Positions 1 to 41,834 of a stretch of DNA of 41,834 bases are shown here, in pieces. The notes under the pieces were generated by a model that searched no databases, was not told where the DNA came from, and saw only the letters and a program-made list of their open reading frames with translations. Origin of the DNA: Saprospiraceae bacterium (GTDB lineage Bacteria > Bacteroidota > Bacteroidia > Chitinophagales > Saprospiraceae); the NCBI GenBank assembly GCA_041685645.1, contig JAWLFI010000001.1, positions 1-41,834 on the forward strand. The letters run 5' to 3'. Position numbers and translations under genes: made by a program. Position 1 is the stretch's first letter. The number at the start of each line of letters is the position of its first letter.

Positions 1-2
1 TA

Positions 3-965
3 CCCGTGATTCTTACGATTGCGCTGATTGGCTATATGGAATCCATCGCTGTGGCAAAAAATATAGCCAGCAGGGAAGGCTATAAAGTCAACGCCAATAG
101 TGAACTCCTGGGTTTGGGACTGGCCAATATTGTAGGCGCCTTTTTCCAGGCCTACCCCACTACAGGGGGCCTATCCAGGACCGCTGTGAACTACCAGGCC
201 GGAGCCAAAACCATATTGGCCTCCTTATTTACCGTGGTGCTCATCGTAATTACCGTGTTGTTTTTTACACCGGTATTTTACTATTTGCCCATGACTATTC
301 TCGCTTCCATTGTCATGTTGGCCGTGGCCTCTCTCTTTGATTTTAAAGAAATGAAGCACTTGTGGTATACTGACCGAAAAGATTTTGCCCTGCTCATGTT
401 CACCTTTATGGTCACCCTTTTCGTGGGCATCAAGGAAGGCATTATTGCCGGTGTGTTGATATCTTTATTAGTCATCATTTACAAGATCGCCAAGCCCCAC
501 TCCACTGAACTGGGTCGCCTGGGCGATACGCAGGTTTTTCGGAATATTGGTCGGTATCCCAAAGCACAAGTCGATGACAGATTCTTGTTGATCCGCTTCG
601 ATGCCCCGCTGTATTTTGCCAATGTGGAGGCCTTTGAGGAAGCCATTCACAGCCGCTTAGACCAACGCGACACACCTCCCGAACTTTTGGTATTAGACGC
701 CTCGTCCATCAATATGATCGATTCCACCGGTGTACTCACCCTACAGGAAATGATGGAGTATCTGAATGAGCGGGATATTAAATTCTATTTAGTAGGCGCG
801 ATTGGACCCCTCCGCGATAAATTGAATCGAGCGGGTCTACTCTCCGAGGATAAGGAATGGAGTCACTTTTTCGACATGCAAGATGCTATTACCTACTTTG
901 AGAAGCAAGATTGTATCGATGAAGAGACCTCCTTTTCTCCACGTCAATTTTATAATATTAAATAG
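3..965 (+). CDS. SulP-family anion permease, C-terminal part (last TM helices plus STAS domain); 5' end cut by the window edge
   Basis: The ORF is open from the window start. It carries SulP-like TM segments (ANIVGAFFQAYPTTGGLSRTAVN) followed by a STAS-like tail (LLIRFDAPLYFANV...LVLDASSINMIDSTGV). Stop TAG at 963-965. Confidence 0.85.
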   Translation, partial: PVILTIALIGYMESIAVAKNIASREGYKVNANSELLGLGLANIVGAFFQAYPTTGGLSRTAVNYQAGAKTILASLFTVVLIVITVLFFTPVFYYLPMTILASIVMLAVASLFDFKEMKHLWYTDRKDFALLMFTFMVTLFVGIKEGIIAGVLISLLVIIYKIAKPHSTELGRLGDTQVFRNIGRYPKAQVDDRFLLIRFDAPLYFANVEAFEEAIHSRLDQRDTPPELLVLDASSINMIDSTGVLTLQEMMEYLNERDIKFYLVGAIGPLRDKLNRAGLLSEDKEWSHFFDMQDAITYFEKQDCIDEETSFSPRQFYNIK

Positions 966-1160
966 GGCGTATCCCCGTCCTCGAGAGCGCCTCGCGCTCC
1001 TCGGAACGGGGTCGCTATGCTTCGCAGCTCGCTATTCGCTCGGCCTTTGGCCGGGCTTCGCCGCCGGCCGGCAGTCTCCTTCGTTCGCCCATAAGTGGGC
1101 TCCCTCAGGCCTGCTGCGCAGCGCTTACGCAAGCGATCCGGGTTTCTGTGACACTCGGAA
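965..1160. repeat. GC-rich intergenic repeat, family 1, copy a
   Basis: It starts at the SulP stop codon with GGGCGTATCCCC. It contains an imperfect long hairpin, a 17-nt core GGGGTCGCTATGCTTCG (1008-1024) and a 3' motif GCAGCGCTTACGCAA (1118-1132). All three landmarks recur at 20343-20530. It is clearly more GC-rich than its flanks. Confidence 0.7.
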
Positions 1161-1402
1161 ACGAATTGGGGGTGATAGGAGATGTACACATTCTATTTAA
1201 GGTAGATCTACGGAATGGTGTTCACATTCTTACCCCTATAGGCACAAGCGTCAATCTGCTATATTGTGTGCATCCGGTCTCCTGAAAACAAGGACAAAAT
1301 GGAGTTTAGATGAAAAAGCTGAATGGCATCAGGAAAGGTACAGGAACCGCTCCAATTAGAGCCTCCTTGTGGCGACATCTTTGAAGTAGAATAGTGCAAA
1401 GT

Positions 1403-1431
1403 AAAAAAAAGGCCGCCCTACGGACGACCTT
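1403..1431 (-). terminator. Rho-independent terminator of katG
   Basis: The minus strand reads AGGTCGTCC-GTA-GGGCGGCCT (9-bp stem with two G-U pairs) followed by T8. It lies about 35 nt downstream of the katG stop. Confidence 0.7.
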
Positions 1432-1463
1432 TTGCTCAAATGCTATTGTTATAAAACAACTCA

Positions 1464-3713
<2,250 letters not shown>

Positions 3714-3921
3714 TTAGATTTAGTCTATGTTTGTAATGGCTAAAATACCAAAAAAATTATGGATTTCCCATGGAAAATTTAGCATTGACCTCTGAATTCG
3801 ATTATTTGCGAACTGAATGCATAGGTGATTTCTGATTTTACCTATTTCTTTGGGCTTAGCTGAGCAAGATAATATCCATAGTGTTGAAAAATAGACTTCA
3901 ATTTGCTTGTTTGGTTTGTTC

Positions 3922-4056
3922 GGACGACTGGAGATAGATCGGACGAGTGAAGCCATTCATTCAGTGGATGTCGACGGGCTACCTTCCGGCACCTATATTT
4001 TGGAAGGTTCAGACCGGGAGGGACGGATGCGTCGGGGTAAATTTATTGTGCAGTAG
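3922..4056 (+). pseudogene. Orphan remnant of a T9SS (Por) C-terminal sorting domain
   Basis: This frame reads ...GRLEIDRTSEAIHSVDVDGLPSGTYILEGSDREGRMRRGKFIVQ*, which has the typical end of a T9SS CTD (LPSGxYIL ... KFIV). An in-frame TAG lies at 3892-3894 and there is no start codon or upstream body. It is followed by a repeat-filled gap. Confidence 0.55.
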
Positions 4057-4249
4057 AGGATTATAGACTTGGTTCAGGATAGAACTCAGTTTTTAGTCAT
4101 TTAATCGGTAGTTGAAAAGTTGTTGGGATAATCATATTCGTGCGGTGAGAAAGTAGTTGCGCTGATCTCATGGTGTTGATCAGATTATGTTCCTTGAGGG
4201 GAATGGGCAAGGAAGCTCTATTAGGATGTACTTCTAATTTCGGCTGAAG

Positions 4250-4860
4250 TTTTTTTTACCGCAAAGACGCAGAGTTCGCAGAGTTGATCTGATGTATAGG
4301 ATTGAAATTATGCGCCCTTTGTAAGACTTTCTCCTTCATCGACCGACGAATCTGCGAAGCGAAGGCGGATGAACTTTATCCTTGAATTTATTTCACGCAA
4401 AGCCGCGAAGGCTCGAAGCGCTTATTTCGCGGCGAATAGCGATACATTCACGGGAGTTACTTTTTCCATTATCCTTTTTCCTTTCTCCTTGAAATTATAT
4501 CACGCAAAGGCGCGAAGGCGCAAAGCACTTATTTTGCGGCTAATGGCTATACATTCAGGGGAGTTACTTTTTCCATTATCCTTTTTCCTTTCTCCTTGAA
4601 ATTATATCACGCAAAGCCGCGAAGACGCAAAGCGAAATTTATGTACTTTAAGATGCATATGCCATCTGCTCCTTCACCCTTCATCGACCGACGGAGCTGC
4701 GAAGCGAAGGCGGATGAACTTTATCCTTGATTTTATTTCACGCAAAGCCGCGAAGACGCAAAGCGAAATTTAAGTACTTTAAGATGCATCTGCCTACTTT
4801 TTCCGTCTTCGATCGACCTTTCTCCTTGATTTCATTTCACGGCAATGCACAAATGCACAC
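4250..4860. repeat. Composite tandem/interspersed repeat block built around CACGCAAAG(C/G)CGCGAAG(G/A)CGCAAAGC
   Basis: The core TTTCTCCTTGA..T(A/T)TCACGCAAAGSCGCGAAGRCGCAAAGC occurs about 5 times. There is a ~108-bp near-perfect tandem duplication (about 4444-4551 and 4552-4640). The module CATCGACCGACGRAKCTGCGAAGCGAAGGCGGATGAACTTTATCCTTGA appears twice (about 4337-4385 and 4681-4729). The module GCGAAATTTAWGTACTTTAAGATGCAT also appears twice (about 4632-4658 and 4762-4788). Confidence 0.8.
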
Positions 4861-4899
4861 CTGCGGTCATACATGTATAATTATTGTCTTGAGCTGCGT

Positions 4900-5045
4900 T
4901 TGCGTCAGGGATAGTAGGTGCACGAACCGGCGAGAGCCGGTGAAGTGGCCCGACTTCAGGAGGGCCGGCTGAGCACCGCATAGCCCGACCTCTCCCCGAG
5001 GCAATGCCAGGGGCAGTGCCCGGGGAGAGGTGACGCCCAAAAAAT
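4900..5045. repeat. GC-rich hairpin-module repeat, family 2, copy a
   Basis: Hairpins CCGGC-GAGA-GCCGG (4927-4940) and CTCTCCCCG...CGGGGAGAG (4990-4998 / 5021-5029), followed by GTGACGCCCAAAAAATTAAAAT. The same module types and the CCCAAA..TTAAAAT end recur at 20700-20850. Confidence 0.65.
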
Positions 5046-5110
5046 TAAAATCATAAAAAGGGAGATCAGAGGGAGTTGCAATAAATTGTGGATGTTGCTA
5101 TATTGTGGGC

Positions 5111-6700
5111 ATGAAATATATAGTAGGACTCGTTGGGCTATTGATGCTTTCCGCTGCGGTGGAGGCTCAGAAAAATGTGGGGATAACATGGGGAGGAGCG
5201 CTGGACTCCTTGCAGGCGGAGGTGGAGATTTTGAGATATGATTTAGATCTGGTATTGGATTTAGAGGAGGAAAGTATAGGAGGCAAAGTGGGGATCCGGT
5301 ATCGGATGCCAGAGGGACAGACGACCTTGCGATTGGATTTACTTCAGGGGTTCGAGGTGAGTAAGGTATATGATGCGGATGGAGAGCTGGAGTTTTCGCA
5401 TGTAGAGGACTTTTTGGATATTACAGCGCATGGTGGAGAGCAGGAGGTCTTCATAGAGTATAGTGGGACGCCAATGGTCGCTGCCCGGCCTCCCTGGAGT
5501 GGTGGATTCACCTGGTCGGAGGATAGTGAGGGTCGGCATTGGCAGGGATTATCATCACAAAATGCCGGCGGGAAAATATTCATGCCTTGTCTGAATCATC
5601 CTTCGAGTCGGGCGGCGGAGGGGGTGCGACTAGCGATTACAGTGCCTGAGCCCTATGTTGTAGCGGCCAATGGTCGCTTGGAAGGAGTGGAAGAGGATGG
5701 CAACTTATTGACCTATCACTGGGTCACGGACTATCCGATCAGCAATTATAATATCAACTTCACCACGGGTTATTTTGAGAGAAGCGAACGACCATTTATC
5801 TCTGTGTCGGGGGATACTGTGCCTATGGTGGTGTATTTATTAGAGGAGGATGCCGATCGCGCCGAGGGGCTTATGGATGTATTAGGTCAGGCGGCAGCTA
5901 CACATGAGTCTTATTTTGGCCCTTATCCATTTCCAGAGGATAAATTAGCTGTGGTTCAGACACCGTATTTGGGAATGGAGCATCAAACGATCAACGCTTA
6001 CGGAAATAAATTTCGCTTTGATACGGTGGACGATGTGATATTTGACTGGTTGCTGCATCACGAATTGGGGCACGAGTGGTGGGGGAATAAATTGTCGGTA
6101 GCGGATTGGGCTGATTTTTGGCTACACGAGGGCTTTTGTACCTATGGCGATTGGCTGGCTCGCGAGGCCTATGTGGACAAGGAGAAATACTTGAACTACG
6201 CCAAAAGCAGAAGGTTGGGGATTCTTTTTCTAAAACCCCTCGTTCCGGAGCGTCCGGCTTCAGCACATGAGGCGTATCATAGAGAGGTCTATACCAAAGG
6301 AGCTTTTGTGCTTCACAGTCTCCGGTGGATTCTGGGAGACGAAACGTTTTTTGATTTATTGAGAGATATTGCCGGGGCTTCTCGGTTTTCCTATGAGAAC
6401 CAATGGTCAACTGCTGATTTTATGGAGATGGTTTCCGAATACACTGACCGCGATCTGGATGACTTTTTTGAGGTTATGCTTTTCGGTACGGAGCCTTTGG
6501 AAATGACCTTGACCGAATGGAGCGATGAGGTGTACTCGCTTCAGTTCGATAATATTGACAACACATTGCCGGTAGAAGTTCAGGTCGGCGATGAGGTGAA
6601 AGTCCTGGAGGTGGGCTCGAAGTCCATTTTTATTTCTACTCCTAAGCCACCTGTGATTGATCCCAATGGCTGGCTACTGACTAAGGTCAAAAAGTCATAA
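5111..6700 (+). CDS. M1-family zinc metallopeptidase (aminopeptidase N-like), secreted
   Basis: HELGHEWWGN (HExxH) is followed by WLHEGFCTY (third zinc-ligand Glu). N-terminal signal peptide MKYIVGLVGLLMLSAAVEAQ. I prefer ATG 5111 over the GTG at 5105 given in the ORF track. Confidence 0.9.
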   Translation: MKYIVGLVGLLMLSAAVEAQKNVGITWGGALDSLQAEVEILRYDLDLVLDLEEESIGGKVGIRYRMPEGQTTLRLDLLQGFEVSKVYDADGELEFSHVEDFLDITAHGGEQEVFIEYSGTPMVAARPPWSGGFTWSEDSEGRHWQGLSSQNAGGKIFMPCLNHPSSRAAEGVRLAITVPEPYVVAANGRLEGVEEDGNLLTYHWVTDYPISNYNINFTTGYFERSERPFISVSGDTVPMVVYLLEEDADRAEGLMDVLGQAAATHESYFGPYPFPEDKLAVVQTPYLGMEHQTINAYGNKFRFDTVDDVIFDWLLHHELGHEWWGNKLSVADWADFWLHEGFCTYGDWLAREAYVDKEKYLNYAKSRRLGILFLKPLVPERPASAHEAYHREVYTKGAFVLHSLRWILGDETFFDLLRDIAGASRFSYENQWSTADFMEMVSEYTDRDLDDFFEVMLFGTEPLEMTLTEWSDEVYSLQFDNIDNTLPVEVQVGDEVKVLEVGSKSIFISTPKPPVIDPNGWLLTKVKKS

Positions 6701-6881
6701 ATCCAATATTGAGTCCGCTCCAATAACCCCGTCTATTCCGAATGGCTGGGAAACCCAATGTCTTGGTTGTCGGATAAAATCTTTTCTCAAGGTTGCTATG
6801 GCTTCGCCTGCGAAATATTTCATTCAACGCCTTGATCTTGCATTTTTCGTTCTCTCATGACGAGGACGTTTTCGGAGCAGA

Positions 6882-6946
6882 CCCAATGTTAAGTTTTAGC
6901 TTCCGGGGAACTCGATCTGCCTTTCCAATGTTAACCCAATGTTAAC
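6882..6946. repeat. Short direct repeats CCAATGTTAA(C/G) upstream of the 6994 gene
   Basis: CCAATGTTAAC is repeated back-to-back at 6925-6935 and 6936-6946. CCAATGTTAAG occurs at 6883-6893, and a partial CCCAATGT at 6754-6761. Confidence 0.6.
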
Positions 6947-6993
6947 TCAATTAAATTTGTGTTATATTTGTAGAGAAGGAAAAAGAGAAACAC

Positions 6994-7491
6994 ATGAAAA
7001 ATAATAAGTTAAAAATCAGTTCCCACATGAGAAATGCATGGGTTTACATTCCCATTGCATTGGTGAGTTTATGGTATATCGCGGGTTTGATCCAACAATT
7101 ATTTTTGAGTAGCGGGGCAGGGGTGAATTGGATAGAGTTTCTTCTCATCGGTGCGATTCTAGCGGCGATCGTTTGGTATATCCTCCATTTGAGAATGGAT
7201 ATTAAAGTGACACCCAAAAGCATTAAAGTAAAGAGCAATCAATGGCTGGGTCGTCGGGTAAAAATCAAGTGGAATAAAGTCAAGGAAATTGAGCCCTTTC
7301 ATATTCCCGAGTCCTTAATGTGGACGGGATACAGTATTAATTTTGACCATTCCGTCAATCAATTTCGCCTCGGGGATAACAAAGGGGTGAAAATTGAGCT
7401 GAATTCGGGCGAAACTTATCTAATCTATTCTGACGATCTGTACGAATCAAGTGATCTCTTGCAATCTCGAGTGAGAAAGGCCAATGCGTAA
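6994..7491 (+). CDS. Hypothetical small membrane protein (two N-terminal TM helices plus a soluble, possibly bacterial-PH-like, domain)
   Basis: 165-aa ORF. Hydrophobic helices are WVYIPIALVSLWYIAGLIQQLF and IEFLLIGAILAAIVWYILHL. No catalytic motif recognised. Confidence 0.6.
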   Translation: MKNNKLKISSHMRNAWVYIPIALVSLWYIAGLIQQLFLSSGAGVNWIEFLLIGAILAAIVWYILHLRMDIKVTPKSIKVKSNQWLGRRVKIKWNKVKEIEPFHIPESLMWTGYSINFDHSVNQFRLGDNKGVKIELNSGETYLIYSDDLYESSDLLQSRVRKANA

Positions 7492-7498
7492 AGCTGTT

Positions 7499-7512
7499 TT
7501 TGACGCAAATCA
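7499..7512. promoter_or_regulatory. Candidate FNR/FixK-type box TTGACgcaaATCAC upstream of ccoI
   Basis: It matches 8 of the 10 defined positions of TTGAT-N4-ATCAA. It lies about 50 bp upstream of the -7-like box at 7558-7565. Confidence 0.3.
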
Positions 7513-7557
7513 CCTGACCTCATGATGCCACTCATTGGCTAGGAAAGCTGTGCTTTT

Positions 7558-7565
7558 TACTTTTG
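7558..7565 (+). promoter_or_regulatory. Bacteroidota-type -7 promoter element TACTTTTG (TAnnTTTG)
   Basis: A perfect TAnnTTTG lies 20 nt upstream of the ccoI ATG. Confidence 0.4.
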
Positions 7566-7584
7566 CAGGTATGAAAAATCATTC

Positions 7585-9966
7585 ATGAAAGTGAGAGTTG
7601 AAGAGCAAAGGGAGTGCACGCACTGCGGGCAAAGTTGCATTGATGAAACTATAGTTGACGGCGATGATTTCTTTTGTTGTTCCGGTTGTTTTTCCGTTCA
7701 TCGATTATTGGAGGAGCACGAGACGCACAAAAGAGAAGAAAACTACAATATTGAAGGCCCCGTTCTGGAGGACTACGCCTATTTGGAAGAAGAGGATGTC
7801 ATTGAGGCATTGACATCCCATCGCGAAGGCCGGTGGGCGGTGGTTGATTTTTACATTCCCAATATTCACTGTTCATCCTGTATTTACTTATTGGAAAATA
7901 TCATGCGACTACACAGTGGAATCACCTCCTGTCGAGTTGATTTTTTAGAAAAACAAGCCACATTCACTTATGATGAGGAGGTGATTTCTCTGCGCCAATT
8001 GGTGGAATTGTTGATCGCAATTGATTACCCGCCCCGACTTCAGTACGAGCAATTAGAATCTAAGGATAGACCGACATGGGATAAATCTCTGCTCTTGAAA
8101 ATGGGCGTGGCCGGTTTTTGCTTTGGTAATATTATGCTATTGAGCTTTCCGGATTACATCGGACATGTCGAGTCGAATTATGCTTATTGGTTCGGATGGA
8201 TTAGTATTGTTTTTGCGATTCCGGTTGTATTTTACAGCGCCTGGGATTACCTCAAGTCCGCAACTCTGAGTTTGCGTTCGGGGCGCTTGAATATCGATGT
8301 ACCGGTCACTCTGGGGATTATGACCTTACTTTTGCGAAGTATTTATGAGATTGTGAGTGGAATGGGTGCGGGCTATCTCGACAGTCTTTCCGGCTTTGTA
8401 TTTTTTTTATTGATCGGCCGATGGTTTCAGAACATTACCTACCGCTCCATGTCTTTTGACCGGGATTACAAGTCTTATTTTCCCATTGCAGTCATGAAGG
8501 CGCAAGGCTCGGGTTGGTTATCCACCTCAATTCGAAATGTATCCATCGGGGATCGATTATTGATTCGACCGGGCGAATTGATTCCCGCTGACGGTCGATT
8601 GCTGCGAGGGGAAGGTAGGATCGACTACAGCTTTGTGACTGGAGAGGCTCAGGCCATCCGTAAAGGACTTGAAGAAAAGATTTTGGCCGGAGGGAGACAG
8701 CGTGGGGACTCTATTGAGATGGAGGTCACCGAAAAGGTAGATCAAAGTTACCTCACGCGGTTGTGGGATCAGGATCCCTTTCATATTCCCAGGCAAAATC
8801 GCTTACAAGTTCTGCTCGATCAGATTGGGAAATACTTTACCTTGGGCATTTTGCTCATTGCGGGCTTGACCCTTTTTTATTGGTGGCCCCGTGATCTTAC
8901 CGTGGGCATTATGTCAGCCACAGCGGTACTCATCATTGCTTGCCCCTGCGCGATAGCTTTGGCGACGCCCTTCACCTATGGGAATATCGTTCGAATATTG
9001 GGGCGCCGGGGATTGTTTTTGAGAAATGTCCAGACGCTCACCCAACTGCAAGATATCACACAAGTAGTTTTTGATAAGACGGGCACTTTAACGGATCCCG
9101 AGAGCCGACAGATTGATTATCAGGGGCAAAAACTATCCCATGCTCAACAGCAGGCATTGGCACTGTTGACACTGCAGTCCTCTCATCCGATGAGTCGGAG
9201 TTTACATCAACACTTACCCGAAGCCCGTAAAGATATGGATTGTAAGGATTTTCAAGAGATTCCCGGTAGCGGATTGATCGGGCGCTGTGGTGATTTTGAG
9301 CTCAAAATTGGTTCTGCAAAGTACGTATTGGGTGCCACTGCGCAAGAGAGCGGTGTTTGGGTAGAAATAGATGGTAAATACCAGGGCGTTTATCGCTTTC
9401 AGCCTACCCTTCGCCCGGGAACGAAGGAAACCATCGAAGCCCTGGCAAAAAAGTACCCATTGCGCATTCTCTCAGGTGATGGGCCTCAGGAGCGCAGTCG
9501 GATGGAAAGGATTTTTCCCGCTGCTGCGACCTTCCACTTTCACCAAAGTCCGGCTGATAAATTACAGCATATTCGAGCTTTACAGGACAGTGGGGAAAAG
9601 GTATTATTTATCGGTGATGGACTCAACGATGCCGGTGCGCTTCGTCAGGCCGATGTGGGAGTAGTGATTTCAGATTCCGCCCAGCAATTCTCTCCATCGA
9701 GTGATGCTATTCTGGATGCAAAGCAATGGGCTGGTTTCTCTCAATTCCTTGGATTTGTCATGCAGAGCAGAAAGCTGTTATACGGCGCTTTTGTTTTTGC
9801 GGCCCTCTACAATACGATCGGCTTATTTTTTGCTGTCCAGGGTCTTTTATCCCCTGTGGTTGCAGCTATATTGATGCCGCTGAGTTCAATCAGTGTCATT
9901 GTTTTGGGCTTTCTGGGTGCCTACCTCATGGCTTATCGAAGAGGGTGGTCGCTATCTTCTTCGTGA
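7585..9966 (+). CDS. ccoI: Copper-translocating P1B-type ATPase of the cbb3 assembly pathway (CcoI/FixI)
   Basis: DKTGTLT phosphorylation motif, CPC in IIACPCAIALATP, GDGLNDAGAL hinge, an N-terminal Cys-rich domain (CTHCGQSC...FCCSGC) and an HMA-like HCSSC. It sits at the head of the cco cluster. Confidence 0.92.
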   Translation: MKVRVEEQRECTHCGQSCIDETIVDGDDFFCCSGCFSVHRLLEEHETHKREENYNIEGPVLEDYAYLEEEDVIEALTSHREGRWAVVDFYIPNIHCSSCIYLLENIMRLHSGITSCRVDFLEKQATFTYDEEVISLRQLVELLIAIDYPPRLQYEQLESKDRPTWDKSLLLKMGVAGFCFGNIMLLSFPDYIGHVESNYAYWFGWISIVFAIPVVFYSAWDYLKSATLSLRSGRLNIDVPVTLGIMTLLLRSIYEIVSGMGAGYLDSLSGFVFFLLIGRWFQNITYRSMSFDRDYKSYFPIAVMKAQGSGWLSTSIRNVSIGDRLLIRPGELIPADGRLLRGEGRIDYSFVTGEAQAIRKGLEEKILAGGRQRGDSIEMEVTEKVDQSYLTRLWDQDPFHIPRQNRLQVLLDQIGKYFTLGILLIAGLTLFYWWPRDLTVGIMSATAVLIIACPCAIALATPFTYGNIVRILGRRGLFLRNVQTLTQLQDITQVVFDKTGTLTDPESRQIDYQGQKLSHAQQQALALLTLQSSHPMSRSLHQHLPEARKDMDCKDFQEIPGSGLIGRCGDFELKIGSAKYVLGATAQESGVWVEIDGKYQGVYRFQPTLRPGTKETIEALAKKYPLRILSGDGPQERSRMERIFPAAATFHFHQSPADKLQHIRALQDSGEKVLFIGDGLNDAGALRQADVGVVISDSAQQFSPSSDAILDAKQWAGFSQFLGFVMQSRKLLYGAFVFAALYNTIGLFFAVQGLLSPVVAAILMPLSSISVIVLGFLGAYLMAYRRGWSLSSS

Positions 9967-10110
9967 ATCCCCCCTTTTTTGTTTAAAAACTGAGGAGAAT
10001 CATACCTCAATATGACATTCATCATACAATGATTGCAGATGCCATTTTATCTTGCAAACGATTACAATAGTGCGTTTGACCACCTCAGTGGAGAGCGAAA
10101 AGTATTTGTT

Positions 10111-10269
10111 ATGGAAGTCATTTTTTTACTCATTGGATTAGGGATATTAGTAGCGGGCGGCTTTTTAGTGGCCTTTATTTGGGCCATGCGATCCGGTCAG
10201 TACGACGACGACTATACGCCATCGGTTCGCATCCTTTGGGATGATTCAAAGAAAAAGTCAAAGAAATAA
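10111..10269 (+). CDS. ccoS: cbb3 oxidase maturation protein CcoS/FixS
   Basis: MEVIFLLIGLGILVAGGFLVAFIWAMRSGQYDD is the classic CcoS single TM helix plus the SGQ(Y/F)DD motif. The upstream 26 codons of the tracked ORF (from 10033) do not look like coding sequence. Confidence 0.85.
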   Translation: MEVIFLLIGLGILVAGGFLVAFIWAMRSGQYDDDYTPSVRILWDDSKKKSKK

Positions 10270-10275
10270 TACGTT

Positions 10276-12408
10276 ATGGGAAAAATGGAGTCATTCAGTT
10301 ATGACAACAAAATCGTAAAGTGGTTTGCCTATGCCACTGTGATTTGGGGTATTGTTGGGATGTTAGTTGGCGTTTGGGCGGCATTTGAATTGGTCTTTCC
10401 CGGTTTAAATATGGCCATAGCAGAACTCACCTTTGGGCGTATCCGACCGCTGCACACCAATGCCGTCATTTTTGCTTTTGTGGGCAACGGGATATTCATG
10501 GGTGTTTACCATTCCCTACAGAGATTATTAAAAGCTCGCATGTATAGTGATAGGCTCTCCCTATTTCACTTTTGGGGATGGCAGGCGATTATTTTGGCAG
10601 CGGCCATAACCTTGCCTCTTGGAATCACGACCAGCCATGAATACGCAGAATTAGAATGGCCCATTAATATTGCCATTGCAGTGGTTTGGGTGGCTTTTGG
10701 CATCAATATGTTTGGGACGATTTTACGGAGAAGAGAAAATCACCTGTATGTAGCGATTTGGTTTTATATCGCTACCTGGGTCACTGTCACGATATTGCAT
10801 ATTTTTAATAATTTGTCGATTCCCTATTCCATGATGCAAAGTATTCCCGTTTTGGCAGGAGTACAAGATGCTTTGGTGCAGTGGTGGTATGGGCACAACG
10901 CCGTGGCCTTCTTTTTAACGACGCCCTATTTGGGCTTGATGTATTACTATCTACCCAAGGCCGCCAATCGGCCGATATTCTCATACAAGTTATCGATCAT
11001 TCACTTTTGGGCTTTGATCTTCATATATATCTGGGCCGGTCCACACCACTTACTGTACACTTCTCTGCCGGACTGGGCACAATCGTTGGGTACTGTGTTT
11101 TCGATAATGTTAATTGCTCCTTCCTGGGGTGGTATGCTCAATGGACTATTGACCCTCCGCGGCGCCTGGGATCGCGTCAGGCAAGATCCTATTTTGAAAT
11201 TCATGGTGGTTGCCGTTAGTGCATACGGCATGTCCACATTGGAGGGGCCTCTACTTTCTATCAAATCGATCAATGCCATCAGTCACTATACTGATTGGAC
11301 GGTAGCTCATGTTCACGTGGGCACTTTGGGCTGGAATGGGATGTTGACCTTTGGTATTTTGTACTGGTTGGTACCCAGAATTTACAATACGAAGTTATAC
11401 TCCATGAAATGGGCCAATGTTCATTTTTGGATATCCACTTTAGGGGTGTTGTTTTATGCCATTCCACTATACTGGGCGGGCTGGACGCAGAGCATGATGT
11501 GGAAGCAATTTGAGCCGGACGGATTTTTGACGTATCCCAACTTTTTGGAGACCGTAACTCAGATTCTGCCCATGTATTTTTTGCGGGCTATTGGCGGCAC
11601 CATTTATCTGGCGGGCGCAATTTTAATGGGAGTCAATCTCTACAGGACGGTAAAGAGCGGTCACTGTGCCGATGATGAAGCGGCCGAAGCTCCGGCTCTG
11701 ACTCCTCACAAACGAGAAAAAGGAGAGTATTGGCACAAGTGGATTGAGCGACGTCCGATACAAATGCTAATTGGTGCTACGATTGTAGTTGTGATCGGCG
11801 GGTTAGTAGAAATTTTCCCGATGCTTATTATCGATAAAAACGTGCCTAAAATCGCCTCTGTGCAGCCTTATACTCCGCTGGAGTTAGAGGGACGAGATTT
11901 ATACATTCGGGAAGGTTGCGTGGGTTGTCATTCGCAGATGGTTCGGCCCTTCCGGTCCGAAACAGAGAGATATGGCGACTACTCAAAATCCGGTGAGTTT
12001 ATTTACGATCGCCCTTTCCTCTGGGGATCGAAGCGAACCGGCCCGGATTTGCATCGGGAGGGAGAAAAGTATTCCGACAGCTGGCACTATTATCACATGT
12101 ATGAACCTCAATCGATGTCACCCGGATCTATCATGCCTCCTTATCCCTGGTTGATAGAGGATGACCTAAGCACGAAGTACACGGCAGCAAAGATTAAAGT
12201 CTTGCAATCACTAAACACCCCATACCCCAAAGGCTATGCTGATCAGGCAGTAAAGGACCTGGAAGAACAAGCCAGGGAAGTGGCGGAAAATCTCCGCGCA
12301 GAAGGAGTGGAGCAAGAAGATCTGGAGAAAAAGGAGATCGTTGCCTTGATTGCCTATTTACAGCGGCTGGGAACAGATATTAAGCCCAAACCTATTGTAG
12401 AAGAGTAA
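10276..12408 (+). CDS. ccoN: cbb3-type cytochrome c oxidase, fused subunit I-II (CcoN-CcoO)
   Basis: The N-terminal ~480 aa carry WWYGHNAVAFF, AGPHHL and HVHVGTLGW (haem/CuB ligands). The C-terminal ~220 aa carry the CcoO TM anchor, CVGCH (CxxCH) and RPFLWGSKRTGPDL. Confidence 0.95.
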   Translation: MGKMESFSYDNKIVKWFAYATVIWGIVGMLVGVWAAFELVFPGLNMAIAELTFGRIRPLHTNAVIFAFVGNGIFMGVYHSLQRLLKARMYSDRLSLFHFWGWQAIILAAAITLPLGITTSHEYAELEWPINIAIAVVWVAFGINMFGTILRRRENHLYVAIWFYIATWVTVTILHIFNNLSIPYSMMQSIPVLAGVQDALVQWWYGHNAVAFFLTTPYLGLMYYYLPKAANRPIFSYKLSIIHFWALIFIYIWAGPHHLLYTSLPDWAQSLGTVFSIMLIAPSWGGMLNGLLTLRGAWDRVRQDPILKFMVVAVSAYGMSTLEGPLLSIKSINAISHYTDWTVAHVHVGTLGWNGMLTFGILYWLVPRIYNTKLYSMKWANVHFWISTLGVLFYAIPLYWAGWTQSMMWKQFEPDGFLTYPNFLETVTQILPMYFLRAIGGTIYLAGAILMGVNLYRTVKSGHCADDEAAEAPALTPHKREKGEYWHKWIERRPIQMLIGATIVVVIGGLVEIFPMLIIDKNVPKIASVQPYTPLELEGRDLYIREGCVGCHSQMVRPFRSETERYGDYSKSGEFIYDRPFLWGSKRTGPDLHREGEKYSDSWHYYHMYEPQSMSPGSIMPPYPWLIEDDLSTKYTAAKIKVLQSLNTPYPKGYADQAVKDLEEQAREVAENLRAEGVEQEDLEKKEIVALIAYLQRLGTDIKPKPIVEE

Positions 12409-12418
12409 AAGAAGAATT

Positions 12419-12613
12419 ATGTACAAATATATTTTAGAAACTGCCGAGAGTATCAACTGGATGGCCTTGTTTTCCCTCCTTACTTTTTTGATTGTTTTTG
12501 TGTTGGCGGTGATTTTAGTGTTTCGACGCAGCGATGAGCACATCCGTCATATGGCGTCTTTGCCTTTAGATGATACGGAACCGGAAATAAAGGATGAAAA
12601 AGAGAAAAAATAA
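12419..12613 (+). CDS. ccoQ: CcoQ/FixQ-like small cbb3 subunit
   Basis: 64 aa with a single TM helix (WMALFSLLTFLIVFVLAVILVF). Its position between ccoNO and ccoP fits CcoQ. Confidence 0.7.
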   Translation: MYKYILETAESINWMALFSLLTFLIVFVLAVILVFRRSDEHIRHMASLPLDDTEPEIKDEKEKK

Positions 12614-12617
12614 ACCC

Positions 12618-13547
12618 ATGAAAAAGCATATTTACTTATTTGTTTTGTGTGTCTTTTTTCTTTTGCCCGGAGCGAAAGCAGAGAGTAGCATGATGGTTGG
12701 ACTCGAGGAAGTAGAATGGCTGAATGAGGCCATGACACTTCTTCTTCAAAACATCGTTGTGGTATTTGCAGGTATCATTATTATTGGAGCCCTGCTGATT
12801 ATGTATCGAACATTGATGGTTATTTTGGAGCAGGAGAAGATTCAGGCCATGGAGGAAGCCGGCATCAAAGTAAAAGACCCGAGCGAAATAGAAAAAGGTC
12901 CTTCAGCGTGGGAAAAAATGATGAAATGGTTATCCGGGGCCGTTCCCGTTTCCAGGGAGAAAGAGGTGGATCTTGGACACAGTTTTGATGGAATTCGCGA
13001 GTTAGACAATCGGCTTCCCCCCTGGTGGCTGGGACTGTTTTACGGCAGTATTATTTTTGCCGTGGTGTACATGTATTATTATCACTTTTCCGGGAACGAA
13101 TGGAGTTCCAGGGGAGAGTATAGAGAAGAGATGGCAGAGGCAGAGCGAAGTAAACGCCTGTATCGCGTGCAAATGGCAGATGTCGTGGACGAAGAAAGCG
13201 TGGAATTTCTAACCGACGAACTGGCGCTGGAGCAAGGCAATGTTATCTTCCAATCAAATTGTGCAACCTGTCACGGTGAAAATGGAGAAGGAGGGGTAGG
13301 TCCCAATTTGACGGATCCGTATTGGATTCATGGGGGAACCATTAATGACGTGTTTTCAGTTATTAAATACGGAGTTGCTGAAAAGGGGATGGTCTCATGG
13401 CAATCTCAGATCCGTCCTGCAGCGATGGAGAAGGTTGCGAGTTTTATTATGACTTTACAGGGCACAGAACCCGAGAACGCCAAGGAGAAAGAAGGTCAGT
13501 ATCACGATCCCGAGATCATCACAAGAGAAGACCTGGAAGAGGAATAA
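12618..13547 (+). CDS. ccoP: cbb3 oxidase subunit III (CcoP/FixP), only one CxxCH visible
   Basis: FixP_N-type motif FDGIRELDNRLPPWW, a TM helix, and one cytochrome c domain (CATCHGENGEGGVGPNLTD ... M). ATG 12618 lies 5 nt after the ccoQ stop; the tracked start at 12594 would overlap ccoQ. Confidence 0.88.
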   Translation: MKKHIYLFVLCVFFLLPGAKAESSMMVGLEEVEWLNEAMTLLLQNIVVVFAGIIIIGALLIMYRTLMVILEQEKIQAMEEAGIKVKDPSEIEKGPSAWEKMMKWLSGAVPVSREKEVDLGHSFDGIRELDNRLPPWWLGLFYGSIIFAVVYMYYYHFSGNEWSSRGEYREEMAEAERSKRLYRVQMADVVDEESVEFLTDELALEQGNVIFQSNCATCHGENGEGGVGPNLTDPYWIHGGTINDVFSVIKYGVAEKGMVSWQSQIRPAAMEKVASFIMTLQGTEPENAKEKEGQYHDPEIITREDLEEE

Positions 13548-13571
13548 ATAGCTCAGTCAAGAGCAATAAAC

Positions 13572-14993
13572 ATGTCAGAAGAACGACGAGAAAACGATCC
13601 GGAGAACAGCTTTAGAGATAGCATTAGCTCTGTAGACCAGCAGGGAAAACGCATTTGGATTTACCCCAAAATGCCCCAGGGGCGTTTTTATGATTATCGC
13701 AAATGGTTGTCCTATGTGCTTCTCATTATTTTATTTGGCATGCCATGGATTAAAATCAATGGCGATCCCTTTATGCAGTTCGATATTCTGAACCGCCAGT
13801 TTATCGTATTTGGAGTGCATTTTGTTCCTCAGGATTTTCACTTGTTCGTCATCGCCATGCTCATTTTCATGATTTTCATCGTTTTATTTACGGTGATTTT
13901 TGGCCGGGTATTTTGCGGTTGGGTATGCCCACAGACCATTTTTATGGAGATGGTCTACCGTCGCATTGAATATGCGATTGAGGGGGACTACACAGCTCAA
14001 AGGCGATTGAACAAAGCGCCCTGGACGAGGGATAAGATATGGAAAAAGACACTAAAGCAAAGCTTGTTTTTTGGGATTGCTTTTTTGGTGGGAAACACCT
14101 TTCTCGCCTATATCATCGGCGTAGATGACCTAATGGAAATTATCCGCTCACCCATTGCAGAACATTGGGAGGGCTTTAGTGCGATGCTCATTTTTTCCCT
14201 GATTTTTTACTTTGTGTTCTCTCAATTGCGAGAACAGGTCTGTACCACGATATGTCCTTACGGGCGACTACAGGGCGTCATGCTGGATAAGCAATCTCTG
14301 GCTGTATATTACGATTGGATCAGGGGCGAGCCCCGGGGCAGGATCAAACGCAATGCTACTGAACTGGAGTTGGAGCAACAAGGCGATTGCATCGATTGCG
14401 GTTTGTGTGTTAAAGTGTGTCCGACGGGGATTGATATCAGAAATGGCATTCAATTGGAATGCGTGAATTGCACGGCTTGCATGGATGCTTGTGATGAGGT
14501 AATGGTAAAAGTGGATCGCCCCAAAGGGCTAATTCGCATTGACTCTCATGCCGGCATCGAATCGAAACAACACAAGCTGATTAATCCGCGATCTATTGCG
14601 TATAGTTTAGTACTTACGCTTTTGATTGGCATTGAATTGTTTTTGTTTGTCTCCAGATCAGATGTCGAAACGGTGTTTTTGAGAACTCCGGGCAAATTGT
14701 ATTACGAGAGAGAGGCCGGGGTCATAGAAAACCTCTATAATTATCAGCTGATCAATAAGACAGACCGGGAAATGCCTGTGGAATTCGTTTTACAGAACAA
14801 GGAGGGAGAAATTGAATACGTAGGGCAAGAGCCCACCACCATACCCAATGGCACAGTGAATGGATCGGTATTTGTCAAGATTTCCCGAGATGAGCTAGAC
14901 AATAGAAAGACTGAGATTTACATTCATGTGGTATCAGAAGGAGAGGTTCTGGAGCGATTGAACACTAACTTTTTGGGTCCCATAAAAAAATAA
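13572..14993 (+). CDS. ccoG: cbb3 oxidase accessory 4Fe-4S protein CcoG/FixG
   Basis: CGWVCPQT motif, ferredoxin-type clusters CIDCGLCVKVCP and CVNCTACMDAC, and several TM helices. Confidence 0.92.
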   Translation: MSEERRENDPENSFRDSISSVDQQGKRIWIYPKMPQGRFYDYRKWLSYVLLIILFGMPWIKINGDPFMQFDILNRQFIVFGVHFVPQDFHLFVIAMLIFMIFIVLFTVIFGRVFCGWVCPQTIFMEMVYRRIEYAIEGDYTAQRRLNKAPWTRDKIWKKTLKQSLFFGIAFLVGNTFLAYIIGVDDLMEIIRSPIAEHWEGFSAMLIFSLIFYFVFSQLREQVCTTICPYGRLQGVMLDKQSLAVYYDWIRGEPRGRIKRNATELELEQQGDCIDCGLCVKVCPTGIDIRNGIQLECVNCTACMDACDEVMVKVDRPKGLIRIDSHAGIESKQHKLINPRSIAYSLVLTLLIGIELFLFVSRSDVETVFLRTPGKLYYEREAGVIENLYNYQLINKTDREMPVEFVLQNKEGEIEYVGQEPTTIPNGTVNGSVFVKISRDELDNRKTEIYIHVVSEGEVLERLNTNFLGPIKK

Positions 14994-14997
14994 TACG

Positions 14998-15441
14998 ATG
15001 AAATTACACTGGGGCAATGCTCTCTTTCTCTTTTTTGTAGGCTATATCGGTCTATTGGGTTTTACTTTGTATCAATCCACTCAAGTTAATCACAGCCTGG
15101 TGTCTCAGGATTATTACGCTCAGGATCTGGCGTATCAAGAGCAGTATGATAAGGTGGTGAACTACAAGTCCCAAAAAGACAGAGTCACCTTCAACTACAA
15201 TAAAGATACACGAGAATTGATCTTGAGCGGAAATCAAATTGCTCAACACGCGAAAGGTCAACTCACTTGTTACCACCCGGTTTCTGCGGTGGAAGATGTG
15301 AAGTTCGACTTTGATTTAAAGTCCAGTGAACTCATTCCATTGAGTCTGGAGCATTTGCCGAGAGGTCGCTGGGTCGTACAAATAGATTACGCCCAAGGAG
15401 AAGAGAGCTATTATCACGAAGAGGAAATTTTTATCCAATAA
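14998..15441 (+). CDS. FixH-family protein (CcoH-position gene)
   Basis: 147 aa with an N-terminal TM anchor and an SQDYYAQDLAYQ motif typical of Bacteroidota FixH-like proteins. It starts 5 nt after ccoG. Confidence 0.7.
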   Translation: MKLHWGNALFLFFVGYIGLLGFTLYQSTQVNHSLVSQDYYAQDLAYQEQYDKVVNYKSQKDRVTFNYNKDTRELILSGNQIAQHAKGQLTCYHPVSAVEDVKFDFDLKSSELIPLSLEHLPRGRWVVQIDYAQGEESYYHEEEIFIQ

Positions 15442-15443
15442 AT

Positions 15444-16142
15444 ATGTTTTCCGTGCCCTTACTACTTGGTTTTTTCGGATCAGCACACTGCCTGGGAATG
15501 TGTGGCCCTCTGGCTATGGGCGTATCGCAAGTGGGGTCTTCTCAGTGGAAACACCTATTGGGTAGGTCTATCTTGTACAATCTGGGACGAGCGACAACCT
15601 ATGCCGGATTAGGATGGCTGGTGGGCGGTCTGGCTCAGCAATTTTTGACGAGCGGATGGCAGCAGCAATTGGCATTCATTACAGGTGGTCTTTTCATTCT
15701 GCTATTTCTCTTGTCTATTACGCCCGATAGTCTTCTTCAGCGATTTTCCTGGTACAGAAGCGGTCTCCGCCATTGGCAAAAGCATTTGGGGCAATGGATG
15801 CATCGGTGGGGGAGCTCCTCCTCATTTATTCTGGGTCTTTTGAATGGCCTGCTTCCCTGTGGCTTAGTGTATATCGCATTGGCCGGGTCTTTAGCGTTTT
15901 CTGCGGCCTGGCAGAGTGCTACTTTTATGTTTGTATTCGGCCTTGGCACCCTGCCTGCCTTGTTTTTTCTCATGACCGGAGCGAATCAACTGCCTTTGTT
16001 ACGTCATCGCTATTTTCGAAAAGCATTGCCTGCGGTTCAGCTCTTGATGGGAATTTTTCTCATTTACAGAGGGCTACAGGTGCAGTTACCTTTTGACTTG
16101 AGTTGGTATTTAACCGTCGATGATCCCGCGATGTGTCACTAA
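15444..16142 (+). CDS. DsbD_2/TauE-like integral membrane protein at the end of the cco cluster
   Basis: 232 aa, polytopic, with an N-terminal GSAHCLGMCGP motif. It starts 3 nt after the FixH-like gene. Confidence 0.75.
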   Translation: MFSVPLLLGFFGSAHCLGMCGPLAMGVSQVGSSQWKHLLGRSILYNLGRATTYAGLGWLVGGLAQQFLTSGWQQQLAFITGGLFILLFLLSITPDSLLQRFSWYRSGLRHWQKHLGQWMHRWGSSSSFILGLLNGLLPCGLVYIALAGSLAFSAAWQSATFMFVFGLGTLPALFFLMTGANQLPLLRHRYFRKALPAVQLLMGIFLIYRGLQVQLPFDLSWYLTVDDPAMCH

Positions 16143-16437
16143 AAAGATACCTTGATGAAGGCCGCAGATCCGAGAAGGAGTGCATTGATCTGCTCAGCAG
16201 AATTACTGACGAATCGTCTCGCGGATATTAGGGGTATCCCGAAAGATAGCTACTACTCGAAGAGCTAAAATCCGGAAAAGCCTATAGGTCCAATCTTAAT
16301 GAGCGTTTGATTGCAATAGTCTATGATGTGTTTGAAAACATTTCTCTTTTGCAACTCTATTTTTAGCGCTTAAAAAAGATAGGCTGGACGCTCTATTTTT
16401 TGAGTATTACTAAGAATCAGTGGCGGTCAGCCCCGGC

Positions 16438-17529
16438 TCACAATACGGGAACGAAATCTTTTTTTCTATTCCCGGAGTTCGCGACCATTTGGGAGGAGTC
16501 AGGAGAAAATACATCTTTTTGTGGAAGATATACAGTGACGAAATTTGAGGCTGCGCAATCTTTAGCATGCCCCGGCTTACCACTGAGTTCGCTTGATTCC
16601 GGGGGCGCATTCATGAGCAAAAAGTCTGAATCATGCATCGCTCTGGTAAGGATGCCGGTCCCGGAAAATTTTATTGAGAGTTTCTGTTTTTCTAGTTGTT
16701 TGAGGGCAGGGCATTGCTCTAGGAGTTGTCTGCGAGTTCGATGAGAGTAAATCACGATCTTGAGATCGAACCATTGCGAAAGTTGCTGTATGGATTTCAC
16801 CGTTGATGAGCCAACAGATGACTCGCGGATGAGCCAATGAGCATTGACGGAGTGTTGGAATTCCACCTGATCGGGAAGGAGCAGCAATGGATGCCGGAGA
16901 TGGGAATAGACCTTTCCCCAGTCACTCATGCCCTCTGCCCAATCTTCTTGGTCAATTATAATAGCGCAATAGTTGTTTTCTCGCTCTATTCGAATGATAT
17001 GATCCCTGAAGTTTGCCGAACTTTTAGATTGTGCGATTATCGGACGGCTCAAAATCTGCCCCATGGCTTCTTCGCTAGCCGCCGCAATATAATTTTGCAA
17101 TTTCCTCTCTGCCTCAAGGGATGTTTCCAACGGCTCGGTGCATAGGGATTGCAGCTCCAGGCAACTATCGTTCTGATTCACGAGTTGATGAGCATAGAGG
17201 AAAGTAGAAACCACCTTTTCCGGCTTTTTGTAGGGAACGGCCACGCAAGGCCATTCTCCATATCGGTAGTATTGAAGGAGGTCCAAAATCGCTTGTTTTA
17301 GTACATGGTTCGTCGCACCTTCTTCCGAAAAGGAATAACTTTTCGAGTGAATTCTCAAAGTGGGCACTGTGTGTATATTGGCTGCCAAAATTTCATCGAC
17401 ATCTCTGATCTCACATATTGACAGAGGTAGACGAGCTCTTTGAATGACGCGGTCCAGCACTCTCTTTATATGCAAAAAAGTGGTAGAGGGGGCTCCGTAA
17501 AGCGATATGGGACTCCGGCCAGACGACAC
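16438..17529 (-). CDS. Hypothetical protein: Cys-less thioredoxin_3-like N-terminus plus two degenerate USP-like (Rossmann-like) halves
   Basis: Long minus-strand ORF. The N-terminus ISLYGAPSTTFLHIKRVL...HTVPTLRI resembles small thioredoxin-fold proteins, but the CxxC position reads APST. The tracked start at 17565 is a TTG that overlaps the CBS gene by 32 nt. A GTG at 17529 lies 5 nt after the CBS stop. The start is uncertain. Confidence 0.6.
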   Translation of the reverse strand: MSSGRSPISLYGAPSTTFLHIKRVLDRVIQRARLPLSICEIRDVDEILAANIHTVPTLRIHSKSYSFSEEGATNHVLKQAILDLLQYYRYGEWPCVAVPYKKPEKVVSTFLYAHQLVNQNDSCLELQSLCTEPLETSLEAERKLQNYIAAASEEAMGQILSRPIIAQSKSSANFRDHIIRIERENNYCAIIIDQEDWAEGMSDWGKVYSHLRHPLLLLPDQVEFQHSVNAHWLIRESSVGSSTVKSIQQLSQWFDLKIVIYSHRTRRQLLEQCPALKQLEKQKLSIKFSGTGILTRAMHDSDFLLMNAPPESSELSGKPGHAKDCAASNFVTVYLPQKDVFSPDSSQMVANSGNRKKDFVPVL

Positions 17530-17533
17530 TGCA

Positions 17534-17950
17534 TTAATCTTTGGATAGCTCGTCAATGATGTCAAATGTGGTTATGATGCCCACTAATTTGTCGCCTTCT
17601 ACCACGGGAATGGCATGAAACATATTCACTTTAAAAACCTCCAGAGCTACGCTGATTTTATCCGAGGGTTCCAATTTGGCCAGTCCGGTCGTCATAATCT
17701 CCTTCACTCGATGCGTCTTTAGGCGAAATGCTTCCAATTCTTCCTCCCTTCTGGTCTTAGCAAAACCCTTTCTAAAGAAAAGAAAGTCGGTTTTACTCAC
17801 CAAGCCGACTAATTTTCCGGCATCCAATACGGGAATGTGATGAAAACTATTCTCTTCGAAAACTTGCTCCACTTTAGTCAATGGGTCGTCAATACTCAAT
17901 GTGGTTAATTGAGTTCGCATGAGTTCTTTTACTGGTCTTTGAATATCCAT
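17534..17950 (-). CDS. Stand-alone CBS-pair (Bateman) domain protein
   Basis: 138 aa made of two CBS repeats (HHIPVLDAGKLVGLVSKTDF and HAIPVVEGDKLVGIITTFDI) with no other domain. Confidence 0.88.
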   Translation of the reverse strand: MDIQRPVKELMRTQLTTLSIDDPLTKVEQVFEENSFHHIPVLDAGKLVGLVSKTDFLFFRKGFAKTRREEELEAFRLKTHRVKEIMTTGLAKLEPSDKISVALEVFKVNMFHAIPVVEGDKLVGIITTFDIIDELSKD

Positions 17951-17989
17951 AACTTTTTATGTGAAGATAGGCTGCAAGTCCCTGCCGGG

Positions 17990-18026
17990 AAATGATTTCT
18001 ATCACATGAAAAAATGATTTCTATCA
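17990..18026. promoter_or_regulatory. Tandem Crp/Fnr-type boxes TGAT-TTCT-ATCA in the divergent CBS / kinase promoter region
   Basis: An identical 15-mer AAATGATTTCTATCA occurs at 17990-18004 and 18012-18026 (22-bp period). Each copy contains the palindromic core TGATnnnnATCA. Confidence 0.5.
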
Positions 18027-18061
18027 ATGTTTTATCTTCGCCATGTAAAACAACTCTTTTC

Positions 18062-19288
18062 ATGCCGAAAGTCAATGAATTTTATGCCCAACGCCTCGAA
18101 GCTGTAATCAACACAGCCATCGATGGCATTATTACTATCAATAAAGCCGGCAAGATCGAGTCCGCAAACCCCGCCGCTCAAAAACTTTTTGGCTACTCAT
18201 CCAGTGAAATGATCGGTCAGAATATAAGCTTGTTGATGCCGGAACCTCATCGCTCTCAACATGACGAGTATATCAATCACTATGAAGAAACCGGAGAAAA
18301 GAAAATTATAGGTATTGGCCGGGAAGTAAAAGGAAAGAGGAAAGATGGAACGCTTTTCCCCTTTCGATTGGCTGTGAGTGAGGTGAATTTGGGCCCCAGG
18401 AAAATCTTTACCGGGATCATCCACGATCTCACCGATATCAATGCAGCCCGGCAAGAGATCATCAGCATGAATCTTCAATTGGAGCAGAAAGTTGAAGAGC
18501 GCACCAATGAATTGGAAAGTGTGGTCAATCAACTCCTGAAAGCCAATCGACAACTGGAGGAAAAGGAACAGAAACTAAAACAGGCTCTGGAAGTGGAAAA
18601 GGAACTCAATGATCTAAAATCCAGATTCCTGAGCACGGCGTCACACGAATTTCGCACGCCCTTGAGCACCATTTTGTCCTCTGCGTCTATCATTGAAAAA
18701 TATGAGGCGGAGGCACAGCAGGACAGACGCTTGCGACATACCAAAAGGATTCGGGACAGCGTCAATCACCTCAACGCTATTTTAAATGATTTTCTGTCGA
18801 TCAGCAAACTGGAAGATGGGGATTATCAGCCGCAATGGCAAGCGGTAGATTTGTTTTCATTTCTGGAACAGTTGAAAGAACAAGTGTCCGAGATCTATTC
18901 ATCCGAAAATGGCGGATTAATTCTAATGGAGGCCGAGGTAGATCAGATCATTACTGACCCGCACATCCTCAAGAATATTTTAATCAATTTGCTGTCCAAT
19001 GCCATTAAATACAGCGACTCAACACAAGTGCGTTGTTCTGTCAGGGAGGAAGATAACCACTGGATCATCGCAGTCGCTGATCAGGGCATGGGGATTCCCC
19101 CCTCCGAGCAAAAGCACCTCTTCGAACGCTTTTTCAGAGCGTCTAATGCCGAGAATATTCAAGGGACGGGTTTGGGATTGAGTATTGTGTTTGAATACGT
19201 AAAACAGTTGGGGGGTGAAATCTATTTTGAGAGCGAAGAAAATGTGGGATCTACTTTTTTTGTGGAACTTCCGAAGAGAATATTATGA
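18062..19288 (+). CDS. FixL-like haem-PAS sensor histidine kinase (soluble)
   Basis: The PAS domain carries LMPEPHRSQHDEYINHY...IIGIGREVKGKRKDGTLFPFRLAVSEV...FTGIIHDLT, which I recall as near-identical in pattern to the rhizobial FixL haem domain. HisKA H-box SHEFRTPL, N-box LLSNAIKYS, G-boxes DQGMGI and GTGLGLSIV. The alternative ATG at 18014 overlaps box 2. Confidence 0.88.
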   Translation: MPKVNEFYAQRLEAVINTAIDGIITINKAGKIESANPAAQKLFGYSSSEMIGQNISLLMPEPHRSQHDEYINHYEETGEKKIIGIGREVKGKRKDGTLFPFRLAVSEVNLGPRKIFTGIIHDLTDINAARQEIISMNLQLEQKVEERTNELESVVNQLLKANRQLEEKEQKLKQALEVEKELNDLKSRFLSTASHEFRTPLSTILSSASIIEKYEAEAQQDRRLRHTKRIRDSVNHLNAILNDFLSISKLEDGDYQPQWQAVDLFSFLEQLKEQVSEIYSSENGGLILMEAEVDQIITDPHILKNILINLLSNAIKYSDSTQVRCSVREEDNHWIIAVADQGMGIPPSEQKHLFERFFRASNAENIQGTGLGLSIVFEYVKQLGGEIYFESEENVGSTFFVELPKRIL

Positions 19289-20328
19289 AAAAAATACTGG
19301 TGATTGAGGATCAAACTGCGGTCCGGGAAAATATTTGTGAAATTCTCGAGCTCGCCGGCTATGAAGCCCATGCCGCGGCGGATGGAAAGCTCGGCTGTGA
19401 ACAGGCGATCCATCAGCGGCCCGATCTCATTCTCTGCGATGTAATGATGCCCAAATTGGATGGCTTTGGCGTCTTGAAAATTTTGCGCCAAAAACCGGAA
19501 ACACAAAGCATCCCCCTCATTTTCCTGACGGCAAAGGTCGAGCCCTCTGATCTGCGCAAAGGCATGGGCCTGGGCGCGGACGACTATATTACCAAACCCT
19601 TTGACGATACCGAGTTGCTGGAAGCTATCGAGCTGCGGCTGCGCAAGCGCGATGTGGAAATGGAGTCCATTCAGGCCTACAAGTCCAATATGGGAAACTT
19701 GCACTCTGAGGCGCGCGAGCAGGGTAGTCTGAATCAATTGATAGCGATGGGAACGGATGAGTGTTGGGCAAAGGGCGAGCAGATGTGGCAACTGCACCAA
19801 CATCCCGTCGGCATGTATTATATCACCAAAGGGTACGTTAAAGAATCTCTCCATCATAGCTCGGGCAAGGAGCTCCTCATCCGTTGGGTTGGCCCGGGTG
19901 AATTTATCGGCTACGCACCACTTTTATCCGAAAATCCCTACAGTTCCACTGCCACGGCGATGGAAGCCATTCAGGCAAAATTTATCAATGCGAAATCACT
20001 TTCAGCCATGATGTTCGAAAATCGGGATATCGCCCTGTATTTTCTCAGGCAGACCGTGGCCCACTCCGAACAATTGAATCGCTGGACGCTGGATCACGCC
20101 TACAGTTCGGTCCGACGGCGGGTGGCTCAGGCTCTTTTGTACCTCCATCAGCAGGGGGATTCTTCGGAGGTCGTGGTTGGACGGGACGATTTGGCGGCTT
20201 TGGCCGGGACCGCTAAGGAAACGACCATTCGCACACTCTCGGACTTCAAGTCGGAGGGCAGCATTGAGATCGAGGGGGGAGCGATTCATTTGTTACAGCC
20301 GGAAGCATTGGCGGATATCGAGTATTAA
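19285..20328 (+). CDS. Response regulator: receiver domain fused to a Crp/Fnr-type effector-binding barrel and HTH
   Basis: REC motifs: VIEDQ, LILCDVMMPKLDG, FLTAK, ITKPF. These are followed by a cNMP-binding-like barrel (GEFIGYAPLL) and a Crp-type HTH (LAALAGTAKETTIRTLSDF). Its start overlaps the kinase stop (ATGA). Confidence 0.9.
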   Translation: MKKILVIEDQTAVRENICEILELAGYEAHAAADGKLGCEQAIHQRPDLILCDVMMPKLDGFGVLKILRQKPETQSIPLIFLTAKVEPSDLRKGMGLGADDYITKPFDDTELLEAIELRLRKRDVEMESIQAYKSNMGNLHSEAREQGSLNQLIAMGTDECWAKGEQMWQLHQHPVGMYYITKGYVKESLHHSSGKELLIRWVGPGEFIGYAPLLSENPYSSTATAMEAIQAKFINAKSLSAMMFENRDIALYFLRQTVAHSEQLNRWTLDHAYSSVRRRVAQALLYLHQQGDSSEVVVGRDDLAALAGTAKETTIRTLSDFKSEGSIEIEGGAIHLLQPEALADIEY

Positions 20329-20342
20329 TATATTTTGGGTTT

Positions 20343-20540
20343 GGGCGCGTCCCCACAGCGGCAGAATCCGCCGACAGCGGCTTCTGAGGGCAGATAAGGC
20401 CGCTGTGGGGTCGCTATGCTTCGGGGCTCTCCGCCACCCGGCGGATCGGCTCCGCGCTGACTGCGTCGCGCGGATCTTCCTCGCCCCACCCCGGGCGGGG
20501 CTCGTCACCCACTCCGCAGCGCTCGCGCAATGGACGGAAT
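20343..20540. repeat. GC-rich intergenic repeat, family 1, copy b
   Basis: It starts GGGCGCGTCCCC. It has a perfect 12-bp stem CCCCACAGCGGC / GCCGCTGTGGGG (20351-20362 / 20399-20410), the core GGGGTCGCTATGCTTCG (20407-20423) and the 3' motif GCAGCGCTCGCGCAA (20516-20530). Confidence 0.7.
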
Positions 20541-20699
20541 CCTGAATTTACGGCTTTTTAGGGTGACTGCAAGGGAAAAGAGGATCATGCCACATATACA
20601 GAAGATGAAAATGAAAAATAATTAAAACTGTGCAATATGACAGTGCAGGCCGATAGAATACGAGAGAGTCCGAAAAATACAATATTTTGGGGATAGAGG

Positions 20700-20850
20700 G
20701 CTTTGTGTCAGCGCTGTGGAAGGCCACGGCGCAAGCGCGCCGTGGGTCCAAGCCCTCCCCTCCGGCTAATGGGAGGGGAGGGTGAAGGACCGATAGCCTG
20801 AAACATAGCGCCACCGGCTCGCCCTGAGGGCGAGCCGGTGGGACACCCAA
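20700..20850. repeat. GC-rich hairpin-module repeat, family 2, copy b (three consecutive perfect hairpins)
   Basis: The stems are CCACGGCGC/GCGCCGTGG (20724-20732 / 20737-20745), CCCTCCCCTCC/GGAGGGGAGGG (20753-20763 / 20772-20782) and CACCGGCTCGCCC/GGGCGAGCCGGTG (20812-20824 / 20828-20840). They are followed by GACACCCAAATTAAAAT. Confidence 0.7.
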
Positions 20851-20938
20851 ATTAAAATTAACTATAAATTAAAATATTAAAAAATATTTTCAAAAAAACT
20901 ATGGTTTACCTTTCGATTCCAATTAAATTGTATTAATA

Positions 20939-20952
20939 TTGATTATAATCAA
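20939..20952. promoter_or_regulatory. Perfect 14-bp palindrome TTGATTATAATCAA (exact TTGAT-N4-ATCAA) just upstream of the AddA-like gene
   Basis: The sequence is self-complementary over all 14 positions. It ends 16 nt before ATG 20968 and overlaps a TAATATTG (-7-like) element. Confidence 0.35.
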
Positions 20953-20967
20953 CGACACCCCTCTGCT

Positions 20968-23900
20968 ATGCTGCATGTTTATAAGGCTTCTGCCGGTTCC
21001 GGGAAAACCTTTCGATTGGTCTTGTTTTATCTCGACTTGTGCTTTCATCATCGGCATGAGCCCAATTACTTCAAGCATATTTTGGCGATGACATTTACCA
21101 ATGCTGCGACGGCGGAAATGAAAGATCGCATTCTAAGAGAACTCAAATATCTGTCGGAAGGGAGTGAAAAGGCTGAACACGCGGCTACTTTGCGAGAGAA
21201 TCACGGATTGAGTACAAAGGACTTGCAGCGGTCGGCCGCCGCGATTCTCCAGTCGATGATGGAGGACTATTCGGGCTTTGCAATTACCACAATTGATAGC
21301 TTTTTCCAGCGGATATTGCGCGTTTTTACTCGTGAAATTGGCCTGAATCAGGGCTATGAGGTGGAATTAGATACGGACAAAGTGCTGCAACGGGTGATGG
21401 ATGAATTATTAGCTGACCTTACAGAGGATAGTCCCGCTATGTATTGGATTGAGCACGTGTTGGAGGAGCGCTGGATGGAGGGAAAGAGCAATAATTTTCG
21501 TCGGGATTTATTGGAGCTGGGAGGTGAGTTGTTCAAGGAAGGCGTACATCAAAAGTTGGCACAGGAGGATGTGAGTGCGCTGCGAGAAAAGGGAAGAGAG
21601 GTGTATGCACAGATGGAAGAGATCGAGGCCGAGTTGGCGGCCATTCAAGATGAAGTAGAGGGTGTATTGTATCAGCACGACCTAGGGTTTGACGATTTTA
21701 GTCGCAAGAAAAGCAGTTTTGTGGGGACCTGGCTGAACACCTATTCAGATGTCTCTAAAATAATCAAAAACGGACCTGAGAGTTTTCGAAATATATTATC
21801 GAAAAACATTGATGAGGTCGATAGCTGGACTACAAAAACTGCACCTGCCGATACCGTGGGAAAAGTGGAGGCAGCTTCTGATGAGCTGAATCGCTTATTG
21901 AGAAAGACGGTGCAGTGGATCGATGAAAGATTGCCCATGTATTTTAGTTTATACCTTATTCGCAAGAAATATACATCTTATGGGTTTTTAGCCATTTTGA
22001 ACGAATATGTGCAGGCCTATTGCCAGCGGGAACAGAAAGTATTGTTATCCGACACCTCTGAAATGTTGAAAGAGGTCGTGCGTATTCAAATTATGCCTTT
22101 CTTTTACGAGCGCATCGGAGATCGGTACCACCACGTATTGTTAGATGAATTTCAAGACACTTCTACCTCGCAGTGGGAGGTGTTAGATGCCCTGGTGGAG
22201 GAATTGGTGGCAGCGGGAAACAAAGACTCATTGGTTGTGGGAGATGTGAAGCAGGCGATCTATCGGTGGCGGAATGGGAACTGGCAGATATTGCAGTTGG
22301 GCTTGCGACAGAAATACGAGCCTCTGGAGCAGTATCGGCCGGAACAACTGAAAAACAATTGGCGATCGAGGGAGGAGATCGTTGGGTTCAATAATGAACT
22401 CTATGGTGCACTGGCTGAGTTGGCCGAAGTGGAATTGGCGAATGCCTTTTCGCAGTACGGAGTAGATCAGGGAGGAGAAACTTCTATTATCGGCGATATA
22501 TTTGCAGGTCACGAGCAGGGCATTCACGAGAAAATGAAGGAAGCCAGAGCTGGCGGTTTTGTTTGTATCGATGGGTTTTTAGAGCCCAATAAGGATAGTG
22601 GTATAGAGAAGGAGGAGCAGGAGGTTTATTTTTTTGACTTGATCAGGGATCGTTTAGTTTCGCTCAAGAACCGGGGCTTTTCTCGTTCCGATATTTGTAT
22701 TTTGGTACGTCGGGGAAAAGAGGCTCTGGAAATATCTGAATATTTATTGGAATGGCAGAGAGAGGACCAGGACACTTTTACTTTCACCTCTCCCCAGGCT
22801 TTGGAATTGTCAAATTCATATATCGTTCAGGGTCTAATGGCCTTTTTCAAGCTGATGATAGGTCGCGAGGTGAAAGTGGCCTGGCTCGAGTGGGAACAGG
22901 CGGTAGAAAAACTACAGTGCGGGGGATTGAGTCGGGGTGTATTAGAGGAAATGATCCGGGATGCGCAAGCGCAATCCCTTTGGGAAATAGCGGAGCGAGT
23001 AGTGGTGGAGACCGAATGGTCAAAAATAGAGGCTGAACTTCCCTTCTTATTGGAGTTTCAGAATCAAATTTTACAATACGTCGATCAGGAGCAGGGGCAC
23101 CTTAGGGATTGGGTCGATTTTTATTACGACCGGGAGATTTTTAGGAGCTCGATTATTTTGCCAGAAAATCAGGATGCCATACGCGTCTCGACGATTCATA
23201 AATCCAAGGGAATGGAATACCCCGTGGTATTATTACCCTATATGGATATGGATATTACCTCTGTATCGAAAAGCGTAAATAAGACGATTATATGGGCAGA
23301 GCACTTTGCTCTTATGGGTCGGCAATGGTCCACTTACCCACTTGAATTTGGCCGGCATTTGGCGTATAGTACGTTATCAGAAGAGTTTTCACGGGAGTTT
23401 ATAGCCCAGTGGATTGACACTTTGAACTTGTGTTATGTCGCGACGACAAGACCCAGGGAGGAAGTGCATCTCTTTTTGAAGGAAGTGGAGCCACAAAAAC
23501 CTGTTAAATTATTGAGTCAACTCCTTTGGGACGCTTTGAATTCGGAGGGTGCGCAGGACATTCAGTCCGAGATGGGGCATAAGAGAATAGTTCGGGGAGT
23601 CCCCATGGAGAATCGCGTTAGGAAAGATGAGGAGGAAGATTATGATTCCATTGCTCTTCGGGAATACCGCGGGGCTCGACCTATACCGTCCATTTCAGAT
23701 CCCGGAGGAGGCTTGCAGGAAGAATCGGAGAACAACGCATTGAGCCGTGGGCGAAAATTGCACGAAATATTGGAGCGCGTGTACGACGAAGAGAGTTTGA
23801 ACCGATCCATAACGGCCGTCATAGAACAAGGGGTACTAGTTGAAGAGGAGCGCGAAACATATTTCGAGGCTTTGTCACCTCTTATGCATCACGACGAGAT

Positions 23901-24165
23901 TGGTCCTTTACTGGGTCTTAAAGAGGGGCGCATGGTGGAGCGCGAGTTATTGGTTCCGGGCAGTGTAATACAACGTCCGGACCGGGTCATTCGTCAGGAA
24001 AATCGCACCTTGGTTATTGATTTCAAAACCGGGAAGAAATATCCCGCCCACCGGGATCAAATCCGCAATTACATGAAGAGCCTGGTAGAGATGAAGGCAC
24101 CGACGGTGGAAGGATATCTGGTGTATATCGATGCCGTAGAGGTGGATCGCGTAGAATTATCTTAA
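20968..24165 (+). CDS. AddA-like UvrD/Rep-family helicase with a C-terminal PD-(D/E)XK nuclease domain
   Basis: 1065 aa. Walker A ASAGSGKT at the N-terminus, DEFQDTS (helicase motif II), VSTIHKSKGMEYP (motif V/VI region), and a C-terminal nuclease motif RPDRVI...LVIDFKTGKK. Confidence 0.88.
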   Translation: MLHVYKASAGSGKTFRLVLFYLDLCFHHRHEPNYFKHILAMTFTNAATAEMKDRILRELKYLSEGSEKAEHAATLRENHGLSTKDLQRSAAAILQSMMEDYSGFAITTIDSFFQRILRVFTREIGLNQGYEVELDTDKVLQRVMDELLADLTEDSPAMYWIEHVLEERWMEGKSNNFRRDLLELGGELFKEGVHQKLAQEDVSALREKGREVYAQMEEIEAELAAIQDEVEGVLYQHDLGFDDFSRKKSSFVGTWLNTYSDVSKIIKNGPESFRNILSKNIDEVDSWTTKTAPADTVGKVEAASDELNRLLRKTVQWIDERLPMYFSLYLIRKKYTSYGFLAILNEYVQAYCQREQKVLLSDTSEMLKEVVRIQIMPFFYERIGDRYHHVLLDEFQDTSTSQWEVLDALVEELVAAGNKDSLVVGDVKQAIYRWRNGNWQILQLGLRQKYEPLEQYRPEQLKNNWRSREEIVGFNNELYGALAELAEVELANAFSQYGVDQGGETSIIGDIFAGHEQGIHEKMKEARAGGFVCIDGFLEPNKDSGIEKEEQEVYFFDLIRDRLVSLKNRGFSRSDICILVRRGKEALEISEYLLEWQREDQDTFTFTSPQALELSNSYIVQGLMAFFKLMIGREVKVAWLEWEQAVEKLQCGGLSRGVLEEMIRDAQAQSLWEIAERVVVETEWSKIEAELPFLLEFQNQILQYVDQEQGHLRDWVDFYYDREIFRSSIILPENQDAIRVSTIHKSKGMEYPVVLLPYMDMDITSVSKSVNKTIIWAEHFALMGRQWSTYPLEFGRHLAYSTLSEEFSREFIAQWIDTLNLCYVATTRPREEVHLFLKEVEPQKPVKLLSQLLWDALNSEGAQDIQSEMGHKRIVRGVPMENRVRKDEEEDYDSIALREYRGARPIPSISDPGGGLQEESENNALSRGRKLHEILERVYDEESLNRSITAVIEQGVLVEEERETYFEALSPLMHHDEIGPLLGLKEGRMVERELLVPGSVIQRPDRVIRQENRTLVIDFKTGKKYPAHRDQIRNYMKSLVEMKAPTVEGYLVYIDAVEVDRVELS

Positions 24166-24187
24166 ATTTTATCAAAACGCAGAAAAT

Positions 24188-27064
24188 ATGTTTCTTCAGG
24201 AGGTCGCTCAAAAGATACAAGCCCGGCAAGAGGGAGATTTTAGTCAAACGTTAATTCTCACGCCAAACCGCCGAGCTGGATTGTTTCTACAGCGAGAAAT
24301 TCAGTCTCTCAACTCAGAACCCATTTGGTCTCCCATCATGATGACCCTGGACGAGTGGATCAAGTATCAGGTCGAAGAAGTAGAAGCCGATCGTTTGTCA
24401 GTTATTTATAAGTTATATGAGTTTTGGAATCAGGCCTTAGATCAAAAGGAGACCTTTGAGAACTTTTACTTTTTTGGTCAGCGGCTGCTGGATGATTTCG
24501 ATCAGTTAGATAAATATAGAATTGATGCCGACCGCTTATTTACAAACCTTGCGGATGAGAAAGATATCGATGCCTTATTTTCTGACTGGAAGCAGGAGTT
24601 AATCGATCATTTGCGACAATTTTGGAGCTCTGTGCAGACCGTGCAACAAAATCAGGGTGAGTCGGAGCAACAAATTGAGAATTTTACCTTTTTGTGGCGG
24701 CGGCTGGGCGAGATGAAGCGCAGTTTGGACGAGCGATTATTGGCAGAGAAGAAAGCTTATAGCGGTCAAATGTACAGGCAATTGAGTGATCATTTGTCCC
24801 GATTAGACGACTGGCGAGACTATGACATTTATTTTGTTGGGTTTAATCGACTCAACCGATCAGAGCAGAAAGTGATGCGCTATTGCGTCAGTCAATATGG
24901 TGCACAAGTCTTTTGGAATTACGATAAGAATCTACTAGAGGAAGGGACGTACAATAATGCCGGCCGGTTTATTCGTGGAGAGCATCTTTATTCCGATGGA
25001 AATCATCACAATATTTGCAGCGACTGGATGAATTCTCCGAAGGAAGTGGAGTTGTTTGGGGTACAGAAGAAGGCCGCACAAGCACAATGGGTGGCTCGGA
25101 TTTTAGAAAAATCCGATGTGTCGGCAGATCGTATTGCCATCATTTTGCCCGATGAGTCATTGCTCCTGCCCATATTGAGCAGTTTGCCCAAAAGGATTAG
25201 CGATGTCAATATTTCCATGGGCGTATCCCTCAAGGAGACCCCGATTTTGTCCCTGTTGCAGCAATATTTGACCATGCATCAGCGTCGGATCAGTGATACG
25301 GACTGGTTTTTATCCGAGGATGTACAACGAGTATTGGAGCACCCATATGTCGAGTCAGATCAGATATCTTCACTCTCTCTGGATCAATATACCATTTCCT
25401 CTGCCGCATTGATCGCGGCTCTGGAACCCATGCATAAGCATTGGTTTGCTCCCATCGAACACGATCGACCCGAGGAGTTGTTCGATCATTTTCTGCAGGG
25501 TCTGGAGGCATTGTACCAGTATCAACAAGAGCAATCCGCCGGGGCTGAAGGCCTGTCTCAATACATTTCTGAAATCATTGTATTTGCGGGTCAACGATTG
25601 CGCCGATTGCGGGATATCTATCGCGAGGAGCGCATCGAACTTTCTTTTGATGCTTTGCATGTTTTGATCGATCACTACTTCCGTCATGCCCGCATTCCTT
25701 TTAAGGGCGTTCCACTGAGAGGTTTGCAGATCTTAGGGCCACTGGAGGCGAGAAATCTAGATTTTGATCACGTCATTATCCCACAGATGAACGAGGGCTC
25801 CTTTCCGGGAAGTCCCTCACAGTCCCTCATTCCCTACCATTTGCAGAAGGCCTTCCGCATTCCCGTTCCTGAGGAGGCATTAGCTGAGGAGGCATATTAC
25901 TTTTATATGGCCATTGCCAGGGCCTCTAAAGTGAGCTTATTATACAATGAACTGACGGGAGATTTGGGTGCTAAAGAGTTGAGTCGCTTTGCGCAATCTA
26001 TTCGACTGTTTTTGCCCCCGTCCTGGACCTTGAAGGAGAAAAAACACCTGCAGTCCAATCAGAGTACTTTTCAAGATCCAGTCATTATAGAAAAAACCCC
26101 GGAAATCCGGAGTGCAATTCTGGCGGACTTGAAACGGGGTCTCTCACCATCTAAATTGCAAACCTATTTGGATTGTTCCCTGAAGTATTATCTAAAATAC
26201 ATAGAGGGAAGGAGAACGGAAACCACAACGGATCGCAAGTATTCCGGTTTGACACTCGGGCGCGTTTTGCACAAAACCATGGAGAATTTGTACGAGAAGG
26301 GCAGGAATTATACCCCAGAGGATATTGATAACTTAATGGAAAAAGCCGAATCCATGGTTCAGGAGATTATGGAGAAGAACTTAAAGATTCATCCGAAATT
26401 TCAAAATCGGGGTGAGTTATTACTCATTAGAAATTACATCATTGATCGGGTTCGCCATATTTTGGAATACGATAAGAAGTGGGCGCCCTTTACCATGGTA
26501 CAGCACGAATTTGATGTGGGGGACTATAGCGACAGCTCTATCCCCATTCGGGGTGTGGAAGGCCTAAACTCCATTCGGTTTAAGGGAATAATAGATCGGG
26601 TGGACAAAAAGGGGAGTCTTTTGCGCCTATCGGATTACAAAACAGGTGTTATTTCTCTAAGGAGTAACCGTCCGAGCAGTGAGATCGCAGATTGGGAGGA
26701 TATGATGGCTAGCGAACAAAAGCAATATCATTCACTTGCCATTCAGTTGGGACTATATGGATGGGTAGTTGGTCGCTTAAAACCGAGTTCACTAGGTTCT
26801 TTTCAAGACATACAATTGGGGAACTACACCGTGCAGGAGATGAGTAATCCAGCAGAGTATGATCATCGCTTTCGAAAGGGTAGGAAGGTTCTGGAATCCC
26901 TGGATGCAGATGACTATCACTCCATTGAAGCCGGCTTAACTCAAGTTTTCAGGGAAATGCTGGATCCCGAGCGGGCGTTTTACCAAACGGATGATACCTC
27001 GAAATGCAACTTTTGCCCTTTCAACCAATTTTGTAAACGGACCGATCCGGCATTCTTTGGATAG
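24188..27064 (+). CDS. AddB-like PD-(D/E)XK nuclease subunit with a C-terminal Fe-S cysteine set
   Basis: 958 aa with a degenerate N-terminal helicase-like region. Nuclease motif GIIDRVD...RLSDYKTG. Cys residues at YLDCSLKYY and KCNFCPFNQFC match the AddB iron-staple arrangement. Confidence 0.82.
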   Translation: MFLQEVAQKIQARQEGDFSQTLILTPNRRAGLFLQREIQSLNSEPIWSPIMMTLDEWIKYQVEEVEADRLSVIYKLYEFWNQALDQKETFENFYFFGQRLLDDFDQLDKYRIDADRLFTNLADEKDIDALFSDWKQELIDHLRQFWSSVQTVQQNQGESEQQIENFTFLWRRLGEMKRSLDERLLAEKKAYSGQMYRQLSDHLSRLDDWRDYDIYFVGFNRLNRSEQKVMRYCVSQYGAQVFWNYDKNLLEEGTYNNAGRFIRGEHLYSDGNHHNICSDWMNSPKEVELFGVQKKAAQAQWVARILEKSDVSADRIAIILPDESLLLPILSSLPKRISDVNISMGVSLKETPILSLLQQYLTMHQRRISDTDWFLSEDVQRVLEHPYVESDQISSLSLDQYTISSAALIAALEPMHKHWFAPIEHDRPEELFDHFLQGLEALYQYQQEQSAGAEGLSQYISEIIVFAGQRLRRLRDIYREERIELSFDALHVLIDHYFRHARIPFKGVPLRGLQILGPLEARNLDFDHVIIPQMNEGSFPGSPSQSLIPYHLQKAFRIPVPEEALAEEAYYFYMAIARASKVSLLYNELTGDLGAKELSRFAQSIRLFLPPSWTLKEKKHLQSNQSTFQDPVIIEKTPEIRSAILADLKRGLSPSKLQTYLDCSLKYYLKYIEGRRTETTTDRKYSGLTLGRVLHKTMENLYEKGRNYTPEDIDNLMEKAESMVQEIMEKNLKIHPKFQNRGELLLIRNYIIDRVRHILEYDKKWAPFTMVQHEFDVGDYSDSSIPIRGVEGLNSIRFKGIIDRVDKKGSLLRLSDYKTGVISLRSNRPSSEIADWEDMMASEQKQYHSLAIQLGLYGWVVGRLKPSSLGSFQDIQLGNYTVQEMSNPAEYDHRFRKGRKVLESLDADDYHSIEAGLTQVFREMLDPERAFYQTDDTSKCNFCPFNQFCKRTDPAFFG

Positions 27065-27243
27065 AGGCAAACAGTCGATTTGTCGATTATTTCTGGTGTT
27101 TTGTCGACAATGATATTGTATTTGTAGTTCTCAAGCAATCTGATTTGAGATGGTAAGTTTATTAATTGTTGTTTAGATACATAAAATGACTTTGTTCTGC
27201 TTACTTCACTCTCAAACTAACCATTCTGCCTACAAAATCAAAC

Positions 27244-27738
27244 ATGAATAAAACAACGACTCCAATTACTATTCAGAGAAAGACTCAATTCGACGTAGAA
27301 AAGACTATTGGTCATCAGTCTGCATTACTGACCACCCGATTGAGAAAAACGCTGCTTGATATTTTAGAAAAAAACAATTTAGACATTAACCCCGATGAGT
27401 TGGGAGTCCTTTCTAATTTAATGAAGCGCCCGTCTATGACGATGACGCAGCTTGCTGAATGTATTCTCAAGGATAACGCAAATGTGACTCGATTGGTCAA
27501 GGGGTTGGAGAGAAAGGAGCTTTTGCAGAAATCACAAGACCCATCGGATAAAAGGATTAGCAGGATTTCTATCACTGGCTTGGGCATTGAAAAAGTAGAA
27601 AGAGCCCTGGACAAGATGGAAAACTTAACACAAAGAGCTACGTATAATATTTCTCAAAAAGAACACGACGATACCTGCGAAGTTCTTACTCGCATCAATG
27701 ATAATCTAGCGGAGTTTCTAGCTTCTGATGAAGCTTAA
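27244..27738 (+). CDS. MarR-family transcriptional regulator
   Basis: 164 aa with a winged-HTH pattern: MTMTQLAECILKDNANVTRLVKGLERKELLQKSQDPSDKRISRISITGLG. Confidence 0.85.
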   Translation: MNKTTTPITIQRKTQFDVEKTIGHQSALLTTRLRKTLLDILEKNNLDINPDELGVLSNLMKRPSMTMTQLAECILKDNANVTRLVKGLERKELLQKSQDPSDKRISRISITGLGIEKVERALDKMENLTQRATYNISQKEHDDTCEVLTRINDNLAEFLASDEA

Positions 27739-27882
27739 TCCATATTCTTACTCCTTAGACATGCCTTGGAAACGGGACTAGAAAACGATTTAGGGGATTC
27801 AAATTTAAGTGTAGTTTTCCTTTTTATCCTTTGCGTCAGCAGGGTTCACAGTGCATTTTTAGGTATATAATGAATATGGGAT

Positions 27883-27897
27883 TGAGATAATATCTCA
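27883..27897. promoter_or_regulatory. 15-bp palindrome TGAGATAATATCTCA upstream of the TonB-dependent receptor (candidate MarR operator)
   Basis: Perfect 7+1+7 inverted repeat, about 70 nt upstream of ATG 27966 and downstream of marR. Confidence 0.3.
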
Positions 27898-27965
27898 GCA
27901 TTGATTGACTATATTGCCATTTCATTGATGTTTTTTTTATAAATTGCCTCTCTTAAAACATTGAT

Positions 27966-30812
27966 ATGCATCGTCTCGCCAGTTTAAGATTAGGTTGTTT
28001 AGCTCAGAAAAGGTTGGTTCTCATCTTCTTATACTTGCTACTGAGTTTTCTTGTGTTGAGTAGCCTGAGTGCACAAGTCACGATCAGTGGTAGTATAGTA
28101 GATGCCGAGAATAATGACCCCTTGATTGGGGCTACCATTTTAGTTCGCGAAACGAGTGAGGGCGAGGTGACGGATTACAATGGCGAGTTTACTTTATCGA
28201 CCGAAGCAGAGTTTCCCATGGCCTTATTGATCAACTTTATGGGATATGAAGAGCAAGAGTTGGTCTTAACCGAAAATAATTCTCCATTAAAGATTCAAAT
28301 GAGTTCGGGTGGAGTCATTCTCGAGACGATCAATGTGAAAGGGCAAAGGTTGTCCGAGGAGCGAAAAAAAGAACCATTGAGTGTAGAAACACTTGATTTG
28401 ATTGCGATAAAGGAGACGCCTTCTGCGAGTTTTTACGAAGGACTTGGCAACTTATCTGGTGTTGATTTGACTACAGCGAGTTTGGGATTTACTGTAATCA
28501 ACACGCGAGGATTTAACTCTACGAGTCCTGTGCGTTCTTTGCAAGTAATAGATGGAGTGGATAATCAGTCTCCGGGTTTGAATTTTTCTCTGGGTAATTT
28601 CCTGGGCTCTCCGGAGCTGGATATATTGAAAGTGGATTTGGTGCAGGGAGCTGCCTCTGCCTTTTATGGTCCCAATGCATTTAATGGGGTTATAGATATG
28701 CGGACGAAAGATCCTTTTTTCCACAAAGGGTTAGCGGCAAGTATAAAAGTTGGAGAGAGAAGTATGGTGGAAACTTCCATTCGCTGGGCAGATGCTATCA
28801 ATAATAAAATTGGAGACCCCGTATTCGCCTACAAATTCAACTTCTCGTATTTGACCGCCAATGACTGGGAAGCGGAAAATTACGACCCGGTGGATGCTTC
28901 TGAGGTCACTAAAGAAAACCCGGGCGGATTTGATGCGGTGAATGTTTATGGAGACGAGTACTTTCCCGTCAATGACGCTAGTGGTGCCAGTCCCTGGAGT
29001 GATGCCGCGGGTCTGGGGACATTCTTCAGAACTGGTTATAGGGAAATTGATTTAGTCGATTATCGCACTGAAAATATTAAGGCAAATGCTTTATTTAGTT
29101 TTCGATTGCAACCAAATAAGAGAGAAGAGTCCTCGGTATTGGAGTGGGCTTCCAATTTTGGGTCTGGTACGACGGTCTATCAAGGTGATAATCGATTTCG
29201 ATTAGAAAATATACTGTTTTTTCAAAATCGTTTGGAATGGAGAAAGAAAGACAAATACTTTTTGAGGATGTACGCGACGAATGAGGATGCCGGAGACTCT
29301 TACGACCCCTATGCAACGGCATTGCGCCTTCAGACGAATGCAAAGAGCAATGAGGATTGGGGCCTGGATTACAGGCGATATTGGAGATCCTCTGGTCTGG
29401 GTAACATCCGAGGAAAAATGAGGCAAAACGGCTATCCCGATTTACAGTTTGATGTTGAAACTGGAACCTTTACTTTTGATAATGGGGCCGCTGAGGAATG
29501 GATCATGAATTTCAGTGATTCACTGCAATATTGGCACCAATTATCCGAGTCCTATGCCAATGCTGACGGTGGCTATCTAAGTCCCGGAACAGAGGGCTTT
29601 GATGATGAGTTTGATCGCCTGACAAGTGCTAAGAATAACGAGGAGGAGGGAGGAACTTTGTTTTTTGATCGATCCGCTTTGTATCATGCACAGGGAGAAT
29701 ATCAATGGGAGCTGCCTTTCTTCGATAACTTTAGGACAGGCTTTAGCTCCCGTTTGTATCGACCGAATTCAGACGGGACAATATTTATCGATACCGCAGG
29801 AACGCGCATCACTAATTTTGAATACGGGTTTTATACGGGCTTTGACAAATTATTTTTCGATGAAGAGTTGACCTTCAGCGCTTCTTTGCGCATGGATAAG
29901 AATCAAAATTTTGACTTTGTTTACAGTCCTGCGATGAGTCTGGTGTGGAACCCGGGAAGAGACAACTATTTCCGTTTTTCTTTCTCTTCTGCCATTCGGA
30001 ACCCAACGCTTTCCGACCAATATCTCTCTCTGGATGTAGGTCCGGCTATTTTATCCGGGAATCTCGAAGGAGTAGATTCTCTGGTGACTCTAGAGTCTTT
30101 TTCTGATTATCGCAATACATTAACTTCAGATACTCTGTCTTATTTCAATATCGATCCCATTCAACCAGAGCAAGTGCAGACATTTGAACTTGGGTACCGA
30201 ACGATTTTATGGAACGATATCTTCTTAGATGGCGGGTATTACTACAACTTTTACACGAATTTTCTGGGATACAATATTGGGATTGATGCCGATATAGGAG
30301 ATAATGGATTGATTCGAGACCTTCAGGTGTTTCGGTATTCAGCTAACTCAAGAAAGGAAATAACTACACAAGGTGTATTTCTCAGTCTAAAGTACTATTT
30401 CGATAAATTTAGCCTGTCCGGTAATTATTCATGGAATAAGTTGAACTCTTTTGAAGAGGACCCCATCATTCCCGCCTTTAACACCCCTGAACATAAGTTC
30501 AACATTGCATTTGGTGGACGTAATTTAATTGCAAATATATTTGGAAGTCCAATAAAAAATCTTAGTTTTAATGTGAATTACAAGTGGATTGAGGGCTTCT
30601 TATTTGAAGGGTCGCCTCAATTTACTGGGTTTATTCCTAGTTATCAGTTGTTAGATGGACAAATTAGTTGGAGGTCCGAGACCATTCACACGACGTTTAA
30701 ACTGGGGGCGACAAATATATTGAACAACCGACAATTCCAGACTTATGGAGGACCGCGAATTGGGCGGCTCGCTTATTTTTCCGTAACGTATGACTGGAGG
30801 AATAAAAATTAG
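27966..30812 (+). CDS. TonB-dependent outer-membrane receptor with an N-terminal carboxypeptidase-regulatory-like domain
   Basis: 948 aa. Signal peptide, CarboxypepD_reg-like VTISGSIVDAENNDPLIGATILV, plug region (TVINTRGFNS...LQVIDGVDN, GAASAFYGPNAFNGVI), and a beta-barrel-like C-terminus. Confidence 0.88.
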   Translation: MHRLASLRLGCLAQKRLVLIFLYLLLSFLVLSSLSAQVTISGSIVDAENNDPLIGATILVRETSEGEVTDYNGEFTLSTEAEFPMALLINFMGYEEQELVLTENNSPLKIQMSSGGVILETINVKGQRLSEERKKEPLSVETLDLIAIKETPSASFYEGLGNLSGVDLTTASLGFTVINTRGFNSTSPVRSLQVIDGVDNQSPGLNFSLGNFLGSPELDILKVDLVQGAASAFYGPNAFNGVIDMRTKDPFFHKGLAASIKVGERSMVETSIRWADAINNKIGDPVFAYKFNFSYLTANDWEAENYDPVDASEVTKENPGGFDAVNVYGDEYFPVNDASGASPWSDAAGLGTFFRTGYREIDLVDYRTENIKANALFSFRLQPNKREESSVLEWASNFGSGTTVYQGDNRFRLENILFFQNRLEWRKKDKYFLRMYATNEDAGDSYDPYATALRLQTNAKSNEDWGLDYRRYWRSSGLGNIRGKMRQNGYPDLQFDVETGTFTFDNGAAEEWIMNFSDSLQYWHQLSESYANADGGYLSPGTEGFDDEFDRLTSAKNNEEEGGTLFFDRSALYHAQGEYQWELPFFDNFRTGFSSRLYRPNSDGTIFIDTAGTRITNFEYGFYTGFDKLFFDEELTFSASLRMDKNQNFDFVYSPAMSLVWNPGRDNYFRFSFSSAIRNPTLSDQYLSLDVGPAILSGNLEGVDSLVTLESFSDYRNTLTSDTLSYFNIDPIQPEQVQTFELGYRTILWNDIFLDGGYYYNFYTNFLGYNIGIDADIGDNGLIRDLQVFRYSANSRKEITTQGVFLSLKYYFDKFSLSGNYSWNKLNSFEEDPIIPAFNTPEHKFNIAFGGRNLIANIFGSPIKNLSFNVNYKWIEGFLFEGSPQFTGFIPSYQLLDGQISWRSETIHTTFKLGATNILNNRQFQTYGGPRIGRLAYFSVTYDWRNKN

Positions 30813-30841
30813 CTTTCTCTTTAATCACTAAAATAAACAAT

Positions 30842-32377
30842 ATGAAACAGATTTTTACAGTATTCTTGCTGTGCTTTTTTAGTTGCAGCGCATTATTTGC
30901 TCAAAGCCGATATGTCGAAGAGATTTTCGACGAGGTCAATGTCACTTATGATATAACCTACGGTGTGAACGCCACAGTAATTGCTTTACCTCAAGTAGGA
31001 GAAGCGATACCTCAGGAATTGAAATTGGACGTATACCAGCCCGAGGGCGATACTGAAGCAGAGCGTCCTCTAGTTATCATTTTTCACACGGGCAACTTTT
31101 TGCCTCATCCTGAAAACGGAAGTACCGGAGGGACGAGAACCGACTCATCTATTGTAGATATTGCCAATCGCCTGGCTCGGATGGGATATGTTTCTGCTAT
31201 TGCTACTTATCGGCAAGGATGGAATCCAGTTGCCAATGAGCAGGAAGAGAGAATTTTCACCTTGATTAATGCCGCTTATCGTGGAGTTCAGGATGCCAGA
31301 ACTGCGATTAAGTTTTTCAGGCGAGATGTTGCAGAACAGGGCAACTCATTTGGTGTAGATACAGATCGCATCGTGCTATGGGGTGAGGGTACTGGTGGAT
31401 ATATTTCTTTTAATACTGCGGTGTTAGATGATTACAACAAAATTCCATTGACTCCAGGGGGTAAATTTATTACAGAAATAGGAGGTATGCCTTTCCCCAT
31501 GGTTGTCGAAGCGATAAATGGTGATATCTACTGCGACTCTGTAGGCATTACACCTCCCGGGTATCCAGGGTTTCCAGCGGGTGACACCTTGAACTATCCC
31601 AATCATGTGGGATACAATAGTGATTTCAACTTGAGTGTAAACATGGGCGGAGCTTGTGGAGATACTTCCTGGATTGATCCGGGTCAAGTTCCTATTATTT
31701 CCTATCACGTGCCGACGGATCCGAATGCCCCCTATATGGGCGATGTACTTATAGTGCCCGGATTTAATTTGCCTGTGGTTGAGGTTTTTGGAAGTTATAC
31801 GGTTCAGGAGTTTACTAACCGATATGGAAATAATGACGCTTTTGCCGACATGGAATTCGATAATGATTTTTCAGAGGTTGCCGAAAGTAGAAATGATGGA
31901 TTAGATGGTTTGTTTCCTATTATAGGTTTCGATGGCCCCAATGATTCTTCTCCATGGCAATGGTGGAATCCCGATGAGAATGTCAATCATGGGAATGGAA
32001 TTATGAGTAATCCAAGTATGAGTCCTGAGAAGGGCAGAACCTATATTGATACTATAATGGCTTACTATGCACCCAGAGCGTGTGAAGTGCTGAATTTGGA
32101 ATGTGAACCGGTGAGTGCAGAACCTCTAATTGAAAAAGCTGAATTTACAGTTGCTCCAACTCCTGCTCGTGACATGATGAAAATTACTGCAGACCGTTCT
32201 AATGTAATTACGGATTGGCAGATGTATGATATGCAGGGTAGAATTGTTCAAGAGAAAAGAGGATTAGAGGCTCAGACAGAACTTGTCAATCGAAATGGAC
32301 TCTCTAGTGGACAGTATATTCTCAAGGTGGCGTTTCAAAATGGAACGACCGCTTCCAAAATGGTGATCTATCAATAA
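30842..32377 (+). CDS. T9SS-secreted alpha/beta-hydrolase-fold (esterase-like) protein lacking the canonical nucleophile motif
   Basis: Signal peptide. Esterase-like LKLDVYQPEG...PLVIIFHTGNF and RIVLWGEGTGGY sit where HGGG and GxSxG are expected. The C-terminal ~80 aa form a T9SS sorting domain (LSSGQYILKV...ASKMVIYQ). Confidence 0.8.
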   Translation: MKQIFTVFLLCFFSCSALFAQSRYVEEIFDEVNVTYDITYGVNATVIALPQVGEAIPQELKLDVYQPEGDTEAERPLVIIFHTGNFLPHPENGSTGGTRTDSSIVDIANRLARMGYVSAIATYRQGWNPVANEQEERIFTLINAAYRGVQDARTAIKFFRRDVAEQGNSFGVDTDRIVLWGEGTGGYISFNTAVLDDYNKIPLTPGGKFITEIGGMPFPMVVEAINGDIYCDSVGITPPGYPGFPAGDTLNYPNHVGYNSDFNLSVNMGGACGDTSWIDPGQVPIISYHVPTDPNAPYMGDVLIVPGFNLPVVEVFGSYTVQEFTNRYGNNDAFADMEFDNDFSEVAESRNDGLDGLFPIIGFDGPNDSSPWQWWNPDENVNHGNGIMSNPSMSPEKGRTYIDTIMAYYAPRACEVLNLECEPVSAEPLIEKAEFTVAPTPARDMMKITADRSNVITDWQMYDMQGRIVQEKRGLEAQTELVNRNGLSSGQYILKVAFQNGTTASKMVIYQ

Positions 32378-32400
32378 ATAGGATCATTCTTGATGGCAAA

Positions 32401-32441
32401 AGAAAACGGAGATTGCAATTGCAGTCTCCGTTTTCTTTTTT
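32401..32441 (+). terminator. Rho-independent terminator
   Basis: 12-bp perfect stem AGAAAACGGAGA / TCTCCGTTTTCT (32401-32412 / 32425-32436) followed by a T-run. Confidence 0.8.
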
Positions 32442-32581
32442 CAGCTCCCTTTTCAACCATGGTATTTTACTTGCATTCAATAGTCCAAGAGGGAAGGGGC
32501 TTCATTGAGAATGAGATAACAGGGGGATCATCATTTTTGTGATTTCACTATTAAGTTCTGTGAATCGACAACAAATTAAAA

Positions 32582-33136
32582 TCAATTGTTGGACTGTCCA
32601 TCAGCACCTTCATCCTGAAAATTCAACTCGAAACCTATTTTTTGATTTGGTTCGTCATCGTCAAAATCTTCCATTAGTGTTATCTCTGCAACAAACTCCT
32701 CCATGTGGCGGATGAGGTAGGGGTTTTTAAGCTCTTCCGGACGATAAATAGCTAGAGTTTTGGGTTGATGGGGCTGACCGTAATTCTCAATGTGAGGATA
32801 ATTGATCATGACCATTATTTTCCCGTTGAATAGTTGTTGATACAGGAGTGCTCCGTTGTGTTTGATCATGTGCCTATCTATTTCTTCATTGACTTTATGA
32901 AAAAGACCACTTTTCGACTCTCCCAGTGTTAGTACGACTGCTTCCAGATTCTCAATTTGGGTTTTAGTGACGACTTTCGCTTCCAAACCACTGAGTTCAA
33001 CTAATTCTTCAAGCCCGGTTGTAATTTCCTCTCTCAGGCTTTCTTTCCAGGCTTTTCGGTATTCTTCCGTGTTCTCAATGACTTCTTTGTACTTTTTCAC
33101 CTTTCTAACTAGGTTTCTTACTTCTGTAGGGTTCAT
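32582..33136 (-). CDS. Hypothetical protein (184 aa)
   Basis: The ORF has normal composition from MNPTEVRNLV onwards. The 38 upstream codons in the track (to 33250) read like AT-rich promoter DNA. No motif recognised. Confidence 0.6.
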   Translation of the reverse strand: MNPTEVRNLVRKVKKYKEVIENTEEYRKAWKESLREEITTGLEELVELSGLEAKVVTKTQIENLEAVVLTLGESKSGLFHKVNEEIDRHMIKHNGALLYQQLFNGKIMVMINYPHIENYGQPHQPKTLAIYRPEELKNPYLIRHMEEFVAEITLMEDFDDDEPNQKIGFELNFQDEGADGQSNN

Positions 33137-33276
33137 GTAAAAATTTTTTGTGGTATGAATATTGTTGAATATAATAATAAAGAAGATACCTTTTGAGTTA
33201 TTTAAGGACTTATTCGTTTTGTGAAATCGCAAGTCATTACAAATGAACAAATTATGAACAATAACGTTATAAAGAT

Positions 33277-33573
33277 ATGGCTAGTAAAGATGATGTAATA
33301 AACGAAATCGAATCACTCTATCAATCGATCGAAAAAAACATAGGGGAAATTGAAATAGCTATTAAGGTTAACGGAGAAAATCCAAGAGTTCAACTTAATA
33401 ACCACTTGAATAGGTTAAAAACGATTAGATTTAAGCTACGCACTAGCTTAGATGGCTTGTTGAAAAACCCCTCAACAGATATTGATAAAGTGGAAGATGT
33501 TGAAATTTGGACGCTCATATCTAATGCGCGAAAATTGTTAGAGGAGCAAAAGAAAGTCATCAAGAACAGGTAA
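33277..33573 (+). CDS. Hypothetical small coiled-coil protein (98 aa)
   Basis: An ORF with heptad-like charged and hydrophobic periodicity. It is the first gene of a same-strand run of five small genes. Confidence 0.5.
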   Translation: MASKDDVINEIESLYQSIEKNIGEIEIAIKVNGENPRVQLNNHLNRLKTIRFKLRTSLDGLLKNPSTDIDKVEDVEIWTLISNARKLLEEQKKVIKNR

Positions 33574-33596
33574 ATTTTTAAACTAAAAATAATAGT

Positions 33597-33977
33597 ATGA
33601 AAGACGGAACGAAATTTGGAATTGGATTAGGAATAGGCTTAATTGCCGGAGCAGCGACCGGTTATTATCTCACAAGTGATGAGGGCAAGAAAATGAGGAA
33701 AGAAGCTGGTAAGAAATGGGACAATATGGAAAAAAAGTCTCGGAAAATCTTAGACGAAAAGACTGGAGAAATATCAGAGAATCTTCAAGGCTTTTTACAC
33801 CGCGTTGAATCGCAAATAAAATCGCTCGTAGAGAGAATGGAGCGGGCGGAAAAGAAGTCCAGTTCAGTAGCACGCCAGGGACTTGATGCTGCCGACGAAG
33901 CTTCTTCAGAGGGGGCAAAGGCGGCTAAGAAGAAAATTGAAAAGGCTGCAGATAAGGCTAAAGAAGTTCTAGATTAA
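33597..33977 (+). CDS. YtxH-domain protein (general-stress-type membrane-anchored helical protein)
   Basis: Gly-rich N-terminal anchor GIGLGIGLIAGAATGYYL, then a K/E/A-rich helical region. This is the YtxH pattern. Confidence 0.75.
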   Translation: MKDGTKFGIGLGIGLIAGAATGYYLTSDEGKKMRKEAGKKWDNMEKKSRKILDEKTGEISENLQGFLHRVESQIKSLVERMERAEKKSSSVARQGLDAADEASSEGAKAAKKKIEKAADKAKEVLD

Positions 33978-33991
33978 TTGAGAAATAATTT

Positions 33992-34330
33992 ATGAAGGAG
34001 TATTTAGTTGAACTAACGTTACTGGTAAGGAAGTACCTTGAGCTATCACTTGAAGAGCTCAAGCTGGGCCAAATGAAATTATTTGTTAACCTAATGGCCG
34101 GGCTGGTACTCTTATCATTGGTCGGGGTGTTGTCTCTTTTGGTACTTGTTTTATTAGTAGCTGCTGCTTGTGTTTTCTTAGCTGATCTTTGGAACTCTGT
34201 GACCTTGGGGTTATTAGGTGGAGCTGGATTTTTAACTATTTTGCTTTTTGTTTTCAGAGTATTTAGTGATTCTTTGCTATTGACTCCCATTAGGAATATG
34301 ATTACCAAGATGATAACTAAAGACTCATGA
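33992..34330 (+). CDS. Holin-X-like (Phage_holin_3_6-type) two-TM membrane protein
   Basis: An amphipathic N-terminus followed by two long hydrophobic helices (LMAGLVLLSLVGVLSLLVLVLLVAAACVFL and LGLLGGAGFLTILLFVF). Genes of this type commonly pair with ytxH genes. Confidence 0.6.
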   Translation: MKEYLVELTLLVRKYLELSLEELKLGQMKLFVNLMAGLVLLSLVGVLSLLVLVLLVAAACVFLADLWNSVTLGLLGGAGFLTILLFVFRVFSDSLLLTPIRNMITKMITKDS

Positions 34331-34563
34331 AGGAAATTAGTAGTTATAGAGAGTTGGTCAAAAGAAGAAAGTCAGTTCAACTGGAAAGGGAATTTCTAGA
34401 AAGGGAAATCCTCCAATTGCACGAAAACCCAAGTAGTGAATCTTCAGGGATGTGGAGATGGATTTATAATCTTCATCCTCGGGACATATCGAAGATTTGG
34501 GAGGTAGGTACATTCCTGATTCGTAAATTACGAACATCAGAAGAAAAGAAAAGTGAAAGTTAG
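34327..34563 (+). CDS. Hypothetical small protein (78 aa), translationally coupled to the upstream gene
   Basis: Its start overlaps the upstream stop (ATGA at 34327-34330). No recognisable motif. Confidence 0.45.
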   Translation: MKEISSYRELVKRRKSVQLEREFLEREILQLHENPSSESSGMWRWIYNLHPRDISKIWEVGTFLIRKLRTSEEKKSES

Positions 34564-34603
34564 TATATTTTTCACTATATTTGTATAAATTAAACAATCA
34601 ATC

Positions 34604-35017
34604 ATGAAACTATCAAAGCAGTTAATTATTTTATCACTTCTCGCTGTCAGTTCATTTGGCCTTATTTCTTGTGGTTCAGAGGGTGAAAAATCAGAAAAGG
34701 AGAAAATGGAAAAGTCTATGGATGAGACTAAAGAGGAAGCTAATAAAGCAATCGAAGAAGCGAACAAGACCCTTTCAAGCCTAAATCAATCTATCAAAGA
34801 GCAAATATCAAAGCTGTCCAATGAAATGAAAGATGCTGAGGGAGAGGCAAAAGAGGGGTATGAAAAATCAATCGAAGAGCTGAAAAACCTTGAGAAAAAG
34901 ACAAAGGAAATGATGAATGATTCTGAAGAAGCCACTGAGGAGAAAGTTAAGCAAATGAATAAGAAGGCAAAGGAATTAAAGCAATCGTTTGAAGATTGGG
35001 TAGAGAAAAATATGTAA
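34604..35017 (+). CDS. Lipoprotein, K/E-rich coiled coil (137 aa)
   Basis: Lipobox signal MKLSKQLIILSLLAVSSFGLISC, then a highly charged helical sequence. Confidence 0.65.
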   Translation: MKLSKQLIILSLLAVSSFGLISCGSEGEKSEKEKMEKSMDETKEEANKAIEEANKTLSSLNQSIKEQISKLSNEMKDAEGEAKEGYEKSIEELKNLEKKTKEMMNDSEEATEEKVKQMNKKAKELKQSFEDWVEKNM

Positions 35018-35034
35018 TATCTTTTACTTAATAA

Positions 35035-35076
35035 AAATAGCCATACTTAATCCTTTAGGTATGGCTATTTTTATTT
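35035..35076 (+). terminator. Rho-independent terminator
   Basis: 12-bp perfect stem AAATAGCCATAC / GTATGGCTATTT (35035-35046 / 35059-35070) followed by TTATTT. Confidence 0.75.
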
Positions 35077-35112
35077 GCTTCCTTATATTTTTGTCGTTCA
35101 AGAAATCAAATT

Positions 35113-35739
35113 ATGCTTGAGGCTTCTCATCTGAAATACAAGTATACATCCGGAGTAACTTTGTCATTCCCTTCAATAGAGGTTACTTCAGGCGATTCTC
35201 TACTTATTTTGGGGAACTCGGGAAGTGGAAAGACCACTTTTCTTCAGTTGTTGGCTGGCATCCGTAAGCCTACTCAAGGTCAGATCGTATTTGATGGGAT
35301 TTCTTTAGATTCTATGTCAGCCTCGACCTTAGATAAGTTTAGAGGGCGAAATATTGGGATCGTCTTTCAGCAACCCTACTTTATCGATGCCCTGACCGTT
35401 GAAGAAAATATGATGGCGAGCTGTTATTTCTCTTCTATGAAAAGAGACGATCAAAGGGGAGTCCAATTGTTGGATCGGCTGAATATTCGCCAAAAAGCAA
35501 AATCCAGCCCGAGACAGTTAAGCGTAGGGGAACAGCAAAGAGTCGGCATTGCTTTAGCTCTTATTAATCAACCTAAGCTTATTCTAGCAGACGAGCCCAC
35601 ATCTGCTTTGGATGACAATAATGCTCAGGCTGTATTGAATCTTCTTCGAGAAGAGGCAGATCGACTGGGAAGTGCTTTAATCATAGTTACTCACGATAAG
35701 CGGCTAAAAGATAATATTGAGCAAACAATTACTCTATGA
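35113..35739 (+). CDS. ABC transporter ATP-binding protein (MacB/LolD/FtsE-like)
   Basis: Walker A GNSGSGKTT, signature LSVGEQQRV, Walker B LILADEPTSALD, and an H-loop in IVTHD. Confidence 0.92.
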   Translation: MLEASHLKYKYTSGVTLSFPSIEVTSGDSLLILGNSGSGKTTFLQLLAGIRKPTQGQIVFDGISLDSMSASTLDKFRGRNIGIVFQQPYFIDALTVEENMMASCYFSSMKRDDQRGVQLLDRLNIRQKAKSSPRQLSVGEQQRVGIALALINQPKLILADEPTSALDDNNAQAVLNLLREEADRLGSALIIVTHDKRLKDNIEQTITL

Positions 35740-37070
35740 ACCTATTGTCCATCAGCTGGAAAAATATCCAGCATAAGCCGACTTCTGTAATATTGAGTCT
35801 CGTGCTCTTTGCACTGGGCGTGGGTCTGGTAGCCTTTTTACTTCAAGTAGATAGACAGGTGCAGCAAAAATTTGAAAACAACCTGGCAGGTGTCGATTTA
35901 GTGGTCGGAGCGAAAGGCAGTCCCTTACAATTGATTTTGAGCAGTATGTACCATATTGATGCTCCAACTGGAAATATTAGTTTGGAGCAGGCTCGCCCTT
36001 TTTTAAACCCGCAACATCCTTTGGTAGATTTAGCAGTTCCCCTTTCCTTGGGAGATAGTTTTAAAGGGTATCGAATTGTGGGAACAACTCGTGATATTCT
36101 TGAATTATATGATATTCAAATGTCCGATGAAAAGTTGTGGCAGAAAGACTTTGAAGTAACGGCAGGTGCAGAAGTGGCAAAAAAGTTAAAACTATCTGTC
36201 GGAGACGTTTTTCAAAGCTCCCACGGATTTACTGAAGACATCCATTCGCACGATGAGCAACTGGAAATAGTGGGAATACTAAATCCGACGAATACGGTTT
36301 TAGATCAATTGTTGTTGACTACTCCGGCAACCTTTTGGAAGTTACATAATCATGGGGAAAACCTCCCCGAAGGAGACGATCGTGCCGGCCATGATCATAA
36401 GGATGGTAATCATGTCGGTCATGATCATCACGATCACGATCACGATCATGGAGATGCTGGTAATGATAGCGAGACAATGCTCTCTTCTTCCTCTAACGCA
36501 TATTTGCTTCAGCAGGAAGATAGCCTTTCGATAACCTCCCTTTTACTCACATTTAAGGGCAGGAATTTTCAGGCCTTGAATCTGGGAAGAAATATCAATG
36601 AGAATACTGATATGCAAGCGGCGAGTCCGGCAATAGAAATTAATCGCTTGTTCTCCCTTATGGATACAGGAACACGAGCATTGAATGCTCTGGCTTTGGC
36701 CATTATTTTTGTTTCTGGTTTGAGTATTTTTTTAGCGATGTTGAATAAACTGAGAGACCGAAAATTAGAATTGGCCTACATGAGAGTTAAAGGGGCTTCG
36801 AGAACTCAAGTGTTTATGCTCATTATTTTCGAAGGACTCATTATTGCTTTTCTCGGTAGTCTACTGGGATTCTTATTGAGTTATGGAGGGATTTATTTGT
36901 TATCTACGAGTATGGAGGCGAATTATAATTATAGTTTATCTGCCGGATCCTTCTCTATGGCAGAGCTTTATTTGTTTTTTGGGGCACTGGTTATGGGCGC
37001 TCTTGCTGCAATCCTTCCAGCTATTCAGGCTTCGAAAACTGATATTTCAATCACTTTGGAAGGAAATTAG
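35736..37070 (+). CDS. FtsX/MacB-type ABC permease with a His/Asp-rich insertion in the extracytoplasmic domain
   Basis: TM1, a large extracytoplasmic domain and three C-terminal TM helices (the FtsX fold pattern). The insertion is HNHGENLPEGDDRAGHDHKDGNHVGHDHHDHDHDHGDAGND. Its start overlaps the ATPase stop (ATGA). Confidence 0.88.
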   Translation: MNLLSISWKNIQHKPTSVILSLVLFALGVGLVAFLLQVDRQVQQKFENNLAGVDLVVGAKGSPLQLILSSMYHIDAPTGNISLEQARPFLNPQHPLVDLAVPLSLGDSFKGYRIVGTTRDILELYDIQMSDEKLWQKDFEVTAGAEVAKKLKLSVGDVFQSSHGFTEDIHSHDEQLEIVGILNPTNTVLDQLLLTTPATFWKLHNHGENLPEGDDRAGHDHKDGNHVGHDHHDHDHDHGDAGNDSETMLSSSSNAYLLQQEDSLSITSLLLTFKGRNFQALNLGRNINENTDMQAASPAIEINRLFSLMDTGTRALNALALAIIFVSGLSIFLAMLNKLRDRKLELAYMRVKGASRTQVFMLIIFEGLIIAFLGSLLGFLLSYGGIYLLSTSMEANYNYSLSAGSFSMAELYLFFGALVMGALAAILPAIQASKTDISITLEGN

Positions 37071-37129
37071 ATCCCATTTTTATTTTCTTCCCCTATCTTT
37101 GAGAAATTTATGGCTAAAACTACACAGGT

Positions 37130-39367
37130 ATGAGTTTAAGGGGCTTTTTTGTTATTGCTGGCTTTTTTGTTGTTTTTCTTATTGCTTGTTCCACTCCTGA
37201 AAAATCAAGAGAGTTTTCCCCTGTCGCTGGTTTGGAGCAAATGCGAGATAGTATAGATAGTATTTTTAGTGCTATGAATCCAGCATTTGCCATTTATGAT
37301 AATGAAAAAAGAGCGGAGTTTTTGGCCCAGAAGATTCGAGAAAATCAAACCCCCGGAGTAATATTTGATTTTGCCAAGGAAAAGTTGAATGCCGGAGACA
37401 CTGAAACATCGATATCAATCATTGAGAATATCCTCAACAATAATCCCCAGTTAAAAACAGTGACTTCGAGTTCACTCATTTTACATGAGTTTTTAGGGAT
37501 TTGCTACTTGAGATTGGCAGAGCAAAAGAACTGTCAAAATTTTCATAGCGCTGAGTCTTGTATCGTTCCCCTCCAGGGGGGTGGGGTTCATAGAGATAAA
37601 AGCCCGGCACAACGTGCTAAAGAGATTTATCGGGGAATTCTTGACTTCCGGCCTGAAGATCTGGAAACGCGTTGGCTACTCAATATTGCTTACATGGCTT
37701 TGGGAGAATATCCGGATGAGATTCCCGAAAAGTACTTCATCGAATTACCAAATGAGCAACAATGGGAGCCAATGGAGAATATTGCCGGCTCGCTTGGCGT
37801 AGATGTGAATGACCTTTCCGGCAGTGTGATTGCAGATGACTTTACGAATAATGGATACCTGGATTTGATGGTTTCTTCCTGGGGGGGCAAGGGATCCATA
37901 AAGTTTTTTGTTAACCAAGGTGCCGAGGGCTTTAAAGACAATACAGAGGCAAGTAATTTGAACCTGTGCTACGGAGGACTCAATATTAAGCAAGCAGACT
38001 TTGACAATGATGGTTGGATGGATTTTATCATTTTGAGAGGGGCCTGGAAACCCAATTTGGAATGGGGAATACCACCCAATTCTCTCATCCGAAACAATGG
38101 GGATGGTACATTCTCTGATGTTACTTTCGAAGCGGGCTTGTATAGCCAAAGACCGTCGCAATCTGCTGTATGGCTTGACTATGATTTAGATGGTCTGATA
38201 GACCTTTTTATTGCGAATGAAACAACAAAAAGCAGTGGAATCGACTTTCCCTGTCAACTTTACAGCAACAATGGCGATGGGACCTTTACAGATGTAGCAG
38301 AGGATCTACAGCTTGATTATGTGGGGTATTTCAAAGGAGTAGTAAGCGGGGATATAAATAACGATGGCCGGCCGGATTTATTTCTGTCTAATTTGGATGG
38401 GAACAATGTGTTATTAGAGAACCGAAAACAAAATGGAAAGGTCGTATTTCACGATATTTCACAAAAAGCAGGGGTGGAGTTTCCTCAATCGGCCTTCCCT
38501 GCCTGGTTTTTCGATTATAATCAGGATGGATATGAAGATATTTATGTGGCCACCTTTGACAGCACTGCTTTTAAGAACCAATCTGGGGAATTTGCAGCGA
38601 GTATGTTGGGTATGGAGGTGAACTGCGAACCCAATTATTTATATGAAAACCAGGGCGACGGTACATTTCTAAATGTAGCCCCGGATAAGTTTGACTTTCA
38701 TGCCTTATCCACGATGGGATGCAACTATGGAGATATAACGAACTCGGGATTTCCCGATTTTTATTTGGGAACCGGCGCCCCGGATTATCGATCAACCGTT
38801 CCAAATCGATTGTTTATCAATGAGGAGGGGGCGCATTTTACTGATGCTACCTTTGCCACTCAAACCGGGCATGTTCAAAAAGGACATGGTATTTGCTTTG
38901 CTGATTTTAATCACAATGGACGACAAGATATTTATGCTGTTATGGGTGGGGCATTTTCCGGGGATGTTTTTCACAATGCGCTTTACGAAAACCAGCAAGC
39001 AAAAGGTTCCTGGGTGAAGTTGAAACTAGAGGGGCAGAAAAGCAATGCTGCTGCCTTTGGCGCCCGGATTCAGGTTCACGGAGTCGACGCAAACGGATCC
39101 AAAATGATCCGATACAGTGCTGTGTCGTCCGGTGCTAGTTTTGGCGGAAACCCGACAGAAGTTCATATGGGGCTGGCAGAGATGGACAGCATTGATTCAC
39201 TTATTGTATTATGGCCTAATGAAGAACAATTGAAGATCACATATTCCGATATCCGGGTCAATCAACGTTACAAACTGAATGAAAGCGGTACAGTGGTTAA
39301 TTATCCAGTAAATCGATTTTCTTATCCCACGGATTCTATGCACCATCACCATGACCACCCTATGTAA
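37130..39367 (+). CDS. CRTAC1-like lipoprotein: TPR-like N-terminus, FG-GAP/VCBS repeats, UnbV/ASPIC C-terminal domain, His-rich tail
   Basis: Lipobox FLIAC. It has at least 7 repeats of the D-x-(D/N)-x-D/N-G-x-x-D type (DFDNDGWMDF, DYDLDGLIDLF, GDINNDGRPDLF and others). UnbV-like GSWVKLKLEG...AFGARIQV. It ends DSMHHHHDHPM. Confidence 0.88.
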   Translation: MSLRGFFVIAGFFVVFLIACSTPEKSREFSPVAGLEQMRDSIDSIFSAMNPAFAIYDNEKRAEFLAQKIRENQTPGVIFDFAKEKLNAGDTETSISIIENILNNNPQLKTVTSSSLILHEFLGICYLRLAEQKNCQNFHSAESCIVPLQGGGVHRDKSPAQRAKEIYRGILDFRPEDLETRWLLNIAYMALGEYPDEIPEKYFIELPNEQQWEPMENIAGSLGVDVNDLSGSVIADDFTNNGYLDLMVSSWGGKGSIKFFVNQGAEGFKDNTEASNLNLCYGGLNIKQADFDNDGWMDFIILRGAWKPNLEWGIPPNSLIRNNGDGTFSDVTFEAGLYSQRPSQSAVWLDYDLDGLIDLFIANETTKSSGIDFPCQLYSNNGDGTFTDVAEDLQLDYVGYFKGVVSGDINNDGRPDLFLSNLDGNNVLLENRKQNGKVVFHDISQKAGVEFPQSAFPAWFFDYNQDGYEDIYVATFDSTAFKNQSGEFAASMLGMEVNCEPNYLYENQGDGTFLNVAPDKFDFHALSTMGCNYGDITNSGFPDFYLGTGAPDYRSTVPNRLFINEEGAHFTDATFATQTGHVQKGHGICFADFNHNGRQDIYAVMGGAFSGDVFHNALYENQQAKGSWVKLKLEGQKSNAAAFGARIQVHGVDANGSKMIRYSAVSSGASFGGNPTEVHMGLAEMDSIDSLIVLWPNEEQLKITYSDIRVNQRYKLNESGTVVNYPVNRFSYPTDSMHHHHDHPM

Positions 39368-39427
39368 GGAGGCGCTACTATTTTTTTCTTTACCAATCGT
39401 TTATTTTATATCGATGGTGTTGGTAAA

Positions 39428-39443
39428 TAACAACTAGTTGTTA
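39428..39443. promoter_or_regulatory. Perfect 16-bp palindrome TAACAACTAGTTGTTA between the CRTAC1-like and PAP2-like genes
   Basis: Self-complementary over 16 nt. It lies 61 nt after the upstream stop and 62 nt before ATG 39505. No T-run follows it, so an operator is at least as likely as a terminator. Confidence 0.3.
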
Positions 39444-39504
39444 CCTTTGTACAAATAATGCTAAAATGAAGTAGACTCAGTGTCTGCTTTGTCAAATACA
39501 ACAC

Positions 39505-41037
39505 ATGATTAGATCAACTGATACCATTGTGATTCGAGTCGCGATGATTGGAGTTTTAATTACAGCAGCTACTTTCTATGGCTGCCAGCCGGACATTAAT
39601 AAAGAAAGCGAGGTCACTACAGATGCAACGCAAGAGCCCCGTGGTGCTGAGAATATCGCCTACAAATGGGCAAAGAAAGCTCTGGATGCCACAGCATGGG
39701 ATACGGATCGATTTAAGCCACGTCCAACCATCACTTCCCGCTATCTTGCATTGACGATGGTTGCTATGTACGACGCCTGGTCCATGTACGAATCTGATAC
39801 AAAGTCAATTTATTATCAAACTGAGACATCAGTTCCTCCGGCTCAGCAACATTTGGAGAATAAGGAAGTCGCAATTAGTTATGCCGCCTACGAGGCACTA
39901 AAGGAATATTATTATTCTGATTCCACGGAGTTCCGGGATTACATGGTGGAACTGGGGTATAATCCGGATACTGTAGTTCGGGATCCCTTGAGTCCTGTGA
40001 ATATTGGCAGAAATGCTGCCTTTCAGGTGATTAAGGCTCGTAAACATGACGGTGCCAATCAATATGGAGAAGAAACAGGTTCAAACGGACAAGCCTACTT
40101 TAATTACTTAAAGTATGAGCCTGTAAATACGCCGGATACGAACATAGATATCAACCGCTGGCAGCCCAAGTATTTTGTGAATGAATCCGACGGGAGCTTA
40201 TTTGCACCGGAGTGTTTGACTCCGTATTGGCAGTTGGTCGAGCCGATAACATTGGACTCGGCCAGTCAGTTTCGTTCACCTCCACCGCCCATGTACGGCG
40301 AGGAGCAATTGCGGAAAGAAGTGGCAGAAGTTGTGGATATGCAGGCCAATTTAACTCCCGAGCAAATCGCTTTGGTTGAGTTTATGCGCGATGGTCCGCA
40401 GTCGGTCCAGCAGGCCGGCCATTGGTTGAAATTTGCACAGGAAGTATCCATTCGAGACCAACATACATTGGATGAGGATATTCAGATGTACTTGCTTGTT
40501 GAGTTAGCTGCTATGGATGGTTTTATAGCATCCTGGGATACCAAAATGCATTACGATTATGCCCGTCCTTATGCTTTAGTTCATGAGTACTTTAAAGGAG
40601 ATACTATAGTAGGCTGGGCGGGTCCCGGGAAGGGGTTCAAAAACATTCGTGGAGAAGACTGGATGCCTTATTCACCACCTGCTTTTCTATGTCCGCCATT
40701 TCCGAGTTATGTTTCAGGGCACAGTACGATTAGTGGAGCATGTGCTGAGGTTCTTCGCTTATATAAAAGTGACGACACCTTCGGCTCGAAAGTTCGCCTT
40801 CAACCGGGAGCCCTAACAGAGCCGGATCCGGCATACGACTCCGTAACTTTACACTTTCCAACATTTACTGAGACAGCCGAAATGGCAGGAGTTTCACGAG
40901 TTTTAGGTGGATATCACATACAAGCCGATAATGTAGAAGGTTTAGAGCTGGGGCGTAATGTCGCTCATCATGTGTTTGATTATTACAATAGTCTTACAGG
41001 CGAGGAAGAAAAAAAGAAAACGGCTCAGAACCCATAA
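39505..41037 (+). CDS. PAP2-superfamily protein of the vanadium-dependent haloperoxidase / acid phosphatase type, lipoprotein
   Basis: The complete tripartite signature is present: K-x6-RP (KMHYDYARP), PSxxSGH (PSYVSGHS) and SR-x5-H-x3-D (SRVLGGYHIQAD). The signal ends in FYGC. Confidence 0.85.
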   Translation: MIRSTDTIVIRVAMIGVLITAATFYGCQPDINKESEVTTDATQEPRGAENIAYKWAKKALDATAWDTDRFKPRPTITSRYLALTMVAMYDAWSMYESDTKSIYYQTETSVPPAQQHLENKEVAISYAAYEALKEYYYSDSTEFRDYMVELGYNPDTVVRDPLSPVNIGRNAAFQVIKARKHDGANQYGEETGSNGQAYFNYLKYEPVNTPDTNIDINRWQPKYFVNESDGSLFAPECLTPYWQLVEPITLDSASQFRSPPPPMYGEEQLRKEVAEVVDMQANLTPEQIALVEFMRDGPQSVQQAGHWLKFAQEVSIRDQHTLDEDIQMYLLVELAAMDGFIASWDTKMHYDYARPYALVHEYFKGDTIVGWAGPGKGFKNIRGEDWMPYSPPAFLCPPFPSYVSGHSTISGACAEVLRLYKSDDTFGSKVRLQPGALTEPDPAYDSVTLHFPTFTETAEMAGVSRVLGGYHIQADNVEGLELGRNVAHHVFDYYNSLTGEEEKKKTAQNP

Positions 41038-41087
41038 GTTAAGACTCGTTTTGATCAGAATCAATTAAACGGCAAAAAGTGAATACC

Positions 41088-41834
41088 ATGATCAGAACCG
41101 ATCCCCCTTTCAACGTCACTATTTTTGCAATATTTTTCTCAGTGGTGTTTTGGCAATGTGAATCCACACCGGAACCTGAGACATCGGAAGCCTTGTTTGA
41201 AGTAGTAGATCCGTCCTTTTCAGGGGTCGACTTTATAAATACCTTAGAGTCTAATCCGAAAACAGCTAGAAATAATATTCGGTATGATTATTATTATAAC
41301 GGCGCAGGGGTAGCCGTTGGTGATGTCAATAATGATGGATTGCCAGATATCTTTTTTGCGGCAAATGAAGGAAAAAATCGACTTTATATAAATCAGGGTG
41401 ACTTTCAGTTTAAGGATGTAACAGAAAAAGCAAATATAAACCCGCCCTCTAAAAATTGGAGTACCGGAGCTATTATGGCTGATGTGAATGGGGATGGCTG
41501 GCTAGATATTTATGTTTGTCAGGCAGGATATGCCATTTATGAAGATCGATCCGATCGAGAGAACCTTCTTTTTATTAACAATAAAGATGGGACATTTACT
41601 GAATCTGCTGAGTCGTACGGAATAAACGATGCAAACGAAAGTGTGAGTGCAGCTTTTTTCGATTATGATAAAGATGGTGATTTGGATTTATATGTGCTCA
41701 ATGAATCACAGTATGCAAAACGAGTTTTTCGAGACGTATTTAAAGAACTTGAAGACCCGAAAAATCTCAGGGAGGCTAGCGGTAGCTTGTACCGAAATGA
41801 CGGGGGAAAATATGTTGACGTTACAGAAGCTTCC
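41088..41834 (+). CDS. Second FG-GAP/VCBS-repeat (UnbV/ASPIC-type) lipoprotein; 3' end cut by the window edge
   Basis: It is not in the ORF track because it has no stop: the frame is open for 249 codons from ATG 41088 to the window end. The signal ends in FWQC. Repeats include GDVNNDGLPDIFF, ADVNGDGWLDIYV and FDYDKDGDLDLYV. Confidence 0.85.
   Translation, partial: MIRTDPPFNVTIFAIFFSVVFWQCESTPEPETSEALFEVVDPSFSGVDFINTLESNPKTARNNIRYDYYYNGAGVAVGDVNNDGLPDIFFAANEGKNRLYINQGDFQFKDVTEKANINPPSKNWSTGAIMADVNGDGWLDIYVCQAGYAIYEDRSDRENLLFINNKDGTFTESAESYGINDANESVSAAFFDYDKDGDLDLYVLNESQYAKRVFRDVFKELEDPKNLREASGSLYRNDGGKYVDVTEAS

Follow-up and report, generated by a model that had tools for sequence, protein, structure and literature searches.

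The locus examined here raises the question of how an oxygen signal might reach the cbb3 oxidase (cco) genes of a Saprospiraceae bacterium, and whether two adjacent genes, encoding a FixL-like sensor kinase and a regulator that joins a receiver to a Crp/Fnr-type output, could carry it there in one step. The window, that is the whole stretch of 41,834 nucleotides analyzed, contains both the pair and a cco cluster, and a first-pass annotation made from the letters alone had read the pair as a possibly collapsed form of the rhizobial FixL-FixJ-FixK cascade. That annotation knew of no characterized REC-Crp oxygen regulator in Bacteroidota, and the literature searched likewise yielded neither a characterized REC-Crp regulator nor a Bacteroidota FixL. 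No oxygen-sensing regulator for aerobic Bacteroidota is described in the searchable literature. A paper on the CRP/FNR meta-regulon does not treat receiver fusions, and RgzAB of F. johnsoniae, a GAF/Hpt system, is unrelated. In Flavobacterium psychrophilum oxygen limitation strongly induces the cbb3 oxidase, with no regulator named (PMC9723704).

Overall Architecture of the Gene Pair

Both open reading frames are present as first described, and profile searches return the domains expected of them, with Pfam scores of 66 bits for PAS, 52 for HisKA and 97 for HATPase_c in the kinase and of 99.7 bits for Response_reg, 46.7 for cNMP_binding (cut-off 27.5) and 51.3 for HTH_Crp_2 (cut-off 27) in the regulator. 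The features of the pair are as follows.

Positions 18062 to 19288, plus strand: soluble sensor histidine kinase of 408 amino acids (Pfam, PDB matches, gene calls in relatives, upstream stop codon in locus L082)
Positions 18092 to 18436, plus strand: FixL-type PAS domain (ungapped alignment to PDB codes 1dp6 and 1d06, residue map)
Positions 18644 to 18646, plus strand: H-box phospho-acceptor histidine in SHEFRTPL (alignment to HK853, PDB code 2c2a)
Positions 19285 to 20328, plus strand: response regulator of 347 amino acids (Pfam, AF2 model, Foldseek)
Positions 19438 to 19440, plus strand: phospho-acceptor Asp52 of the regulator (invariant in 76 homologues)
Positions 20209 to 20235, plus strand: recognition helix TAKETTIRT of the regulator (conservation among homologues)

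The kinase is laid out as a haem-PAS domain, a coiled linker, HisKA and HATPase_c. The start at 18014 in the first-pass annotation is a longest-open-reading-frame artefact; the ATG at 18062 is taken as the start because it corresponds to the 408-amino acid length called in relatives and because the frame from the upstream ATG meets a stop codon in L082, a relative at 90% identity. The kinase stop and the regulator start overlap in an ATGA at 19285 to 19288, as had been noted, and the same 4-bp overlap recurs in L002, L004, L015 and L017.

The Sensor Domain

The PAS domain aligns without gaps over 114-118 residues to the haem domains of BjFixL (PDB code 1dp6, E = 2.4e-32, 47% identity) and RmFixL (PDB code 1d06, E = 7.9e-32, 49% identity), bearing out the likeness on which the first-pass annotation was built, and the next-best solved PAS matches are the haem-PAS proteins EcDOS and DosP (2e-18). 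The proximal histidine equivalent to BjFixL His200 lies at codon 18260-18262 (CAT), exactly where it had been placed, and 15 of the 17 partner kinases keep it, including those whose identity is down to about 25-30%. In BjFixL, Arg220 is the distal-pocket arginine that binds O2 and gives the O2-specific switch, and Arg206 is the propionate-binding arginine of the FG-loop switch. The equivalent of Arg220 is retained as the arginine of IGIGR (codon 18320-18322), a position checked by the R220A entry (PDB code 1y28) within the same alignment, and the arginine of GKR(K/R)DG had been mistaken for the functional one. The Arg206 equivalent is a histidine (YINHY, codon 18278-18280), so that two of the three positions named for checking, His200 and Arg220, are kept and the third is not; this third position is variable across the family, with N, R or H in the close subgroup. 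The equivalents of Ile215, Ile216 and Leu236 of the BjFixL haem domain are conserved, and position 238 in BjFixL numbering is a valine. Most family members have a more divergent PAS domain with RxMGxG[R/M]D, and their ligand is less certain.

On this alignment the sensor domain is of the FixL type and would bind haem. It is very improbable that the domain binds no haem, being instead a generic PAS domain with another ligand or none that resembles FixL through common ancestry only: one switch residue (Arg206) has indeed been lost, but the ungapped match extends over 118 residues (E = 2e-32), the matches that follow it are again to haem-PAS proteins, and the proximal histidine persists in the distant partner kinases.

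The resemblance to FixL ends with the PAS domain. Among PDB sequence matches the kinase core is nearest to HK853/PhoR/WalK (E = 2e-34) and reaches the FixL core only at about 1e-10. The whole kinase scores 174.7 bits against the NCBIfam FixL equivalog NF041777, for which the cut-off is 850, and the match is best over the PAS domain alone. By these matches the transmitter is HK853/PhoR-like and the kinase is not a full-length equivalent of rhizobial FixL.

The Response Regulator

The regulator comprises a receiver (residues 1-120), a helical linker, a Crp/Fnr β-barrel (about 157-235), a dimerization helix (247-273) and a helix-turn-helix (276-324). The barrel and helix-turn-helix seen in the first-pass annotation are borne out by Pfam scores above both curated cut-offs, and the AF2 model (pLDDT 87.7) superposes in Foldseek onto MtbCRP, GlxR and CAP with TM 0.80-0.88 and an rmsd of ~2 Å. 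The receiver is intact, as had been claimed: Asp52, Thr82 (19528-19530) and Lys104 (19594-19596) are present and, together with Glu8 and Asp9, invariant in the 76 homologues. By domain content the protein is a true REC-Crp/Fnr fusion. In the recognition helix Glu312 and Arg316 are invariant and Ile315 nearly so; the two invariant residues are in line with a conserved TGA-N6-TCA core in the target DNA.

Neither the input site of FNR nor that of CRP was found. The N-terminal cysteine cluster of FNR, already reported missing, is absent, as the receiver fills the N terminus and the only invariant cysteine is Cys51, beside Asp52. The phosphate-binding residues for cyclic nucleotides are absent also, the position of CRP Arg82 being occupied by a nearly invariant Tyr219 and that of CRP Glu72 by tyrosine or variable residues.

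In the first-pass annotation the polypeptide appeared to combine the FixJ receiver with a FixK-like output. Taken literally, this would mean that a FixJ-type receiver had been joined to a FixK gene and that the rhizobial cascade had collapsed in evolution. The 47-49% identity of the PAS domain to rhizobial FixL and the shared functional logic favor this history, but the remaining parts point elsewhere. The best solved relatives of the receiver are of the OmpR/PhoB class (RpaA, PhoP and PhoB, E = 1e-24 to 1e-22), no FixJ occurs among its best 60 solved matches, and its best NCBIfam matches are PhoB, MtrA and RpaB. Among solved structures, the one nearest to the C-terminal 200 residues is a Porphyromonas Crp/Fnr protein (PDB code 2gau, E = 3.9e-15) and not a rhizobial FixK, and the kinase falls far short of the FixL equivalog (175 bits against 850). 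Since receiver and transmitter both belong to other classes, being OmpR/PhoB-like and HK853/PhoR-like respectively, the literal fusion is rejected as scarcely credible; the collapsed cascade stands as a functional analogy and fails as an evolutionary history.

Genomic Context

The pair is neither unique nor rare, and belongs to a large uncharacterized Bacteroidota family, which at 50% identity falls into somewhere between hundreds and about 2,000 clusters; cultivable carriers are Winogradskyella thalassocola DSM 15363 and Salinimicrobium nanhaiense J15B81-2. Of the 22 genomic loci, 17 have a kinase gene directly upstream of the regulator, and in 15 of these the kinase begins with a FixL-like PAS domain that carries the proximal histidine. 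In the window the neighboring genes are arranged as follows.

Positions 7585 to 9966: ccoI
Positions 10111 to 10269, plus strand: ccoS (this and the following cco-cluster genes by NCBIfam and Pfam)
Positions 10276 to 12408, plus strand: ccoNO fusion
Positions 12419 to 12613, plus strand: ccoQ
Ending at position 13547, plus strand: ccoP
Positions 13572 to 14993, plus strand: ccoG
Positions 14998 to 15441, plus strand: ccoH
Positions 15444 to 16142, plus strand: DsbD_2
Positions 17534 to 17950, minus strand: CBS-pair protein gene, divergent from the kinase and a predicted target (Pfam CBS, box geometry)

DsbD_2 is the last gene of the cco cluster and ends at 16142, which confirms the reported distance of 1.9 kb to the kinase. 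The expected link of the pair to cco genes is frequent, and the synteny is kept in relatives at 90% and 56% regulator identity, but it is not universal, with cco within 10 kb of the pair in only 6 of the 22 loci. The CBS gene overlaps the next gene (16438-17565), and CBS genes occur near the pair in L001, L011 and L013 as well. No Pfam or NCBIfam family matched the 375-amino acid protein downstream of the CBS gene or the 165-amino acid protein upstream of ccoI, and Rfam gave no match in the window.

Predicted Binding Boxes in the Window

A recurrent promoter architecture is found, consisting of an (A/C)TGAY-N4-RTCAT box followed after exactly 23 nt by a Bacteroidota -7 element. The boxes in the window are the following.

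Positions 7501 to 7512, plus strand: candidate box TGACGCAAATCA, 45 nt upstream of the perfect -7 element TACTTTTG (7558-7565), ahead of ccoI
Positions 10013 to 10024, plus strand: box TGACATTCATCA, 23 nt before the -7-like element TATCTTGC (10048-10055), upstream of ccoS-ccoNO
Positions 17993 to 18004, no strand assigned: box 1, TGATTTCTATCA, 23 nt before the -7-like element TATCTTCA (17962-17969) of the CBS gene on the minus strand
Positions 18015 to 18026, no strand assigned: box 2, TGATTTCTATCA, 22 bp from box 1 and 6 nt upstream of the -7-like element TATCTTCG (18033-18040)

Ahead of ccoS and in the interval from the CBS gene to the kinase gene, the boxes are conserved across diverged flanks, with a spacing that is always 23 nt. 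The ccoS box reads TGACATTCATCA in L082 and TGATAACCGTCA in L084 with this spacing kept, and box 1 is kept in both loci despite the diverged flanks. The candidate box ahead of ccoI lies in what would be a class-I-like position. Box 2 and TATCTTCG stand ahead of the kinase gene, and the tandem pair of boxes 22 bp apart recurs in L084 and L006; box 2 is a probable autoregulatory site of the operon. It was rejected as a class II activator site, there being no TA-NN-TT 23 nt downstream and the sole -7-like element lying 6 nt away, a geometry that would fit repression better than activation; the geometry of the kinase promoter differs in L018 and L006.

The canonical FNR/FixK 14-mer TTGAT-N4-ATCAA, allowed up to 2 mismatches, is not enriched (43 sites in the window against 39.9 expected) and was not consistently found upstream of the kinases in distant loci. 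The informative pattern is the 12-mer core at a fixed distance from the -7 element.

Boxes across Bacteroidota Loci

Around homologous regulators (22 loci, 337 kb) a box followed by 22-24 nt and TAnnTT occurs 42 times, compared with 1.5±1.2 times in shuffled sequence, and the histogram of spacings from 10 to 40 nt has 33 sites at 23 nt and no more than 5 at any other value. Eight regulator-free Bacteroidota control loci (164 kb) contain one bidirectional site. In 9 of 20 loci a box falls between -250 and +30 relative to the kinase start, compared with a background of 7% (P = 4e-6). Palindromes of the TGA-N6-TCA type at the class II position are conserved and enriched around the regulator gene, and the regulator would be the protein that binds them.

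A rival account accepts the two-component system as real but assigns the TGAY-N4-RTCA boxes to a separate Crp/Fnr paralogue encoded elsewhere, with the regulator having another site and regulon and the nearness to cco being association only. Boxes of the Crp/Fnr type are generic and could be bound by other Crp/Fnr paralogues in Bacteroidota genomes, adjacency to cco is limited to 6 of 22 loci, some pair-bearing loci, among them several from Chitinophagia and Cytophagia, have no site of the strict pattern, and the regulator-free control locus L023 does have a site. However, neither the window nor any of the loci (337 kb) holds a second Crp-family gene, the sites are about tenfold denser around the regulator than in the control loci, the boxes abut the regulator's own operon in the 9 of 20 loci given above, and family members have almost the same recognition helix, as fits a single conserved motif. 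Recognition of the boxes by a paralogue is on balance unlikely, and the pair's own regulator is the preferred binding protein.

Most sites of the box architecture stand before Usp, CBS, BON, YtxH, Hsp20 and FixS genes; Usp accounts for 8 of 35, and PpsA and the kinase itself are also among the genes. On these predictions the regulon is wider than cco. In mycobacteria the DosR regulon is rich in Usp, Hsp20/alpha-crystallin and CBS proteins and responds to NO and CO as well, and sensing of redox state or a similar non-O2 signal has been argued for DosS and DosT. The similarity of the predicted Usp/Hsp20/CBS regulon to that of DosR, together with the histidine at the Arg206 position and the valine at 238, suits a sensor that reports NO, CO or the haem-iron redox state rather than O2 tension, or one of reversed polarity with the kinase on when liganded. 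Set against this are the conserved Arg220, Ile215, Ile216 and Leu236 equivalents, the presence among the targets of a high-affinity oxidase that is induced by O2 limitation in a flavobacterium, and the class II geometry, which implies activation. Another signal or the opposite polarity is accordingly rated as quite improbable, and O2 is retained as the presumed ligand.

A Proposed One-step Oxygen Switch

What was computed directly, from domain architecture and key residues to synteny and the conserved, enriched boxes, is probably best explained by a haem-PAS/REC-Crp two-component O2 switch that acts directly on cco and stress promoters. The in silico evidence is best read as a one-step route that leads from the haem-PAS kinase through the Crp-type regulator to cco, because the sensor is FixL-type, the regulator is a REC-Crp fusion, the pair is syntenic with cco, and boxes stand upstream of ccoS-ccoNO and beside the pair.

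The pair would form a translationally coupled two-gene operon for a cytoplasmic oxygen-sensing system. By analogy with FixL, haem-bound O2 held by the Arg220 equivalent would keep the kinase off; when O2 drops, the deoxy kinase would autophosphorylate on the H-box histidine and pass the phosphoryl group to Asp52 of the regulator. There an OmpR/PhoB-class receiver is predicted to act through a long helix on a complete Crp/Fnr module, which seems to have lost the phosphate-binding residues for cyclic nucleotides and never to have had the FNR cysteines, and the activating role of cAMP or the Fe-S cluster would for these reasons fall to phosphorylation. The phosphorylated dimer would then bind (A/C)TGAY-N4-RTCAT boxes and activate transcription, a box end 23 nt upstream of the -7 element placing the box center at about -41, the class II position. 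Putative targets in the window are ccoS-ccoNOQPGH and the divergent CBS operon, probably joined by ccoI, with its distal box, and by the pair's own operon, with box 2. Elsewhere in Bacteroidota this architecture stands before Usp, BON, YtxH, Hsp20, PpsA and thioredoxin genes, which gives the predicted regulon a hypoxia/dormancy-type appearance.

Comparison with Known Systems

The FixL-FixJ-FixK cascade of Bradyrhizobium, Sinorhizobium and Caulobacter shares with the pair a homologous haem-PAS domain that keeps the proximal histidine and Arg220, a cofactor-free last regulator of the Crp/Fnr type acting on TGA-N6-TCA-type boxes, and cbb3 genes (fixNOQP/ccoNOQP) as targets, the boxes and targets being predictions here. 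The rhizobial cascade has three proteins, whereas the present system has two, with an OmpR/PhoB-like rather than FixJ/NarL-like receiver, an HK853/PhoR-like transmitter and, as the partner of the kinase, REC-cNMP_binding-HTH_Crp_2 in place of the REC-LuxR/NarL of FixJ. The Crp module would be under post-translational control by the fused receiver and not under control of fixK transcription. Arg206 is lost, the base flanking the box is A/C rather than T, and the system occurs in Bacteroidota without a link to nitrogen fixation.

DosS/DosT-DosR of Mycobacterium is alike in coupling a haem gas-sensing kinase to one regulator that directly controls a hypoxia/dormancy regulon, as is predicted for the pair. 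It differs in sensing through GAF-haem rather than PAS domains and in the NarL/LuxR output of DosR, and motif and promoter geometry are unrelated. FNR and CRP of Escherichia coli have the same fold (TM 0.8-0.88) and act on palindromes with a TGA-N6-TCA core centered about 41 bp upstream of the start site, as is predicted here, but the present regulator is without the [4Fe-4S] cysteine cluster, has the nearly invariant Tyr219 in place of the nucleotide-binding arginine, would take its input from an N-terminal receiver and would work in a promoter context of the Bacteroidota -33/-7 type. The structural genomics entry 2gau from Porphyromonas gingivalis comes from the same phylum and is the nearest solved sequence to the C-terminal 200 residues, but it lacks a receiver domain and has no assigned function.

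Implications

Aerobic Bacteroidota are abundant in soil, on marine particles, in biofilms and in fish disease. It is tentatively suggested, as a proposal that falls a little short of an even chance, that the pair is the master hypoxia switch of aerobic Saprospiria, Chitinophagia, Cytophagia and Flavobacteriia, with a one-step path from O2 to promoter, receiver phosphorylation as activator of the Crp fold, and direct drive of cbb3 and a DosR-like regulon (Usp, Hsp20, BON, YtxH, CBS) from boxes 23 nt before the -7 element. The pair is a concrete, testable candidate for which the DNA motif and the regulon are predicted and the promoter geometry is fixed. If the pair works as proposed, the Crp/Fnr fold would gain a new mode of control, by way of a fused receiver, and response regulators a new class of output whose physiological role is defined. 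The FixL sensor module would then clearly have been rewired by convergence, and the master switch, if real, would be a solution reached independently of the FixLJ-FixK and DosST-DosR circuits and convergent with them.

Gene Pair and Sensor Kinase

The two open reading frames described in the first-pass annotation are both present on the plus strand, with the kinase stop and the regulator start overlapping in an ATGA.

18014-19288, plus strand: kinase, longest open reading frame (424 aa)
19285-20328, plus strand: regulator (347 aa)

Profile searches identify the Pfam PAS, HisKA, and HATPase_c domains in the kinase and Response_reg, cNMP_binding, and HTH_Crp_2 in the regulator, as had been expected, all well over the curated cut-offs. 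The kinase start at 18014 is an artefact of choosing the longest reading frame; in relatives whose regulators share 90 and 56% identity, the kinase gene call is 408 aa, corresponding to ATG 18062, and reading from the upstream ATG of the 90% relative meets a stop codon after ten codons. Positions 17993-18026 form a putative regulatory element. Downstream of the regulator, the 640-bp intergenic region 20328-20968 is unusually GC-rich with several hairpin-forming stretches, contains an imperfect inverted repeat of 31 nt at 20347-20414, and is the position at which a minus-strand 65-aa ORF is called in relatives.

The kinase PAS domain searched alone against solved structures matches the haem domains of BjFixL (PDB code 1dp6, E 2.4e-32) and RmFixL (PDB code 1d06, E 7.9e-32) in gapless alignments of 114-118 residues with 47 and 49% identity, respectively; EcDOS and DosP, also haem-PAS proteins, come next at 2e-18. 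BjFixL numbering was anchored in the same alignment on the mutant entries 2cmn (YISAY, R206A) and 1y28 (IGIGA, R220A).

Kinase equivalents of BjFixL haem-domain residues, from the alignment to BjFixL
His200 (proximal ligand): His, codon 18260-62
Arg220 (O2-binding switch): Arg of IGIGR, codon 18320-22
Ile215, Ile216, and Leu236: identical, codons 18305-10 and 18368-70
Arg206: His, codon 18278-80
His214: Lys, codon 18302-04
Ile238: Val, codon 18374-76

Of the His200, Arg206, and Arg220 equivalents proposed for checking, His200 and Arg220 are conserved and Arg206 is not. The arginine of GKR(K/R)DG, singled out earlier, is not the switch arginine because the mapping to BjFixL places Arg220 at IGIGR. 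No N-terminal hydrophobic segment is present in the kinase, and it is therefore read as soluble. Judged by sequence, the transmitter is not FixL-like: among solved structures HK853 comes closest to residues 191-421 (E 2e-34), with FixL-core chimeras at ~1e-10, and the kinase reaches 175 bits with the NCBIfam rhizobial FixL equivalog, for which the cut-off is 850.

Response Regulator

The receiver is intact as first described, with E8, D9, D52, T82, and K104 all present and invariant across 76 homologues. Its nearest solved relatives are of the OmpR/PhoB class (RpaA, PhoP, and PhoB), and FixJ is absent among the best 60 solved matches. Cys-51, preceding the phospho-acceptor Asp-52 (LILCDVMMP, 19435-19440), is invariant in all 76 aligned homologues, and its thiol, being beside the active site, could make the receiver redox-sensitive.

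Sequence searches with the C-terminal 200 residues hit Crp/Fnr proteins (best match Porphyromonas 2gau, E 3.9e-15), and the AlphaFold model of the regulator (pLDDT 87.7) superposes on MtbCRP, GlxR, and CAP with TM scores of 0.80-0.88 at ~2 Å. In the model the receiver helix α5 runs on to residue 138, and a low-confidence hinge (132-139) lies ahead of the Crp module; a structure search with the model found no solved chain covering the receiver and Crp parts together. The cyclic-phosphate-binding arginine of CRP is replaced in the regulator family by a nearly invariant Tyr-219 and, as the first reading held, an FNR-type cysteine cluster is lacking, so the barrel is unlikely to bind cNMP or an Fe-S cluster. 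The receiver is the obvious input to the Crp module. Within the recognition helix Glu-312 and Arg-316 are invariant, and Ile-315 nearly so.

Distribution and Gene Neighborhood

All of the best 120 matches in a 90%-clustered database have the three-domain REC-Crp architecture (~346 aa); where named they come from Saprospiraceae, Lewinellaceae, or Bacteroidota, and they carry generic labels ("response regulator" and "CRP-like cAMP-binding protein"). A 50%-identity library holds 2,239 representatives at E ≤ 1e-30, and 138 among the best 150 match at full length in a single stretch. The GTDB species genomes yielded 22 full-length regulator loci, every one in Bacteroidota, including Saprospiraceae, Chitinophagaceae, Niabella, Ohtaekwangia, Cyclobacteriaceae, Crocinitomix, Salinimicrobium, Aquimarina, Winogradskyella, and Marixanthomonas.

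A histidine kinase lies directly upstream of the regulator at 17 of these 22 loci, often with the same 4-bp overlap, and 15 of the 17 have an N-terminal FixL-like PAS domain that keeps the proximal His. The FixL-proper subgroup ("IIGIGRE", 88-112 bits) comprises the window, L001, L006, and L013. A divergent subgroup ("RxMGxG[R/M]D" in place of the IIGIGR of FixL, 37-56 bits) also keeps the proximal His and is found in most partner kinases (L002, L004, L005, L007, L008, L011, L012, and L014-L018). The EcDOS haem is six-coordinate with His/Met ligands; the FG-loop Met residues recall EcDOS, and ligand chemistry may differ between the PAS subgroups.

The survey of Bacteroidota for the pair together with cco genes places a cco cluster within 10 kb at 6 of the 22 regulator loci. 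In the lineage of the window a block of ccoI-S-NO-Q-P-G-H-DsbD_2, an unknown gene, a CBS gene, the kinase, and the regulator is kept to 56% regulator identity, with the unknown and CBS genes on the strand opposite to the others.

16438-17565, minus strand: 375-aa ORF overlapping the end of the CBS gene, no Pfam or NCBIfam match

This ORF is conserved in relatives at 340-372 aa, is probably co-transcribed with the CBS gene, and is likely a member of the predicted hypoxia regulon. An AddAB-like helicase/nuclease gene pair (20968-27064) separates the regulator gene from the MarR/TonB-receptor genes; it is present in the 90% relative and absent in the 56% lineage (L084-L086), where MarR directly follows the regulator; the pair has been inserted or lost beside the operon.

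Putative Promoter Boxes

The window contains six copies of TGAT-N4-ATCA, where 1.5 are expected; two of them are identical, are spaced by 22 bp, and fall between the CBS and kinase genes.

17993-18004: box 1
18015-18026: box 2
7501, ahead of ccoI: further candidate box TGACGCAAATCA, followed 45 nt later by a perfect TACTTTTG

Both intergenic copies and their 22-bp spacing are kept in the 56% lineage despite diverged flanks, as is a box upstream of ccoS (TGACATTCATCA at 10013 in the window and TGATAACCGTCA in the 56% lineage). In the window, the 90% relative (L082), and the 56% lineage (L084), the ccoS box has a TAnnTT element exactly 23 nt downstream, and so does box 1 in the minus-strand direction toward the CBS gene. 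This element resembles the Bacteroidota σA -7 box (TAnnTTTG), and at the 23-nt distance the box center falls around -41, which is a class II position. Between box 2 and the -7-like element preceding the kinase gene there are 6 nt, and in L084 7 nt.

A katG-type catalase-peroxidase gene (1464-3707, minus strand) and a SulP/STAS sulfate permease fragment (6-965, plus strand) lie upstream of the cco cluster, and neither shows a box with promoter geometry in its vicinity. A non-coding array (4333-4860) of about five degenerate direct repeats, with units of 99-131 bp and the core TTTCACGCAAAGCCGCGAAG, sits in the 1.4 kb that separate katG from an M1 peptidase gene and has no Rfam match. Two perfect canonical FNR-type palindromes occur at 20939-20952 (TTGATTATAATCAA, 16 bp ahead of the UvrD/PD-(D/E)XK helicase-nuclease gene at 20968) and at 41051-41064 (TTGATCAGAATCAA, just past an ORF ending at 41037); at neither does a -7 element follow after 23 nt.

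Across the 22 loci (337 kb), TGAY-N4-RTCA followed after 22-24 nt by TAnnTT is found at 42 sites compared with 1.5 ± 1.2 in shuffles (maximum 5), and in the spacing histogram from 10 to 40 nt the 23-nt bin holds 33 sites and no other bin more than 5. Eight control Bacteroidota loci lacking the regulator (164 kb) contain a single bidirectional site. The extended consensus is (A/C)TGAY-N4-RTCAT, the flanking base differing from those of FNR (T) and CRP (G). Genes downstream of the sites encode Usp (8 of 35), BON, CBS, YtxH, FixS/ccoS, Hsp20, PEP synthase, thioredoxin, and dodecin; boxes precede ccoS or ccoI in L002, L004, L006, L009, L017, and L018, and in L018 the kinase gene itself follows a box and -7 site. 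In 9 of 20 loci a strict box falls between -250 and +30 relative to the start of the kinase gene (background 7%, P 4e-6). The tandem 22-bp arrangement recurs in L006, there with TGAG half-sites, and in L013 a box lies between the CBS and kinase genes. Neither the window nor any of the 22 loci contains a second Crp-family gene, which, together with the boxes near the kinase start, ties the boxes to the kinase-regulator operon.

The small PAS-domain gene THC0290_0456 of Flavobacterium psychrophilum belongs to co-expression cluster C52 with the hypoxia-induced cbb3 operon (PMC9723704). Its printed promoter contains TGATAATTATCA (PMC9723704, supplementary file 3), and the box may therefore operate in Flavobacterium too.

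Predicted Oxygen Circuit

A one-step oxygen circuit from the haem-PAS kinase through REC-Crp to the boxes is the best-supported reading of the observed architecture, residues, synteny, and motif conservation, geometry, and enrichment. We infer that the PAS domain binds haem and that the deoxy kinase, with oxygen as the presumed signal and in this presumed polarity, would autophosphorylate on His (codon 18644-46) and pass the phosphoryl group to Asp-52 of the regulator. The phosphorylated REC-Crp dimer, as the putative box-binding protein, would then activate ccoS-NOQPGH and the CBS operon and, in other taxa, a Usp/Hsp20/BON-type stress set. The proximity of box 2 to the -7-like element suggests autoregulation, possibly negative in the window, and the 23-24-nt spacing at the kinase promoter in L018 and L006 suggests positive autoregulation; both assignments are uncertain. 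In F. psychrophilum the cbb3 operon and hemN are strongly induced by O2 limitation, the regulator being unnamed (PMC9723704), which fits the one-step model.

The system shares its sensor domain, terminal regulator class, and oxidase target with FixLJ-FixK and resembles DosST-DosR in regulon content. Membership in the FixL/FixJ/FixK orthologous groups is ruled out by the full-length FixL model (175 compared with 850 bits), the HK853-like kinase core, the loss of Arg206, and the lack of a FixJ-type partner. Because this membership fails and the receiver, unlike FixJ, is of the OmpR/PhoB class, the "collapsed cascade" of the first-pass annotation is sound as a functional analogy but not as a fixJ/fixK gene fusion; a FixLJ-FixK-like function is reached by domain shuffling. 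The REC-Crp architecture is already in databases under generic names only, and the searchable literature yielded no functional account of any REC-Crp regulator or Bacteroidota haem-PAS kinase. The kinase-regulator system is widespread and testable, and its predicted motif and regulon are specific.
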